A stretch of 64,000 nt of DNA, taken from assembly GCA_947496175.1 (NCBI GenBank), contig CANMBU010000003.1, positions 462,334 to 526,333 on the forward strand, written 5' to 3'. This DNA comes from an uncultured Roseovarius sp. Its GTDB lineage: Bacteria > Pseudomonadota > Alphaproteobacteria > Rhodobacterales > Rhodobacteraceae. Made by a program: the position numbers and the translations under genes. The notes below the pieces were generated by a model, which saw nothing but the letters and a program-made list of their open reading frames with translations, made no database searches and was not told the DNA's origin. Positions 1 through 64,000 of the stretch are shown piece after piece. Position 1 is the first letter of the stretch. Each line of letters opens with the position of its first letter.

Positions 1-2
1 AG

Positions 3-287
3 GAGGCGGGGCTTGACCTGCGGACCCTCAAGCATGTCTCCAGTCATTACTGCTCACCCGGTTGCTCAACGGAGGTCTTTCATTGCTATGTGGGCCTGTG
101 CGACCTGCCGGATATGGCACAGGGGCAGGGCGGGCTTGAGACCGAACACGAAGACATTCGCACACATGTCCTGAGCTTTGAGGATGCGCTAAACCTCACT
201 CAAACCGGAGAGGCAAATATCGGGCCTCTGGTGCTTTTGCTCTTGTGGCTGGAACGGGAACGATCACACCTGCGTTCTATTGGTTGA
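3..287 (+). CDS. 3' part of a NUDIX hydrolase (ADP-ribose pyrophosphatase/TrgB-like), truncated by the window start
   Basis: Frame reads EAGL..HYCSPGCSTEVFHCYVG..GGLETEHEDIR, the end of a Nudix box plus NudF-like motifs; lies directly upstream of cysK, as trgB does in Rhodobacter. Confidence 0.75.
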   Translation, partial: EAGLDLRTLKHVSSHYCSPGCSTEVFHCYVGLCDLPDMAQGQGGLETEHEDIRTHVLSFEDALNLTQTGEANIGPLVLLLLWLERERSHLRSIG

Positions 288-341
288 GTTAGCCCGAGAG
301 AGGCTCTAAATCTGGGCGCAACACTGACAGGGAGCCTCATC

Positions 342-1373
342 ATGCGCATTGCCAAGGACCTCGCCGACGCCGTCGGCCACACCCCTTTGATCCGGCTGCG
401 TCAAGCCAGCGAGGCCACAGGCTGTGAGATTTATGGCAAGGCGGAATTCATGAACCCCGGCCAGTCGGTCAAGGATCGCGCGGCGCTCTTTATTATTCGC
501 GATGCAATTGCGCGGGGCAATCTCAAACCCGGCGGCACGATCGTCGAAGGGACAGCGGGCAACACCGGCATTGGTCTGGCTGTTGTCGGCGCGTCGATGG
601 GGTTCAAGACGGTGATCGTCATCCCCGAGACGCAAAGCGAAGAGAAAAAAGACATGCTGCGTCTGGCGGGGGCTGAATTGGTGCAGGTGCCAGCCGCGCC
701 TTATGCCAATCAGAACAATTTCGTGCACTACTCGCGGCGTCTGGCCGAAAAACTGGCCGAGACTTCGGACAACGGCGTGGTCTGGGCCAATCAGTTCGAC
801 AACGTGGCCAACCGGCAGGCGCATATCGAAACGACCGGTCCTGAGATCTGGGAGCAAACCGGGGGCAAGGTTGATGGGTTTATCTGTGCCTGCGGCTCGG
901 GCGGAACCCTCACCGGCGTGGCCATGGCGCTGCAATCCAAAGGTGTGAAGATTGGCCTTGCTGATCCGATGGGGGCCAAGCTTTTCTCGTGGTTCACCAA
1001 GGGTGAGCTCGACTCCGAGGGCGGCTCTATTGCTGAAGGGATTGGGCAGGTGCGGGTGACGGCCAATCTCGAAGGGTTATCCCCCGATTTTGCCTATCAG
1101 ATCACTGATGAAGAGGCCCTGCCGATTGTCTTTGACCTGCTGGAACATGAGGGCCTGATCATGGGTGCATCCACCGGCGTGAATATCGCCGGGGCCATTC
1201 GCATGGCCAAGGAAATGGGGCCGGGGCATACCATTGTGACAATCCTGTGCGACTACGGCACGCGTTATCAGTCCAAGCTTTTCAACCCTGATTTCCTGCG
1301 TGAAAAGGACTTGCCTGTGGCCAGTTGGATGACAAGCAGCCCACAAAGCATCCCCGGAGTATTCGTGGAATGA
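342..1373 (+). CDS. cysK: Cysteine synthase A (O-acetylserine sulfhydrylase)
   Basis: PLP lysine motif NPGQSVKDR, TAGNTG, GSGGT. Confidence 0.93.
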   Translation: MRIAKDLADAVGHTPLIRLRQASEATGCEIYGKAEFMNPGQSVKDRAALFIIRDAIARGNLKPGGTIVEGTAGNTGIGLAVVGASMGFKTVIVIPETQSEEKKDMLRLAGAELVQVPAAPYANQNNFVHYSRRLAEKLAETSDNGVVWANQFDNVANRQAHIETTGPEIWEQTGGKVDGFICACGSGGTLTGVAMALQSKGVKIGLADPMGAKLFSWFTKGELDSEGGSIAEGIGQVRVTANLEGLSPDFAYQITDEEALPIVFDLLEHEGLIMGASTGVNIAGAIRMAKEMGPGHTIVTILCDYGTRYQSKLFNPDFLREKDLPVASWMTSSPQSIPGVFVE

Positions 1374-3826
1374 TACGCCTTTTGAAAGGCTTACTCCTCT
1401 TGTTGGCCTTGGCGTTTTGCGCCGCCGCGCCTCTTTTGATGCAGGCGGAAAGCGCACAGGCGCAATCCGCACCGCAACTGTCTGAGGCGGAACCAAACTA
1501 TGACAGATGGATCCGGACAGCTGACCGTGCGGATGAGGCGATTGAAGCCGCGCGCGCGTCGACCACAGCGCTTGAAGCCCTGCGCGAAGACCTCGCCAGC
1601 TGGAGACAGCAGTTTCTTGACGCACAAAGCATCAACAGCAACGCGCTCGCCACTGTGCGCCGACAGATCAGTGATCTGGGTCCCGTGCCCGAAGAGGGAG
1701 AAGAACCACAAGATGTCGCCGCCAATCGCCAATTGTTGCAGGACCGTTTCGACCGATTGAATGCGCCTGTTCTGCGCGCCGAACTGGCCTTCAGCAGAGC
1801 GGATGGGCTTATCCGCGGTATTGATAAGATCATTCGTGATCGACAGGCCGAGGAATTGCTGGAATTTGGGCCATCACCTCTGAACCCAACGCATTGGGCA
1901 GCGGGTTTAGCGGCGCTGCCTGCGACACTGACACAGCTTTCCGGAGAGGTGTCCAAAGCCTGGCGCAACCCGGTTCAGTCCGCCGAAACCAAAAACAGTC
2001 TGCCGATCGTTGCGGTTTTGACTCTGCTTGGCCTCATCCTCGTGTCGCGCGGCAGGGTCTGGAGCCGCCGCTTAACCAACCGCGTGCTGGGAGAAAGCCC
2101 AGGTCCCGGCCTTTGGATCACGGGGTTCCTTGTCTCTCTTGGCAGTTTGGTTCTGCCTTTCGTTGGAATACTGCTGCTGATTGAGGCCGTCGTTTCCACC
2201 GGGCTTGTCGGGTTGCGCGGGGATCAGCTTCTTGCCGCTTTTGTACCCGCTGCGTTTGCCTTTCTTCTTGCGCGCTGGCTGGCCACCCGGGTGTTCCCAG
2301 CCGATGAAGCACGAACGCTGCCTTTGGTTCTGGACGCGACACAGAGGTCCCGGGGACGTTTCTTTGGCGCTTGTCTGGGACTGGTCGCCGCTACCGCAGT
2401 GTTCTTGCGTGATGTCGGTGACATTTCCGGTTGGAGTGAGGCGGCCACGAATGTGGTGGTATTCCCTGTGCTGGTTATGTCCAGCTTCTTTCTCTGGCGC
2501 TTGGCGAATCTGCTCCGCGTGCATGTCCGCAACTCATCCGAAGCCGACGGTGAGGAAAGCTATAGGACCAAACTCATCAGTGTGCTGGCTGTTGGTCTGG
2601 TCGTGCTGGCCTTTGTCTCTCCGCTTCTCGCAGCCATTGGGTACTTCCGACTGGCTGAATCTCTCATGCTGCCATCACTGGCGTCGCTTGAGATGCTGGC
2701 CGTGCTACTGGTGCTGCAACGTCTGGTGGTCGAGGTGTTTGTTCTGATCACGGGAAACCGGGAAGGGGCCGCGGAGTCCCTGGTTCCGATCCTGATCGGC
2801 TTTCTGCTGGTTTTGGCCTCGCTGCCAGTCTTTGCTCTGATCTGGGGGGCCAGAGTTGCGGATCTAACCGAGCTTTGGACGCAGGTGCTAGACGGGATCA
2901 GCATTGGCGGCGTGCGTGTCTCGCCGATGATCTTCCTCACCTTCGCGCTGGTCTTTGTGCTGGGGTATCTGGCGACGCGCATGGTGCAGGGAGCGCTGAA
3001 GAACACCATCCTGCCCAAGACGCGCATCGATGCCGGGGGGCGCAATGCGATTGTATCGGGTGTTGGGTATCTCGGTATATTCCTGGCGGCGGTTATCGCG
3101 ATCACAAGTGCCGGGATTGACCTCAGTTCCATCGCAATTGTCGCCGGTGCGCTGTCTGTGGGTATTGGTTTTGGCCTGCAAAACATTGTGTCGAACTTTG
3201 TTTCTGGCATCATTCTTTTGATTGAACGGCCCATTTCCGAAGGTGACTGGATCGAGGTGGGTGGTGTGCATGGCACGGTGCGCGATATTTCGGTGCGCTC
3301 CACCATCATTCAGACCTTTGATCGTTCAGATGTCATCGTGCCCAACTCTGATCTCGTCAGTGGCAGGGTAACAAACTACACCCGCGGCAACACTGTGGGG
3401 CGGGTCATTGTGCCCGTGGGCGTGGCCTATGGGACCGATACAAAGAAAGTGGAGGGCATCCTGCAAGAGGTGGCGGATGCGCATCCTCTGGTGCTGATGA
3501 ACCCACCGCCCGCTGTTCTTTTCCGGTCCTTCGGAGCTTCGTCGCTTGATTTCGAAATCCGCGCCATTTTACGCGATGTGAACTACGTGATGTCGGTGCA
3601 TTCCGAGATGAACCACGAGATTGCCAAACGGTTCGAGGAAGAAGGGATCGAAGTGCCCTTCTCGCAGCGCGACATCTGGATCCGCAACCCCGAGGCATTG
3701 CCGCAGACCCAAGCGGAGCAGACACAGGCCAACGAGTCCAAACCCAAAGACATGTCCGATCATATCACACCCGAGGATCTGGATGCTGGCAAAGGGGACG
3801 CGGATGGTGATGGAGGCGGGCGATGA
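1370..3826 (+). CDS. Large MscS-family mechanosensitive channel with periplasmic N-terminal domain
   Basis: ATGA overlap with cysK stop; multiple TM segments; GALSVGIGFGLQNIVSNFVSG and GDWIEV MscS motifs. Confidence 0.9.
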   Translation: MIRLLKGLLLLLALAFCAAAPLLMQAESAQAQSAPQLSEAEPNYDRWIRTADRADEAIEAARASTTALEALREDLASWRQQFLDAQSINSNALATVRRQISDLGPVPEEGEEPQDVAANRQLLQDRFDRLNAPVLRAELAFSRADGLIRGIDKIIRDRQAEELLEFGPSPLNPTHWAAGLAALPATLTQLSGEVSKAWRNPVQSAETKNSLPIVAVLTLLGLILVSRGRVWSRRLTNRVLGESPGPGLWITGFLVSLGSLVLPFVGILLLIEAVVSTGLVGLRGDQLLAAFVPAAFAFLLARWLATRVFPADEARTLPLVLDATQRSRGRFFGACLGLVAATAVFLRDVGDISGWSEAATNVVVFPVLVMSSFFLWRLANLLRVHVRNSSEADGEESYRTKLISVLAVGLVVLAFVSPLLAAIGYFRLAESLMLPSLASLEMLAVLLVLQRLVVEVFVLITGNREGAAESLVPILIGFLLVLASLPVFALIWGARVADLTELWTQVLDGISIGGVRVSPMIFLTFALVFVLGYLATRMVQGALKNTILPKTRIDAGGRNAIVSGVGYLGIFLAAVIAITSAGIDLSSIAIVAGALSVGIGFGLQNIVSNFVSGIILLIERPISEGDWIEVGGVHGTVRDISVRSTIIQTFDRSDVIVPNSDLVSGRVTNYTRGNTVGRVIVPVGVAYGTDTKKVEGILQEVADAHPLVLMNPPPAVLFRSFGASSLDFEIRAILRDVNYVMSVHSEMNHEIAKRFEEEGIEVPFSQRDIWIRNPEALPQTQAEQTQANESKPKDMSDHITPEDLDAGKGDADGDGGGR

Positions 3827-4542
3827 CCGATCGGTTGTTCCTGCTGAATGCCTACGCCCGCGATGCCAAGGGACACGTAACGGCACATACACCCGAAGGG
3901 GGCATTGTCCTGAACAAGTCGCTTTTTTATCCCACAAGCGGCGGGCAACCGGGTGACAGCGGTTATATTGCCTGGGGTGATGCGGCGCTTGAAATTGCGA
4001 CGACGATTAAGCTCGACGCCTGGCAGATTGCGCTCATTCCCGCCGAGCCACAGCCCTTGCCGCCCGTCGGCACGGAGATCATGCAGCATATTGACTGGGA
4101 CCGGCGCTATCGGCACATGCGCGTGCACACGGCCTTGCATCTGCTGTCGGTGGTCCTACCTTTGCCGGTGACGGGAGGCTCCATCGGCACCGAAAAAGGA
4201 CGTCTCGATTTTGATATGGCAGAGCCTCCAGAGGATAAATCCAAGCTGGAAGAGCTGCTCAATGCAATGGTGGCGCTCAACCTTCCGGTCAGCGAAAGCT
4301 GGATCACAGATGCGGAACTGCGCGAAAATCCGGGTTTGGTGAAAACCATGTCCGTCAAGCCGCCTATGGGCGAAGGACAGGTGCGGCTGGTGCGCATCGG
4401 TGAAGGTGAGGCGCAGGTCGATCTGCAACCTTGTGGCGGCACGCATGTGGCGCGCACCGGCGAGATCGGCAAACTGCGTATTGGCAAAATCGAAAAGAAG
4501 GGCCGTCAGAACCGCCGGGTGTATCTGCATCTCGATGGGTGA
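3823..4542 (+). CDS. Alanyl-tRNA editing protein (AlaX family)
   Basis: FYPTSGGQPGDSG, HTALH, CGGTHV editing-domain motifs. Confidence 0.92.
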   Translation: MTDRLFLLNAYARDAKGHVTAHTPEGGIVLNKSLFYPTSGGQPGDSGYIAWGDAALEIATTIKLDAWQIALIPAEPQPLPPVGTEIMQHIDWDRRYRHMRVHTALHLLSVVLPLPVTGGSIGTEKGRLDFDMAEPPEDKSKLEELLNAMVALNLPVSESWITDAELRENPGLVKTMSVKPPMGEGQVRLVRIGEGEAQVDLQPCGGTHVARTGEIGKLRIGKIEKKGRQNRRVYLHLDG

Positions 4543-4558
4543 GGCAGAGGGTAATACC

Positions 4559-5185
4559 ATGGCAAATGCAAAAGCACGCAACCTGATCGAGGGACGCGCG
4601 GCGCTCATCGTTATTGATATCCAGAAATCGACGTTTGCACCGCTCTCGGACGACGAACGCGCCATTGCGCATATGCCGGACTACGCCGAGCGCATGGCGC
4701 AATCGCGCCAGGCCATAGATCAAGCGCGTGAGGTGGGCATTCCGGTTATTTTTATTCAGGAAATTCACCGTGCCGATCTGGTCGATATGGGCCGTGAGAC
4801 GGATGGGGACGAGGACGTGCACTGCCTCGACAACAATCCCTTGACGGAACTGGCCGTTGAAGAGTTGGGCATTCGTCCCGATGACTATAGAATCCAGAAA
4901 CGCCGCTATTCCGCCTTTTATGGGACCGATCTTGAAATTTTGTTGCGAGGCCTCAAGGCCGAGACACTGATCCTTGTGGGCGGGCTGACGGATGTCTGCG
5001 TGCACTACACCTTTGTCGATGCACACCAAGGCGATTACTTTTGCCGTGTGATTGAGGATTGCGTTGCAGGGTCCAGCGTCGAGGCACATAATGCGGCGCT
5101 ACGGGCCATGGAGTATCTTCAGCACGGTGCTGTGCAGTCTCTGGACAAAGTGCTTGAGGAAATGGTCGCGTCGGGTCAGGGCTAA
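4559..5185 (+). CDS. Isochorismatase-family cysteine hydrolase
   Basis: ALIVIDIQ, KRRYSAFYGTDL, GGLTDVCV catalytic motifs. Confidence 0.88.
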   Translation: MANAKARNLIEGRAALIVIDIQKSTFAPLSDDERAIAHMPDYAERMAQSRQAIDQAREVGIPVIFIQEIHRADLVDMGRETDGDEDVHCLDNNPLTELAVEELGIRPDDYRIQKRRYSAFYGTDLEILLRGLKAETLILVGGLTDVCVHYTFVDAHQGDYFCRVIEDCVAGSSVEAHNAALRAMEYLQHGAVQSLDKVLEEMVASGQG

Positions 5186-5254
5186 TTCGTCTGACCTGAG
5201 CAGCAACTCACACAATTCGCCTTGGACGTAGGTCATCACTTGGAGCCAAACGCT

Positions 5255-5602
5255 TCAGGAAATGACGAGTTGAGCCTTCATGTGCGGGTGAAACACACAG
5301 AAATACGCCGTTTCCATGTTTTCGGAGATAACGACTTCGGCGCTTTCACCGCGTTTAAGCTCACCTGTGTCCCAACCAAACTCCAAAGCCGTGGCGGTAT
5401 GGGGTGCAAGATCATCGTTGATCCACCTTACAATGTCGCCAACATGTACCTGGAGAGTTTCCGGGACATACACGAAATCTTTTATGCGGACGTCGTGTAT
5501 CTTGGACCGCGGCTCGGCATTCGCAGGGTTGGTTAAAGCGGCCACTGACGCGGCCGCTCCTGCGAGCAATATATGTCTGCGCGATAAATCAGAGCACATC
5601 AC
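5255..5602 (-). CDS. Cupredoxin/plastocyanin-like copper protein with Tat-like signal
   Basis: SRRHIL signal; PHTAT and YFCVFHPHM type-1 copper ligands. Confidence 0.85.
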   Translation of the reverse strand: MMCSDLSRRHILLAGAAASVAALTNPANAEPRSKIHDVRIKDFVYVPETLQVHVGDIVRWINDDLAPHTATALEFGWDTGELKRGESAEVVISENMETAYFCVFHPHMKAQLVIS

Positions 5603-6123
5603 TGCAAGCTCTTTACCATCATTTCAGCGTGCTTTTCGTGTGCCTTAAAAATCTTCAGACCTTGCTCAAAGAGCGCTTTGACCTCGGCATTGTCGATGTT
5701 CGGGATCATCGTACCCTCAACCAAGGCGTTGACCTCTTGGTGATAGGCCAGTTCGTTTTCGGCATACGCCTTGTCGAAGGCGGCACCGCGCAGTTGAGAA
5801 AACTCATTGATGATGTTGTCTGCACGCTCATTCAGCGCCTGGCTCACAGCGTTATCCTGTGCAGTGGCTCCAAGCTTGGTCAGCAGCTCAAGCGCAGCTT
5901 CGTTCACAGCTTCATGGTCGCTGATCATGGTTTTGGCAAATTTCTTGATTTCGGGATTGTCCGATAGTGCCAGCGCCAGATGTGCATATCGAATATCGAT
6001 ATTGTCAGCAGTGTATGCGATGTGCGCAAATTCCGTGTCGCTCATATTCGCAATATCCTGCGCAGTGGCCTGCGCACCGATAAACGCAGCGGCAACGGCA
6101 AGTGCTGATATCAATTTTTTCAT
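5599..6123 (-). CDS. Secreted DUF4142-like four-helix protein
   Basis: GGAGG RBS; signal peptide MKKLISALAVAAAFIGAQATA; FAKTMISDH and FDKAYAENE..YH..H pattern. Confidence 0.75.
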   Translation of the reverse strand: MKKLISALAVAAAFIGAQATAQDIANMSDTEFAHIAYTADNIDIRYAHLALALSDNPEIKKFAKTMISDHEAVNEAALELLTKLGATAQDNAVSQALNERADNIINEFSQLRGAAFDKAYAENELAYHQEVNALVEGTMIPNIDNAEVKALFEQGLKIFKAHEKHAEMMVKSLQ

Positions 6124-6258
6124 GAGTAATCCTCCGGTTTCTCTCGTGCAAATTCGATAAACCAGGGCGCAGCAGCCTTTGAATGCTACCACGTTCGTAT
6201 TCTTGTGCAGATCGTTCACGTCGATGTACAAAGCGGCATGGCGTGATATCTAAGAATT

Positions 6259-7227
6259 ATGCTTGATTTGCTCAGTGATATCCTGACCCGCCTGTCCATG
6301 CGCGGAACATTGTATTTTCGCACGTCTTTTTCAAAGCCGTGGGGCGTATGCGTTCCAAGCTTCGAGAACGTAGCGCGTTTTCACTATGCACATCGCGGCG
6401 CGTGCAAGGTGCGTGTGAAGGGCACAGATGAAGTGGTGTCTGTTGAACAAGGGGATTTGATTATCATCCCGCATGGCGCGTCTCATGATTTATTTTATGA
6501 TCACGAAGCGGAAACGGCAGTGAAGCCTCTGGATACCGTACTGGAAGATTCCGGTTATGATGGGTCTGGTGTTCTCGTATATGGCGGCAATTCAGAACCA
6601 AGCAGTGAAACGCAGCTGATTTGCGGCCATTTTTCATTCGAGCCCACCTCGCGTCACATTCTTTTTGACCGCTTACCGCCTTTGGTCCACGTAAAGAACT
6701 ACGGAGAGACCGCGGGAAAGTGGATGGAGGCAACGCTTCGGGTTATCGGCGATGAGGCAGGGGGAAAACGCATGGGCGGCGACCTGATTGCTTTGAAGAT
6801 GTCAGAAGCGATACTTGCACAGGCCATTCGCGCTTTCCTCGAAAGCGGCGCCGGGGCGAAATACGGGCTCGGGGGGTTTGCTGACGAGAAACTCTGTCTG
6901 TCCTTGGATGCGTTCCACAAATCCCCACAGCAGACTTGGTCTGTCGAAGCGTTGGCGCGGGTTGCAGGAATGTCGCGCACCAGTTTCGCGGTGGCGTTTC
7001 AAAAACAAATGGAGATCACGCCAATGGAATATGTAACCGGCTGGCGTATGGAGATCGCCAAACAAGCGCTTCTGGACACAACAAATTCGCTAACTGATGT
7101 TGCAGAGAAGGCGGGCTACGCGTCAGACTCTGCCTTTACGCGCGTTTTCAAAAAAGAGACCGGGTCAACACCTGCAGCGTTTAGAAAGAAATACCAGAGC
7201 GTACGCACGCCTGAACGATCTGCATGA
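6259..7227 (+). CDS. AraC-family regulator with N-terminal cupin (RclR-like)
   Basis: Cupin region (FHYAHRGAC..GDLIIIPHGASH); double HTH (WSVEALARVAGMSRTSF; GYASDSAFTRVFKK). Confidence 0.9.
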   Translation: MLDLLSDILTRLSMRGTLYFRTSFSKPWGVCVPSFENVARFHYAHRGACKVRVKGTDEVVSVEQGDLIIIPHGASHDLFYDHEAETAVKPLDTVLEDSGYDGSGVLVYGGNSEPSSETQLICGHFSFEPTSRHILFDRLPPLVHVKNYGETAGKWMEATLRVIGDEAGGKRMGGDLIALKMSEAILAQAIRAFLESGAGAKYGLGGFADEKLCLSLDAFHKSPQQTWSVEALARVAGMSRTSFAVAFQKQMEITPMEYVTGWRMEIAKQALLDTTNSLTDVAEKAGYASDSAFTRVFKKETGSTPAAFRKKYQSVRTPERSA

Positions 7228-7315
7228 AAATGCGAACAATTTAGAATAGAAAGTGAGTTTTGCTTTCATAAGTTTGTCAAAGAGAGACGCACGCAAACTT
7301 TGAAAGGAACACCCT

Positions 7316-7681
7316 ATGCCTCGCTTCATCACCAAAAACATTCACGCCTACTTGGACTATCCGGTCGCGCTTGGCCTGCTTGTCATGCCATTTCTCTTTG
7401 GCCTGGGTGCAGAAAACCCGCTTGCCATGTGGTTGTCAGTTGCCACAGGCGCAGCTGCACTTGTTTTGACAATTTTGACGGATCACCATCTGGGTCTGTT
7501 CCGCGTTCTGCCATATTGGCTGCATCTGGCGGTTGACGGTGCGGTTGGGGCCGTTTTTGTTGCCGCCCCCTTCGTGCTAGGCTTCGTTGGCCTTGATTTT
7601 TGGTATTACTTTGCTCTTGGCGCCACTGTTCTGATGGTCGTGGGTCTGCATAAGTCCGAGGAAGAGATGGCACCTGCATAA
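7316..7681 (+). CDS. Small membrane protein (SPW-repeat-like)
   Basis: Four hydrophobic segments; HAYLDY and HLAVDG repeats. Confidence 0.65.
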   Translation: MPRFITKNIHAYLDYPVALGLLVMPFLFGLGAENPLAMWLSVATGAAALVLTILTDHHLGLFRVLPYWLHLAVDGAVGAVFVAAPFVLGFVGLDFWYYFALGATVLMVVGLHKSEEEMAPA

Positions 7682-7712
7682 GGCTTCGAACCTCTTAAAC
7701 GCCCGCACACAT

Positions 7713-7745
7713 AAAAAGGCCCTGCACAGCATGCAGGGCCTTTTT
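7713..7745. terminator. Bidirectional intrinsic terminator
   Basis: AAAAAGGCCCTGCA-cagca-TGCAGGGCCTTTTT, perfect 14-bp stem between convergent genes. Confidence 0.85.
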
Positions 7746-7771
7746 GCGTTTCAAAGGTGGATCAACGCGCC

Positions 7772-8836
7772 TTATGCCCGCCGTCTGCGACGCGCACCGG
7801 CGCGACCGCCACGACCGCCGGCTTCTTCACCGGGTTTAGGGGGGGCCTTATTGAACTTGATCCACGCGCCGCCATGCGGGTCGTTGTTGGTCAGGAAGTT
7901 GGCCGCGCGGATGGCCTCCATTTCCTTGCCCGGGCGCGGCTTGGTCGAGCCAAGACCGAAGAGCTGACAGAAGGTTTCGTCATCCATGTCTTCTGGCAGG
8001 ACGATGCCTGCGGCCTCGATTTCTGCGCGCTTGGCATCCTTGTCGGCTTGCTTAACCGGCAAGGCCACCGGGTTCATAATCGCCGACGTCATGCCAGCGC
8101 CCATCGCCATGGGCAAAAACGCGTTGTTGATACCATGCCGGTTGGGCAGACCGAACGAGATGTTGGACGCCCCACAAGTGGTGTTCACGCCCAGTTCCTC
8201 GCGCAATTTGCGCACCAACGTGAACACCTGCTGACCGGCGGTGCCCATCGCCCCGATGGGCATAACCAGCGGGTCCACGACAATGTCATGGGCCGGGATA
8301 CCGAAATCAGCAGCACGCTCGACGATCTTTTTCGCCACGGCAAAGCGCACATCGGGATCTTCTGAAATGCCAGTGTCATCATTGGAGATGGCCACGACCG
8401 GCACATTGTACTTCTTAACGAGTGGCAGGATCGCCTCAAGCCGCTCTTCCTCGCCTGTCACCGAGTTCAGCAAAGGACGACCTTCGCAGGTTTCCAACCC
8501 GGCCTCCAAGGCGCCTGGTACCGAGCTGTCAATACAAAGCGGGACATCTACCAGGCCTTGCACCAGTTCCACCACTTTGCGCATCAACGGCGGTTCTGTC
8601 TGGTTGGGATCGGGGTTTGAGTTGTAAACCACACCTGCATTGATATCGAGCACAGTGGCCCCGGCCTCGACCTGTGCAATCGCGTCGGATTCCACTGTTG
8701 AGAAATCGCCGGCCTCAAGTTCAGCCGCCAGTTTCTTGCGCCCCGTGGGGTTGATCCGTTCGCCAATCACGCAGAAGGGCTGATCAAAGCCGATCACGGC
8801 GGTCTTGGTTTTGCTTTCGACGATGGTCTGCGTCAT
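7772..8836 (-). CDS. Methyltetrahydrofolate:corrinoid methyltransferase (stand-alone pterin-binding module of split MetH)
   Basis: IGERINPTGRK, LCIDSS, LLNSVTGE, DPLVMPIG, GASNISFGLP. Confidence 0.88.
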   Translation of the reverse strand: MTQTIVESKTKTAVIGFDQPFCVIGERINPTGRKKLAAELEAGDFSTVESDAIAQVEAGATVLDINAGVVYNSNPDPNQTEPPLMRKVVELVQGLVDVPLCIDSSVPGALEAGLETCEGRPLLNSVTGEEERLEAILPLVKKYNVPVVAISNDDTGISEDPDVRFAVAKKIVERAADFGIPAHDIVVDPLVMPIGAMGTAGQQVFTLVRKLREELGVNTTCGASNISFGLPNRHGINNAFLPMAMGAGMTSAIMNPVALPVKQADKDAKRAEIEAAGIVLPEDMDDETFCQLFGLGSTKPRPGKEMEAIRAANFLTNNDPHGGAWIKFNKAPPKPGEEAGGRGGRAGARRRRRA

Positions 8837-8839
8837 GGT

Positions 8840-9772
8840 TTATCCTTGCTGGCTGGCTGGCACGGTGGACGCGCCGCCATTTTCAATCGCCCAGGTGGCG
8901 TTGGTCTTGATCCCGCCCAATGGGAAGAAATGCACGTTGGTGATGTTGAAATCCGGATTGGCGGCTTTGTGGGCGGCCAGCTGGCTGAGAACATCGGTCG
9001 GCTCGTAGGGCAGAAGAAGCTTGGTGACATCCATCGCGCGCTTTTGCAGCACCTTGAGCGACGGACCTACGCCACACGCAATCGCAAACTTGATCAGCGT
9101 CTGAAGCTTGGCAGGCCCGGCAATGCCAATATGGACGGGCAGGGTGATGCCCGCCGCCGCCAGATCATCGGCCCATTTGATGATGGGGCCCGCGTCAAAG
9201 GCAAACTGTGTGGCCAGCGCCATTTCGGCATCGGTGGTTTCAGAGAACTTCTGCTTCCAGCGAAGCGCCTCTTCGACGTTTTTCATGCTGCCGTCTGGAT
9301 CAATGTCTTTGTTGCCTTCGGGGTGACCGGCCACATGCAACCGTTTGAAACCCGCGCGATCAAACGCGCCGCTCTCCAAAAGCTGCATGGAGCTGTGATA
9401 GTCGCCATGGGGCTTTTCCACACCACCCGCAAGCAAAAGCGCCTGATCGACACCGGCCTCACCCTGATAGCGTGCAATCCAGTCTTCCAGCACCGCTTGA
9501 TCCTTGATGATCCGTGCCGGGAAGTGGGGCATGACAGGGTAGCCATCGGCGGCCAGGCGCTTCGCCGTGGCGACCATGTCTTCGATAGGCGTGCCCTCGA
9601 TATGGGCGATGTAGACACGGGTGCCGGTCGGCAAAAGTTCACGGAAGTTTTCAACCTTCTCAGCCGTCCGCGGCATGACCTCTATGGAGTATCCCTTGAG
9701 AAAGGCCTCCATTTCCGGTGTGACCACGCGCCCGCCCGGTGTCTCGCGTCTTTTGAAGTTCAACAAAGCCAT
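8840..9772 (-). CDS. Methylenetetrahydrofolate reductase-like protein
   Basis: SIEVMP, VMPHFPAR, VAGHPEG, TQFAFD flavoprotein barrel motifs. Confidence 0.8.
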   Translation of the reverse strand: MALLNFKRRETPGGRVVTPEMEAFLKGYSIEVMPRTAEKVENFRELLPTGTRVYIAHIEGTPIEDMVATAKRLAADGYPVMPHFPARIIKDQAVLEDWIARYQGEAGVDQALLLAGGVEKPHGDYHSSMQLLESGAFDRAGFKRLHVAGHPEGNKDIDPDGSMKNVEEALRWKQKFSETTDAEMALATQFAFDAGPIIKWADDLAAAGITLPVHIGIAGPAKLQTLIKFAIACGVGPSLKVLQKRAMDVTKLLLPYEPTDVLSQLAAHKAANPDFNITNVHFFPLGGIKTNATWAIENGGASTVPASQQG

Positions 9773-9804
9773 CGCGGCCTCCCAGAAAGATTTGCGGCTT
9801 TTGC

Positions 9805-10110
9805 TCAATTTGAGTTGGCCCAGCCATCGTTTGCGATCAATTCCTTGATCCGGTCTTGGTCGTATTCTGTGTCCAGCCGTGCGGCCTCGGCCTCGGCCAC
9901 CGCTTCGGCCTCACCGTCCACAGGGTAGGGCGCGGCCTTGCGCCATTCGGCGAGGTAGGCATCGGTGTCCGCTGCGCCAATTTTCATCGCCGCCCGGTCA
10001 ATGGCCTGCTCAAAGCGCTCGGGCAATGGCCGTTTGGCCCCCCGACGGCCCTTGCCGACAATGACCTGCGCGGGGATATCGCGCCAGTACACAACGGTGA
10101 CATCTACCAT
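9805..10110 (-). CDS. Small conserved protein ('virulence factor' family) co-encoded with methyltransferase genes
   Basis: VYWRDIPAQV..LPERFEQAIDRAAM..D.Y..EW signature. Confidence 0.75.
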   Translation of the reverse strand: MVDVTVVYWRDIPAQVIVGKGRRGAKRPLPERFEQAIDRAAMKIGAADTDAYLAEWRKAAPYPVDGEAEAVAEAEAARLDTEYDQDRIKELIANDGWANSN

Positions 10111-10364
10111 CTCTGATTCCTCATCCTCAGTTGTCCCCTCATAATGCAGCCCCGTTGCGGCACGGTGTCGTTTTTCGACTTAACACGGTCACCGAGCGAC
10201 CTTTGGCTCATCTGGGCTTCTAGCCGATATAGATGCTCTGACCGCGTCCGGCCACTGCCGGGGCCTTGAATTCCGGTCAAGTCTCATATGAGGCGCGTTC
10301 AATGCTTGCGCGAAAGCCATCGGATGACTACCTTGTGATCAACTCGAAATGGAGGGCGTAAGTT

Positions 10365-11477
10365 ATGGCGCCCAAGCGTCCCGTTGGTGCGGGCGCTATC
10401 CCGAAACAGGTAGAGAGCCCCGCACTGATCAAGCCCGCTCCCGGGCCGCTCTATGCGGCGTTGGATTTGGGAACAAACAGTTGCCGTATGCTGATTGCCC
10501 GGCCAGAGGGCGATCAGTTTAAAGTCGTGGACAGCTTCTCAAAATCAGTTCAACTGGGTGCCGGGCTTGAAAACTCAGGTAAGCTGTCGCGATCCTCAAT
10601 TTACCGCACAATTCAGGCACTTCGCGTGTGCCAGCAAAAGATAAAACGGCACAAGGTGAACCGCATGCGGCTGGTGGCAACCGAAGCCTGCCGACGCGCC
10701 AGCAATGGTGCGGCCTTCATGAAGCGGGTGCGGCGCGAAACGGGTCTTCCGCTGGAAATCATCGAACCGCAGCAAGAGGCGCAGCTGGCTGTAGTGTCCT
10801 GTGCGCCGCTGGTCAGCAAAAAGACTGAGCAGCTTTTGGTCGTGGACATTGGTGGAGGCTCGACCGAGCTTGTGTGGATTGATCTCAAGGATGTGCGTCC
10901 AAGTGAGCGCGCAGGTGCGATCATGCGTATGCATGGCGGGTTTCCGACCTGCGACGGCGAGGGCGCCATGGCGCGTGTTGTCGACTGGATCAGCGTGCCC
11001 TTGGGCGTCGCGACATTGCGCGACCAGTTTCGAGATGTGGAAGATGACGCAGCACGCTTTGCGCTGATGAGTTGGTTTTTTGAGGAAAACCTGGCGGAGT
11101 TTGCACCCTACAAAGATGAACCACCGCGCGATGGCTTTCAGATTGTGGGCACCTCCGGCACTGTAACGACCGTCGCGGCAAGCCATCTGGGTCTTAAACG
11201 CTATGACCGCAACAAGGTTGATGGGCTGCGCATGACCAGTGACGAGATCGACAAGGTGATCCGCACTTATTTGCAGATGGGGCCTGAAGGCCGCCGCAAT
11301 GACCCTCGCATTGGCCTGGATCGTCAGGCGCTCATCATGTCTGGAGCCGCCATCCTGCAAGCTTTGCTGCGGTGTTGGCCTACGGACCGTTTGTCCGTCG
11401 CAGACAGGGGTCTGCGCGAGGGCATGCTTTATGCCCAAATGGCAGCAGACGGCGTTCTGGGCGAGGGGTGTGCGTGA
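10365..11477 (+). CDS. Ppx/GppA family phosphatase
   Basis: [32 protein letters not shown]. Confidence 0.9.
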
Positions 11478-12199
11478 TGGCCAAAAAGCCGAGCGGCAAA
11501 AACACGTCCGGGCGCGGGCAGCGGGATCTGACGGTGCGGGTCAAGACCGCCAAGGGGCGTAGATCGTCCTCAACCCGCTGGCTGCAGCGGCAATTGAATG
11601 ACCCTTATGTGAAACGCGCGCAGGCCGAGGGGTATCGTGGGCGCGCGGCCTACAAAATCATGGAGCTTGACGACAAGTTCCGCTTTCTGGTGCCCGGCGC
11701 GCGGGTGGTCGATCTGGGCTGTGCACCGGGAGGCTGGTGTCAGGTGGCGGTGCCGCGTGTCAACGCGCTTGCTGAGAAAAAGAACAAAGCAGTTGGCACC
11801 ATCCTGGGCATAGACCTGCAAGAGGTTGATCCCATCCCCGGATGCGGGATCCATGTGCTTGATTTCATGGAAGACGGGGCCGATGACAAGGTCAAGGATT
11901 GGCTGGGTGGCAAGGCGGATGTCGTGATGTCAGACATGGCCGCGGCGTCTTCAGGGCACAAGCAAACCGACCACCTGCGTATCATCGCGCTTTGCGAAGC
12001 GGCCGCGTATCTGGCCTTCGACGTGTTGGACGAGGGCGGCACATTCGTGTCGAAGGTTTTGGCCGGCGGTGCGGAGGGCGAGCTTCAAAAGCTCTTGAAA
12101 CAGCGTTTTACCAAGGTCGCCAACGTCAAACCACCCGCATCCCGTGCGGACAGTTCCGAAAAATTCGTTGTGGCCACAGGGTTTCGCAGTGCGGGTTAA
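11477..12199 (+). CDS. rlmE: 23S rRNA Um2552 methyltransferase
   Basis: [40 protein letters not shown]. Confidence 0.93.
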
Positions 12200-12375
12200 C
12201 CACGCGGATTGAGAGACCCCAAAGCGCGCGACAAAAGCTCCTGTTCGCTCATCTGACGCTCTTGCACGGGCTGCGCGGTTGCATGGCTGTGCTGGGTTGC
12301 AATGTTTTCCTGCCGCAACAGCTCAAAAAGCTTCGCGTGACGCACGAAAGTGGGTTCTTCTTGTTCGTCTGACAT
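12196..12375 (-). CDS. Small hypothetical protein
   Basis: 59-aa [13 protein letters not shown]..; weak GAGG RBS; overlaps rlmE stop; no recognisable motif. Confidence 0.35.
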
Positions 12376-12582
12376 CACACAGCTCTGCCTCAATCTGTGT
12401 GCCCCCGCCGGGGTTGATAGTGTGTTAATAGGGCAGATTTGGCCCAGCCATGGCGCGATTTCGTGACGCTATAAGGGCGGAATGTGGCAGGGCGCGACGC
12501 GGTGACATCAGGCATTTTGACGGAGTAGTTCGGAAAAATTCGCACCCGGAGCGCGCTCAAGTCGCCGGAGGCGGTAGCGCAC

Positions 12583-12596
12583 TAAAATGGCGGAGA
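12583..12596 (+). repeat. Distal att core (displaced tRNA-Ser 3' end)
   Basis: TAAAATGGCGGAGA identical to 30815-30828; followed by a degenerate GGGA..TTCGAAC T-arm copy. Confidence 0.88.
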
Positions 12597-12694
12597 AGCC
12601 GGGACTCAATTCGAACACTTTATTCGATGAGTTAGAGCGGTGGAACGCAGTCCTTGCTGAGCATAAAAACGAATTGCGGGGGCCGAGACCATGA
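12587..12694 (+). CDS. 35-codon frame giving the predicted recombinase C-terminus in the excised (attP) form
   Basis: MAEKPGLNSNTLFDELERWNAVLAEHKNELRGPRP*; same frame through the att core as the recombinase; stop overlaps the mobC ATG (ATGA). Confidence 0.6.
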   Translation: MAEKPGLNSNTLFDELERWNAVLAEHKNELRGPRP

Positions 12695-13080
12695 CACGGC
12701 ACCCTGCAAATTCACCTGAGCCGACCAAGCGTCTTGCGCCTTTTTCTCTTCGTCTGACGGTCGAAGAACGCGAACAGCTTGAACGCCAATCCGGTGGCCT
12801 TTCGCTCGGGGCTTACATCAAATCCGTCATTTTTTCAGATGACGCCCCCAAGTATCGCAAACGCCGCAAAGGTTCGACCGCAGAGCAACAACTGCTCGCC
12901 GAGATACTGGCGCGGCTTGGTCAAACGCGCACAGCCAATAACCTCAATCAGATCGCCAAGCACCTCAATCAAGGAACGCTGGTTGTGGATGAAGAATTAG
13001 AGGCTGATCTCAACCGCGCCGTGGCGGAAGTCGCCTGGATGCGCGCGCAATTGATGAACGCACTCGGGAGAAAGTCATGA
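12691..13080 (+). CDS. mobC: Relaxosome accessory protein (MobC-like, ribbon-helix-helix)
   Basis: FSLRLTVEERE RHH start; NNLNQIAKHLN MobC motif; coupled to relaxase. Confidence 0.85.
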   Translation: MTRHPANSPEPTKRLAPFSLRLTVEEREQLERQSGGLSLGAYIKSVIFSDDAPKYRKRRKGSTAEQQLLAEILARLGQTRTANNLNQIAKHLNQGTLVVDEELEADLNRAVAEVAWMRAQLMNALGRKS

Positions 13081-14351
13081 TCCTGATTGCCTCCCAACGT
13101 TCTGGTGCCCGTGATTTGGCTGATCATTTGATGAACGACATTGAGAATGATCATGTTGAACTGGCAGACCTCACAGGTTTTATGTCTGATGATCTACATG
13201 GGGCATTGGATGAAGCCTATGCCATTTCCAAGGCAACCAAGTGCCAGAAATTCCTTTTTTCAGTGTCCCTAAATCCACCCGGTGATGCTGTGATCTCCAA
13301 GGAAGAGTTTCAGGAGACGGCGGATCGCGTTGCAGAGCATTTAGGCATTCAAGATCAGCCGCGCGCACTGGTCATTCACGAGAAACAGGGCCGCCGTCAT
13401 GCGCACGTAGTGTTCTCAAGAATTGATGGTGAAAACTTAAAAGCCATTGAGCTTGGCCTCTTTAAAGCCAAGCTGCGTGATCTTTCCCGTGATCTGTTTT
13501 TGGAACATGGCTGGAGACTGCCAGAGGGATTGAGCGTCTACGGGAATAAAAACCCGCTCAACTTCACACTCGCCGAATGGCAACAGGCGCAACGCATTGG
13601 CGTTGATCCAAGAGAGATCAAACAGGCATTTCAGGATGCCTGGGAGCAATCAGATGATTTGAAGTCCTTGTCCAATGCTCTTGAGGACAAAGGGTTATTT
13701 TTGGCCAAGGGAGATCGCCGTGGATTTGTCGCTCTTGATATTGAGGGGAATATCTATGCGCTGGCGAAATGGACGGGGCTTAAAACCAAGGAGGTGAAAG
13801 AGCGGTTGGGGTCGCCTGACGCGTTGTCGTCGGTGTCTGACACACTGGTCGCGTTGAAACGCAAGAAGACCACGCAGGTTCGCGACTACATCCTGCAGGT
13901 CAAGGATCGCCACGCCAGAGAAATGCGCCCCTTCTTTGAGGAACGTGCCAGTCTCGTCACAACCCAAAGGAAAGAGCGCAGCACTCTCAAAGCAAAACAG
14001 GACGCGCGATGGATTGCAGAAACTAAAGAGAGATCAGACCGCCTCAATTCTGGTTTGCGAGGTCTCTTTGATCGTTTGACGGGCGCGCATGGCAAGATCA
14101 TCAAACAGAATGAGCGTGAAGCCTGGGCTGGTCTCAATCGCGATCAGGAACAGCGTGATACTTTGATCCTGGCGCAAATGACTGAACGCAAGGAGTTGCA
14201 GGAGCGCGCCTTAAAAACTCGCCACAAACATCGTCTTGAACGCAAACAAATGGCCCATGTTGTGCGCCACTACATGAACAACCCTGAGCACGATAACAGC
14301 CCGCGCCGTACGCGGCATCGGTCACAGGAACCACCGGGCTTTAGTCGCTAA
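13077..14351 (+). CDS. Relaxase/mobilisation nuclease (MOBP-like) with C-terminal coiled coil
   Basis: SVSLNPP motif II; VIHEKQGRRHAHVVFSR HUH motif III. Confidence 0.88.
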   Translation: MILIASQRSGARDLADHLMNDIENDHVELADLTGFMSDDLHGALDEAYAISKATKCQKFLFSVSLNPPGDAVISKEEFQETADRVAEHLGIQDQPRALVIHEKQGRRHAHVVFSRIDGENLKAIELGLFKAKLRDLSRDLFLEHGWRLPEGLSVYGNKNPLNFTLAEWQQAQRIGVDPREIKQAFQDAWEQSDDLKSLSNALEDKGLFLAKGDRRGFVALDIEGNIYALAKWTGLKTKEVKERLGSPDALSSVSDTLVALKRKKTTQVRDYILQVKDRHAREMRPFFEERASLVTTQRKERSTLKAKQDARWIAETKERSDRLNSGLRGLFDRLTGAHGKIIKQNEREAWAGLNRDQEQRDTLILAQMTERKELQERALKTRHKHRLERKQMAHVVRHYMNNPEHDNSPRRTRHRSQEPPGFSR

Positions 14352-14401
14352 TCCGCGACACACCCTCAATCCACATCATTCATATCCAATAGGAGATTGC
14401 C

Positions 14402-16219
14402 ATGTCCTGGCACATCAAAACTGCGGTCCTTGCGACCGCACTGGTAACCCTTTGTCTGTTCACATCTGATCCCGCCTTTGCAGACTTCGTCTGGCGTAAT
14501 GGTCGTTGGGTGGACAATTACACTTACAGACCCGCTCGCGATCCATTGATCTGGCTCTCATTTATGAGACTTATTCTGGTCGCAGGGTCTGCCGCCCTCG
14601 GCTTTGCGATTGGGTGGTTCTTCTCGCCCCAGGGTCATCCAGCCCGTCAAATCATACTCATTCTTCTTGGTGTTGTCGCAATGGGTGTGGTTCTCATTGA
14701 TCAAAGCGCCTTGGGATGGAGCACCGCAACCCTGATGGCTATTGTTGGTTTTTTCTGGGGTATTGGCTTCTGGCTTGGCAAGGGGCTGAAACAGGTCTTT
14801 GATACTCCAACAACCTTTGGTTCTGCCAAATGGGCAGATGCGGAGCATTTGACCCAGAAAGGTCTCTTCACCAAAACCAAAGGTCTTTTGTTGGGACTGG
14901 CCTTTGATGGCAATCTGATGTCCCGTATTTACTACTCGGGTGATCGTCACGCCCTGACCGTTGCGCCCAATCGCTCGGGCAAGGGATTTGCCCATATAAT
15001 TCCAAACCTTCTTAAATATCTTGGCTCGGTTCTGGTGATCGATCCTAAGGGTGAGAATGCCATTATCACTGCCAAGAGACGAGAAGAGATGGGCCAAAAG
15101 GTTCATCTGATTGACCCCTGGGATATTGCGGCAACGAAGTCTGGCTTTGAACCCGCCAGGATTAATCCTCTTGACTGGATTACGATGGATGATCCTGACG
15201 CGCCAGAGAACGCCAAGCTTCTAACAGACGCCCTGGTGCAATCCAAACCCAAGAGTGATCCGTTCTGGCTGGAAGAGGCCAAAGCTCTTTTGCAGGGCTT
15301 GATCCTGCTCGTTGCCTTGGACGAAACCTACGAGGGACGGCGCAATCTGGGAACTGTCCGTGATCTTATGCTGTTGGATGGGAAAGAGATGAAGGCGCTG
15401 TTTCAGTATATGGCCAACTCCGCTCATCCTTTGATCGTCTCCACAGGATCGCGTTCCTTGCAAAAGGAAGAAAAGCTGATGGCCAATGTTTTGGCCTCGG
15501 TTCAGGCGGAAACCCATATGCTGGACAGTCATCGTGTTCGTGATGCGCTGTCGGCGTCTGACTTCAGCTTTGAAGACCTCAAGAAAGACCCAATGTCGGT
15601 GTTTCTGATCCTGCCAGCAGATCGCCTGAACTCCTTCAATGCATTTCTGCGTTTGATGGTCCAACAGGCGATTACTGTGAATGCCCGCAACATCACGGAC
15701 AAACCAGAAAAGCCTGTGCTTTTCATTCTTGATGAAATGCCAGCCTTGGGACGTCTGTCGATGCTGGAACAGGCCTATGGGCTGATGGCGGGTTTTGGTA
15801 TGCAGTTCTGGGGCATCGTCCAGGACTTGAGCCAGCTTCGCCGTGTTTATGGGGAAGATTATGAGAGCTTCATCGCCAATTGCGGGATGGTGTCCTACTT
15901 TGGCTCCCCTGACAAACGAACGGCGGAATATTTCTCTTCCCTTTGCGGGGTCACTACTGTGCCCAATTTGAGCACGGCGGTTGCATCGGCGGTCAGTCAT
16001 AATTTTGGTTCCGGCGGTGGCGGCAGTGAATCCACCACCAGTACGGACACACGCTCGGCAACACAGCGCAAACTGGCCTATCCCGATGAATTGATGCGGA
16101 TGCATCAAGACCAGCAACTCATCTTCATTGAGAACACTGACCCGATCCTCTCAGAGAAGATCAAGTGGTTTGAAGACCCGGAGCTCTCCAAGCTCGGTGT
16201 AGATACCCACAAGTCTTAG
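14402..16219 (+). CDS. VirD4/TraG-type type IV coupling protein
   Basis: N-terminal TM segments; TFGSAKWA; Walker A APNRSGKG; VIDPKGEN; Walker B FILDEMPALG; QDLSQL. Confidence 0.9.
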   Translation: MSWHIKTAVLATALVTLCLFTSDPAFADFVWRNGRWVDNYTYRPARDPLIWLSFMRLILVAGSAALGFAIGWFFSPQGHPARQIILILLGVVAMGVVLIDQSALGWSTATLMAIVGFFWGIGFWLGKGLKQVFDTPTTFGSAKWADAEHLTQKGLFTKTKGLLLGLAFDGNLMSRIYYSGDRHALTVAPNRSGKGFAHIIPNLLKYLGSVLVIDPKGENAIITAKRREEMGQKVHLIDPWDIAATKSGFEPARINPLDWITMDDPDAPENAKLLTDALVQSKPKSDPFWLEEAKALLQGLILLVALDETYEGRRNLGTVRDLMLLDGKEMKALFQYMANSAHPLIVSTGSRSLQKEEKLMANVLASVQAETHMLDSHRVRDALSASDFSFEDLKKDPMSVFLILPADRLNSFNAFLRLMVQQAITVNARNITDKPEKPVLFILDEMPALGRLSMLEQAYGLMAGFGMQFWGIVQDLSQLRRVYGEDYESFIANCGMVSYFGSPDKRTAEYFSSLCGVTTVPNLSTAVASAVSHNFGSGGGGSESTTSTDTRSATQRKLAYPDELMRMHQDQQLIFIENTDPILSEKIKWFEDPELSKLGVDTHKS

Positions 16220-16292
16220 TCCAGCACATCGCTCATGCTCCTCCCATTCTGGGGGGAGCACCTTTCCCACTTTCATATGAGGAGGTCAGACA

Positions 16293-17201
16293 ATGGCCGA
16301 TCCCAAAGACCCGTTTAATCGTATCACCAATCCTGACGGCACGCCCGTGCGCGACAAGGACAACGCGCATCCTGTTTTAAAACCCGTCAATCAAAACCTG
16401 CGTCCAGCCCAAAACCTGGCCCCAGGCGGATCAATGGGCATTCGGCAACGTAAGTCCAGTGACCTTGTCCCGCAGCGCCCATCAGTTGAGATTATCAACA
16501 GAATTGATACTGATACGCATCGCTATATTGATGGTCGCATCACAACCATGCCTGACATGCGTGTCATGGCGATGATCAATGACAAGCCCTCGCCAGTTGG
16601 GATTGAAGAGGGGCATGTTGATCAGCTCGTCCTCATGCAAATGGACAAGACCGTCGCGCGCTATAATCGTGGTTGGGAAATTGACCCGCAAACGCCTCAG
16701 CACAAACAGGCGATACAATTTTTTAGAGAAGAGTTTGATCCCTCCTACGAAAAGCAAAGATCAAATGATCTGGTCCCAAAACAGCAACCAGAAAAGGAAC
16801 GTATCAAGTTCACAAAATCACCAGAACGTTCTGAAGAAAGCACCCGTTCAGGTGCGGCTCCTGCGTTTCAGAATGTGTCCAGTGAGCTTTCTTGTGAACC
16901 CGTTCGCAATACAAATTGGGTCAAAGGCAAAATCTTGTCCATGCCAGGCTACACCTTCCATGCCAAAGTGTTTGATTTGCCCTCTTCATACGGGATTGAC
17001 GATGGGCGGATTTCCAAACTGCAAGTTCTGAAACACGGCCAGGAAGTGGTCAACTATGAACGAGGCTGGGATCAAAAACCCGATACGCCCGAACAGGTTG
17101 AAGCTGTACATCGCATTAGACGTGGTCTTGGTGACATGCCTGAGAAAGAGTTTCAGGCGTACCAGCACATGCCCGACAAAGGGCATGGGTTTGAGCGGTA
17201 G
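16293..17201 (+). CDS. Hypothetical protein with a duplicated ~65-aa domain
   Basis: GGAGG RBS; two homologous units ending ..GIEEGHVDQL..YNRGW and ..GIDDGRISKL..YERGW. Confidence 0.8.
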   Translation: MADPKDPFNRITNPDGTPVRDKDNAHPVLKPVNQNLRPAQNLAPGGSMGIRQRKSSDLVPQRPSVEIINRIDTDTHRYIDGRITTMPDMRVMAMINDKPSPVGIEEGHVDQLVLMQMDKTVARYNRGWEIDPQTPQHKQAIQFFREEFDPSYEKQRSNDLVPKQQPEKERIKFTKSPERSEESTRSGAAPAFQNVSSELSCEPVRNTNWVKGKILSMPGYTFHAKVFDLPSSYGIDDGRISKLQVLKHGQEVVNYERGWDQKPDTPEQVEAVHRIRRGLGDMPEKEFQAYQHMPDKGHGFER

Positions 17202-17326
17202 GTTGCTCTAAAACTACTTGATTGTATTTTCGTCAAAGCGCGATGCAAAGACTTAGGTACAACTATGCAGAGCCTTGACCAGCTTGAATCGAACCAGAGT
17301 GGAACACAAAATGAGAAAGAATTCAG

Positions 17327-17575
17327 TCAGATACTTCTTCTCGAGAAAGGTTGCATTTTGACGTTTCGGGAAACTACAAAATCATTTCCAACCTTTTCCT
17401 TTAACTCAGCGAGACGGCCCTCAGCGACTTCAACATCTGCACAGCGACCTCTGTCAAAAACTTTCACAAGCTTAACAAAGTCCACGTCAGCCAATACTTT
17501 ACCATAGTCTAATTGCCCGCCAGAGTGGTTCATCGACATACGTTTCGCCGCTCGCATACTCAATGTACAAATCAT
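17327..17575 (-). CDS. Small protein directly downstream of the S8 peptidase (possible I9/prodomain-like partner)
   Basis: 82-aa ORF, same strand, 30 bp after the S8 stop; alternating beta/alpha pattern. Confidence 0.55.
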   Translation of the reverse strand: MICTLSMRAAKRMSMNHSGGQLDYGKVLADVDFVKLVKVFDRGRCADVEVAEGRLAELKEKVGNDFVVSRNVKMQPFSRRSI

Positions 17576-17605
17576 AGCTCGAACCTACCACATTGATTAG
17601 AAAGG

Positions 17606-18820
17606 TTAAATAGGAACATTTTCCTTTATTTGTGGCAATTTAATGATGCCAAACCCTTGTTTGTCGTGGTGGATACCTGTGTCGTCACATAAATCTTTCA
17701 ATGTTTCTTTAACATAGTCAACTCTCTGTTGCAAAGAATTGTCTTGTTTTTCAAAGTCTTTCTTGCACAACACTTGTGATAAAATTGCTGTCACAATTGG
17801 AGCAGCAAAAGAAGTACCATCCATCTCAAAAATCGATCCATCTGAATAAGCAATGTCAACACCGATACCGGGAGCTACAGCGTCCAAGCCTGGCCCAAAG
17901 CAGGTTCCATGGTGAAAGAAAACAGATTGGCCGTCAGACGTTCGCCCTATATTTCCAACATCTTCCAGGGATTCCACCTGACTGATATTGTAGTCTGTTC
18001 CAACTGGTGCTGCGTCCACCAACCCTATGCTTCCCACTCCTACCACCGTAGGCAACTCCGCTGGCATTGCCAATTGGCGGACATTTTCGTTTCCAGCAGC
18101 AACCACAACGGCACAACCATTCAACAAAGCAAACTCAATTTCTTCTTCAAAACGCTCCTTCGCTTCAACGTGCTCTAATTTGGTATCGTCAAAATGAAAG
18201 CCGCTTGAAATGTTGATCACGTCAACACCATAGTCTTGAACTAGGGCCGAGATACCTGAACACGCTGTCTTGGTATCTAAATACTCACCGGAAGCATCTG
18301 CAGCATCCCACAGGAATATCTCATAGTCAGAAACGCCATCTAGAACGCTCGAAACGACCGTGGCAACATGAAGCCCGTGAAAATTGACGGGTGAATTTTC
18401 ACTGGGCAAATTCTCGTCTAATCCAACTACGTGCAAAGGATTTGCATCAGGTGAGCGAGGCACGCCGATGTCTATCACTCCGATCCTAGTCCTTTTATCC
18501 TTACCAAAAGCAACACCCCCGCAAGTCAAGTTTCTCCACCAACTGGATTCCCCGTTCGCTTTAATTTCCGGACAATAAATTTTTTGTTCCCTTTTCGAGT
18601 ATTCCAGACTCTTTGTAACACGCCAGTGCCCATCACATGGGATAACACGAACTTTGTCCGGGTAAATTCCCTCCAAAACTGGAACTTCAACGCACCCGTC
18701 CTCCATCGTTGGAAATAGTCGATCGTGCACGCGAGCCCCATAGTGAAACTCTAATAACGCACCAATCGGTTGATCTACGGGACCAAGAACTTGTACCTTC
18801 TTACCACTCATGTTTTGCAT
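17606..18820 (-). CDS. S8 (subtilase) serine peptidase, no signal peptide
   Basis: Catalytic motifs IGVIDIG, HGLHVA, AAGN, GTSFAAP. Confidence 0.88.
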   Translation of the reverse strand: MQNMSGKKVQVLGPVDQPIGALLEFHYGARVHDRLFPTMEDGCVEVPVLEGIYPDKVRVIPCDGHWRVTKSLEYSKREQKIYCPEIKANGESSWWRNLTCGGVAFGKDKRTRIGVIDIGVPRSPDANPLHVVGLDENLPSENSPVNFHGLHVATVVSSVLDGVSDYEIFLWDAADASGEYLDTKTACSGISALVQDYGVDVINISSGFHFDDTKLEHVEAKERFEEEIEFALLNGCAVVVAAGNENVRQLAMPAELPTVVGVGSIGLVDAAPVGTDYNISQVESLEDVGNIGRTSDGQSVFFHHGTCFGPGLDAVAPGIGVDIAYSDGSIFEMDGTSFAAPIVTAILSQVLCKKDFEKQDNSLQQRVDYVKETLKDLCDDTGIHHDKQGFGIIKLPQIKENVPI

Positions 18821-18837
18821 AACCTTTGGGAATCATT

Positions 18838-19197
18838 ATGGACTTTGAAAATTTAACAGAAGATCAACTTCGCGCTCTAGAAGAATTAGGGGAAGAATTG
18901 GAAAAAGTTTCCTGGCAGCCTGAAACTATTCCGATGAAGCCGTATGGATTGGGGAAAAAGATCAGTAATGCGAAACTGCTCGCGATAAACTACGTCAATG
19001 AAAACCGTGAGGAAATGCAAAAGCATGTTTGCAAAGACAATGCGGTAAAGATTGAGATACAAGCTGCCGGCGCCAGTACAGCAACAGTCGCTGACGCCTT
19101 TCAGGCCATGGCAGGTGCACCAATACCAGTTTGGAATCTAGCAAATGTCGTATGTATGTTAGGTCTCGGTAAATTTTGCCAATGGAAGGCAAAGTAA
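18838..19197 (+). CDS. Hypothetical protein divergent from the S8 peptidase
   Basis: 119-aa ORF; acidic N-terminus; small-residue/hydrophobic C-terminus (..VVCMLGLGKFC). Confidence 0.7.
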   Translation: MDFENLTEDQLRALEELGEELEKVSWQPETIPMKPYGLGKKISNAKLLAINYVNENREEMQKHVCKDNAVKIEIQAAGASTATVADAFQAMAGAPIPVWNLANVVCMLGLGKFCQWKAK

Positions 19198-19237
19198 ACT
19201 AGGAACGATGTTTTTTCTGCATTCTACATTGAGGATT

Positions 19238-19858
19238 CTAAACCACCGCCACCTTGTTTACCGCCCGTATGATCGTTTGCGGTGACAACTCTAACTCTTC
19301 TGCCAACTCATCGACAGACGCCATCCCCGAATGCAGTCTTTCCTTTAGGATCGGCACCACCTCCGGCGGAATAGCCCTGGGCCTGCCAATATGCACACCC
19401 CTGGCACGGGCGGCTTCCATCCCTGCCTTGGTGCGTTCGCGGATTTGCTCGCGCTCAAACTCTGCAAACACGGCCAATTGACCATATAGCAATCGTCCAA
19501 TGGATGTGGTGGTGTCGATCCTTTGGGTGAGGGCTATGAAGTCCACGCCATTCTCGCGCAGATCTTCGAGAAGTTGTAGGAGGTGCAGCACAGATCGGCT
19601 GAGACGATCCAGTTTCCACACTACCAGCGTGTCGCCGGAACCAAGCTCTCCTAGGAGTGTTTCGAGCGAGCATCGATCTTTGATAGCGCCTGAGACGCCC
19701 AAGTCACCATAGATGGTATCGCACCCTGCCTCTTTGAGCGCATCCACCTGTAGAGCCTCAGATTGGTCAGCGTCCGACACGCGGACATAACCGATTTTGC
19801 GCCCTTTTGGTCTAAGCTCTTGTTTGGACTCTGTGTTTCTCTGTTGAGGTTTGTTCAT
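19238..19858 (-). CDS. Small serine recombinase (Hin/Pin-type invertase/resolvase)
   Basis: IGYVRVS..Q catalytic Ser, LVVWKLDRLSRS, IDTTT..GRL, ERT.AGM.AAR..G..GRP, C-terminal HTH. Confidence 0.93.
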   Translation of the reverse strand: MNKPQQRNTESKQELRPKGRKIGYVRVSDADQSEALQVDALKEAGCDTIYGDLGVSGAIKDRCSLETLLGELGSGDTLVVWKLDRLSRSVLHLLQLLEDLRENGVDFIALTQRIDTTTSIGRLLYGQLAVFAEFEREQIRERTKAGMEAARARGVHIGRPRAIPPEVVPILKERLHSGMASVDELAEELELSPQTIIRAVNKVAVV

Positions 19859-19915
19859 TGGCTCAGTGTGCCACTTGAGTGGCTTCGTACAAGCGGAATT
19901 CATGGCATTTTCTCC

Positions 19916-20060
19916 TTGTCAAAAGGGGTCCCTTTGCGAAGCCGCTGAATCCGAGGTTTTGCGCGATCTCATTGATCCGAGATTTCTGTGGATAAACGGG
20001 GATTTGGTGCGTTTGCCCCGCCGCGTGGTAAGAGTTATCTAAAGGGACCCCTTTTGATGG
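19916..20060. repeat. Two inverted 26-bp hix-like recombination sites enclosing ~120 bp
   Basis: TTGTCAAAAGGG-GT-CCCTTTGCGAAG (19916-19941) and TTATCTAAAGGG-AC-CCCTTTTGATGG (20035-20060); perfect 17-bp inverted repeat 19919-19935/20041-20057. Confidence 0.75.
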
Positions 20061-20093
20061 GTGATTGGTTGCGAATGAAGACCGCATCATAGC

Positions 20094-20981
20094 TTGCCAA
20101 AGGGAGACCTCATGTCGTTCAAGTTACTATGCCAAACCGAACGTTTGTCGGTTCTTACTCTTGTTACTTGTCTTTTAATTCCTGCCACCGCCAATAGAAC
20201 CGAAGCACTTAGTGACCTGAGTGAACTCTGGCCTGCTCCCCTTTCGGTCGAAAGTAGCTTTGAGGGACTCGGCATTGATATCAAAGGCATCGCGATGACC
20301 ATGTCGATGAAAGAGGCGCAATCAGTTCATGGCGGTGATTTCTCGAATGCAATATGGCGGTTTCGCAATCAAAACCGCCTCTCCAAGGAGAAGGTAACCA
20401 GACAGGATGTCGGCAACCTGAAAGTCAAATTCGATCAACCTGGTGCCTACGATGACCTCCGCACATTAGGATCGCACTGGCACACAGGTAATCGCATGAT
20501 CCGTATGACAAGGGATGTCGAATTCTATGACGTCGACCGACAACCTTCGGCACAGAACTTCGTGGCATCTGTGATCGAAAAATATGGTACGCCTTCTAAC
20601 GGTCCATATCGTACCACGGGTAAATATCGCTATACGGTCAAACCGCATGAGGCGCGTCGATGGATGTTTGACAATGCGCAGCTCTCAACGACCTGCGAAG
20701 TCTACGATCTTCCCGTTGATCTCAAGGACGCAACACGGCTCAAGGAGGACAACCTGGAAGCCATCATTGCTGATCTTGAAACGCCTGAGGCTTGTGATGG
20801 ATACATGGAAATTTTGCATGAAATCACACCAGCATCCACTGTCAGCAAATATCGTATTCAAATCACCGATGTTCGATTGCTGATGATTGATGCACTCAAT
20901 GAACGGCGCGTCCAGGCAAATATGGAAGCCTACTTTGAAAGGGCTTTACAATCTGGCAACAAAAACACTCCGGACTTATGA
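20094..20981 (+). CDS. Secreted hypothetical protein
   Basis: 295-aa ORF with signal-like N-terminus (SVLTLVTCLLIPATA); likely start nearer 20112. Confidence 0.75.
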   Translation: MPKGDLMSFKLLCQTERLSVLTLVTCLLIPATANRTEALSDLSELWPAPLSVESSFEGLGIDIKGIAMTMSMKEAQSVHGGDFSNAIWRFRNQNRLSKEKVTRQDVGNLKVKFDQPGAYDDLRTLGSHWHTGNRMIRMTRDVEFYDVDRQPSAQNFVASVIEKYGTPSNGPYRTTGKYRYTVKPHEARRWMFDNAQLSTTCEVYDLPVDLKDATRLKEDNLEAIIADLETPEACDGYMEILHEITPASTVSKYRIQITDVRLLMIDALNERRVQANMEAYFERALQSGNKNTPDL

Positions 20982-21304
20982 AGAGCGTCTCGGAAGAAAA
21001 AAGTAAGTGGGGCGTGACGACCCCTCCGTCTCTTTAATTTCCCACTAACAGGGTTGCTCCTGCAACCCTCTGCCCTTCGGCGAGAAATGGGGGTGCAAGG
21101 GTCAAGATCAATCGATGGCGGGCGCAGGTATCTTCGATGCCTAGCCTCGGGAGACCGGCTATTGATCTTGATCCCGCGCCGGGGGCGGTAGCCCTAAGAA
21201 TCAACTCAAGCATGCAGAAGTCATTTGATTTCCCGCAAAGAAGCAATAGGCTAGCCTTTAGTGCAACGCCTGCGCGCTATTGGCTTTTTATTTGGGGGAA
21301 TTGA

Positions 21305-22222
21305 ATGTTGAGGCTTCGAAAAACCAACGGTTTGAAAATCATTACAGCAATAATTTTTGCTGCGCTTTCAGCGCCTTCTCTGGCATTAGCTATGGAATGT
21401 AACCTGGACACGAGCTTCACACATAAGACCAAACACCATGGAAAACGTCCTGTTTACACAGATAAAAACTCTGTGTTTTTCACGGCACCAATGGCAGTGA
21501 ATACTGACGGTGCACCAATCTCGTACCACCCCGATGACCCATGGGGAAACACTGGTAAAGCAATTAACACGATTTGCAATGGAGCCAATGTGATCCTGCC
21601 AAACGGAAAAAAGATCAGGTATGATAAATGTACCAAACTTATTGAAGGTTTTAAGGAAGCAAAGGCATCCGGTTGGGAAAACAAAGCCACAGCAAGAATG
21701 GACTTCTATGGTATAGCCTCCTCGGGCTTTACTCCCTGCATAAATGACAAAGAGCCATACGAAGGATATTTTGTATCCACTACCTCGGTCATTGCAGACA
21801 AGTCGAAAGCGGTGTGCGATCAAGATAGATATCTTAATTCGATCGAAATACCGTTCGCAATTTATCCCGGTGCGAAAAAATTTACTTCACACGGCGTCGG
21901 AAAAAGAGACGTCGTTGTCTATTTCAATCCAGAAAACAGTGCGATCGAATTCGGGATAATAGGAGACCGTGGTCCAAAATGGGGACTTGCAGAAGGGTCA
22001 ATCGCTTTTGCCCAGTCTCTGAGACAAACCGACAGTCTTCCGACGTCGCGTAAAGACACATATAATTTTGGTGTTAGCAAGGTTCATGGGCTGATTTTGC
22101 CAAACGCTAGTTTAGAACCACCTTACACTGCCGAAAACGTAAGAACCCGAGCCAGAAACGAGTTTAACAACTGGGGAGGAATGGACCGCCTAAATGCATG
22201 CATTAAGCAGCATGGCGGTTAA
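21305..22222 (+). CDS. Secreted GH75 (chitosanase)-like glycoside hydrolase
   Basis: Signal peptide; AVNTDG, YLNSIEIPF and GIIGDRGP..AEGSIAFA resemble GH75 catalytic motifs. Confidence 0.6.
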   Translation: MLRLRKTNGLKIITAIIFAALSAPSLALAMECNLDTSFTHKTKHHGKRPVYTDKNSVFFTAPMAVNTDGAPISYHPDDPWGNTGKAINTICNGANVILPNGKKIRYDKCTKLIEGFKEAKASGWENKATARMDFYGIASSGFTPCINDKEPYEGYFVSTTSVIADKSKAVCDQDRYLNSIEIPFAIYPGAKKFTSHGVGKRDVVVYFNPENSAIEFGIIGDRGPKWGLAEGSIAFAQSLRQTDSLPTSRKDTYNFGVSKVHGLILPNASLEPPYTAENVRTRARNEFNNWGGMDRLNACIKQHGG

Positions 22223-22261
22223 ATTCCAAAGTAGCGCGGCTCATGTATGGGACATTTCTCA

Positions 22262-22960
22262 ATGAAGTTTTTAGTACTGTCTTTTTTTGTTTTCTTGGCG
22301 ATACCGTCTTCTGCAAAGGCTCAAGGTCTAAGAGATTTTATCAAAGAAACTATCAACGAAGCCGCTGGACCTCCTGGAAGGAGTTTTGGGGACAAGTCAC
22401 ATTTGATGGTTGTGAAAGCGGATGGGGGCGTCACATTTATCTTTCTTTGCAGCGCGGGCAAAGAGAATGGTGCGGGCGACAAATTGGTGAATGCAATTTT
22501 TGATGGACTGAACCAAGCGACCGCTGGTGTTTCTGTCTTTTTCAGATCTTGGATACGGAGAGAGATCGAAAAGGGTGTGGTAAACGAGGGCGATGCGTTC
22601 TGTGGTGTCTTTGCCAAAAAAACTGGTGGTAAGAGCAAAGCCAGGAATGTACGAGACGGCAGCATCTATACAACCTCGTGGCGAAATGGCGAGAAGGTTC
22701 AATCGGTAACTGATGAAAGGGCCTGTAAAAAAGTGCACAAGAGATACTTTTGTTTCGAAGTCGCCGAAGGGCCTTCGGATGACGGTGAAATCGACGGTGT
22801 AAGTGGATGCTTTGAAGCTAAAGTCGATGGGCGGCTGGTTTCCTTTTCGTTTGGCCGAGGAGAGACTATTCCGGTCGAAACACGAAGTACTTTCGGCCCT
22901 AAAGACTCAAAATCTTCAGAGGGTTGCGTGGTTCGAAAATTGGGCGTTGAAAAGAATTAG
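22262..22960 (+). CDS. Secreted Cys-containing hypothetical protein
   Basis: Signal peptide MKFLVLSFFVFLAIPSSAKA; six Cys; follows the GH75-like gene. Confidence 0.7.
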   Translation: MKFLVLSFFVFLAIPSSAKAQGLRDFIKETINEAAGPPGRSFGDKSHLMVVKADGGVTFIFLCSAGKENGAGDKLVNAIFDGLNQATAGVSVFFRSWIRREIEKGVVNEGDAFCGVFAKKTGGKSKARNVRDGSIYTTSWRNGEKVQSVTDERACKKVHKRYFCFEVAEGPSDDGEIDGVSGCFEAKVDGRLVSFSFGRGETIPVETRSTFGPKDSKSSEGCVVRKLGVEKN

Positions 22961-23297
22961 TTGAGAACAAAAAGCAATATTGCAGAAAGCGCTGCCAAGG
23001 CCGAATTTTGAGATTTGATGAATACTAAGGGTGCTCGAGAAGTCGCGATAACCTCTTGGTCGGGTCCAGCAATGAAATGCAGGCGGCATCCAACCCGCGC
23101 AGGGATGGTCTCCATGAAATGGTCAGGATTGCATAAGGGAAGGAACGCCCTTTGCTCGATGGGTGTGGGGAGAGAGAAATCTCCCACGAGGGATCAAACA
23201 CCGATATGTTTGTGTGGTCAAATCAGGCTCAACGCCTGTTCCTGACCACTTGCTTTGGGGGATAGAACGGGGGAGCGCAGCAACCCCCTTCTCAAGT

Positions 23298-23324
23298 GGG
23301 GCGGTACTACCGCCCCCATCTTGC
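23298..23324 (+). other. Candidate origin of transfer (MOBP-type nic site)
   Basis: 9-bp inverted repeat GGGGCGGTA-c-TACCGCCCC immediately followed by CATCTTG|C, like RP4 TATCCTG|C and R64 CATCCTG|T. Confidence 0.55.
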
Positions 23325-23481
23325 GATGGACGCTATCAACATCATGCTACTCCTTTAGCATCTCAATTGCGGGTCAACCCATGTCAATTTCACCAACACC
23401 GTATCGTGGATAAGCTACAATCTTAGATTGACTCGCAGCATTGCTTCTCATCAGTCTGGTTAGAAGGAAAAGGCAACGATT

Positions 23482-24789
23482 ATGAGATTAGAAGAAATTA
23501 GCATTGGCGCTTTGTCGGTAAATCGCGCGAATGATCGTCACGGTGAATTGGAAAACGAAACGGCAGCAATTGCCTGGCTTTTCAATACACGCGAAACTCA
23601 CATGAAAAACCTCGCCAAAGACATCGTTGCGGAGGGGCGAATTTTTGAGCCACCACTCGTCTCGCCCGAAGGATCAAGTTATTTGGTCTTCGATGGAAAC
23701 CGTCGTGTCACCTGTTTAAAGCTACTGGAAAAACCTTCCCGTGCGCCAACAACGACTCTGCAAGAATACTTTGCGAACTTAAAAGCTGATTGGCAGGGAG
23801 ACTTTCCAAAGAAAATCCTATGCCAGGTTGAAGACGACAGAGACCTCATCGACGATATTCTTTACAGAAGGCACACTGGAACGCTGAATGGTGTTGGCCA
23901 GACAACCTGGGACGACCGAATGAAAGACAACTTTGTCGCTCGTTCGGGTAAGAAAACAGGCTTCAACATCGCTGATGAAATCGAACAACGATTGGAAGCA
24001 GCAAACCTGTTACCATCTACCAAAATCCCACGGTCGAACCTGAACCGCCTTCTGTCGTCAGAAGCAATTAGAAACAGGTTCGGATTTACGGCAAAAAACA
24101 AAGTCTTCGACTACACGCATAATCCTGATGTTGTATTAAAAACGCTTGCTGCTCTCGCTGATGATTTTGCAGCTGGACGGGTAGTTCTTGGCGACATTTG
24201 GGACAATGAAAACAAGTTGAAATATGTAGACGGATTAGAAGACCAAGGGTTACTTCCTACGGACGAAGACATCATCGATAACGAGAGCGGCACGGGCAAA
24301 CCAAGCCCAAAACCGAAGCCCAAACCAAAACCGAAGCCCAAACCAAAACCCACGAAACGAACGACTTTGATCCCGCAAAAAGAATTCGGAATTTTATGGA
24401 CGGGCAAACAACACCGCATGCAGGCGATCTGGGAAGAACTACAGTTTCACCTAAACCCCGAAAAGCATCCGAACGCGGTTTCCGTTCTGTTTCGAGTGCT
24501 CTTGGAGTTAGCCGCTGACCATTACGCAAGTGAACATGGCGTGGCGTTACAACAAAACGACAAACTGGCACGAAGGGTCGAAAAGGTCGGTGATGCGTTG
24601 TTTAGCCAAGGCAAAATCGACAAGAAGCAGAGAACAGCAACAAAGAAGTTTGGTCAGCTAGACCAACTGGTATCAGCAGATACGCTTAACCGATATGTCC
24701 ATTCACCCAACTTCGCGCCTTCGGCCAAACACCTAGAAGCGCTTTGGGATACCATGGCCGATCTGATCGTCGCCTGCCTCAAAGGTTAG
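23482..24789 (+). CDS. ParB/Srx-like N-terminal domain, PK linker and HEPN-like C-terminal domain
   Basis: EPPLV..VFDGNRRVTCL; (PK)n linker; LFRVLLEL...LNRYVH helical C-terminus. Confidence 0.65.
   Translation: MRLEEISIGALSVNRANDRHGELENETAAIAWLFNTRETHMKNLAKDIVAEGRIFEPPLVSPEGSSYLVFDGNRRVTCLKLLEKPSRAPTTTLQEYFANLKADWQGDFPKKILCQVEDDRDLIDDILYRRHTGTLNGVGQTTWDDRMKDNFVARSGKKTGFNIADEIEQRLEAANLLPSTKIPRSNLNRLLSSEAIRNRFGFTAKNKVFDYTHNPDVVLKTLAALADDFAAGRVVLGDIWDNENKLKYVDGLEDQGLLPTDEDIIDNESGTGKPSPKPKPKPKPKPKPKPTKRTTLIPQKEFGILWTGKQHRMQAIWEELQFHLNPEKHPNAVSVLFRVLLELAADHYASEHGVALQQNDKLARRVEKVGDALFSQGKIDKKQRTATKKFGQLDQLVSADTLNRYVHSPNFAPSAKHLEALWDTMADLIVACLKG
24308..24351 (+). repeat. 18-bp tandem repeat encoding the PKPKPK linker
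   Basis: CAAAACCGAAGCCCAAAC x2 plus a partial unit. Confidence 0.8.
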
Positions 24790-24814
24790 CATTTCAAAGA
24801 TTTTGAAGGTCTGG

Positions 24815-25108
24815 TCAAAACAGGCTACCCTGACGCGAAGCCTCAACATAGGCCTTCCATTGCTTTGATTGCGCTTCTTTGTTGAGCCAATCGGTCACAA
24901 GGGTGATCACTTCGTCGATTTCAAGAACGGGATCCATCGGTCCAAAGTAATGCGATCTGTAACCTGTGTCTGAGATGGGAATAGGTTGGTCATCCTCAGC
25001 ACAAATTGCGACGTGATCTATAACGCCATACTGCCTTGGTGTGTAAGAGAGCCGAATGGATCGGCCCTCCCATGTGATGTTGATGTCAATCGTTTCGCCG
25101 TTACGCAT
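24815..25108 (-). CDS. Small hypothetical protein ending in a clamp-binding-like QGSLF motif
   Basis: AGGAG RBS; start overlaps the upstream gene's stop; C-terminus ..RQGSLF. Confidence 0.7.
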   Translation of the reverse strand: MRNGETIDINITWEGRSIRLSYTPRQYGVIDHVAICAEDDQPIPISDTGYRSHYFGPMDPVLEIDEVITLVTDWLNKEAQSKQWKAYVEASRQGSLF

Positions 25109-25337
25109 CGCTCTGCTCCTCAGTCTCAACAGTGATTGGAAAGAGGTAGATGTCATCTGTGATGATCTGCGTGCCTGAGGTTCGGATACAAATGCCTCCG
25201 TCCTTGGCACGGTTCCAGGCGACACCGATGCGTTCCAGCCGTGCCTTGCGGCCATAGCCTTTGGGTGTTTTGACGATCCAGTCGGGATCATTGTTTGCCT
25301 CGGGTGAGTGTTGTGAAGTTTGACGAGTTTCTGTCAT
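25101..25337 (-). CDS. Small hypothetical mobile-element protein
   Basis: GAAAGGAA RBS; ERIGVAWNR..GGI.IR beta-rich core. Confidence 0.7.
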   Translation of the reverse strand: MTETRQTSQHSPEANNDPDWIVKTPKGYGRKARLERIGVAWNRAKDGGICIRTSGTQIITDDIYLFPITVETEEQSDA

Positions 25338-25667
25338 GGCTTTTCCTTTCTGTTATTCCGCCAGACCATCTGGCCGATGTCTCGGGAAAAAGCGGACCAG
25401 CTCTCACACATCATGCGCTACACGGTTCGAAGCGAATGCGAAGAAGTGGTGCGGGCCGCGCATTGATGGGATGAGGGATGATCTGCTTCCCATAGAACAA
25501 ACGGCTGATGATCTGGTGTGATTAAGGCAGCAAGGAACGCGTCAGGAAATCAATCCAAACAGTGCCTCACGCCAGCGGAATTATGGTCAGGTCATTTGGT
25601 AAAAAGGACCCTGCTTTGAGGTTGCATCGCAGAGGGTGTGTTAACTGAAGTAGCGCAAGGCTAATCA

Positions 25668-26123
25668 TTAAGTAGTCGACCACAAGCTGCGTGTGTTTTG
25701 GCCTTCACCTATAACTATCCGCCAAGCTGTAAACGCTGCGCGAAATCTGCCAGCGGATTCAAGGTTGTCATGAAGGGAAACAAGAGCTGACTCACTGGAG
25801 TAACTCTTCGTCTGTGTTGCAAGCGCAAGTCTGTTCTCAAGTCTAACGACAGAAAGAAGCGGCGCACCGAAGCCGTTGGTTTCGATCAGGCTCGTTTCGT
25901 CAACCTCAACTCGGACATCTGGGACAATTAGACCGTCCCAATTCTCGTTGTCTTTGCTTTCGAAGCAGTGCGATTGAAACTCACCAGAAAGGAATACTGC
26001 CGTGTTGACGTTTTCAATATGGCCCACAAGGATTATCTTTCCATAAGTGTCGGTGGGCAAAATCAGACTTAGGGGTTTTGCCTTCCCGACTGGGCCAACG
26101 GTGAATTCATTAGGTGACAACAA
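25668..26123 (-). CDS. Hypothetical beta-rich protein
   Basis: 151-aa ORF, third gene of the TIR cluster. Confidence 0.7.
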   Translation of the reverse strand: MLSPNEFTVGPVGKAKPLSLILPTDTYGKIILVGHIENVNTAVFLSGEFQSHCFESKDNENWDGLIVPDVRVEVDETSLIETNGFGAPLLSVVRLENRLALATQTKSYSSESALVSLHDNLESAGRFRAAFTAWRIVIGEGQNTRSLWSTT

Positions 26124-26210
26124 CTCGAATTCTCCTAACCAATTAGAAAAGATGATCGTACTTAAATGATCCCAATAAACCTACGAGTCCTAGCTCAAAG
26201 CTTGACCATT

Positions 26211-26375
26211 TCACTCCCAGCCTCGCCGAACATCGGTGCGGTGGCACGCGGGGCAATGTACGGCGCTGGTTGGTCGATTTTCTTGACGGGCTTCACGACG
26301 CTCATCCTCATTGAGTACTTCCGTTTCGAAGCGATGTCCGCAATTGTTGCAACGAAATCGAACTTGTTCAGGCAT
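26211..26375 (-). CDS. 54-aa zinc-ribbon protein
   Basis: CNNC..CPAC; ATG overlaps the TIR gene stop by 8 nt. Confidence 0.75.
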   Translation of the reverse strand: MPEQVRFRCNNCGHRFETEVLNEDERREARQENRPTSAVHCPACHRTDVRRGWE

Positions 26376-27312
26376 GGCTAATACCTGCCTGTTCAATAAA
26401 CTCGTTCCACAAATACTCTGCTGCTTGCTCAGGATTTAGACGCTCAGGACCATTTCCAAACACTGACATTGTCACGACCAGGAATAGTTCATACTCGTCA
26501 GAGGATACGTTGAAACCACCGTTTGCCGTATTGTCTGCGGCATTTTCGTTAAAGGAAAAGTAGATGTCTCCCAAGGCAAAACCCGCATTTCGGCAATGCA
26601 CAGTGATATGCGCCGTTCCATGTTGACGCCCTTGATTGATGACAGTACTACCAAAAGAGTTCGCGCCTCTATCTACAAATCGGCCACGCAGGCCATCTAC
26701 CGCATCTATTTCCTCAATCGCACGTTTGAAATAATCCCTAATCGTGTTGAAAGACGCATCGCGATATTCGCTAAGGTCGATTTCATCAAAATCGCGTTGA
26801 ACGCGATAGCGTGGGACCGCCTTTTGTTGAGGCGTTGCCACCGCTTCATAAGCGGCAATTTCTGGTTTCTTAAACTCACCCGCAGTGACTATGCGTCGAA
26901 TTTCCTGAACCACGTCCAGGTAAGCCGTATTATCGTTCGTCCATTCTGAGATTGGGAGACCGTCTTTTGGCACAGCTTTCAAACGCCTCAGTTGAGGCAT
27001 GGCGGCCCAATCGCATGGCTCTACGATGATCGGCACAACACGCGCCTCCTGAGCAGCATGCCGCTCCAATGCTCTTTGCATTTCCTGATCCACACAATAG
27101 TTAGATGCAATGAAATCAGGGCTAACCATCAGCAAAAAAATGTCTGCCGTCTCTAGCTCTCTATTGATCTCATCGTCCAAGACATCGCCGGCCAAAATCT
27201 CACGATCGTACCACGTGTCGATCTGGCCTTCCCGTTGAAGGTTGGCGAGGTGAACATGGAGGCGAACAAGCGCATCGGTGTCTCGATGTGAGTAGGATAT
27301 AAATGCCTTCAT
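26368..27312 (-). CDS. TIR-domain protein with uncharacterised C-terminal domain
   Basis: AFISYSHRD, WYDREILAGD, LMVSPDFIASNYCVDQEM (catalytic Glu kept), VVPIIVEPCDW. Confidence 0.9.
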   Translation of the reverse strand: MKAFISYSHRDTDALVRLHVHLANLQREGQIDTWYDREILAGDVLDDEINRELETADIFLLMVSPDFIASNYCVDQEMQRALERHAAQEARVVPIIVEPCDWAAMPQLRRLKAVPKDGLPISEWTNDNTAYLDVVQEIRRIVTAGEFKKPEIAAYEAVATPQQKAVPRYRVQRDFDEIDLSEYRDASFNTIRDYFKRAIEEIDAVDGLRGRFVDRGANSFGSTVINQGRQHGTAHITVHCRNAGFALGDIYFSFNENAADNTANGGFNVSSDEYELFLVVTMSVFGNGPERLNPEQAAEYLWNEFIEQAGISHA

Positions 27313-27466
27313 AAAGTTGCTCGTGTTTATCTTTTGTTCTATTTTATCTACCTTGGGACGAGTTGGCAACGCCGTTTCGGCATCTAGCGTGTCCAAGAAG
27401 ACTAATTGGATGCGCAGTGAACCGGTGTAATAAGGAATTGAGCTTCTTCCACTTAGGATCATTCGC

Positions 27467-28450
27467 ATGACCGAAAATGATAAGTCACCTCACCCCAGCT
27501 ATGACAATACTCTAAAAGAAGAGACCTTGAACTTTCTTAAGCTTTGGGCTGGTGAACCAGGAAATCTGCTGAAAGAAACACTGCCAGGCGAAAGTAAAGA
27601 CGCAACCTTCTCTCTAGATAGGCAATACCTTTTTTCTGAGACGATTTTCCTAGCAGACCGAAACGCCGAAGAGCACCAAGCTAGGGAGCGGAAGCACATA
27701 TGCGAAGACATCGCGGTACAGTCTTTTCCCTTAGAACGTATCTTTGCCCCAACAGAAATCGACGAACTTGAGCAATCATTTTACGAAATTTCATCGCTTC
27801 AAACTATGCACCACAACCAGACAATTTCCGTGGATCATAAGCTCAAAGCGGATTTCAATGATGAGGGTGGAACTGCTAGGCTGAATTTGATAAAGTTCTT
27901 TCTTATCAAGCGTATGTGCTGTATACTTGATGGTAAGAATTTAACCATTGAAACCCGTAACAAGTCATTAGTGAACCACAAGGAAATACGACTCAAACAC
28001 CTGGAACTAGAAATTTCGAACCTACTTCGAGAAGCGTTCGCAATTTGTGTTGATGACCAGGTTGAGAAACGTGATTTCCAAGAGCGAATTATGAAACGCG
28101 CTCTTCAAGCTGATGACGCCACGTCCTTTCCAACAGAAGCGCCCGAACTTTACGTAGATCGCAAAGACGAAACAGAGCCACCGGCTAAATTCCTGATGAG
28201 GGTCTACAAAAAATGGGCCAAAACAGGCTTAACTAGGAGAAGTATTGGCAATCTTGATCCTACTTTAATCCGCGCATTGTATCGAGAAGACATCCCTGTC
28301 GAGATCGATCAGATGTTCCCAAAATCACCGGGTGGACGACCAAAGAAAAGCCGTTCTCTAGAAGAGGAAGCCGCTGCACGTAAAAAAAGGCGTGAGGCTA
28401 ACCGTGAACAAGTCAGAAAACATCGCGAACGAAAACGAAATCCACAGTAA
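27467..28450 (+). CDS. Hypothetical protein with basic C-terminal tail (possible DNA-binding)
   Basis: 327-aa ORF; GGRPKK AT-hook-like motif and RKKRREANREQVRKHRERKR. Confidence 0.7.
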   Translation: MTENDKSPHPSYDNTLKEETLNFLKLWAGEPGNLLKETLPGESKDATFSLDRQYLFSETIFLADRNAEEHQARERKHICEDIAVQSFPLERIFAPTEIDELEQSFYEISSLQTMHHNQTISVDHKLKADFNDEGGTARLNLIKFFLIKRMCCILDGKNLTIETRNKSLVNHKEIRLKHLELEISNLLREAFAICVDDQVEKRDFQERIMKRALQADDATSFPTEAPELYVDRKDETEPPAKFLMRVYKKWAKTGLTRRSIGNLDPTLIRALYREDIPVEIDQMFPKSPGGRPKKSRSLEEEAAARKKRREANREQVRKHRERKRNPQ

Positions 28451-28483
28451 CAACATTACACATCTACAGTAATCTGCTTTCTG

Positions 28484-28512
28484 TTGACATAAGCTTCGAA
28501 TCCCTTCATAAG
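28484..28512 (+). promoter_or_regulatory. Sigma70-type promoter
   Basis: TTGACA-N17-CATAAG upstream of the 44-aa ORF. Confidence 0.6.
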
Positions 28513-28551
28513 GTTAATCACTGCAATTGATAAACCTGAAAGGTTACAAAA

Positions 28552-28686
28552 ATGGCTGTAAGTAATGAACAACTGAAGCAAGCGGAAGCCGTCGGCGCAC
28601 GCGGCGGCAATGTAAACACCTCTACACTCCCTTATGGTGACAAGGTGAAAATCGATGCGGCTGTCCGCAAAGGCAAAGGTATGTGA
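28552..28686 (+). CDS. 44-aa small protein missed by the ORF track
   Basis: GAAAGG RBS; MAVSNEQLKQAEAVGARGGNVNTSTLPYGDKVKIDAAVRKGKGM*; own promoter and terminator. Confidence 0.65.
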   Translation: MAVSNEQLKQAEAVGARGGNVNTSTLPYGDKVKIDAAVRKGKGM

Positions 28687-28713
28687 AGCTTACTTCTCGT
28701 ACATGCCAACATT

Positions 28714-28744
28714 GGGCGGCGGAGAACTAATCTGCCGCCCTTTT
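28714..28744 (+). terminator. Intrinsic terminator
   Basis: GGGCGGCGGA-gaactaa-TCTGCCGCCC followed by TTTT. Confidence 0.7.
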
Positions 28745-28994
28745 CGTTTATCAATCGGAAATTTCAATGATCCATCCAAACGACATCCAAATCCCCAGAT
28801 GCGCTTACGTCGTATCATTTTGTGGTGCTTGGGCGTTGTCATTGTTATTAAGAACTTTCACTAACCCACTAATATTTTTATATAATTTTCTTTACATGAT
28901 AGGAATTTTATCCTATGATGTTCTCTTTATGTTCGAGCGCGTGACGCGAACGACGAATACCCAAAATTGGGAGAAAGGACAGGTTTAATCTGAG

Positions 28995-29312
28995 ATGAAA
29001 GACAGAGAAATGAACAACAACGTGCAAAGACCAAAGCTAGAAATTGATTGGGATGCTTATGGGGAGATGATGGAAGACTCCGATATGTCTGAAGAAGACA
29101 AACGGGTTCTCATCGAAACACTTTGGAACATTGTTGTCGCCTTTGTTGATCTCGGATTTGATCTGCATCCTGAGGAGAATGATTGTGGAGAACCCCGTTC
29201 TCTCAGTCCATTTCCGATCAAAGATATAGTAGAATTGAGTAATCGAAGAAAAAGAAAGAAACGAGATAGTGCGCGCTCCGATGATGCGCAGAAAGGACAA
29301 GGTCATGAGTAA
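28995..29312 (+). CDS. Acidic hypothetical protein coupled to the serine recombinase
   Basis: 105-aa ORF (IETLWNIVVAFVDLGF); overlaps the recombinase ATG. Confidence 0.75.
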   Translation: MKDREMNNNVQRPKLEIDWDAYGEMMEDSDMSEEDKRVLIETLWNIVVAFVDLGFDLHPEENDCGEPRSLSPFPIKDIVELSNRRKRKKRDSARSDDAQKGQGHE

Positions 29313-30944
29313 AGACGTTAACCAAAAAGCAGTTGTCTATTGCCGTGTATCGTCTGCTGCGCAAATGACCAAAGGCGACGGTTTGGCCTCCCAGGAAAGT
29401 CGGTGTAAGGAATATGCCCGCTATCGCGGTTATGACGTCAAAAAGGTCTTTCAGGATAACATGTCTGGGGGTGATCTTGATCGCCCTGCCATGAGCGCGA
29501 TGGTTCAGTTTATTCGCGAACAGGATGATACGGTTGTCGTCATCATTGATGATATTAATCGGTTTGCACGTGATGTGGTGGGGCACTGGCATTTACGCGC
29601 CATGGTCGCTGAGGCCGGGGGCAAATTGGAAAGCCCCACATTGGAGTTCAAGGAAGACAGCGACTCCATTCTGGTGGAGAATCTTCTCGCTTCTGTCTCA
29701 CAGCATCAGCGTCAGAAGAATGGCGAGCAAACCAAGAACAGAATGCGCGGGCGCGCCCTCAACGGCTATTGGACCTTCTCCGCGCCTCCTGGATACAAGT
29801 TCGAGCGCGTGTCTGGTCATGGCAAACTGTTGGTTCGGGATGAACCCTTGGCCTCGGTTATTCAGGAGGCGCTCGAAGGGTTTGCCACGGGACGATTTGA
29901 AACGCAGGCAGAGGTCAAACGCTTCCTTGAAAACGAACCTGCCTTTCCAAAAGATTCACCCAATGGGACAATCCGTTTTGAGAAGATCATTCGGTTGATG
30001 TCGCGTGTCGTTTATTCGGGTCATATTGAATACCCGAATTGGGACGTCTCCCTGCGCAAGGGCCATCATGAACCCATCATCTCCTTGGAGACCTATGAGG
30101 CCATCCAAAGAAAGATCAAAGAGGGATCACGCGCGCCGTTTCGCAAGGATATCAATGCAGACTTCCCTTTGCGTGGATTTATCGCCTGCGACGACTGCGG
30201 CACGCCTCTGACGGCCTGTTGGTCTACCAGCAAGTCAGGCAAGAAACATCCTTACTATCTGTGCCACAACAGGGCTGTGACAGCTATCGCAAGTCCATTC
30301 GACGTGATGTGGTGGAAGAGGAATTCCAGTCCCTCTTGCGTTCTCTACAGCCTTCAGAGGGACTATTCGCCATTGCAAAGCGGATGTTCAAAGACGCGTG
30401 GGGACAACGACAGGCGCAAGCGGATGTAGGCCGGGCCATTCTTCGAAAAGATCGCGATGCAGTAGATCGCAAGATTGAAGGTCTTTTGGACCGCATTGTG
30501 GATACTGATAACACTTCGCTCGTCGCCACTTACGAAAAGCGATTGGAAAAACTGGATCGCGAGAAACTGGTTCTGGATGAAAAACTCGAAAACCATGGCC
30601 CAAAACCGGGCACCTTCGAGGAATTGTTCGAACACCCACTAGATTTTCTCTCAAGCCCCTGGAAACTATGGGAAAGTGGGTCTCTCAACCTGCGCCGTAC
30701 CGTCCTCAAACTGGCTTTTGCAGACCGTATGACCTACTCCCGAAAAGAGGGACTTCGAACACCAAAAACCACTACACCTTTCAAGGCGTTAGAGGGTTTT
30801 TGTGGTGATGGATGTAAAATGGCGGAGAGACAGGGATTCGAACCCTGGGTGGGCTTGCACCCACAACGGTTTTCGAGACCGCCCCGTTCGACCACTCCGG
30901 CACCTCTCCGCGGGGGTCTGGAGCGTGCGTGTAATCGGCTTTGA
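29305..30944 (+). pseudogene. Large serine recombinase (integrase), frameshifted at ~30271
   Basis: AVVYCRVSS..Q catalytic Ser; IDDINRFAR; recombinase domain; Zn ribbon CDDC..YLC; second half continues in another frame (GCDSYRKSIRR..coiled coil) and reads through the att core. Confidence 0.88.
30820..30909 (-). tRNA. tRNA-Ser(CGA)
   Basis: GGAGAGG/TCTCTCC acceptor stem, CT-CGA-AA anticodon loop, long variable arm, GGTTCGAATCC, encoded CCA. Confidence 0.95.
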
Positions 30945-31064
30945 GCAGGCTGGCAAGGGGGAAGGGAGTGTCGGGTGATTTGGATTTGTTGATGTCACCA
31001 AACGTCGTTTTTATTGCGTATCTATTTTGGTGCAGCGGTTTTTACTGATCACTGCAACAGGTGA

Positions 31065-32579
31065 TTAGTCACGAACAGTCTCACTTCTTTCTCTGAGCGC
31101 CAAGGCATTCTCGGGCAACATTTTCTTACCTCCCAAGAACTCACCGACCGTTTTTCCCTGATGCCGGTGCTCTGCAAAGAAGAAATCAAGCGTTTCTCTT
31201 AGTGCCACACGGCGCCCCATGCGCGTGTACCAACGCATGGCATGGCGAATGTCGCGATTGGGATGGAGGAAACTCCGCCAGAGCGCTTTGGGCCTTGCCT
31301 GCAGACGCAACTCTATGGCTTTGGCCCAGAGAAAAACCCTCCAAGCCGGAACTTTCTTGGTTTCGAGAACCTGGTGCTTGTAGTCCCAGAGTCGAAGATC
31401 GGATTGAATAACTCTACGATGCCTAGAAACCTCGTAAAACGGCGTCCATCTATGCGGGGTTGCATAGACAGACATGATTTGGTCGGGATCATAGCGCAGC
31501 AACTGGCGCATCAGTGCGAAGTAATCTCTGTCAGTTTCCTCCTCAAATCCGACTGCGAAGGTACAAAGGCCAATCATACCATGCTCACGCAACAGTTTTA
31601 TAGCCGCTTGGTCCGTTGAGGGTGTGGAGCCTTTTCGGATCTTGGCGAGGGTATCCTCATTCATCGCTTCGAGCCCAAGCAAAAAGCGCAAGACCCCGGC
31701 TTTCTTGTAAAGGTGCAGGATGTCTGCATCTCGCACGATATCGCCTGCTCGCGTTGATCCAATCAGTATAACAGGGACGTTTTCCGCTATCAGCGCTTCC
31801 AGAAAATCTTTCCAGCGACGGCGAGAGGATGTGGGGTTTTCGTCTGCAAAATTGATTAACTCGACGCCATGTTTGCGATGCAACCATGCAATTTCCTGCG
31901 CCAAACGGGTAGGGTCTCTGTGTCTCCACTTCGTCCAAAATCCGCGCTGCCCGCAATATGTGCACAGATGCGGGCAGCCTCGCGAGAATTGCAAAACGAC
32001 GGATTTTTTTCCTCCCCAATATGAATACTCGTCGAAATCAATCAATTCCCAGCCGATCCGGTAGGCGTCAAGATCCTTGATCATGCTTGCAGCGCGGGTC
32101 GCGACTGGTCCGTCTGCAGAGCGGTAGGCAATGCCCGCAACATCACAGACAGAAAGACCGCTTTCCAACGCATGTAGGAGGCGTTTTGATGTCTCTTCGC
32201 CTTCTCCTCGTACAATGAAATCTATCTCATCGCATTCGGTCAGAACATCTTTCCAGTGGTAGGTTGGATAGACGCCGCCGTAGACAATCGTGACATTTGG
32301 CAAAACCTGCTTCAACTCCCGGGCAATGCAGACAACCGTGGGATGGGCCGAAGTCGATCCGGAATGCCCGATCAGAACCGCATCTGGAGACTGAGTCACA
32401 ATCTCCTTAACAATCGCAGAAACCGGCAGGTTTCCTGGATCTGCATTCAACAAACGAACAGAGTGACCGGCATCAATCAACGGCCCCCCGATGGATAACA
32501 AGCCAAGCGGAGGCAGGTTCTCCTTTGGAATGCGGCTGCCAATTGCGGAATGCGGGGGGTGTACAAGCAATATGTTCAT
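31065..32579 (-). CDS. Cobalamin-dependent radical SAM enzyme (BchE-like)
   Basis: B12-binding N-terminus (PPLGLLSIGG); CPHLCTYC; FADENP; GLEA. Confidence 0.85.
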   Translation of the reverse strand: MNILLVHPPHSAIGSRIPKENLPPLGLLSIGGPLIDAGHSVRLLNADPGNLPVSAIVKEIVTQSPDAVLIGHSGSTSAHPTVVCIARELKQVLPNVTIVYGGVYPTYHWKDVLTECDEIDFIVRGEGEETSKRLLHALESGLSVCDVAGIAYRSADGPVATRAASMIKDLDAYRIGWELIDFDEYSYWGGKKSVVLQFSRGCPHLCTYCGQRGFWTKWRHRDPTRLAQEIAWLHRKHGVELINFADENPTSSRRRWKDFLEALIAENVPVILIGSTRAGDIVRDADILHLYKKAGVLRFLLGLEAMNEDTLAKIRKGSTPSTDQAAIKLLREHGMIGLCTFAVGFEEETDRDYFALMRQLLRYDPDQIMSVYATPHRWTPFYEVSRHRRVIQSDLRLWDYKHQVLETKKVPAWRVFLWAKAIELRLQARPKALWRSFLHPNRDIRHAMRWYTRMGRRVALRETLDFFFAEHRHQGKTVGEFLGGKKMLPENALALRERSETVRD

Positions 32580-32929
32580 GCTCGTGAACTGGGTAAAGCT
32601 TTGACGCCAAACAAGCTTACAGGCCCAGAATGCGAAACACCTGCACAGAGAAACCCGAACTAATACGAAACTCAGTTAACAGTTCGATATTGGTCTATCG
32701 TCTGATTGTGCGTCCATCAGGTCAAAAAGTTGCAGCGAATAATGCAAACCACCGCTCAAATCAGATATTGGATCTGCCACTTCTACCTCTCTCATCATCT
32801 GCCCAAACTAAACCTGCCTCCCATTCCGGCATGATCACGCAAGGTTCATTGCCTTTGCCCTGAGCGACATTGCAGGGGAGGGGCGAAAGCCATTAGGGTG
32901 GCGCAAAGGGTGAACCAAGCGAGGGTATC

Positions 32930-33769
32930 TTGAGGAACGTAGCTTTATTTCGTCCGCTGATCTGGCTGACAATTCTGGGGGTTTTGTTGGTGCTCAGCCT
33001 ACCTGCACGCGCGGCTGAGCGTGAACGCCTGGAGGCGTTTTTACAGGTCACAGGGTTTGATGTTGCACTTGAAAGTATCGGCTTGGCGGCAGGGGACGCA
33101 CCGGGGCTTCTGGGTATGCAGGCCAGTGATTTTGGTGCTGACTGGAAACGCACTGCCGATGAGGTGTTTGACACCGAAACCATGCACAACATGGCGATGG
33201 ATATTCTTGAGGCGGCGCTGAGTGACGACCTTCTGACCCACGCAGCGGCGTTTTACGCCTCCCCTCTTGGGCAAAGGCTGGTGGAGGCGGAGAACGCATC
33301 ACATATGGCCAATGACGACGTCAAACAAAGCAAAGGCACAGCTCTCGTGGCCGAATGGGTTGCCGACGGGGATGCGCGGGTGAGTGTTCTGCGTCAGCTT
33401 AACCAGGCCGTCGATGCCGCCGATAGCGGTGTGCGGGCTGTGCAGGAAATACAGGTACGCTTCTTCGTGGCCGCTTCGCGATCCGGCATTCTGGACTATG
33501 ATATTGATGAAGAAACCCTGCGCCGTGTGATCAAGCAAGGTGAAGCGGAGCTGCGCGTCAGTTTGCAGGTCTCTGCTTTGGCCAATGCCGCCTACACATA
33601 TCAGGATTTCTCGGAAGAGGATATTCGCGCTTATCTTGAGGCGCTGGAGCATCCTGACATGCAGCTGGTCTACGAGCTGATGAATGCGGTGCAATATGAG
33701 ATCATGGCCAACCGGTTTGAAGTTCTGGCCGGACGTATGGCAGATCTGCATCCCGGACAGGAGTTATGA
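32930..33769 (+). CDS. Secreted DUF2059-like protein
   Basis: Signal peptide; AAAFYASPLGQRLV repeat motif. Confidence 0.7.
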   Translation: MRNVALFRPLIWLTILGVLLVLSLPARAAERERLEAFLQVTGFDVALESIGLAAGDAPGLLGMQASDFGADWKRTADEVFDTETMHNMAMDILEAALSDDLLTHAAAFYASPLGQRLVEAENASHMANDDVKQSKGTALVAEWVADGDARVSVLRQLNQAVDAADSGVRAVQEIQVRFFVAASRSGILDYDIDEETLRRVIKQGEAELRVSLQVSALANAAYTYQDFSEEDIRAYLEALEHPDMQLVYELMNAVQYEIMANRFEVLAGRMADLHPGQEL

Positions 33770-34596
33770 TGACACGGGTTCTTTCACTAATATACGCTAC
33801 GGTCTTTGCCCTGCTGGTCACCTCGCCAATGGCCCGCGCAGCAGGCGAGGATATGGCCGCTCTGATCGACGCGCTGCGGATTGATGAAACGGTTGAGATC
33901 ATGCGTAAGGAAGGCCTGCGCTATGGGTCCGAGCTTGGAGCGGAAATGCTGCCCGGTGTAAATGCGAAGGCCTGGCAGGATCAGGTGGCGCGGATCTACG
34001 ACACCGACAAGATGGCACAGGTGGTGACACAAGGATTTGAAACGGCTCTGGATGGCAAGGAGATCGCCGAGGTCGTTGCTTTCTTCACATCAGAAACCGG
34101 GCAGGAGATCATATCGCTTGAACTTTCGGCGCGTGAGGCCTTTCTGAATGAAGACACCGAAATGGCCGCGATGGATGCCTACGAGCGCGCCCGAGATGAG
34201 AATTCTTATCTGTTTCAGCAGGTTGAGACACTGATCTCAGACAGTGACCTGGTGGACTACAACGTTATGGGGGCCTTGAATTCCAACCTGATGTTCTACC
34301 GTGGGCTGGCTGATGGCGGGGCCTTCGAGATGAGCGAAGAGGATATGCTCGCCGATGTCTGGTCGCAGGAAGGCGACGTCCGCAACGACTCAGAAGGGTG
34401 GCTGGGCGCGTTTCTGATCCTGGCGTATCAGCCATTGGACGATGACGAACTGGAAGCTTATGCTGAGTTTTACCGCTCCGAGCAGGGGAAGGTCCTGAAC
34501 GCGGCCATTTTTGAGGCCTATGACCAGATGTATGAGGAGTTGTCATATCTTCTGGGACGCGCCGTGGCGCAGCAGATGCAGAGCGAGGAGCTGTAA
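33766..34596 (+). CDS. Secreted DUF2059-like protein (paralogue)
   Basis: Signal peptide; VAFFTSETGQEII and YAEFYRSEQGK motifs. Confidence 0.7.
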   Translation: MMTRVLSLIYATVFALLVTSPMARAAGEDMAALIDALRIDETVEIMRKEGLRYGSELGAEMLPGVNAKAWQDQVARIYDTDKMAQVVTQGFETALDGKEIAEVVAFFTSETGQEIISLELSAREAFLNEDTEMAAMDAYERARDENSYLFQQVETLISDSDLVDYNVMGALNSNLMFYRGLADGGAFEMSEEDMLADVWSQEGDVRNDSEGWLGAFLILAYQPLDDDELEAYAEFYRSEQGKVLNAAIFEAYDQMYEELSYLLGRAVAQQMQSEEL

Positions 34597-34603
34597 CGCG
34601 TTT

Positions 34604-34685
34604 CGAATTTTGCTTGGCAAAATCCGACAGATGCGAGGGGCCAGCCCCTCGCGCTCCCCGGGGTGTTTTTGACAAGAAAGAAACA
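34604..34685. repeat. REP-like palindromic element of the kind common in Rhodobacteraceae
   Basis: Hairpins ATTTTGC-ttg-GCAAAAT and GCGAGGGG-ccag-CCCCTCGC, then CCCCGGGGTGTTTTTGACAAGAAAG. Confidence 0.5.
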
Positions 34686-34691
34686 GAGACC

Positions 34692-34807
34692 TAAAGCGCC
34701 GCACCTTTCACCTGAGACATCAGCGAACGGCGAAACGCGTGCAACGATTGAGTGTCGCGCGGCGGTTCGCGGTTATCTGTGTGTTAGGGTTATCGCGAAG
34801 CGCTTTA
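34692..34807 (-). repeat. 116-bp MITE-like repeat, copy 1
   Basis: Perfect 8-bp terminal IR TAAAGCGC/GCGCTTTA; 51/58 identity over the core with 51123-51180. Confidence 0.8.
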
Positions 34808-34808
34808 A

Positions 34809-35555
34809 TCAGGCGGATGGGCGCAAGGCGATGGCGGGTTGATTATGCGCCCGTTTAAAGGCGCGGCTGAGCGCCTCGGGAGAGCCATAGCCATAGCGAC
34901 GCGCAATGGTTTGGACACGCTCACCACGTTCCGCATCCTGACGCGCCAGCACCATGCGCCAACGGCGTAAATACGCACCAGGCGTTTCCCCCACTTTGGC
35001 GCGAAAGAGTTCTGAGAACCGTGACTGCGAGAGGCCTGCATGGCGCGCCAGATCATCGCCCTGCCATTTGCGGCCAGGCTCATCATGCATCGCGACAATC
35101 GCTCGGCTGAGGCGGGGATCAGCCAGACCTGCCAATAACCCAACATCAGTGGCGCCACGTTCAATCGTCAAGCGCAAAAGGCGAATAAGCAGGACCTCTC
35201 CCAAACGATCAAGCACAGCACTGCCGCCGCAGCGTGGTGTTGCGCTTTCGTTTTGCAACGCTTTGAGGATATGGATGACCTCCGGTTCTGCATCAAGGCG
35301 CAGGGTGACTTCGGCAGGCAGGGCGCTCAGAAACGGATTGGTGGCACCGCCCCAATCGGCCTGAGCGGCAAAGCTGAGCGTCTCATCGGCTTCAGCTGCG
35401 GTATGAGCCGCGCAAAGCGGGGCAAAGACCACCCGTGTGGGCGTCTGGATTTCAGCGTTTTTAAAGATCAGCAGATTGGCTTCGTTTGGATCTGTCGGAA
35501 AAACCCGCAAGTCAAAGTTTTGAATAAGAGCCGAAAGGCGGTCGATTTTGCTCAT
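34809..35555 (-). CDS. AraC-family regulator
   Basis: GGATNPFLSALP; LDRLGEVLLIRLLR; LARHAGLSQSRF; GYGSPEALSRAFKR. Confidence 0.88.
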   Translation of the reverse strand: MSKIDRLSALIQNFDLRVFPTDPNEANLLIFKNAEIQTPTRVVFAPLCAAHTAAEADETLSFAAQADWGGATNPFLSALPAEVTLRLDAEPEVIHILKALQNESATPRCGGSAVLDRLGEVLLIRLLRLTIERGATDVGLLAGLADPRLSRAIVAMHDEPGRKWQGDDLARHAGLSQSRFSELFRAKVGETPGAYLRRWRMVLARQDAERGERVQTIARRYGYGSPEALSRAFKRAHNQPAIALRPSA

Positions 35556-35645
35556 GTCGGAAAAATTATCATGTTTTTTGGAAAAAATTGATCTCATCAC
35601 CATCTATATCCAAGCTGACGATATATTGCAATCAGGAGACCACAG

Positions 35646-36182
35646 ATGTTGATGCCTCGCCAGAAAACCCCCGACCTGTCGCTACCCACACTGGATCATG
35701 GCAGTTTTGATCTTGCTTCAGATGGATCTGAGCGCGGCACGGTCGTGTGTTTTTACCGCGGTCTGCATTGTCCGCTTTGCGCCAACTACCTGACCGAGTT
35801 GGAAAAGAAGGTTGATGACTTTGCTGAAAGAGGTGTGAAGACAATCGCTGTCAGCTCCGATGGCAAAGAGCGCACCCGTGCCATGGCCGACAAGATCGGC
35901 GCAAGCAAACTGCGCTTTGGCTATGATCTGAGCCTGCCAAAAGCAAAGGAATGGGGGCTTTATATCTCCACCTCGCGCGGCAAGACGTCGATTGGCATCG
36001 AAGAGCCGGCGCTTTTCTCTGAGCCCGGCCTGTTCATGGTGACACCCGAGCAGTCGCTTTACTATGGCTCGGTCCAGACAATGCCCTTCGTGCGCCCGCA
36101 CTTCTCTGAACTTGTCGGCGCTCTCGATTTTGCCATTGCCAATGATTACCCGGCACGTGGCGAATACACTGGCGCGGTCTGA
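35646..36182 (+). CDS. Peroxiredoxin-like AhpC/TSA family protein
   Basis: FYRGLHCPLC thioredoxin-fold motif; FSEPGLF. Confidence 0.88.
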   Translation: MLMPRQKTPDLSLPTLDHGSFDLASDGSERGTVVCFYRGLHCPLCANYLTELEKKVDDFAERGVKTIAVSSDGKERTRAMADKIGASKLRFGYDLSLPKAKEWGLYISTSRGKTSIGIEEPALFSEPGLFMVTPEQSLYYGSVQTMPFVRPHFSELVGALDFAIANDYPARGEYTGAV

Positions 36183-36421
36183 ATGCGTCGCCAAGGTCGG
36201 GCTCTATGGTCCGATACACCACTCACGAACCCGGGGTTTGTTCCCCGGGTTTTTCTCTGAAATCAGCCTTGACTTGAAGGGCAAAGACTTGGATAAGCGC
36301 GCATCCCGGCGGGGAGACTCGCGCGGGACATTATTTTTGACGCCCAAAGGGCGCGCTGTTCGAGGCACCAAACGCCGGTTTGACCCGGGGCCACAGGACG
36401 CGGAAGCGAAAGGAAAACGCC

Positions 36422-37129
36422 ATGTTTGCGGTTCTTAAGACCGGTGGCAAGCAGTATAAGGTCCAGTCGGGCGATATGCTCCGTGTGGAAAAGCTTGCAG
36501 CGGATGCCGGTGAGAAAGTTCAATTCAACGAAGTTCTGATGCTGGGCGGTGACAAGCCTGTTGTCGGAGCGCCGTTTGTCGCCGGTGCGGCCGTACAGGC
36601 CGAAGTGGTTGATCAGATCAAGGGCGACAAGGTCATTCACTTTGTCAAACGCCGCCGGAAGCATGGCAGCAAGCGCACCAAGGGACATCGTCAGCAACTG
36701 ACCGTGCTGCGCGTGACGGACATCCTGGAAAAGGGTGGCGACAAGTCAGGTGTGAAGGCGGCGATGGGTGCTGGATCGGTTGCGGCGGTAGCCGTTGCAG
36801 CGGCGGAGGCCAAGAAACCTGCGAAGAAAGCCGAGCCGAAAAAGGCTGAGGCGAAGAAAGCTGAACCAAAGGCAGAGGCCAAAAAGGCCGAGCCAAAGAA
36901 AGCCGCGCCCAAAAAGGCGGCCAAGGCCGAAGCTGACGACCTCAAGCAGCTCAGCGGCGTGGGTCCGGCTCTGGAGAAGAAATTGCATGAGGCAGGCGTG
37001 ACCACGTTTGCCCAGATCGCAGCCTGGGGCGAAGCCGAGATTGCGGAATTTGACGAAAAGCTTTCGTTCAAAGGCCGGATCGAGCGTGAAGGCTGGGTCG
37101 AACAGGCCAAAGAACTGGCTAAAGGCTAA
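36422..37129 (+). CDS. rplU: 50S ribosomal protein L21 with AK-rich linker and HhH extension
   Basis: [18 protein letters not shown]; [17 protein letters not shown] extension. Confidence 0.96.
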
Positions 37130-37140
37130 GGAGAGACGAG

Positions 37141-37410
37141 ATGGCACATAAGAAAGCAGGCGGTTCATCCAGAAACGGTCGCGATTCAGCTGGCCGCCGC
37201 CTTGGCGTAAAGAAATATGGCGGCGAAGCCGTGATCCCGGGCAATATTATCGTGCGTCAGCGCGGCAATAAATTCTGGCCGGGTGAAGGCGTGGGCCAAG
37301 GGAAAGATCATACGCTCTTTGCGACTGCGCAGGGTGCTGTGAAGTTCCACAAAGGCCTCAAAGGCCGCACATTTATTTCGGTTCTCCCGATGGCGGAGGC
37401 CGCTGAATAA
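37141..37410 (+). CDS. rpmA: 50S ribosomal protein L27
   Basis: [16 protein letters not shown]. Confidence 0.97.
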
Positions 37411-37435
37411 GCCGATCTTCAGGTTTGAATTTGAG

Positions 37436-37469
37436 AGGGATCGGTGAACAACCGGTCCCTTTTCTTTTT
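37436..37469 (+). terminator. Intrinsic terminator after rpmA
   Basis: AGGGATCGGT-gaaca-ACCGGTCCCT followed by TTTCTTTTT. Confidence 0.75.
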
Positions 37470-37535
37470 GGCAAAAGAAATCCGGACCGGGTCACAAAAG
37501 CGCAAAACTGCGCCCCCATATGAGGGACAAAGACG

Positions 37536-38951
37536 ATGGCCGTAACGGGTAAAGATTTGATTGCATTGGGCTTTGAGCAAGGGCCTGAAATGGGCCGTGC
37601 GATAGAGACGGTCAATGCTCTGGGGCTCGAAGGGGAGGCGCTGGCCAATTGGGTTGACGCCAACAAACCCGCACCGCGGATCAAACTGCAGAAGAACCCT
37701 GGCTACCGCTTCAACCTTGAAGCCGAGACCGAGGATGAGGTCGACAACGTCGCCAAAGTGCGCGCGACGATGGATGTCTTGATGCGCACGCCCACGTTGG
37801 TGGATGGGGCAGTGATGCCAGACGCCTGTCCTGCCGGGCCTGAGGGCACGATCCCCGTGGGCGGCGTGGCCGTGGCCCAGAACGCGATTCATCCCGGCAT
37901 GCATTCGGCGGATATCTGTTGTTCGGTGATGGTAACGGAGTTCGCCGATGCCGAGCCACAGGACATTTTGAACGCCATTCATGAGGCCACGCATTTTGGC
38001 CCCGGCGGGCGGCCCAATGGCATGCGCTTTACCATGTCGCCGGATCTCTATGATGCGTTTCGCGGAAATGCATTCCTGAACGACAAAAAGATCCTTCAGG
38101 CCGCGCAAGAACACCTGGGCACGCAAGGGGACGGCAACCATTTTGCCTATGTCGGCCGCTCCGAGGCCAACGGCACGACTTGTCTTGTCACGCATCACGG
38201 TTCTCGCGGACCGGGGGCGGGGCTCTATAAGCTTGGGATGCGCTGTGCCGAAGTGTATCGCACAAAGCTGTCTGAAGGCGTGAAGAAGCAAAATGCCTGG
38301 ATCCCGGCGGATACCGAGGATGGCGAGGCCTATTGGGAGGCGTTGCAGCTTATTCGCAAATGGACCAAAGCCAACCACAACGCGCTGCATGAGCGCGCGG
38401 CGATGGTCGCAGGGACAGATGTGCGTGAGCGGTTCTGGAACGAGCACAACTTTGTCTTCCGCAAAGGCGACCTGTTCTATCACGCCAAGGGGGCCACGCC
38501 GATTGACCCCGAGATGCTGCCCGATACCAACGGGACGCAAATCGTGCCGATGAACATGGCTGAGCCGGTTCTGCTGGTGCGCGGAACTGTACATGACGGC
38601 AACCTCGGCTTTGCGCCACACGGGGCAGGGCGGAACATGTCGCGCTCGGCGCATAAGCGGGCTCTTGAGGGGCGCACAGACCAATCCGTTTTCGATGAGG
38701 AAACGGCAGGTCTCGACGTGCGCTTCTACTCGGGCAACGTGGACATATCCGAGTTGCCTTCGGCCTATAAATCCGCTTCTGCCGTGCAGGCACAGATGAA
38801 GCAGTTTGATCTGGCCGACACAGCGGACCGCATCCTGCCTTATGGCTCGATCATGGCCGGAGACTGGGAACGTGACGCGCCGTGGAAGAAGAAAGCGGCG
38901 GCCAAACGGGCGGCGCGTGCCCGACGTGAGGCGCGGGGCGCTCAGACATGA
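37536..38951 (+). CDS. rtcB: RtcB-family 3'-5' RNA ligase
   Basis: MPDAC, IPVGGV, DICCS, LGTQGDGNHF, HHGSRG, PHGAGR. Confidence 0.88.
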   Translation: MAVTGKDLIALGFEQGPEMGRAIETVNALGLEGEALANWVDANKPAPRIKLQKNPGYRFNLEAETEDEVDNVAKVRATMDVLMRTPTLVDGAVMPDACPAGPEGTIPVGGVAVAQNAIHPGMHSADICCSVMVTEFADAEPQDILNAIHEATHFGPGGRPNGMRFTMSPDLYDAFRGNAFLNDKKILQAAQEHLGTQGDGNHFAYVGRSEANGTTCLVTHHGSRGPGAGLYKLGMRCAEVYRTKLSEGVKKQNAWIPADTEDGEAYWEALQLIRKWTKANHNALHERAAMVAGTDVRERFWNEHNFVFRKGDLFYHAKGATPIDPEMLPDTNGTQIVPMNMAEPVLLVRGTVHDGNLGFAPHGAGRNMSRSAHKRALEGRTDQSVFDEETAGLDVRFYSGNVDISELPSAYKSASAVQAQMKQFDLADTADRILPYGSIMAGDWERDAPWKKKAAAKRAARARREARGAQT

Positions 38952-39553
38952 GCGTCGCGGTTGCCTCTTTCCTGGTTTTCGGCGCAAGCCAAGTCGGCAC
39001 GCCGGGACCTGCCAATATGGCCTTGCTGGCCACGGGCGCGCGGTTTGGGTTTCGCGCAGCACTGCCGTTTGTGTTCGGCGTGGTTCTGGGCAAGCAACTC
39101 ATCATCTGGCCCATCGGGTTTGGCCTGATGGAACTTGCGGAAACGCAGCCACTGATCTTTGAAACTCTGAAATGGGTTTCGGCGGCTTACATTTGTTGGC
39201 TCGCGTGGAAGGTGGCCAATATGCGGCTCGATCCAGCCGAGGCGGGATCACAAGCCCCTGGATTCATTGCCGGATTGGTGGTTCATCCGCTCAACCCCAA
39301 GGCTTGGGCGATGATCGTCACGGGCTTTACCAATTTCGTGAGCCCGGGCACGCCCACCTTGCAGGCAACGGCCACCATCGCCATCTCATTGATGGCGCTG
39401 CAACTCATTTTGCATCCGCTTTGGTCGCTGGGAGGCGACCGGATTGCCCGCACGGTCGCAGGCACGCCTGCGGAACCATACTTGATGCGCGGGCTGGCGA
39501 TTTTGACCGTGGCATCCGTGCTCTTTGTGCTTTTTGGAGGAGAAGGCGCGTGA
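38948..39553 (+). CDS. LysE-family translocator
   Basis: GTPGPAN, HPLNPKAW, TM helices. Confidence 0.88.
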   Translation: MSVAVASFLVFGASQVGTPGPANMALLATGARFGFRAALPFVFGVVLGKQLIIWPIGFGLMELAETQPLIFETLKWVSAAYICWLAWKVANMRLDPAEAGSQAPGFIAGLVVHPLNPKAWAMIVTGFTNFVSPGTPTLQATATIAISLMALQLILHPLWSLGGDRIARTVAGTPAEPYLMRGLAILTVASVLFVLFGGEGA

Positions 39554-40095
39554 AACTCAAAGCTGTTCAACACGACACCCTGATCGACGCAGGCCGGTTT
39601 GATCTGCGCCCAATCCAGCCCTCGGATGCCGGGCTGCTTGTGCTTTATGGCGGTGATAGACGGGTGGCATGGAACACCACGGATATTCCCCACCCCCTAC
39701 CACCGGGCACAGCCGAGGCGTTTATCGACCGTGTGGTGGACACTGAACATCCAGAGGACGTCTGGGTTATGGATGCCACGCGCATGGGCGGGGCCGAGGT
39801 CATGGGCGTCATCGGGTTGGAACGTATGGACCGCGAACAATCCGAAATCGGCTATTGGGTGGCGCCGGCCTATTGGAATTCGGGCGTGGCATCGACCGCT
39901 GTAGAGGCAATTTTGCAGGCCAATCCGCAAAAGGCCCGTACGATTTTCGCCAGTGTCTTTCAGGACAACGCCGCATCGGCGCGGGTGCTGACCATTTGCG
40001 GTTTTGAGTATTTGGGCGATGCAGAGAGCTTTTCGGTCGCGCGCAACAGCACGGTGCCGACATGGACATACAGCCGGAAATCTCCCGATGTCTGA
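39550..40095 (+). CDS. GNAT (RimJ/RimL-like) acetyltransferase
   Basis: GTG overlaps upstream stop; EIGYWV..YWNSGVAS; NAASARVL. Confidence 0.85.
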   Translation: MKLKAVQHDTLIDAGRFDLRPIQPSDAGLLVLYGGDRRVAWNTTDIPHPLPPGTAEAFIDRVVDTEHPEDVWVMDATRMGGAEVMGVIGLERMDREQSEIGYWVAPAYWNSGVASTAVEAILQANPQKARTIFASVFQDNAASARVLTICGFEYLGDAESFSVARNSTVPTWTYSRKSPDV

Positions 40096-40591
40096 GACAG
40101 TGTATGCCACGACAGACCGTTTGACATGGCGTGCCGCCACGCTGGCGGATCTGGAGGCCGTGCATGCGATTGCGTCTGAATTCGAGGTGGTGCGCCAGAC
40201 ATCAACCTGGCCATGGCCTGCAGATCGCGGTTTTACCGCAAGCCGGTGTCAACCGATGCCAAAGAACGAAGGTCTTGGTGGCGTGGTGACATCCCAAGGC
40301 GAGGTGATCGGCATGATGGGCTTGGACCATGGCAAAATGGGCTACATGTTTGCACCTGCGCAGTGGGGCAAAGGCTATGCCACCGAGCTGGGGCGTGCGG
40401 CGATCGATGTGATCTTTGCGCGTTATGATTGGTCCCGAATCGAGGCTTGCGTGTTTGATGACAACCCTGCTTCGGGACGGGTTCTGGAAAAACTGGGCTT
40501 TGCACGTGTTGGCCCCTGCGAAGGGCCGAGCGCCGCGCGGGGCGGCGTTTTCCCGATCATCAATTATGCCCTGCCGCGACCACAGGCTTGA
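40088..40591 (+). CDS. GNAT (RimJ/RimL-like) acetyltransferase
   Basis: MGYMF..QWGKGYATE; DNPASGRVLEKLGF. Confidence 0.85.
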   Translation: MSETVYATTDRLTWRAATLADLEAVHAIASEFEVVRQTSTWPWPADRGFTASRCQPMPKNEGLGGVVTSQGEVIGMMGLDHGKMGYMFAPAQWGKGYATELGRAAIDVIFARYDWSRIEACVFDDNPASGRVLEKLGFARVGPCEGPSAARGGVFPIINYALPRPQA

Positions 40592-40635
40592 GCCGCGCGC
40601 CGTTTCGCTCTATCGCAAGCCCTGACAGTTACTAG

Positions 40636-42776
<2,141 letters not shown>

Positions 42777-42819
42777 CCGCGTACGATTTACTTTGGCGCA
42801 AGAGACAAAAGGTGCTGCC

Positions 42820-44085
42820 ATGAAAGACCTCGACAATATTCCTGCGCTGATGGATGAGATCGGTGCGCGTGCGAAGATTGCAGCTCGTGCGCTGGCCGTG
42901 GCTTCGGCAGACGTCAAGCAACAGGCGCTTGAGGCGGCGGCAGATGCGGTCTGGGCGGGGCGTGCGGGCATCATTGCGGCCAACGCAAAGGATCTCGATT
43001 ATGGCCGTGACAAGGGGCTGTCGGATGCGATGATGGACCGCCTGATGCTGGATGAAGCGCGCATTCATGGCATTTGCGAAGGGCTGCGCGCTGTGGCCGC
43101 GCAAGATGATCCGGTTGGGGAGGTCATGGCCGAATGGGATCGTCCCAATGGCCTGCATATCAAACGCGTGCGCACACCTTTGGGCGTCATTGGCGTGATT
43201 TATGAAAGCCGCCCCAACGTGACGGCGGATGCAGGGGCGCTCTGCCTCAAATCCGGGAATGCGGTGATCCTGCGGGGTGGCTCTGAGAGTTTTCATTCTT
43301 CCGGCGCGATTCACACATGTCTGGTCGAAGGGCTAGCCGAAGCAGGTCTGCCGGAAGACGCCATCCAGCTTGTCCCGACGCGGGACCGCGCAGCGGTTCA
43401 GGCAATGCTGACCATGACCGACACTATCGATGTGATCGTGCCGCGTGGTGGCAAGGGTCTTGTCGGGTTGGTGCAGCGTGAGGCAAGGGTGCCGGTTTTT
43501 GCCCATCTCGAAGGCATCGTGCATATCTATATCGACAAACACGCCGATCCGGACAAGGCGCTCAAGGTTGTGATCAACGCCAAAACACGACGCACTGGAA
43601 TCTGCGGTGCGGCCGAATGCCTTTTGGTGCATGAGGATGTGGTTGACACGATCGGACAGGGCGTCATGCGCGCGCTGATGGAGAAGGGTGTGGAGCTACG
43701 TGCGGATGCGGCTCTGCAAAGTGTCGAGGGAACCAAACCTGCCTCAGAGGAGGATTGGGGATTCGAGTTCCTGGCGATGATCATGGCTGCAAAACGCGTG
43801 AAGAATGCTGATGAAGCAATTGATCATATTCGAAAATATGGCTCCAACCACACCGATTGCATCATCACTGAGGACGACGCAACAGCGGATAGGTTCTTTG
43901 CCCGCCTCGACAGTGCGATCCTTATGCGCAACGCCTCAACCCAGTTCGCCGATGGTGGAGAATTCGGCATGGGTGCCGAGATTGGCATTGCCACCGGCAA
44001 GATGCATGCGCGCGGCCCGGTGGGCGCCGCGCAACTGACGAGTTTCAAGTATCTTGTGACGGGGGATGGTGCGACGCGGGCGTGA
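42820..44085 (+). CDS. proA: Gamma-glutamyl phosphate reductase
   Basis: [38 protein letters not shown]. Confidence 0.95.
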
Positions 44086-44680
44086 TACGGATCTCAGCAT
44101 AGTTCGGTGTAAGCCGCGTAGAACAAGCCATGCCAATTCCCGGCAATAGCTCTGGCAAAATTGCAAATTGTACCGCAGCGGGCGTCAAAGATTGCGCCAG
44201 ATCGGTTCCATTGAGCAAGCCCCACAACTCTGGATCAGGTTTCAGTCGATCGCTCTGCGCGATCACGTTCCAGGTTCCATTCTGCTCGGTTATCGCGATT
44301 TGACCGCCATAAGGGATTGCCTGCTCAGCGCACAGTATCGCCAGCAGGATCGCGCGCACCTGACTGCGGGGATGGACGCCTTGGGGGAAATCGCTGATCT
44401 TTAACCGGCCATCGGTCTGCAAGTCGTGCAAAATCGTGTTCACTTCTTCTGCACCGGTCATCTGATCCTCAGATGCCATGCCAAAGGCCAGCCGGAAAAA
44501 CCGGATGCGCGCATTGGCATAAGTGACGCTTTGCGAGATAAGTGACATCTCGGGGCTTTCGGTCGAATTTGACAGCTGCATCAATTCAAGCCCGTTATTC
44601 ACTGCGCCAAGCGGACTGATCAGGTCATGACAAATGCGCGACCCTATCATCGTTGCTAGGCTGTTGGTATTATACGACAC
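44045..44680 (-). CDS. chpT: Histidine phosphotransferase of the CckA-ChpT-CtrA relay
   Basis: [21 protein letters not shown]; FFRLAFG. Confidence 0.88.
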
Positions 44681-44712
44681 GTCTTTTTCTCCTGCTCAAG
44701 GGCCAAAACGAT

Positions 44713-44895
44713 ATGAGCGACCTGAATTCCATTCTGGAACCCGGCATGCTGGTCCAGCACCCCCAAAAACCCGACTGGGGCACAGGGCAGGTCCAGTCAA
44801 ATGTCGGGGGTAAAGTTACAGTCAATTTTCCCGAAGCGGGAAAGGTGGTCATCGATGGGACTCGGGTTGCTCTGATGCCGGTCATCGAACCATAA
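44713..44895 (+). CDS. DUF3553-like small SH3-fold protein
   Basis: LEPGMLVQHP..PDWG.GQVQS..TVNF. Confidence 0.8.
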   Translation: MSDLNSILEPGMLVQHPQKPDWGTGQVQSNVGGKVTVNFPEAGKVVIDGTRVALMPVIEP

Positions 44896-44912
44896 GGGTG
44901 GTTAGTAAAGGA

Positions 44913-44927
44913 TTAACACTCGTTTAA
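44913..44927. promoter_or_regulatory. CtrA-type box
   Basis: TTAA-CACTCGT-TTAA exact TTAA-N7-TTAA. Confidence 0.6.
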
Positions 44928-45044
44928 AGTGTGTATCAAGCGAAACCACTCGTCAATGGTGTTCTGACACTTAAGAACATCTGCATGGGTTGCAGGCCAG
45001 CTGCGAATGCCAGTAGAACGCCACGAAAAGGAGCGTGATCCCAA

Positions 45045-45812
45045 ATGCTGTCTGACGCGGCGCAGTTCACCGTCCGGCTTGCTGAGAACGACGCCGATCT
45101 GCGCGCGGCGCAGCGTTTGCGCTATGATGTTTTCATCGACGAGCTGGGGGGCGATGGGCCACTGGTGGATCATGACGCTCGACTGGAGCGGGACCAGTTT
45201 GACCCGTTCTTCGATCACCTGTTGCTACTGGATGAAGCGCGCTCGGGAGACATCGTAGGCGTCTACCGGCTGCTACGAGATGATCAGGCCGCGCAGGTGG
45301 GACAGTTCTATTCAGAAGATGAGTATGATCTGAGTGTCCTGAAGCGGTCTGGCCGCAAATGCATGGAATTGGGGCGCTCTTGTCTGGCGCGCGACTATCG
45401 TGGCGGAGCGGCAATGTATCACCTCTGGAACGGACTGGCGCAGTATATAGCTGAGCACAAAGTCGAAATTCTTTTCGGCGTGGCAAGTTTTCACGGCACC
45501 GACGCGCGGTCGCTCGCACAGCCCTTATCGCTTTTGCATCACCGTCATCTGGCGCCTGAAGCCTTGCGGGTGCGGGCGTTGGAGACGTCTTTTCAGAACA
45601 TGAACCTGCTGCCGGAGGCCCAGATTGACAGAAGGGCCGCCATGCTGGCGGTTCCCGCACTGATCAAGGCGTATCTGAGGCTTGGTGGATTTGTCGGCGA
45701 AGGCGCCTTTATTGACCACGCCTTCAACACCACAGATGTCTGCCTGATCATGGATACAGACCGGTTAAGCGAACGGCGGAAAAACATTTACTCCAAAGAA
45801 GTTAAAGCATGA
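45045..45812 (+). CDS. olsB: L-ornithine N-acyltransferase (ornithine lipid synthesis)
   Basis: AQRLRYDVF, D.FDPFFDHL, ELGRSC, PALIKAYLRLG; upstream of an acyltransferase. Confidence 0.8.
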   Translation: MLSDAAQFTVRLAENDADLRAAQRLRYDVFIDELGGDGPLVDHDARLERDQFDPFFDHLLLLDEARSGDIVGVYRLLRDDQAAQVGQFYSEDEYDLSVLKRSGRKCMELGRSCLARDYRGGAAMYHLWNGLAQYIAEHKVEILFGVASFHGTDARSLAQPLSLLHHRHLAPEALRVRALETSFQNMNLLPEAQIDRRAAMLAVPALIKAYLRLGGFVGEGAFIDHAFNTTDVCLIMDTDRLSERRKNIYSKEVKA

Positions 45813-46639
45813 GTTTCACCTGGGATGGTGGAGATGAACCCAAGCCGGGTCGCATTGGCGCTTTGGGGTGTGTGCGGGCGATTATCCGAGGCTCGGCCAT
45901 GGTACTTGTGTTGCTCACAGGTCTTCTGCTTACACTCATATTGCGCCCGATAGAGAGGCTAATCTGGGACATGCGGCGACCGCTGACGGCGCCTGTGACA
46001 CAAAATGTGTTTCGTGTCGGGCTTTGGGTTCTCGGTTTACGGCGCGAAACTGTGGGTCGCCCGATGCAAACGGGTGGCGCGGTGGTGGCCAACCATTCTT
46101 CGTGGCTCGATATCCTGGTGCTCAATGCCGGTCAGCGGGTTGTCTTTGTGTCCAAGGCCGAAGTGGCAGGTTGGCCAGTGATCGGCTGGCTGGCGCGTCT
46201 TGTCGACACGGCCTTCATCCGACGCAATCGGCATGAGGCGATGGCTCAGGGCGCAATGTTTCGTGCGCGGATGGAGGGCGGTCAGAAGCTGTTGTTCTTC
46301 CCCGAGGGCACGTCCACGGACGGAATGAGAGTTTTGCCCTTTAAATCAACACTTTTCGAAGCGTTTTTCGCACAAAGCCTGCGTGACATCGCCTATATTC
46401 AGCCGGTGACAGTGGTGTATGACGCGCCGAAAAACTCAGATGAACCCAGGTTTTATGGATGGTGGGGAGATATGGATCTGGGTCCGCATGTGTTGCAGGT
46501 TCTGGCGGCAACACGGCAAGGACGTGTACGGGTGATCTACCATGCGCCTTTGGCTGTCGCGGATTTCGACGGGCGCAAGACGTTGGCGGTTGAACTGGAA
46601 AAGCATGTCCGCAGCGGGATGCCGGAAGGACGACAATAG
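45809..46639 (+). CDS. olsA: Lyso-ornithine lipid acyltransferase
   Basis: NHSSWLD, FVSKAEV, FPEGTST; coupled to olsB. Confidence 0.78.
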   Translation: MSFTWDGGDEPKPGRIGALGCVRAIIRGSAMVLVLLTGLLLTLILRPIERLIWDMRRPLTAPVTQNVFRVGLWVLGLRRETVGRPMQTGGAVVANHSSWLDILVLNAGQRVVFVSKAEVAGWPVIGWLARLVDTAFIRRNRHEAMAQGAMFRARMEGGQKLLFFPEGTSTDGMRVLPFKSTLFEAFFAQSLRDIAYIQPVTVVYDAPKNSDEPRFYGWWGDMDLGPHVLQVLAATRQGRVRVIYHAPLAVADFDGRKTLAVELEKHVRSGMPEGRQ

Positions 46640-46655
46640 AGGACGTGACGCAGGC

Positions 46656-47276
46656 CTAGCGCATTGCAGAGACTAAGCGTTCAAGAGCCTTGCTCGGCGT
46701 GTCCTGTCGCCAAATCTCATCACCGATGCCAAAGAAATCCGTATTCGGTGTCAGGGTTTGGATCGTGCCCGGGTCAAGCGCACCTTCGGCAACCACGGGA
46801 ATTTCAATCATTTGCGACCACCACTCAAAAAGCTCAGGATCGGCCTGCGTGCCATCTCCCAGTGCCGAGAGGCCCGCGGGGCCAAAGCCAATGTAATCGG
46901 CCCCGGATTCACCTGCATTCATGCCTTCATGTCGCGAGGTTCCGCAAAAAGCTCCGACGATGGCATCCGCTCCAAGCGCCTTACGCGCTTTGCGCACCGA
47001 GCGCGCACCATCGGTCAGGTGGACACCGTCAAGGCCCAATCGCTCGGCCAGCACAAAATGTGTGTCGATCACCAGCGCAACATCACGCGGCGTGGTCACG
47101 TCGCGACAGGCATCAGCCGCACGGCACAGCGTGTCCTCGTCATGGCTTGAAAGCGCCAGTCGCACGCAGGCCACTTCATGCGCATCCAGTACATCCGCCA
47201 ATTGCCCGGGAAAACGGCTCAATTCAATCTCGGAGGGTGTAATGAGGTAAAGGCGCGGTGGCTCTGTCTCGGCCAT
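46656..47276 (-). CDS. Thiamine-phosphate synthase-like TIM barrel protein
   Basis: LYLITP, LDGVHL, GADYIGFG, PVVAEG. Confidence 0.8.
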   Translation of the reverse strand: MAETEPPRLYLITPSEIELSRFPGQLADVLDAHEVACVRLALSSHDEDTLCRAADACRDVTTPRDVALVIDTHFVLAERLGLDGVHLTDGARSVRKARKALGADAIVGAFCGTSRHEGMNAGESGADYIGFGPAGLSALGDGTQADPELFEWWSQMIEIPVVAEGALDPGTIQTLTPNTDFFGIGDEIWRQDTPSKALERLVSAMR

Positions 47277-47437
47277 GTTCTGGTCTTTCTGCAGCTCGTT
47301 GCGCTGCTATAGCGGCAATTTGGTGCGGGTGTCTATGTTCGGCATGCCTTCGGCGAGGATATTTCCGGCAAGAAGAAAGGCTTGGGGGTTTTCAGGCTCA
47401 CGCCTGTGGCCTAAAGCGAAGGCATGGAGGATGGATG

Positions 47438-48181
47438 ATGCCAGGTGTTCAGGCTCAACCCAGTTTTGTACTGGTGCGTCCACAGATGGGCGAGAATATT
47501 GGCGCAGCGGCGCGGGCAATGTGGAATTTCGGCTTGGATCGGATGGTGGTTGTGGCCCCGCGTGATGGCTGGCCCAATCCGGCGGCAGATGCCATGGCCA
47601 GCGGCGCAGGGCGGCTTTTGGATGAGGCGCGGCTGGTTGATGAATTGCCACAGGCCGTGGCCGAAGATCATTTCGTGATGGCAACCACCGCGCGGATGCG
47701 TGATCTGACCAAGCCCGTGCTGAGCCCGGAGGAGGCCATGCGGCAGGCGGCCGAACGCATTGCGCGTCATGAGCGGGTATCGGTTCTTTTCGGGCCGGAG
47801 CGTGCAGGTCTGGAGAATGACGACATTGCCCGCGCCAATGCGCTTATCAACGTGCCTGTGAACCCGGAGTTTCCAAGCCTGAACCTGGCGCAGTGTGTTT
47901 TGCTTTGCGGTTATGAATGGCGCCGAGCCACACAAGAGATCATGTCCGAACGGGTCGATATGGCGGGAACAGTCCCTGCCTCTCAGGACGAGGTTGACGC
48001 GCTTTCAGCCCACTATGAAGAGCGCTTGGGTCAGGCCGGGTTCTTTTTCCCTGACGAAAAAGCCCAAAGCATGAAGACCAACCTGCGCAACATGTGGAGC
48101 CGGATGCCCCTCACGCGTGCAGATGTGCAGATGCTGCACGGTGTTCTGCGGCAAATGGTGCGCTGGAAGGAGCGTGGTTGA
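47438..48181 (+). CDS. SpoU/TrmJ-family RNA methyltransferase
   Basis: LVRPQMGENIGAAARAMWNFG; FGPERAGL; SLNLAQ. Confidence 0.9.
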   Translation: MPGVQAQPSFVLVRPQMGENIGAAARAMWNFGLDRMVVVAPRDGWPNPAADAMASGAGRLLDEARLVDELPQAVAEDHFVMATTARMRDLTKPVLSPEEAMRQAAERIARHERVSVLFGPERAGLENDDIARANALINVPVNPEFPSLNLAQCVLLCGYEWRRATQEIMSERVDMAGTVPASQDEVDALSAHYEERLGQAGFFFPDEKAQSMKTNLRNMWSRMPLTRADVQMLHGVLRQMVRWKERG

Positions 48182-48232
48182 AGGCAACCCACGGCAGAGC
48201 TAGGTTGCCGTCAAACGACCGGGGACAAGGAA

Positions 48233-49372
48233 ATGAGCGAAAAACGCAGCATCTTTGAAGACGTCGGCGAAGGGACGCCGCAGCCTGCTGCACCGAAGGG
48301 TGGTATGATTGATGCAGGAAAGCGCGGCGCACGTGGCGCGGTGCGGCTGTGGCTGATTGTGCTGTTTGCCTTGGTTGTTGTCATGATCGCTGTGGGCGGG
48401 CTGACGCGGCTCACCGACAGCGGGTTGAGCATTACCGAGTGGAAACCCGTGACCGGTGCCTTGCCGCCAATGGACACAGCCACCTGGGAGGAGGAGTTCG
48501 AGAAGTACCGTGCCATCCCTGAATATCAGTTGCAGAACAAAGGGATGAGCCTTGAGGAGTTCAAGGTTATTTATTGGTGGGAATGGGGTCACCGGCAATT
48601 GGGTCGGGTGATCGGTCTTGTTTGGGCGGTTGGTTTTCTTGGTTTCCTGGCTCTGCGAAAAATCCCTCCAGGCTGGAACGGGAGATTACTGTTACTAGGC
48701 GTGCTGGGCGGCGCTCAGGGCGCCATCGGCTGGTGGATGGTAAGCTCTGGCTTGCGCGGCGAGATGCTTGACGTTGCGTCTTATCGGCTGGCCGTGCATC
48801 TGGGGCTGGCCTTTGTGATCCTTGGCTTCATCGCTTGGTATGTCATGCTGTTGGGCCGTGAAGAACGCGAGCTCATGCAGGCCCGGCGCGGGCGAGAGGC
48901 CAAACTTTCTGGTCTCTCAACCGGCTGGCTTCACTTTGCCTTTCTGCAGATTCTCATCGGAGCACTGGTCGCCGGGATAGACGCAGGACGCACCTTCACG
49001 GATTGGCCTTTGATGGCCGGAGGCGTTCTGCCCCCCGATGTCTGGATGGCAGATTTGGGTCTGCGCAATTTCTTTGAAAATCCCGGACTGGTGCAATTCA
49101 TCCATCGCGTCGCCGGGTACATATTGCTGGCATTTGCCATTATGGTCTGGCTCAAGGGACGCAAGAGTGCACATGCCGCCACACGCGCGGCCTTCTCCGC
49201 CGCTTTCCTCGCACTTCTGGCACAGATTGTGCTGGGCGTGATCACAGTGCTCTATGTCGCAGCCTGGCAAGTGGCGATCGTGCATCAGTTTGTGGCGGTT
49301 GTGCTTTGGGTGATGATCCTTCGGGCAAGGTTTTTGAGCCAATATCCAATTGCGCAGTCGGTGCGCGGGTAA
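48233..49372 (+). CDS. ctaA: Heme A synthase
   Basis: GGLTRLTDSGLSITEW, EWGHR, AVHL, QFIHR, HQ. Confidence 0.93.
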   Translation: MSEKRSIFEDVGEGTPQPAAPKGGMIDAGKRGARGAVRLWLIVLFALVVVMIAVGGLTRLTDSGLSITEWKPVTGALPPMDTATWEEEFEKYRAIPEYQLQNKGMSLEEFKVIYWWEWGHRQLGRVIGLVWAVGFLGFLALRKIPPGWNGRLLLLGVLGGAQGAIGWWMVSSGLRGEMLDVASYRLAVHLGLAFVILGFIAWYVMLLGREERELMQARRGREAKLSGLSTGWLHFAFLQILIGALVAGIDAGRTFTDWPLMAGGVLPPDVWMADLGLRNFFENPGLVQFIHRVAGYILLAFAIMVWLKGRKSAHAATRAAFSAAFLALLAQIVLGVITVLYVAAWQVAIVHQFVAVVLWVMILRARFLSQYPIAQSVRG

Positions 49373-49392
49373 TCATCGCAACGAGGGTAAAG

Positions 49393-50877
49393 ATGTCTGC
49401 TTTAGACGAGTTGATGGCGTTTGAGCGTGAAAATCAGGCGCTGGCGCGCGTGGCCGGGCGGTTGAGTTGGGACCAGGAAACAGTGATGCCACGCGGCGCC
49501 ACGGGGCAGCGCGCCGAGGAGGCGGGCGCGATGGAAGCGGTGCTGCATGCGCGCCGCACCGACCCGCGGGTTGGCGACTGGCTGGCGAAAGCAAAGCCAA
49601 AGGATGAGGCCGGCGCGGCGCAGATTCGGCTGATCGGGCGCAGTTATGAGCGCGCGATCAAAGTGCCGGCGGATTTGGCCACAGCACTGGCACGTCTGAC
49701 GTCGAAATCACAGGGCATCTGGGCCGAAGCTCGCGAGGCGGAAGACGTATCTGCTTTTCTGCCCACACTCAAAGACGTGGTCGCTCTCAAGCGCGAAGAG
49801 GCCAGTGCGCTGGCCGATGGTCGCGATCTCTACAACGCGCTGATTGATGACTTTGAACCTGAAATGACAGCATCTGAACTGGGTGCGATGTTTGAGGACA
49901 TGCGCGCTGGATTGGTGGCGCTGCGCGAGGCGGCTCTGGCGCAGCCTGCAGCGACCGAACTGACCGGATCTTTTGACGAAGCGGCGCAGGTGGCGCTCAG
50001 CCGTGAGTTGGCGCAAAGCTTTGGGTATGACTTCAATCGTGGCCGCATTGACAAGGCGGTGCACCCGTTTTCCAGCGGCTCCGGCGAGGATGTACGCATC
50101 ACCATGCGTACTGCAGCAGATGATCCGTTCAACTGCATCTATTCGACCATCCACGAGGTCGGTCACGCCTGTTACGAACAAGGCATTGATCCGTCCTATC
50201 ACCTGACGCCCATAGGGCAGGGCGTGTCGATGGGGGTGCATGAAAGCCAAAGTCGCATTTACGAGAATCAACTGGGTCGCAGCCGGGCGTTTTGCGGATA
50301 TCTCTATGGCCGGATGCGGGATGTTTTTGGTGACTTTGGTGTGTCCGATGAAGACATGTTCTATCGGACAGTAAATGACGTGAACCGCGGGTACATACGG
50401 ACCGAGGCAGACGAAGTTCAATACAACCTGCACATCATGCTGCGCTTTGATCTGGAGCGGGCGTTGATGTCGGGTGATCTTCAGGTGAGAGACCTTGAGG
50501 CTGCCTGGAACGACCGGTTTTTATCTGATTTCGGATACGATGTTGACCGGCCCTCAAACGGGGTTTTGCAGGACGTGCATTGGTCGGTTGGGTTGTTTGG
50601 ATATTTCCCGACTTACAGCCTAGGAAATGTGTATGCCGGATGCCTCTATGAGGCATTGCAGAGGGCTGTGCCGGATCTCGAGACACATTTGAGCAAAGGC
50701 GACCTGAGCGCTCCGACGTCGTGGCTGCGCACGCATGTGCAACGCCACGGTGGTCTCTATGAACCGCGTGAAATCATTGCCCGGGCTTGCGGGTTTGAGC
50801 CCTCAGCCGAGCCGTTGATGCGATATCTCAAAGACAAGTTCGAGGTTTTGGGGTCGAGCGCGGCCGGTGGCCGCTGA
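49393..50877 (+). CDS. M32 carboxypeptidase
   Basis: WDQETVMP, HPF, HEVGH, HESQS, LQDVHW. Confidence 0.93.
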   Translation: MSALDELMAFERENQALARVAGRLSWDQETVMPRGATGQRAEEAGAMEAVLHARRTDPRVGDWLAKAKPKDEAGAAQIRLIGRSYERAIKVPADLATALARLTSKSQGIWAEAREAEDVSAFLPTLKDVVALKREEASALADGRDLYNALIDDFEPEMTASELGAMFEDMRAGLVALREAALAQPAATELTGSFDEAAQVALSRELAQSFGYDFNRGRIDKAVHPFSSGSGEDVRITMRTAADDPFNCIYSTIHEVGHACYEQGIDPSYHLTPIGQGVSMGVHESQSRIYENQLGRSRAFCGYLYGRMRDVFGDFGVSDEDMFYRTVNDVNRGYIRTEADEVQYNLHIMLRFDLERALMSGDLQVRDLEAAWNDRFLSDFGYDVDRPSNGVLQDVHWSVGLFGYFPTYSLGNVYAGCLYEALQRAVPDLETHLSKGDLSAPTSWLRTHVQRHGGLYEPREIIARACGFEPSAEPLMRYLKDKFEVLGSSAAGGR

Positions 50878-50965
50878 GCGTCGCAGGTTGACGCAATCGG
50901 CGAGGTCAGCGCTGCGCAAAAACAGAAGCAGCAGAGCGCTATCGCACTCTTGCAGTTTGGGAATT

Positions 50966-51042
50966 TGGCGGACCGAGGAGGATTCGAACCCCCGACCCCC
51001 TGATTCGTAGTCAGGTACTCTATCCAGCTGAGCTATCGGTCC
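50966..51042 (-). tRNA. tRNA-Arg(ACG)
   Basis: GGACCGA..AGCTCAGCTGGATAGAG..CT-ACG-AA..GGTTCGAATCC..TCGGTCCGCCA. Confidence 0.95.
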
Positions 51043-51100
51043 GTCGGATCAGGCATCTAGACCCTCGTGGCGGGCAATGCAAGAGGGTTTGGCAAAATCT

Positions 51101-51216
51101 TCAAGCGCCTCACCTTCAACCCGAGACATCAGCAATAGGCGAGACGCGTGCAACGATTGAGAGTCGCGCTGCGTTTCGCGATCATCTGTGAGTCATTTGT
51201 ATCGCGAAACGCTTTA
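51101..51216 (-). repeat. 116-bp MITE-like repeat, copy 2
   Basis: TCAAGCGC..ACGCTTTA ends; perfect 12-bp stem GCGTTTCGCGAT/ATCGCGAAACGC; supplies the TAA stop of the kinase gene. Confidence 0.8.
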
Positions 51217-52608
51217 GGCCGCAGACACTTCACCGCGCGGCATGGAGATGCGAAAGACCGTGCCGGTCTCGTCGCTGCGTTCAAGGTCCAGCGAGCCGCC
51301 ATGGCCGCGGATGAGTTCCGCGGCAATCGAAAGACCTAATCCGGTGCCACCTTTGGTCGCGCCGCCCTGGAACGGCTGGAAGAGGTGCTCTTTGGCTTTG
51401 GGCGGCAATCCGGGGCCGGTGTCGGACACACGGATTTCCCAGCTTTCAGGCGTTTCCTCAGCGGAAATGGCGATTTCACCCGCGTTGCCGGTGTTCACGA
51501 TCGCCTGGCGCGCATTGCGCACAAGGTTCGAGATGACGCGATAAATCTGCTCAGAGTCGCCGCGAAGTTCAAGCGTTGGCTGAATATCTTCGCCGAAACT
51601 GACATCTGCTTCACCCACGGCCAGGCGTTCGCTTTCGATCACATCCGACACGATATCGATCAGCATGAAGCGACTGAGCGTCGGGGCCTGCTCCTCGGCC
51701 TTTCCATAGGCCAGGGTAGATTCGCAGAGATGCACCGCGCGGGTGATCGAATTGACCAGCTTTGGGGCCATCCGTTTGACGGCGGGGTCTTCGCTCATCT
51801 CGATGCGATCGGTAAAGAGCTGCGCCGAGGTGAGGATGTTGCGCAGATCGTGGCTGACCTTGGCCACGGCACCGCCCAACTGCGCCAGCCGCTCGCGCTG
51901 TTTGAGAGAGGCGGTCAGCTGTTGCTGCATGGATTTCAGCGCTTCTTCAGCCTGCAGTATCTCGGTGGTGGTTGAGGACGGCTCAATGATGCGACGCGCG
52001 TCATCCGGTGCTTCAGCATAGACCTTCATGTGGCCCACTACCCGACGGATCGGTTTGACCAGGAAGCCGCGCACCGCCAGAAAGAGCAGGGCAGCCGTGA
52101 CGACGGAGATCACAGCCGACAAGATGAGAATACGCAAACCGTAATCCAGCATCGCCGCGCGCAATGGCGCGCTGTCGACAGTGACTTCAATAAGCAAGCC
52201 ACCCATATTTGACGGCTCGCCAATCACACGAATGATTTCATCATTGGGCTGCATCAGAAACTTGAGGGAATCCCGAATAAGCGTCACAGGCGTTGGATCA
52301 CGTAAGTCGTAAGTCTCTGAGATCGCAGAGGGCAGGGGCGCCGAGAGCACAAGCTGGCGAGCCTCGTTCCGGCGCAAAACGACATTGTAGACACCCGCGT
52401 TGAAAAGAAGCTCTTCCTGCAAATCCTCCGAGATCTGGCCATCCGCCAAAAGCGCCAAAGAGGCAATCTGTGCGCGGTCCAGCCTGTCCATAAGAAACTC
52501 TTGCCGAAAACGGGCAATGGAGGGAACGAAGATCAGAATTTCTGCCAGCATCACAAAGATGACTGTCAGGATAAGAAACCGTCCCGAGAGTGACTTGAGA
52601 AACTGCAT
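51214..52608 (-). CDS. Membrane sensor histidine kinase (HAMP-HisKA-HATPase)
   Basis: VSHDLRN H-box; NLVRNA; DTGPG; GTGLGL. Confidence 0.92.
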   Translation of the reverse strand: MQFLKSLSGRFLILTVIFVMLAEILIFVPSIARFRQEFLMDRLDRAQIASLALLADGQISEDLQEELLFNAGVYNVVLRRNEARQLVLSAPLPSAISETYDLRDPTPVTLIRDSLKFLMQPNDEIIRVIGEPSNMGGLLIEVTVDSAPLRAAMLDYGLRILILSAVISVVTAALLFLAVRGFLVKPIRRVVGHMKVYAEAPDDARRIIEPSSTTTEILQAEEALKSMQQQLTASLKQRERLAQLGGAVAKVSHDLRNILTSAQLFTDRIEMSEDPAVKRMAPKLVNSITRAVHLCESTLAYGKAEEQAPTLSRFMLIDIVSDVIESERLAVGEADVSFGEDIQPTLELRGDSEQIYRVISNLVRNARQAIVNTGNAGEIAISAEETPESWEIRVSDTGPGLPPKAKEHLFQPFQGGATKGGTGLGLSIAAELIRGHGGSLDLERSDETGTVFRISMPRGEVSAA

Positions 52609-52626
52609 TTTGATCCTGTTTCTGAG

Positions 52627-54045
52627 TTAGGGCAGCCAGCGCTGTACAAGCCGCACAACACGTTTGACACCGTCGCTTTCAAAGAGACGTGGAGAGAAAT
52701 AAGCCCCTGCCGCGCGCTTATTGATCTCACCCAAAGTCGGGTAGGGCGCAACCATGGCCGCAATCTGCTTCATTTTCATTTTATTGGCCAGTGCCAGCGC
52801 CCAAAACCCGATCAATTCTCCGGCCTGTGCGCCTGCGATGGATGCGCCGACCGGACGGCCTTTGACAACCATCAGCTTGATCAGGCCTTCGGTCTTGCGC
52901 TCGGCGATGGCACGGTCATTGCCGGAGTAGGGGAAGCGCACGACTTCAAGCGCATCGCCATGCGCCTTGCGGGCCTGTGCTTCGGTTAAACCCACCTGCG
53001 CCAGTTCCGGGTCGGTGTAAGTGGCCCATGGAATATGGTCATGGTTGGCTTTGGCAGGCAGCCCGAAAAGTGCAGAGCGGATGATGATCCCGGCGTGATA
53101 TCCCGCCACGTGGGTGAATTGCAGGCCGCCCGCCACATCACCGATGGCATACACCTTTGAATTGGTGGTTTTGAGCGCGGCATCCACCTTGATGCCTGCG
53201 CGCGTGGTTTCAATGCCTGCGGCCTCAAGATTGAGGCGGTCCGTATTGGCTTTGCGCCCCACAGCCATCAAAAGATGCGTGCCTTTGAAGACGCGGCCAT
53301 CCTTGGTTTCGAGTTCAATCGCGCCTGCCTTGCCACGAATTTCGCTGGCCATGGCGTCTTCGGCGACCTCGACGCCCTCAGCGCGCACTCGGTCCAACAC
53401 AACCGCAGCCATTTCCGGGTCGTCCTTGCCAAGTGCCTTCATGCCCTCAACAACCGTCACCTTGCTGCCCAGCCGGACATGCGCCTGCGCCATTTCCATG
53501 CCAATGGGGCCACCGCCCACGATGAGCAGATGCTCGGGCTGTTCACGAAGCTCAAAAAGTGTCTCGTTGGTTTCATAGGGCACGGTGTCGAGGCCGGGGA
53601 TGGGCGGCACAAAGGGCGATGAGCCTGTAGAGATGACGATGCGGCGCGCGGTTATGGTGTGCGCCCCGGCTCGCACCTCGGTGGGTGAGATGAATTCGCC
53701 AAATTCCTGGATGACCTGCACACCAAGACCTTCAAAACGCTCCACGCTGTCATGTGGTTCAATCGTGGCGATGACATCAGCCACGTGATCTTTGGCCGCA
53801 GCATAATCCACTTTCGGCTTGAGATCGGCCACGCCATAAGCGCTGGCGTGAGATTGGGCATATGCCGCCTTTCCGGACGCGATGAGGGCTTTAGACGGCA
53901 CACAGCCATAGTTCAGGCAATCGCCACCCATCTTGTGGCCTTCCAGAAGGATAACTGAGGCACCCATCTGTACTGCACCGGCTGCAACAGACAGCCCACC
54001 AGAGCCGGCGCCGATGACCAGCAAATCCGCTTTCAATTGTGTCAT
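52627..54045 (-). CDS. Pyridine nucleotide-disulfide oxidoreductase (MerA/Lpd-like)
   Basis: GAGSGG, GGDCLNYGCVPSK, GGGPIG, TDPELA; C-terminal YPT. Confidence 0.88.
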   Translation of the reverse strand: MTQLKADLLVIGAGSGGLSVAAGAVQMGASVILLEGHKMGGDCLNYGCVPSKALIASGKAAYAQSHASAYGVADLKPKVDYAAAKDHVADVIATIEPHDSVERFEGLGVQVIQEFGEFISPTEVRAGAHTITARRIVISTGSSPFVPPIPGLDTVPYETNETLFELREQPEHLLIVGGGPIGMEMAQAHVRLGSKVTVVEGMKALGKDDPEMAAVVLDRVRAEGVEVAEDAMASEIRGKAGAIELETKDGRVFKGTHLLMAVGRKANTDRLNLEAAGIETTRAGIKVDAALKTTNSKVYAIGDVAGGLQFTHVAGYHAGIIIRSALFGLPAKANHDHIPWATYTDPELAQVGLTEAQARKAHGDALEVVRFPYSGNDRAIAERKTEGLIKLMVVKGRPVGASIAGAQAGELIGFWALALANKMKMKQIAAMVAPYPTLGEINKRAAGAYFSPRLFESDGVKRVVRLVQRWLP

Positions 54046-54048
54046 TGA

Positions 54049-54819
54049 TCAGATGTCCTTTTTGCCGCGGATCGTTTTGATCACGATGGGCAAAGCGGCC
54101 AGGGCACACAAGCCCAGAATGGGGCCGATAACCTGTGGTTCCCACAGAAGGGACAAATCAGGGCGTTCGCCGCGGTCAAACACTTCGCCAAGGCCCACGC
54201 CGATCCAGGTAAACACCAGTGCACCCGGAATGATGCCGACAAATGTGGTCCAGACAAAGTTGATGAACCGCACCCCCACAAGAGCAGGCAGGAGATTGGC
54301 CACGAAAAACGGCACCACAGGCACAAGGCGCATGAGGAACAAGACACTGATCTCATGCTCGCGCAGGCCTTCTTTGATTTTCTTCAAAGAGCCTTCTGAG
54401 GCGTCCATTTTGGCGGACAGAGCTTTTCCCAGTCCCCAGCGTGCCGCCAGGAAGATCGCAATCGCTCCTAAAGTCGCTGCGGTGACATTGAAAGCCCCGC
54501 CCAGACCAAGGCCAAAGAGGAACCCACCAGTGACCGACGCCACCGCTGCCCCAGGCAATGAGAAGGCCACGATCGTGAAATAGATGGCAATGAATGCCAG
54601 TGCCATAAGCACAAAGTGGTTGTCCCGGAAGGCCAGAAGCTGTTCGCGGTTTTCGTTTAGCGTGTCGAAAGAAAGATAGTCACCCAAAGTGAAATATCCC
54701 ACGACCGCTGCGATAATGATTGCGCCTAGAGGGGCGTGACGAAGAATGGAGGGCTTGCTGCCCTGGTTTACATTTTCCATGTCGCTTTCCGATGCTTTCC
54801 CGTTGCGTTCGCTTGTCAT
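54049..54819 (-). CDS. TVP38/TMEM64 (VTT/DedA) membrane protein
   Basis: FSLPGAAV, LMRLVPVVPFFVAN; start could be 54780. Confidence 0.88.
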   Translation of the reverse strand: MTSERNGKASESDMENVNQGSKPSILRHAPLGAIIIAAVVGYFTLGDYLSFDTLNENREQLLAFRDNHFVLMALAFIAIYFTIVAFSLPGAAVASVTGGFLFGLGLGGAFNVTAATLGAIAIFLAARWGLGKALSAKMDASEGSLKKIKEGLREHEISVLFLMRLVPVVPFFVANLLPALVGVRFINFVWTTFVGIIPGALVFTWIGVGLGEVFDRGERPDLSLLWEPQVIGPILGLCALAALPIVIKTIRGKKDI

Positions 54820-55073
54820 GTAAATGCGTCTCGATCCAGTCTGGCGCCATAGCGCTCACGTGGGGGTGATCATGGGTGATGGAAACACCCCCATTATGAC
54901 GCCTATTCTTGCAGGAATGAAACATTGATAGGGAATTTCATTGGTTTTTTGTTGCAGAAGCGTCAGCTTGGGTTTGACTTCGCAAAAACCGCCCCCTATA
55001 GACCGGGCTTCACGACGTATTCCGGGTGCTGCGCGATTCATAAGCCACACCCCCTTGATCGGAGATCGGAGCG

Positions 55074-55208
55074 ATGAAACGCACCTATCAACCCTCGAAC
55101 CTGGTGCGCAAACGCCGCCACGGCTTTCGTGCGCGCATGGCCACCAAGGCTGGCCGCAAAATCCTGAATGCGCGCCGCGCACGTGGCCGCAAGAGCCTGA
55201 GCGCGTAA
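55074..55208 (+). CDS. rpmH: 50S ribosomal protein L34 (absent from the ORF track)
   Basis: [22 protein letters not shown]. Confidence 0.97.
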
Positions 55209-55234
55209 ACCCGCGCCAAACAGGACAAACGGAT

Positions 55235-55633
55235 ATGACACCGCCGGAGGCCCCTGCTGCGCAAGCGGGGAACACGCCCCCGGCGGTGTCCGTTTGTCTG
55301 GAGGTTCTGAAGAAACGCAGTGATTTTCTGGCCGCGGCACGCGCACGTCGGCAAGGGACCAAGGGCATGATGGTGCAGGCGCGCCATCGTGGGGATGGTT
55401 TGAGCACATTGCGCGTCGGATTTACCTGTTCCAAAAAAGTTGGAAATGCCGTGCTGCGCAACCGCGCCAAACGGCGGTTGCGCGAAGTGGCCCGTGACGT
55501 GCTGCTCTGCGATGGACAACCGGGATGGGATTACGTTCTGATCGGACGCGCGGGGGCAACGGTTGAGCGAGACTTTGCATCCCTCAAAGCCGACTTACGC
55601 TATGCGCTCAAAAAGCTGCACGGCCCGGCATGA
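55235..55633 (+). CDS. rnpA: RNase P protein component
   Basis: RVGFTCSKKVGNAVLRNRAKRRLR. Confidence 0.95.
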   Translation: MTPPEAPAAQAGNTPPAVSVCLEVLKKRSDFLAAARARRQGTKGMMVQARHRGDGLSTLRVGFTCSKKVGNAVLRNRAKRRLREVARDVLLCDGQPGWDYVLIGRAGATVERDFASLKADLRYALKKLHGPA

Positions 55634-55855
55634 GCCCGCTGGCATATATCCTCACGCTCCCGGTCAAAGCCTATCGGCTGATCTTTTCCCCATGGGTCGG
55701 CCACAATTGCCGCTTTCAGCCAACTTGCAGTCAATACGCGCTGGACGCGCTGGCAAAACATGGCGGGCTGCGGGGCGGTTTTCTGGTACTACGGCGCATT
55801 CTACGCTGCCACCCTTGGGGAAAGAGCGGATATGATCCTGTGCCGGGATGGACGA

Positions 55856-55869
<14 letters not shown>
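55630..55869 (+). CDS. yidD: Membrane protein insertion efficiency factor
   Basis: CRFQPTCSQY, RILRCHPWG.SGYDPVP. Confidence 0.93.
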
Positions 55870-56758
<889 letters not shown>

Positions 56759-56766
56759 ACCCCGGC

Positions 56767-57726
56767 CTACGTTTTTGAGCTGAAGTGGAAGATGAAGCCA
56801 AGCAGGTTCAAAAGCACTTGTGCGGCGAGGATCGAGGTTGAGCCGGTTGGGTCATAATCCGGGGCCACTTCCACCAGATCAATGCCCACCACCTCATGCC
56901 GCTGCGCCACCTGCTGCAGGATCTCCAGCACATCGTAGTATAGAAACCCACCATGGCTTGGCGTACCTGTGCCCGGCGCGATGGAGGGGCAAAAGGCATC
57001 TATGTCGATTGTGATATAGACGCGTGCGCCTTCAGGAAGGCGTTCTGATGTGGCTTTCGGGCCAAGAGCGCGCACCTGCCGCACCGACAGGATGTCCGAG
57101 CCGCGCGCGCGTGCGTCCTCATAGCCCTCCTTGGCGGTGGAGCTGACGTTGCGGATGCCAAGTTGCGTGAGGCCGGTGACATAAGGCTTTTCAGCGGCGC
57201 GGCGCATCGGATTGCCATGGCCGTAACGCACCCCATGGCGCTCATCGACAAAATCGAGATGTGCGTCAATTTGCAGGATATGAATGTCGCCGTGACCCTC
57301 AAAGGCATTCACGCAAGGGATATTGACCGAATGATCTCCACCAATGGTGACGGGCAGGGCACCGGCCTTGAGAATAGCGCGCACACCGGACTCAATATTG
57401 GCGTGCGATTTTTCTGTGTCCGTATGCACAATATCGGCATCGCCAATATCCACGATGCGCACGTCGCCAGGCAGGTAGGTGGCATCATCTTCGTGGTCAT
57501 AAGCCCCGGCATGACCGAAAGAGAAGAGCGTCGATGCCTCTCGCACCCCGCGTGGACCAAACCGCGCACCCGAGCGCCATTGCGTGCCAAAATCAAAAGG
57601 CGCCCCAAGGATGGCCACATCAGCGTCTATGGCGCTCCAATCCGAGACATAGGGTCGTTTGCCAAAGGTAGAAATACCGACAAAGGGCAGATCCAGCCTG
57701 CCGCCTTCATATCCATGTGTGCTCAT
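56767..57726 (-). CDS. speB: Agmatinase (ureohydrolase)
   Basis: GGDHS, DAHLD, HGNP, DIDAFCPS.APGTGTP. Confidence 0.85.
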   Translation of the reverse strand: MSTHGYEGGRLDLPFVGISTFGKRPYVSDWSAIDADVAILGAPFDFGTQWRSGARFGPRGVREASTLFSFGHAGAYDHEDDATYLPGDVRIVDIGDADIVHTDTEKSHANIESGVRAILKAGALPVTIGGDHSVNIPCVNAFEGHGDIHILQIDAHLDFVDERHGVRYGHGNPMRRAAEKPYVTGLTQLGIRNVSSTAKEGYEDARARGSDILSVRQVRALGPKATSERLPEGARVYITIDIDAFCPSIAPGTGTPSHGGFLYYDVLEILQQVAQRHEVVGIDLVEVAPDYDPTGSTSILAAQVLLNLLGFIFHFSSKT

Positions 57727-57800
57727 GTGGGTCCTCTAGTCGCCTTGCACAGAAGATTACAGACGGGGCGCAGAATTGAAAGCGTCCCTGTGCCGGAAAC

Positions 57801-58700
57801 CTAGAAGAAAATCCAGTAAATCAGCGCGAGGTAAATGCCGTATTGCACCACGTAATAGACGTTGCTGTTCCATGCCTTCACGCGTTTGCCGAGGAAGCGG
57901 ACTTTCTGAATGTGGCCGAATACCTTGTTCAGACCACCCACCTTGTCACCTTCGACGTTTTTCGTCGCACTTGCCGACATCACCAGGTTCGAAAACACCG
58001 TGTTCAGCCAGTCAATCGGAGCAAATGTGACAGGGCGCCGGATATCGAGAAACAAAATGATCCTGTTCTGGTCGGTCTGGTTTTCCGCGTAATGGATGTA
58101 GGTTTCGTCGAACATCACGACCTCGCCATCGCGCCACGAATACTTTTGTCCGTCCACATCAATAAAACAGGCGTCATCGTTTGGTGTGCTGAGGCCCATG
58201 TGATACCGCAATGATCCGGCAAATGGATCGCGGTGCTTTACCAGCCGTGCGCCGGGCGGCAGCATCGCGAACATCGCCCCCTTTATCGATGGCAGGCTTT
58301 CAATCATTTGTGTGGTCTTCGGGCAAAGCTTGGATGCGGAGGCCAGTTTTGATCCGTACCACTTTAGGTAAAATCGCGTCCAACCTGTTTTAAAGAAAGA
58401 GTTGAACCCAATATCATCCATGTCGTCGGATGCCTTGATCGCGCCTTGTTGGTCGATCTGTATGGCTTCGTCACGGATCACCTCCCAATTGTCATGCAAC
58501 ACCTCAAGTTCAGGAAAATGGTCTTTGCTAATATATGGCGTCGTTGGCACCTTGGAGAACATGTAGAACAGAACATTGATCGGCCCCAACAGGTTGGAGT
58601 GGTCAGTGAAACGCCGTTTGATCAATTCATGTCTGACTTCACCCCGTGTTTGAACGTAGATCGCACACATGATGAAGATCAGAAGGATATAGGGGCCCAT
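57801..58700 (-). CDS. lpxO: LpxO-like Asp/Asn beta-hydroxylase (lipid hydroxylase)
   Basis: TM-RG..DHSN..PIN N-terminus; WTRFYLKWY; HRDPFAGSLRYHMGL; FDETYIH. Confidence 0.75.
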   Translation of the reverse strand: MGPYILLIFIMCAIYVQTRGEVRHELIKRRFTDHSNLLGPINVLFYMFSKVPTTPYISKDHFPELEVLHDNWEVIRDEAIQIDQQGAIKASDDMDDIGFNSFFKTGWTRFYLKWYGSKLASASKLCPKTTQMIESLPSIKGAMFAMLPPGARLVKHRDPFAGSLRYHMGLSTPNDDACFIDVDGQKYSWRDGEVVMFDETYIHYAENQTDQNRIILFLDIRRPVTFAPIDWLNTVFSNLVMSASATKNVEGDKVGGLNKVFGHIQKVRFLGKRVKAWNSNVYYVVQYGIYLALIYWIFF

Positions 58701-59026
58701 GTTCTTTCTTTTCCTGTCAGATTTGCCGCACCGCAACAACACAATGGCACAGCGTCGCGGGACATTCTCGGTGCACTCAAATGCTTTTGCAAGTCACGTT
58801 TCGAAAAGGTTTGGCGCGTGCATGTGCAGCAGTGCAGATGAGTTGCTCCGCGAAGCTTTTCTACTTTGGACAAGATGAGTTCCGATGGCAGACCACGGCC
58901 CTTCAATTGCACGCGGCCTTGCCTGATTGGCGCGCGCGTCAGCCATTAAATTACCCAAAACATGTCCCACTTCACGCAACTTTAGGCTGCTAGGCATTGT
59001 AAAAGATTGTTTTGAGGTCTTTTGAT

Positions 59027-59785
59027 ATGTCCTGGATATTCAGACTTATTCCGTTTCCGGTCATTTTGTTTTTACTTGGTCTGGCTTGCCTCGCTCTGAC
59101 AGGTGCTCTTTTCAACTATGAGAATGGCAAACGCATTGCACGTGAAACGGGTGCACCCGACGCCGTGGCCGTTTCCCGGATGCAGCCAATTCGCGGGTTT
59201 CCCTAGTTTGAAGAAACGACGATACGCGTGCAAGCCAGCGAAGACCTGTCCTATGTCTACTGGTACGAAAACGAAAGCACTGAATTTCCAGTTATTTTCC
59301 TTGTCGACCCCGATCATGAAGGCCCGGTGCAAGAAGTGTTGGGGGCTTTTTCATACACCAGTCTCGAAGATGCGGAAGTTGGAGCATATCTCGAACAAGC
59401 ATATGTGGAAGATGGCGCGCTTGGGCCCATTTTCGAACTCACAGGTGTTCGTGCGCTTTCCCCACCCGTCACAATGGAAGAGATTGACTGGGCAGCTGCC
59501 GACTTAGGTGTGACAGTGTCAGAAAACTTTTTCTACATTGAGCCCCATTTTGCGGGACGTGAGACAATTGTTGAAGCGCGCCCGGAACTCTATTTTGTTG
59601 CCGGTCTCATTGGCGTATTGCTGATCTGGTTCTCGATGATCGCCGCAATTATCCGCAAAAAGTGGATGCGCCGTGAACGGGACGGCGGGTCCACGCGTGC
59701 CGCCGCCAAAAAAGGTGTTGTCGCAGCCGCAGTGGGGGGCATTGCCAAATTGGCTGATGGTGGCGACGGAGAGGGTTTTATTTGA
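59027..59785 (+). pseudogene. Membrane-anchored hypothetical gene interrupted by an in-frame TAG at 59204
   Basis: ORFs 59012-59206 and 59228-59785 share a frame, separated only by TAG; TM helix at each end. Confidence 0.65.
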
Positions 59786-59970
59786 ACCCGCCTCCGACCA
59801 GGATCCGAAAAGCCGCCAGGCGCAAGACACCTTTGCCGATGAAGGCGTAATTTGAAGCGTTTTGAGTCAATTTGAAATCGAAACGCATTGGGTTCGCCCA
59901 CCGGGTTTACCGTCAAATTCTTCAGCCAGGATAGAACGCCTCTTTCCATTCCGGTCTACCCATGCAATAG

Positions 59971-61455
<1,485 letters not shown>

Positions 61456-61500
61456 ATCGCCTTGTATCAGCGGCCTATCATCCCATCTTGAGGTGCTGTC

Positions 61501-62673
61501 ATGACGCCAGCGGCGCGTGTGCAGGCCGCGATTGAGATCCTCGATCACATCAATCAGGGCACAGCCGCAGAAAAAGCGCTGACCACATGGGCGCGGCGCG
61601 CGCGCTATGCCGGGTCAGGCGATCGCGCCGCTGTACGGGATCACGTGTTTCAGGCCCTGCGCTGCCGTCGCAGCTATGCAGCTTTGGGCGGTGGCACAAG
61701 CGGCCGGGCGCTCATGTGTGGCGCCTTGATCGACGCCGGTGTTGCGCTGAACACTGTTTTCACCGGAGGCGGCCATTCACCTGCTGTTTTGGACTCTGAA
61801 GAGTTAACCAAAGGACGCGATCCTGCGGCTGGTGCAGAACAGGGCAATTTACCCGATTGGCTTTGGAAACGGTTTGAAACCGCCCTTGGTCCGGGCAACG
61901 CGCAGCTTAGCGCACAGATATTGCAACAACGCGCTCCTGTCACATTACGTGTCAATTCCGGATTGAGCACCGTCCCACAAGCTGTTGAAATTTTGAAAGA
62001 AGACCAGATTACTGTTACATCCTGCGATCTGATTGATACCGCGCTTATTGTGATAGAGGGCGCGCGGCGCGTCGCAGGATCGCGCGCCTACCGCGAGGGT
62101 TATGTCGAACTTCAAGACGCGAGCAGCCAGGCAGCCATGGCTGCTGTGGATGTTGCGCCGGGATCTCGTGTTCTCGATTTTTGTGCCGGCGGTGGCGGCA
62201 AGACTTTGGCACTGGCCGCACGCGTGACTGCGGACTGGTTCGCACATGATGCCAATGAGAGCAGAATGAGAGACCTTCCGCGGCGTGCAGATCGTGCAGG
62301 CATCACAGTGACCTGCCTGGAGACCAACGCTGTTGCGGATGCAGCCCCCTTTGATCTTGTTGTGTGTGATGTTCCGTGTTCGGGCAGCGGTACCTGGCGG
62401 CGCGCGCCCGAGGCGAAGTGGCGGCTGACATCAGAACGGCTCGAAGAGCTGTGTGTACTTCAGCGCGAAATTCTTCAGGATGCTGCGTCGCTGGTCGCAC
62501 CGGACGGGCAGCTGGCATACGCAACCTGCTCGCTTTTACCTGAGGAAAATGACCATCAGGTGACACGCTTCATAGATCAACATCCTGGCTGGGAGATCAC
62601 ACTCCAAAAGTCATGGTCCGTTTCTGAATGGGGCGATGGGTTCTTTCTCGCCAGTTTAAAGCGTTCGACCTAA
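61501..62673 (+). CDS. RsmB/NOP-family RNA m5C methyltransferase
   Basis: MTPAARVQAAIE, QDASSQ, DFCAGGGGKT, DVPCSGSG, YATCS. Confidence 0.9.
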   Translation: MTPAARVQAAIEILDHINQGTAAEKALTTWARRARYAGSGDRAAVRDHVFQALRCRRSYAALGGGTSGRALMCGALIDAGVALNTVFTGGGHSPAVLDSEELTKGRDPAAGAEQGNLPDWLWKRFETALGPGNAQLSAQILQQRAPVTLRVNSGLSTVPQAVEILKEDQITVTSCDLIDTALIVIEGARRVAGSRAYREGYVELQDASSQAAMAAVDVAPGSRVLDFCAGGGGKTLALAARVTADWFAHDANESRMRDLPRRADRAGITVTCLETNAVADAAPFDLVVCDVPCSGSGTWRRAPEAKWRLTSERLEELCVLQREILQDAASLVAPDGQLAYATCSLLPEENDHQVTRFIDQHPGWEITLQKSWSVSEWGDGFFLASLKRST

Positions 62674-62772
62674 AACCTGCATCACAGCTTTGGGTCGAAT
62701 GCAGCGCAAGATTTGAGTTTTGCGTGCGACCTGCCTTTTTCTGATGCCTCAGGTGAAAGGCCGGGCGTTTCA
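62657..62772 (+). repeat. 116-bp MITE-like repeat, copy 3 (diverged)
   Basis: TAAAGCGT start; CTGATGCCTCAGGTGAAAGG..GGCGTTTCA end matching copy 1 reverse complement; provides the last codons of the RsmB-like gene. Confidence 0.65.
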
Positions 62773-62821
62773 AAAAAAAACGATCACGATATACAACCTT
62801 GACGTGTATTGATAGCCAAGA

Positions 62822-62836
62822 TTAATCTGACCTTAA
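62822..62836. promoter_or_regulatory. CtrA-type box upstream of cckA
   Basis: TTAA-TCTGACC-TTAA, about 50 bp before the TTG start. Confidence 0.65.
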
Positions 62837-62885
62837 AACTTGCACCCCAAAGACGAGGGTGAATTTCAGTAACGGGGATGCAGTT

Positions 62886-64000
62886 TTGGCTGATACCACA
62901 GGGCAATTCTCTGCGGCACGCGGAACAAGAACACGTCTTCGACCGCGAACCCGCATGGTCTTCGTCATCGCAACGGCATGTTTTCTGACCTCATATGTTG
63001 TGCCTGACTTTCCATCTTTGGTGCTTTTGCTGATCTCGGTTTTGCTTTTGCTGACAACCGGGCTGATCCTCGCCCTGAACACACTCAGCCAAAGGTCTGA
63101 TTTGCACACGCTGAAAACGGCGGAACTCTTTTTCGATGACGACGCCAGCCCCAGTTTTATGACCAGTGCAAAGGGTGACATCCAATACGCCAATCGTGCC
63201 GCCATGCAGCTTTTTGAAGGGCAGGTGTTTCATACCCTGGCCGGTGTTTTGCAAAACAGCATCGCCAACCCCGGTCCGGTCTTGTTTCGCCTGGAATCCC
63301 GTGCGGTTGCACGCGGAGCAGCGCATGAGGATGTGGTCACGCGGGACGGACATTTCCGCCTCTCAGTGCATCGCACACGAGATGATCATTTTATCTGGCG
63401 AATTGAAAAATCAGCGGAGCGCCCCGCCAGTGAAGCTGATCCGATGCCCTTGCCGATGATGACCGTTGGGCGCAATGGAGCGGTTCTATACATGAACACG
63501 GCGGCGCGTGATCTGATAGGGGAACGTGCGCGCACTCTGGATCGCGTATTTCCCAAATTGCCGCTGCGGTCGGGTCAGATCAACAAGATCAACAGCAGCG
63601 AAGGCGCAGTGTCTTGTCTGGTGGTCGAGCTTGAAGGCGCGGCAGGGCGACGAGAGGTGTTCCTGCTCCCGGGCATCGCGCCGACGGAACGTCAACCAGA
63701 TGGATGGGCATTTTTTGATGAATTGCCTGTTCCGTTGCTCAAACTGGCGCGTAGGGGCGAAATACATCTGTCTAACCGTCCGGCGCGTGATCTGTTGGGT
63801 GTTGAGGGCTGCTCGGGCAAAATCGTGAGCGACCTTATGGAAGGCCTTGGGCGCTCAATCCCTGATTGGCTCGAAGATGCAGCGGCCGGGCGGGGCGGTG
63901 TGCATTCGGAATTCCTACGCGTCAAACGTGAGGACCGTGAGGTGTTTCTTCAGGTGACGCTGAACCGCGCCACCGAAGCGGGTGAAACCGTTTTGATCGC
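62886..64000 (+). CDS. cckA: 5' part of hybrid PAS histidine kinase CckA, truncated by the window end
   Basis: Open frame from TTG 62886 (ATG 62955); two TM segments then PAS-like repeats (YANRAA, YMNTAA, LSNRPA); follows guaB-rsmB as in roseobacters; kinase domain not in window. Confidence 0.7.
   Translation, partial: MADTTGQFSAARGTRTRLRPRTRMVFVIATACFLTSYVVPDFPSLVLLLISVLLLLTTGLILALNTLSQRSDLHTLKTAELFFDDDASPSFMTSAKGDIQYANRAAMQLFEGQVFHTLAGVLQNSIANPGPVLFRLESRAVARGAAHEDVVTRDGHFRLSVHRTRDDHFIWRIEKSAERPASEADPMPLPMMTVGRNGAVLYMNTAARDLIGERARTLDRVFPKLPLRSGQINKINSSEGAVSCLVVELEGAAGRREVFLLPGIAPTERQPDGWAFFDELPVPLLKLARRGEIHLSNRPARDLLGVEGCSGKIVSDLMEGLGRSIPDWLEDAAAGRGGVHSEFLRVKREDREVFLQVTLNRATEAGETVLI

What the first reader, a model, noticed from the sequence alone, without database searches (positions are those of the whole stretch)
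25668..27312. TIR + zinc-ribbon + unknown gene cluster: candidate new TIR-based anti-phage system
Seen: a TIR domain with the catalytic Glu (SNYCVDQEM) fused to a ~150-aa unknown domain, translationally coupled to a 54-aa CxxC/CxxC protein, then a 151-aa beta-rich gene on the same strand. No SIR2/Macro (ThsA), cyclase, Argonaute or NLR partner is visible. Known: bacterial TIRs act as NADases or signal synthases in Thoeris, CBASS, Pycsar and SPARTA. Inference: a self-contained TIR system whose C-terminal domain senses phage or oligomerises, regulated by the zinc ribbon.
Basis: partly seen in the sequence, partly recalled or inferred. Interest (0 to 1): 0.76.

Follow-up and report, generated by a model that had tools for sequence, protein, structure and literature searches.

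The report
TIR-Y4lF gene with zinc-ribbon partner
A mobile island carries a gene for an immune-type, NAD-cleaving (TIR) protein, a tiny overlapping zinc-ribbon gene that annotation misses, and a small all-beta protein; this cassette recurs in bacterial defence islands and is probably an untested variant of TIR-based anti-phage immunity.

Summary
On the minus strand lie a 314-aa TIR protein (26368-27312), a 54-aa CxxC/CxxC zinc ribbon whose ATG overlaps the TIR stop codon (26211-26375), and a 151-aa all-beta protein (25668-26123).

The "unknown" C-terminal domain is the uncharacterised Pfam family Y4lF. The whole protein matches a PADLOC ThsB1 model end to end, so the PADLOC result is not null. 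No ThsA or other known Thoeris effector is in the island, and the genome has no SIR2_2 domain.

- **Zinc ribbon:** it follows the TIR gene in 51 of 80 related loci, all of them Pseudomonadota, nearly always overlapping its stop. Three natural fusions exist.
- **151-aa gene:** it is a homologue of the gene after y4lF on plasmid pNGR234a. It sits beside a TIR-Y4lF gene in 18 of 19 places, but only a minority of TIR-Y4lF loci have it.
- **Context:** neighbours are almost always other defence systems on mobile elements.

My best reading is a self-contained, infection-triggered TIR NADase with a zinc-ribbon subunit. The main rival is a Thoeris-like signal maker with the 151-aa protein as a new effector. 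I found no description in the literature. I rate it a new variant of a known kind, of moderate interest.

The parts
26368..27312 (-). TIR-Y4lF protein, 314 aa. The N-terminal TIR domain covers about residues 1-155 and has the invariant catalytic-type Glu77. A variable linker covers about 145-165. The C-terminal Y4lF domain (Pfam PF27176) covers about residues 165-314, which is 26371-26820.
   Evidence: Pfam TIR_2 E=1e-17. PADLOC ThsB1 model PDLC00420 E=3e-66 over positions 4-312 of 319. Precomputed PF27176 'Y4lF'. E77 invariant in 54/54. 956 homologues. In the model of a 62%-identical homologue, the TIR part has pLDDT above 90 and the middle of Y4lF about 30.
26211..26375 (-). 54-aa zinc-ribbon protein with two CxxC pairs. 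Its start codon overlaps the TIR stop codon by 8 nt. A public PGAP annotation of a relative does not call it.
   Evidence: Sequence. Zn_ribbon_8 E=1.8e-6, below cut-off. Present in 51/80 related loci at the same overlapping position. Third-codon-position changes dominate: 28482 against 11912 and 8946. Natural fusions P0118, P0182 and P0276. No CDS at that place in the PGAP-annotated plasmid NZ_CP068999.1.
25668..26123 (-). 151-aa all-beta protein of unknown fold. It is a homologue of the 161-aa gene downstream of y4lF on pNGR234a. It has a TTG start with an AGGAG Shine-Dalgarno sequence and lies 87 nt after the zinc-ribbon stop.
   Evidence: 44 homologues with no Pfam family. 54% identity to the pNGR234a gene, E=2e-58. 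AlphaFold2 pLDDT 90 and pTM 0.87, 14 strands. No structural match in PDB or BFVD; best E values 0.17 and 0.077. Beside TIR-Y4lF in 18 of 19 places.
27341..27369 (-). Promoter-like site TTGCCA-17-TAAAAT, about 30 nt upstream of the TIR start codon.
   Evidence: Consensus scan, 10 of 12 matches. The number of such sites in the region is no higher than in shuffles, so this is weak evidence.
12583..30839 (.). Context: an integrative mobilizable island of about 18.2 kb with lower G+C, bounded by direct repeats at 12583-12607 and 30815-30839 at tRNA-Ser(CGA). It carries MobC, a relaxase, a T4 coupling protein, an S8 subtilase, an invertase, PD-Lambda-5_A, the TIR cassette and a serine integrase.
   Evidence: Composition, tRNA, repeats, Pfam and PADLOC. 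The TIR gene is absent from all 36 same-genus genomes searched.

Best explanation
This is a horizontally acquired TIR-based conflict (anti-phage) cassette whose core is one protein: an NAD-cleaving-type TIR head fused to the Y4lF domain.

Shown:
- The TIR head is a canonical TIR with an invariant catalytic-type Glu.
- The 54-aa zinc-ribbon gene is a conserved, purifying-selected, translationally coupled partner, and it is sometimes fused to the same chain.
- The cassette sits among other defence systems on mobile elements.
- No known signal-responsive effector accompanies it.

Inferred:
- The Y4lF domain holds the TIR head inactive and acts as the sensor or assembly module.
- The zinc ribbon is made 1:1 and binds TIR-Y4lF as a small regulatory or sensing subunit.
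- On infection the complex oligomerises, the TIR heads form composite active sites, and they cleave NAD+. This stops the infected cell, much as the one-protein TIR-like NADase Swarozyc does.
- The 151-aa beta protein is an exchangeable accessory of a subset of these cassettes, with a role (adaptor, second sensor or modulator) that is still open.
For: TIR head:
- Pfam TIR_2; E77 invariant in 54/54.
- Foldseek finds canonical enzymatic TIRs: plant TNL TIRs, Cat1, AbTir, SPARTA TIR-APAZ and SARM1.

No known effector:
- No ThsA, SIR2, Macro or other effector family among the island ORFs.
- No SIR2_2 domain and no match to two ThsA1 models in the genome.
- 22 of 49 other genomes that carry TIR-Y4lF have no SIR2_2 domain.
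- The two SIR2 genes found near relatives belong to SIR2-HerA and SIR2-APAZ/pAgo systems.

Zinc ribbon:
- Present in 51/80 loci down to 43% TIR identity, overlapping the TIR stop in nearly all of them.
- Three natural fusions, one of them divergent.
- In 401 genomes of the class, the zinc-ribbon profile hits only the window and one other genome. There it again overlaps the stop of a TIR-Y4lF gene.

Stand-alone units:
- About ten zinc-ribbon loci, including an 83%-identical relative (L006), have no co-directional third gene.
- Bacteroidota TIR-Y4lF genes stand alone beside type I restriction-modification genes.

Y4lF as a module that carries output heads:
- Of 84 full-length Y4lF proteins, 78 have TIR_2, 3 have the NAD-depleting CAP12/Pycsar-type TIR, 2 have SEFIR, 1 has a cyclase and 1 has NACHT.

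Defence context:
- PD-Lambda-5_A, type I RM, SIR2-HerA, pAgo systems, GmrSD, PDC-S66/S67 and DUF4062 are neighbours.

Precedent:
- Swarozyc is a one-chain head-plus-auxiliary-domain NADase activated by a phage protein (bioRxiv 10.64898/2026.05.01.722283).
Against: - No activity, protection or toxicity has been measured for any member.
- Sequence cannot tell an NAD-depleting TIR from a signal-making TIR.
- PADLOC files the protein under ThsB, a signal maker.
- The 151-aa gene is tightly linked to TIR-Y4lF, with gaps of 1-13 nt in rhizobia, and is almost never found elsewhere. A different conserved 173-aa gene takes its place in another clade. This pattern resembles the swapping of Thoeris effectors.
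- AlphaFold2 could not fold the middle of Y4lF (pLDDT about 30, pTM 0.47). There is therefore no structural support for a sensor role or for a zinc-ribbon docking site.
- A trans-acting effector elsewhere in the genome cannot be excluded.
Confidence: 0.45

Rival explanations
1. A new Thoeris-like signalling system. TIR-Y4lF, with its zinc-ribbon subunit, would be the ThsB-type sensor that makes an ADPR-derived signal on infection. The downstream small protein would be the signal-activated effector. Here that is the 151-aa all-beta protein; in other clades it would be the unrelated 173-aa protein or a 282-aa membrane protein.
For: - Full-length match to PADLOC ThsB1 model PDLC00420.
- The 151-aa gene is beside TIR-Y4lF in 18 of 19 places and almost abuts it in rhizobia.
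- Different conserved genes occupy the same slot in different clades. This is the signature that Yirmiya et al. used to define Thoeris types with new effectors.
- The 151-aa protein is more conserved between the window and pNGR234a (54%) than the TIR protein is (36%). It is therefore under strong constraint and moves between TIR lineages.
Against: - The 151-aa protein has no transmembrane segment, no known ligand-binding domain (SLOG, Macro, SAVED and the like) and no enzyme motif. It has no structural relative.
- Only 12 of 80 loci have it and 12 have the 173-aa gene. Many close relatives have TIR plus zinc ribbon only, followed by an opposite-strand or housekeeping gene.
- The third-position genes share no detectable homology (hhalign probability 0.8%), and several are clearly unrelated cargo such as transposases, malic enzyme and RidA.
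Confidence: 0.28
2. An addiction (toxin-antitoxin-like) module that stabilises the mobile element. TIR-Y4lF would be an NADase toxin, and the co-translated zinc-ribbon protein its labile neutraliser.
For: - Found on plasmids, ICEs and IMEs.
- A small partner gene is translationally coupled to a potentially toxic enzyme.
- Fic, VapBC-type and other TA-like genes are frequent neighbours (scan note e1-3099592).
Against: - 29 of 80 loci, including all Bacteroidota relatives and two 81-82%-identical ones, lack the zinc ribbon. The rhizobial TIR-Y4lF genes lack it as well. The TIR protein is therefore not constitutively toxic.
- Stable natural fusions of toxin and 'antitoxin' do not fit a labile antitoxin.
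- The partner lies downstream and has no DNA-binding autoregulator domain.
Confidence: 0.1
3. An extra ThsB-type sensor that feeds a Thoeris effector encoded elsewhere in the genome. It would be an orphan ThsB acting in trans.
For: - PADLOC ThsB1 match.
- Thoeris islands often hold several ThsB genes. One relative, L082, has a second ThsB-like gene and a TPR/trypsin protein just upstream.
Against: - The genome has no SIR2_2 domain and no match to two ThsA1 models.
- The gene arrived on an island that is absent from all 36 congeners searched, so a resident cognate effector is unlikely.
- No recurrent effector family appears in the 8-kb flanks of 80 loci.
Confidence: 0.07

Closest known systems
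Thoeris ThsB (TIR sensor and signal synthase of ThsA/ThsB systems; PADLOC model PDLC00420 'ThsB1|ThsB')
   Same: It has a TIR domain with the catalytic-type Glu. The match to a PADLOC ThsB1 profile is full length and includes the C-terminal domain (E=3e-66). It lies in defence islands.
   Different: No ThsA (SIR2-SLOG) and none of the published effector kinds of types II-XI is adjacent. By fold and sequence, the TIR head is nearer to canonical TIR_2 enzymes than to the ThsB_TIR family: PF08937 gives only E=0.002, and solved ThsB structures are not among the top 50 Foldseek hits. The overlapping zinc-ribbon gene is not part of any described Thoeris type.
y4lF and its downstream gene on the symbiotic plasmid pNGR234a of Sinorhizobium fredii NGR234 (namesake of Pfam PF27176)
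   Same: The TIR-Y4lF architecture is the same (36% identity over 96% of the protein). It is followed on the same strand by a homologue of the window's 151-aa protein (54% identity, E=2e-58).
   Different: The rhizobial pairs have no zinc-ribbon gene; the small beta-protein gene starts 10 nt after the TIR gene. Both genes are annotated only as a TIR-domain protein and a hypothetical protein. I found no functional study.
Swarozyc (DUF4062 TIR-like NADase with a C-terminal auxiliary domain; bioRxiv 10.64898/2026.05.01.722283)
   Same: The logic is the same: a one-chain NADase head plus an auxiliary C-terminal domain, both needed for defence. It is activated by a phage protein and gives abortive infection through NAD+ loss. 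A DUF4062 gene lies two genes from a TIR-Y4lF/zinc-ribbon pair in one relative.
   Different: The head family differs (DUF4062 against TIR_2) and so does the auxiliary domain. That paper describes no zinc-ribbon partner. Nothing has been tested for TIR-Y4lF.
NAD-depleting TIR effectors of CBASS/Pycsar (CAP12/PCTIR) and SPARTA (TIR-APAZ)
   Same: Here too a TIR head is activated by oligomerisation to deplete NAD+. CAP12-type TIR heads occur on the Y4lF domain in 3 of 84 family members. SPARTA TIR is among the structural matches.
   Different: Those effectors are switched on by a cyclic nucleotide sensor domain or by a pAgo partner. Neither is present here.

Membership tests
Thoeris type I (ThsA/ThsB) | TIR-domain ThsB with the catalytic Glu | tested here: met
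   TIR_2 E=1e-17. PADLOC ThsB1 model PDLC00420 E=3e-66. E77 invariant in 54/54.
Thoeris type I (ThsA/ThsB) | Adjacent ThsA effector (SIR2 plus SLOG) | tested here: not met
   No SIR2 or ThsA match among the island ORFs. No SIR2_2 domain and no match to PDLC00412 or PDLC00416 anywhere in the genome. For the two ThsA1 models no control genome matched either, so those two negatives are weak. No ThsA in the flanks of 80 related loci.
Thoeris types II-XI (Yirmiya et al. 2025 preprint) | Adjacent effector of a described kind: Macro-TM, SLOG, caspase-like protease, DUF2270, DUF6650, SLATT, CMP hydrolase, TIR, ion channel or HIT hydrolase | tested here: not met
   The zinc ribbon, the 151-aa protein and the flanking 327-aa and 158-aa ORFs have no Pfam, NCBIfam, PADLOC or PHROG match to any of these.
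Thoeris (any type) | The TIR makes an ADPR-derived signal on infection, and that signal activates the partner | not testable with these tools
   This needs LC-MS of infected lysates and effector assays.
Pfam PF27176 (Y4lF domain family) | Profile match of the C-terminal ~150 residues | tested here: met
   The precomputed Pfam hit PF27176.1 is recorded for this exact protein and all close homologues, and the family is named Y4lF. The local Pfam copy lacks the model. A profile built from 32 C-terminal domains finds 676 clusters, most of them about 315-aa TIR proteins.
FmdB-type zinc ribbon (Pfam Zn_ribbon_8, TIGR02605 CxxC_CxxC_SSSS) | Score above the curated cut-off, with two CxxC knuckles | tested here: inconclusive
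   Two CxxC pairs are present and invariant. Zn_ribbon_8 scores 28.3 bits against a cut-off of 34.4, and TIGR02605 scores 23.9 against 31.3.
Swarozyc | DUF4062 TIR-like head | tested here: not met
   The head is TIR_2/TIR, with no DUF4062 match. The resemblance is one of architecture only.
Type II toxin-antitoxin module | The toxin is always accompanied by its neutralising partner | tested here: not met
   29 of 80 TIR-Y4lF loci lack the zinc ribbon. The rhizobial pairs lack it too.

The most novel reading that the evidence does not exclude
TIR-Y4lF and its zinc-ribbon protein form a previously unrecognised two-subunit immune sensor. The 151-aa protein has a fold with no relative in the PDB or in viral structure predictions. 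It would be a new kind of TIR-signal receptor or effector, which would define a new Thoeris-like type. That type's small subunit has been invisible to gene callers, and therefore to systematic screens of TIR operons.
Probability: 0.25. Interest if true: 0.75.

Novelty: new variant of a known kind. Interest (0 to 1): 0.58.

Why it matters
TIR domains are the shared enzymatic core of immunity in bacteria, plants and animals, and each new way of switching them on has been informative.

- **Scale:** the Y4lF family is large, with 676 clusters at 50% identity. At least 355 TIR-Y4lF loci were confirmed in one-genome-per-species collections.
- **Spread:** it occurs in Pseudomonadota, Bacteroidota and other phyla, and it rides on plasmids and islands.
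- **No experiments:** I found none, even though the namesake y4lF gene sits on the symbiotic plasmid pNGR234a, a long-available public record.
- **Missed subunit:** the PGAP annotation of a close relative does not call the 54-aa zinc ribbon. The largest systematic TIR-operon screen explicitly discarded TIR genes that looked stand-alone, so cassettes like this one may have been filtered out.

Testing it would show whether a minimal TIR plus a small zinc-binding subunit is a complete immune sensor. It would also give a function to the Y4lF domain and to a protein with a new fold.

Tried and rejected
1. **ThsA nearby or in trans.** A SIR2_2 search of the genome and of 49 genomes with relatives found SIR2 genes within 10 kb of TIR-Y4lF in only two kinds of locus. 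They proved to be SIR2-HerA and SIR2-APAZ/short pAgo, not ThsA.
2. **Homology between the 151-aa family and the 173-aa family that takes its place.** HMM search and hhalign found none (probability 0.8%).
3. **Structure of the Y4lF domain and docking of the zinc ribbon.** AlphaFold2 on a natural fusion gave a confident TIR and zinc ribbon but pLDDT about 30 for the middle of Y4lF, and pTM 0.47. No inference about the interface was drawn. A profile search of PDB sequences with the Y4lF domain gave only chance matches (best E=0.17).
4. **Fold of the 151-aa protein.** The model is confident, but there is no significant match in PDB or BFVD.
5. **Table S1 of Yirmiya et al.** The held part does not contain this family's TIR motif. 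The file was cut when stored, so this is not proof of absence.
6. **Phage genomes.** tblastn found no TIR-Y4lF homologue in 50,697 phage records.
7. **Transcription evidence.** No public sequencing run could be listed for the stretch.
8. **The flanking 327-aa (27467-28450) and 158-aa (24815-25291) ORFs as partners.** They have no family match and no counterpart in any related locus, so I treat them as not part of the cassette.
9. **Literature.** Searches for TIR with zinc ribbon, for y4lF, for orphan ThsB and for single-gene TIR sensors found no description of this cassette.
Full report
**What is in the window**

Three co-directional genes lie on the minus strand.

The first, 26368-27312, encodes a 314-aa protein beginning MKAFISYSH.
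- A longer ORF reaches back to 27468. However, all homologues begin at the MR/KAFISYSH methionine, and a promoter-like site (TTGCCA-17-TAAAAT) lies about 30 nt upstream of it.
- Its N-terminal half is a TIR domain (Pfam TIR_2, E=1e-17).
- The Glu in SNYCVDQEM (E77) is invariant in 54 of 54 aligned homologues, and so are S64, S70, Y72 and C73.

The second gene, 26211-26375, encodes a 54-aa protein with two CxxC pairs. Its ATG overlaps the TIR stop codon (ATGCCTGA).

The third, 25668-26123, has a TTG start 8 nt after AGGAG and encodes 151 aa. Its N-terminus MLSPxEFTVG is conserved through 42 homologues, which confirms the start.

**The C-terminal domain is named but uncharacterised**

- The whole TIR protein matches the PADLOC profile PDLC00420 ('ThsB1|ThsB') over positions 4-312 of 319, with E=3e-66.
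- The protein collection's precomputed annotation gives Pfam PF27176 for the C-terminal half. Gene tables name this family 'Y4lF'. My local Pfam copy lacks the model.
- A profile of 32 C-terminal domains finds 676 clusters (at 50% identity) among 1.84 billion representatives. Most are proteins of about 315 aa.
- Of 84 full-length members scanned, 78 carry TIR_2. Three carry the CAP12/Pycsar-type TIR, two SEFIR, one a nucleotide cyclase and one a NACHT/NB-ARC NTPase.
- Y4lF is therefore a module that carries output heads, overwhelmingly TIR heads.
- It has no sequence relative in the PDB (best E=0.17).
- AlphaFold2 could not fold its middle (pLDDT about 30). In the same run the TIR part and the zinc ribbon were confident.
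- By Foldseek the TIR part resembles canonical enzymatic TIRs: plant TNL TIRs, Cat1, AbTir, SPARTA TIR-APAZ and SARM1. Solved ThsB structures are not in the top 50.

**The zinc ribbon is a true partner in Pseudomonadota**

- I fetched 80 loci from one-genome-per-species collections; 355 candidates were confirmed in all.
- tblastn finds the zinc ribbon directly after the TIR gene in 51 of the 80, at TIR identities from 83% down to 43%.
- In nearly all of these, its start lies 7 or 10 nt before the end of the TIR gene.
- Across 44 full-length copies, third-codon positions carry 28482 differences against 11912 and 8946 at the first and second positions. The four Cys, G13, R15, F16, E25, P42, R50 and W53 are invariant. 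It is a real gene under purifying selection.
- Three natural fusions of TIR-Y4lF to the zinc ribbon exist: P0118, P0182 and the divergent P0276. This argues for a physical association.
- In 401 genomes sampled across the class, the zinc-ribbon profile gives strong hits only in the window's genome and one other. There it again overlaps the stop of a TIR-Y4lF gene.
- In the PGAP-annotated Sulfitobacter plasmid NZ_CP068999.1 (TIR 83% identical), no CDS is listed at that place.
- The zinc ribbon is absent from all Bacteroidota, Latescibacterota, Caldilineaceae and Rhodothermales relatives. It is also absent from the rhizobial lineage.

**The 151-aa gene is a tightly linked but optional accessory**

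- Only 12 of the 80 loci have it, all of them among the relatives whose TIR protein is 73-83% identical.
- Another 12 loci, in the clade with about 65% TIR identity, have an unrelated 173-aa gene in its place. HMM search finds nothing and hhalign gives a probability of 0.8%.
- Three loci have a 282-aa membrane protein there.
- About ten zinc-ribbon loci have an opposite-strand or housekeeping gene next. One of them, L006, is 83% identical to the window in its TIR protein.
- Even so, the 151-aa family (44 proteins) is almost never seen away from TIR-Y4lF. It was adjacent in 18 of 19 places examined.
- In Sinorhizobium, Mesorhizobium and metagenomic contigs it follows the TIR gene after only 1-13 nt, with no zinc ribbon. 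One copy, L089, is solo.
- On pNGR234a the gene after y4lF is 54% identical to the window's protein (E=2e-58), while the TIR proteins are only 36% identical. Conversely, relatives whose TIR is 83% identical have a 151-aa protein that is only about 50% identical. The small gene therefore moves between TIR-Y4lF lineages.
- Its AlphaFold2 model is confident (pLDDT 90, pTM 0.87) and all-beta. It has no significant match in PDB or BFVD.
- In four relatives it is followed by a 1459-aa protein with a P-loop-like motif and no Pfam or PADLOC match; on the annotated plasmid this gene's start overlaps its stop by 4 nt. The window lacks this gene.

**Context**

- The cassette lies in an island of about 18.2 kb with lower G+C. 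The island is bounded by direct repeats at 12583-12607 and 30815-30839 at tRNA-Ser(CGA).
- The island carries MobC, a relaxase and a T4 coupling protein, an S8 subtilase, an invertase, PD-Lambda-5_A (E=5e-81) and a large serine recombinase.
- None of 36 genomes of the same genus has the TIR gene.
- Neighbours in related loci are mostly defence systems:
  - type I restriction-modification;
  - SIR2-HerA with a WYL protein and an SbcCD-like pair;
  - SIR2-APAZ/short pAgo and PDC-S66/S67;
  - a pPIWI-associated nuclease with DUF4365;
  - GmrSD and Fic;
  - ArdA;
  - a ThsB-like gene with a TPR/trypsin protein;
  - DUF4062.
- Fifty plasmid records carry homologues. No phage record does.

**No known effector**

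- The island ORFs have no ThsA, SIR2, Macro, SLOG, SAVED, cyclase or pAgo match.
- The genome has no SIR2_2 domain and no match to two PADLOC ThsA1 models. No control genome matched those two models either, so those two negatives are weak.
- Of 49 other genomes with TIR-Y4lF, 22 have no SIR2_2 domain.
- Clustering of all flank ORFs from the 80 loci shows no recurrent effector family.

**Mechanism**

What is shown:
- a canonical, catalytically equipped TIR head on a conserved Y4lF domain;
- a co-translated, sometimes fused zinc-ribbon partner;
- mobile defence-island context;
- no known signal receptor.

What I infer as most likely (0.45): a self-contained sensor-effector.
- Y4lF and the zinc ribbon hold and then release the TIR head on infection.
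- The TIR heads assemble and cleave NAD+, which aborts the infection.
- This is the logic shown experimentally for Swarozyc, the one-chain TIR-like NADase that needs both its catalytic Glu and its auxiliary domain and is activated by the phage portal.

The main rival (0.28) is a Thoeris-like system in which the variable downstream small gene is the effector. Swapping of neighbours beside one TIR cluster is exactly the signature used by Yirmiya et al.. Against it, the 151-aa protein has no recognisable ligand-binding or killing domain, and many cassettes have no third gene.

An addiction module (0.10) is disfavoured because TIR-Y4lF often occurs without the zinc ribbon and is sometimes fused to it. 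A trans-acting orphan ThsB (0.07) is disfavoured by the missing effector and the recent horizontal arrival.

**Novelty**

- I found no paper that describes TIR-Y4lF, its zinc-ribbon partner or the 151-aa family.
[quoted passage not shown] It does not mention zinc ribbons.
- Earlier notes of this scan describe the same TIR-Y4lF plus zinc-ribbon pair in another genome, and a cyclase-Y4lF protein. I confirmed both kinds independently here.
- I rate it a new variant of a known kind (TIR-based defence), not a new category.

Noticed in passing
window 29269-30944: The large serine recombinase next to tRNA-Ser is split over two overlapping reading frames, 29269-30429 and 30219-30944. The zinc-ribbon part ends in frame 1 at '...YYLCHN' and continues in the other frame at 'GCDSYRKSIRRD'. 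This is either a frameshift or a sequencing error. If it is real, the island can probably no longer excise.
   Followed up: partly
window 23482-24789: A strong PD-Lambda-5_A homologue (E=5e-81) with a KP-repeat linker (KPKPKPKP..., repeats at 24298-24333). No recognisable PD-Lambda-5_B lies beside it. The convergent 158-aa ORF at 24815-25291 has no family match.
   Followed up: partly
L002:9580-13959, L004, L005, L085:6637-10942: In four close relatives the 151-aa gene is followed by a 1459-aa protein with a P-loop-like motif (GEGKCGKT) and no Pfam or PADLOC match; on the annotated plasmid (L085) its start overlaps the 151-aa gene's stop by 4 nt. It may be a fourth component, perhaps a STAND-like NTPase. 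The window lacks it.
   Followed up: partly
L092:521-1369 (minus strand), L049:9235-10083, L052: A 282-306-aa multi-pass membrane protein with no family match follows TIR-Y4lF (with the zinc ribbon in L092 and L049) in three loci. It is followed in turn by a DUF4062 (Swarozyc-type) gene or by PDC-S66/PDC-S67.
   Followed up: partly
L082:992-3365: In a Mesorhizobium contig the TIR-Y4lF plus 151-aa pair sits just downstream of a 165-aa ThsB-like TIR gene (PDLC00429, E=1e-63) and a TPR-S/Trypsin_2 protein. This may be a protease-type Thoeris-like system.
   Followed up: no
P0214, P0192, P0276 (proteins): The Y4lF domain also occurs behind a nucleotide cyclase head (P0214, 352 aa). In P0192 (466 aa) it sits behind a different TIR plus a middle domain. 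In P0276 (481 aa) it has a 145-aa N-terminal extension and a fused, divergent zinc ribbon.
   Followed up: partly
window 16293-19903: A DUF7678 protein (E=1e-40), an S8 subtilase (17606-18820, minus strand; weak PADLOC 'subtilase' match) and a small resolvase/invertase (19238-19903, minus strand) lie in the same island. Three unannotated ORFs follow at 20094-22960; the last of them has a secretion-signal-like N-terminus.
   Followed up: no
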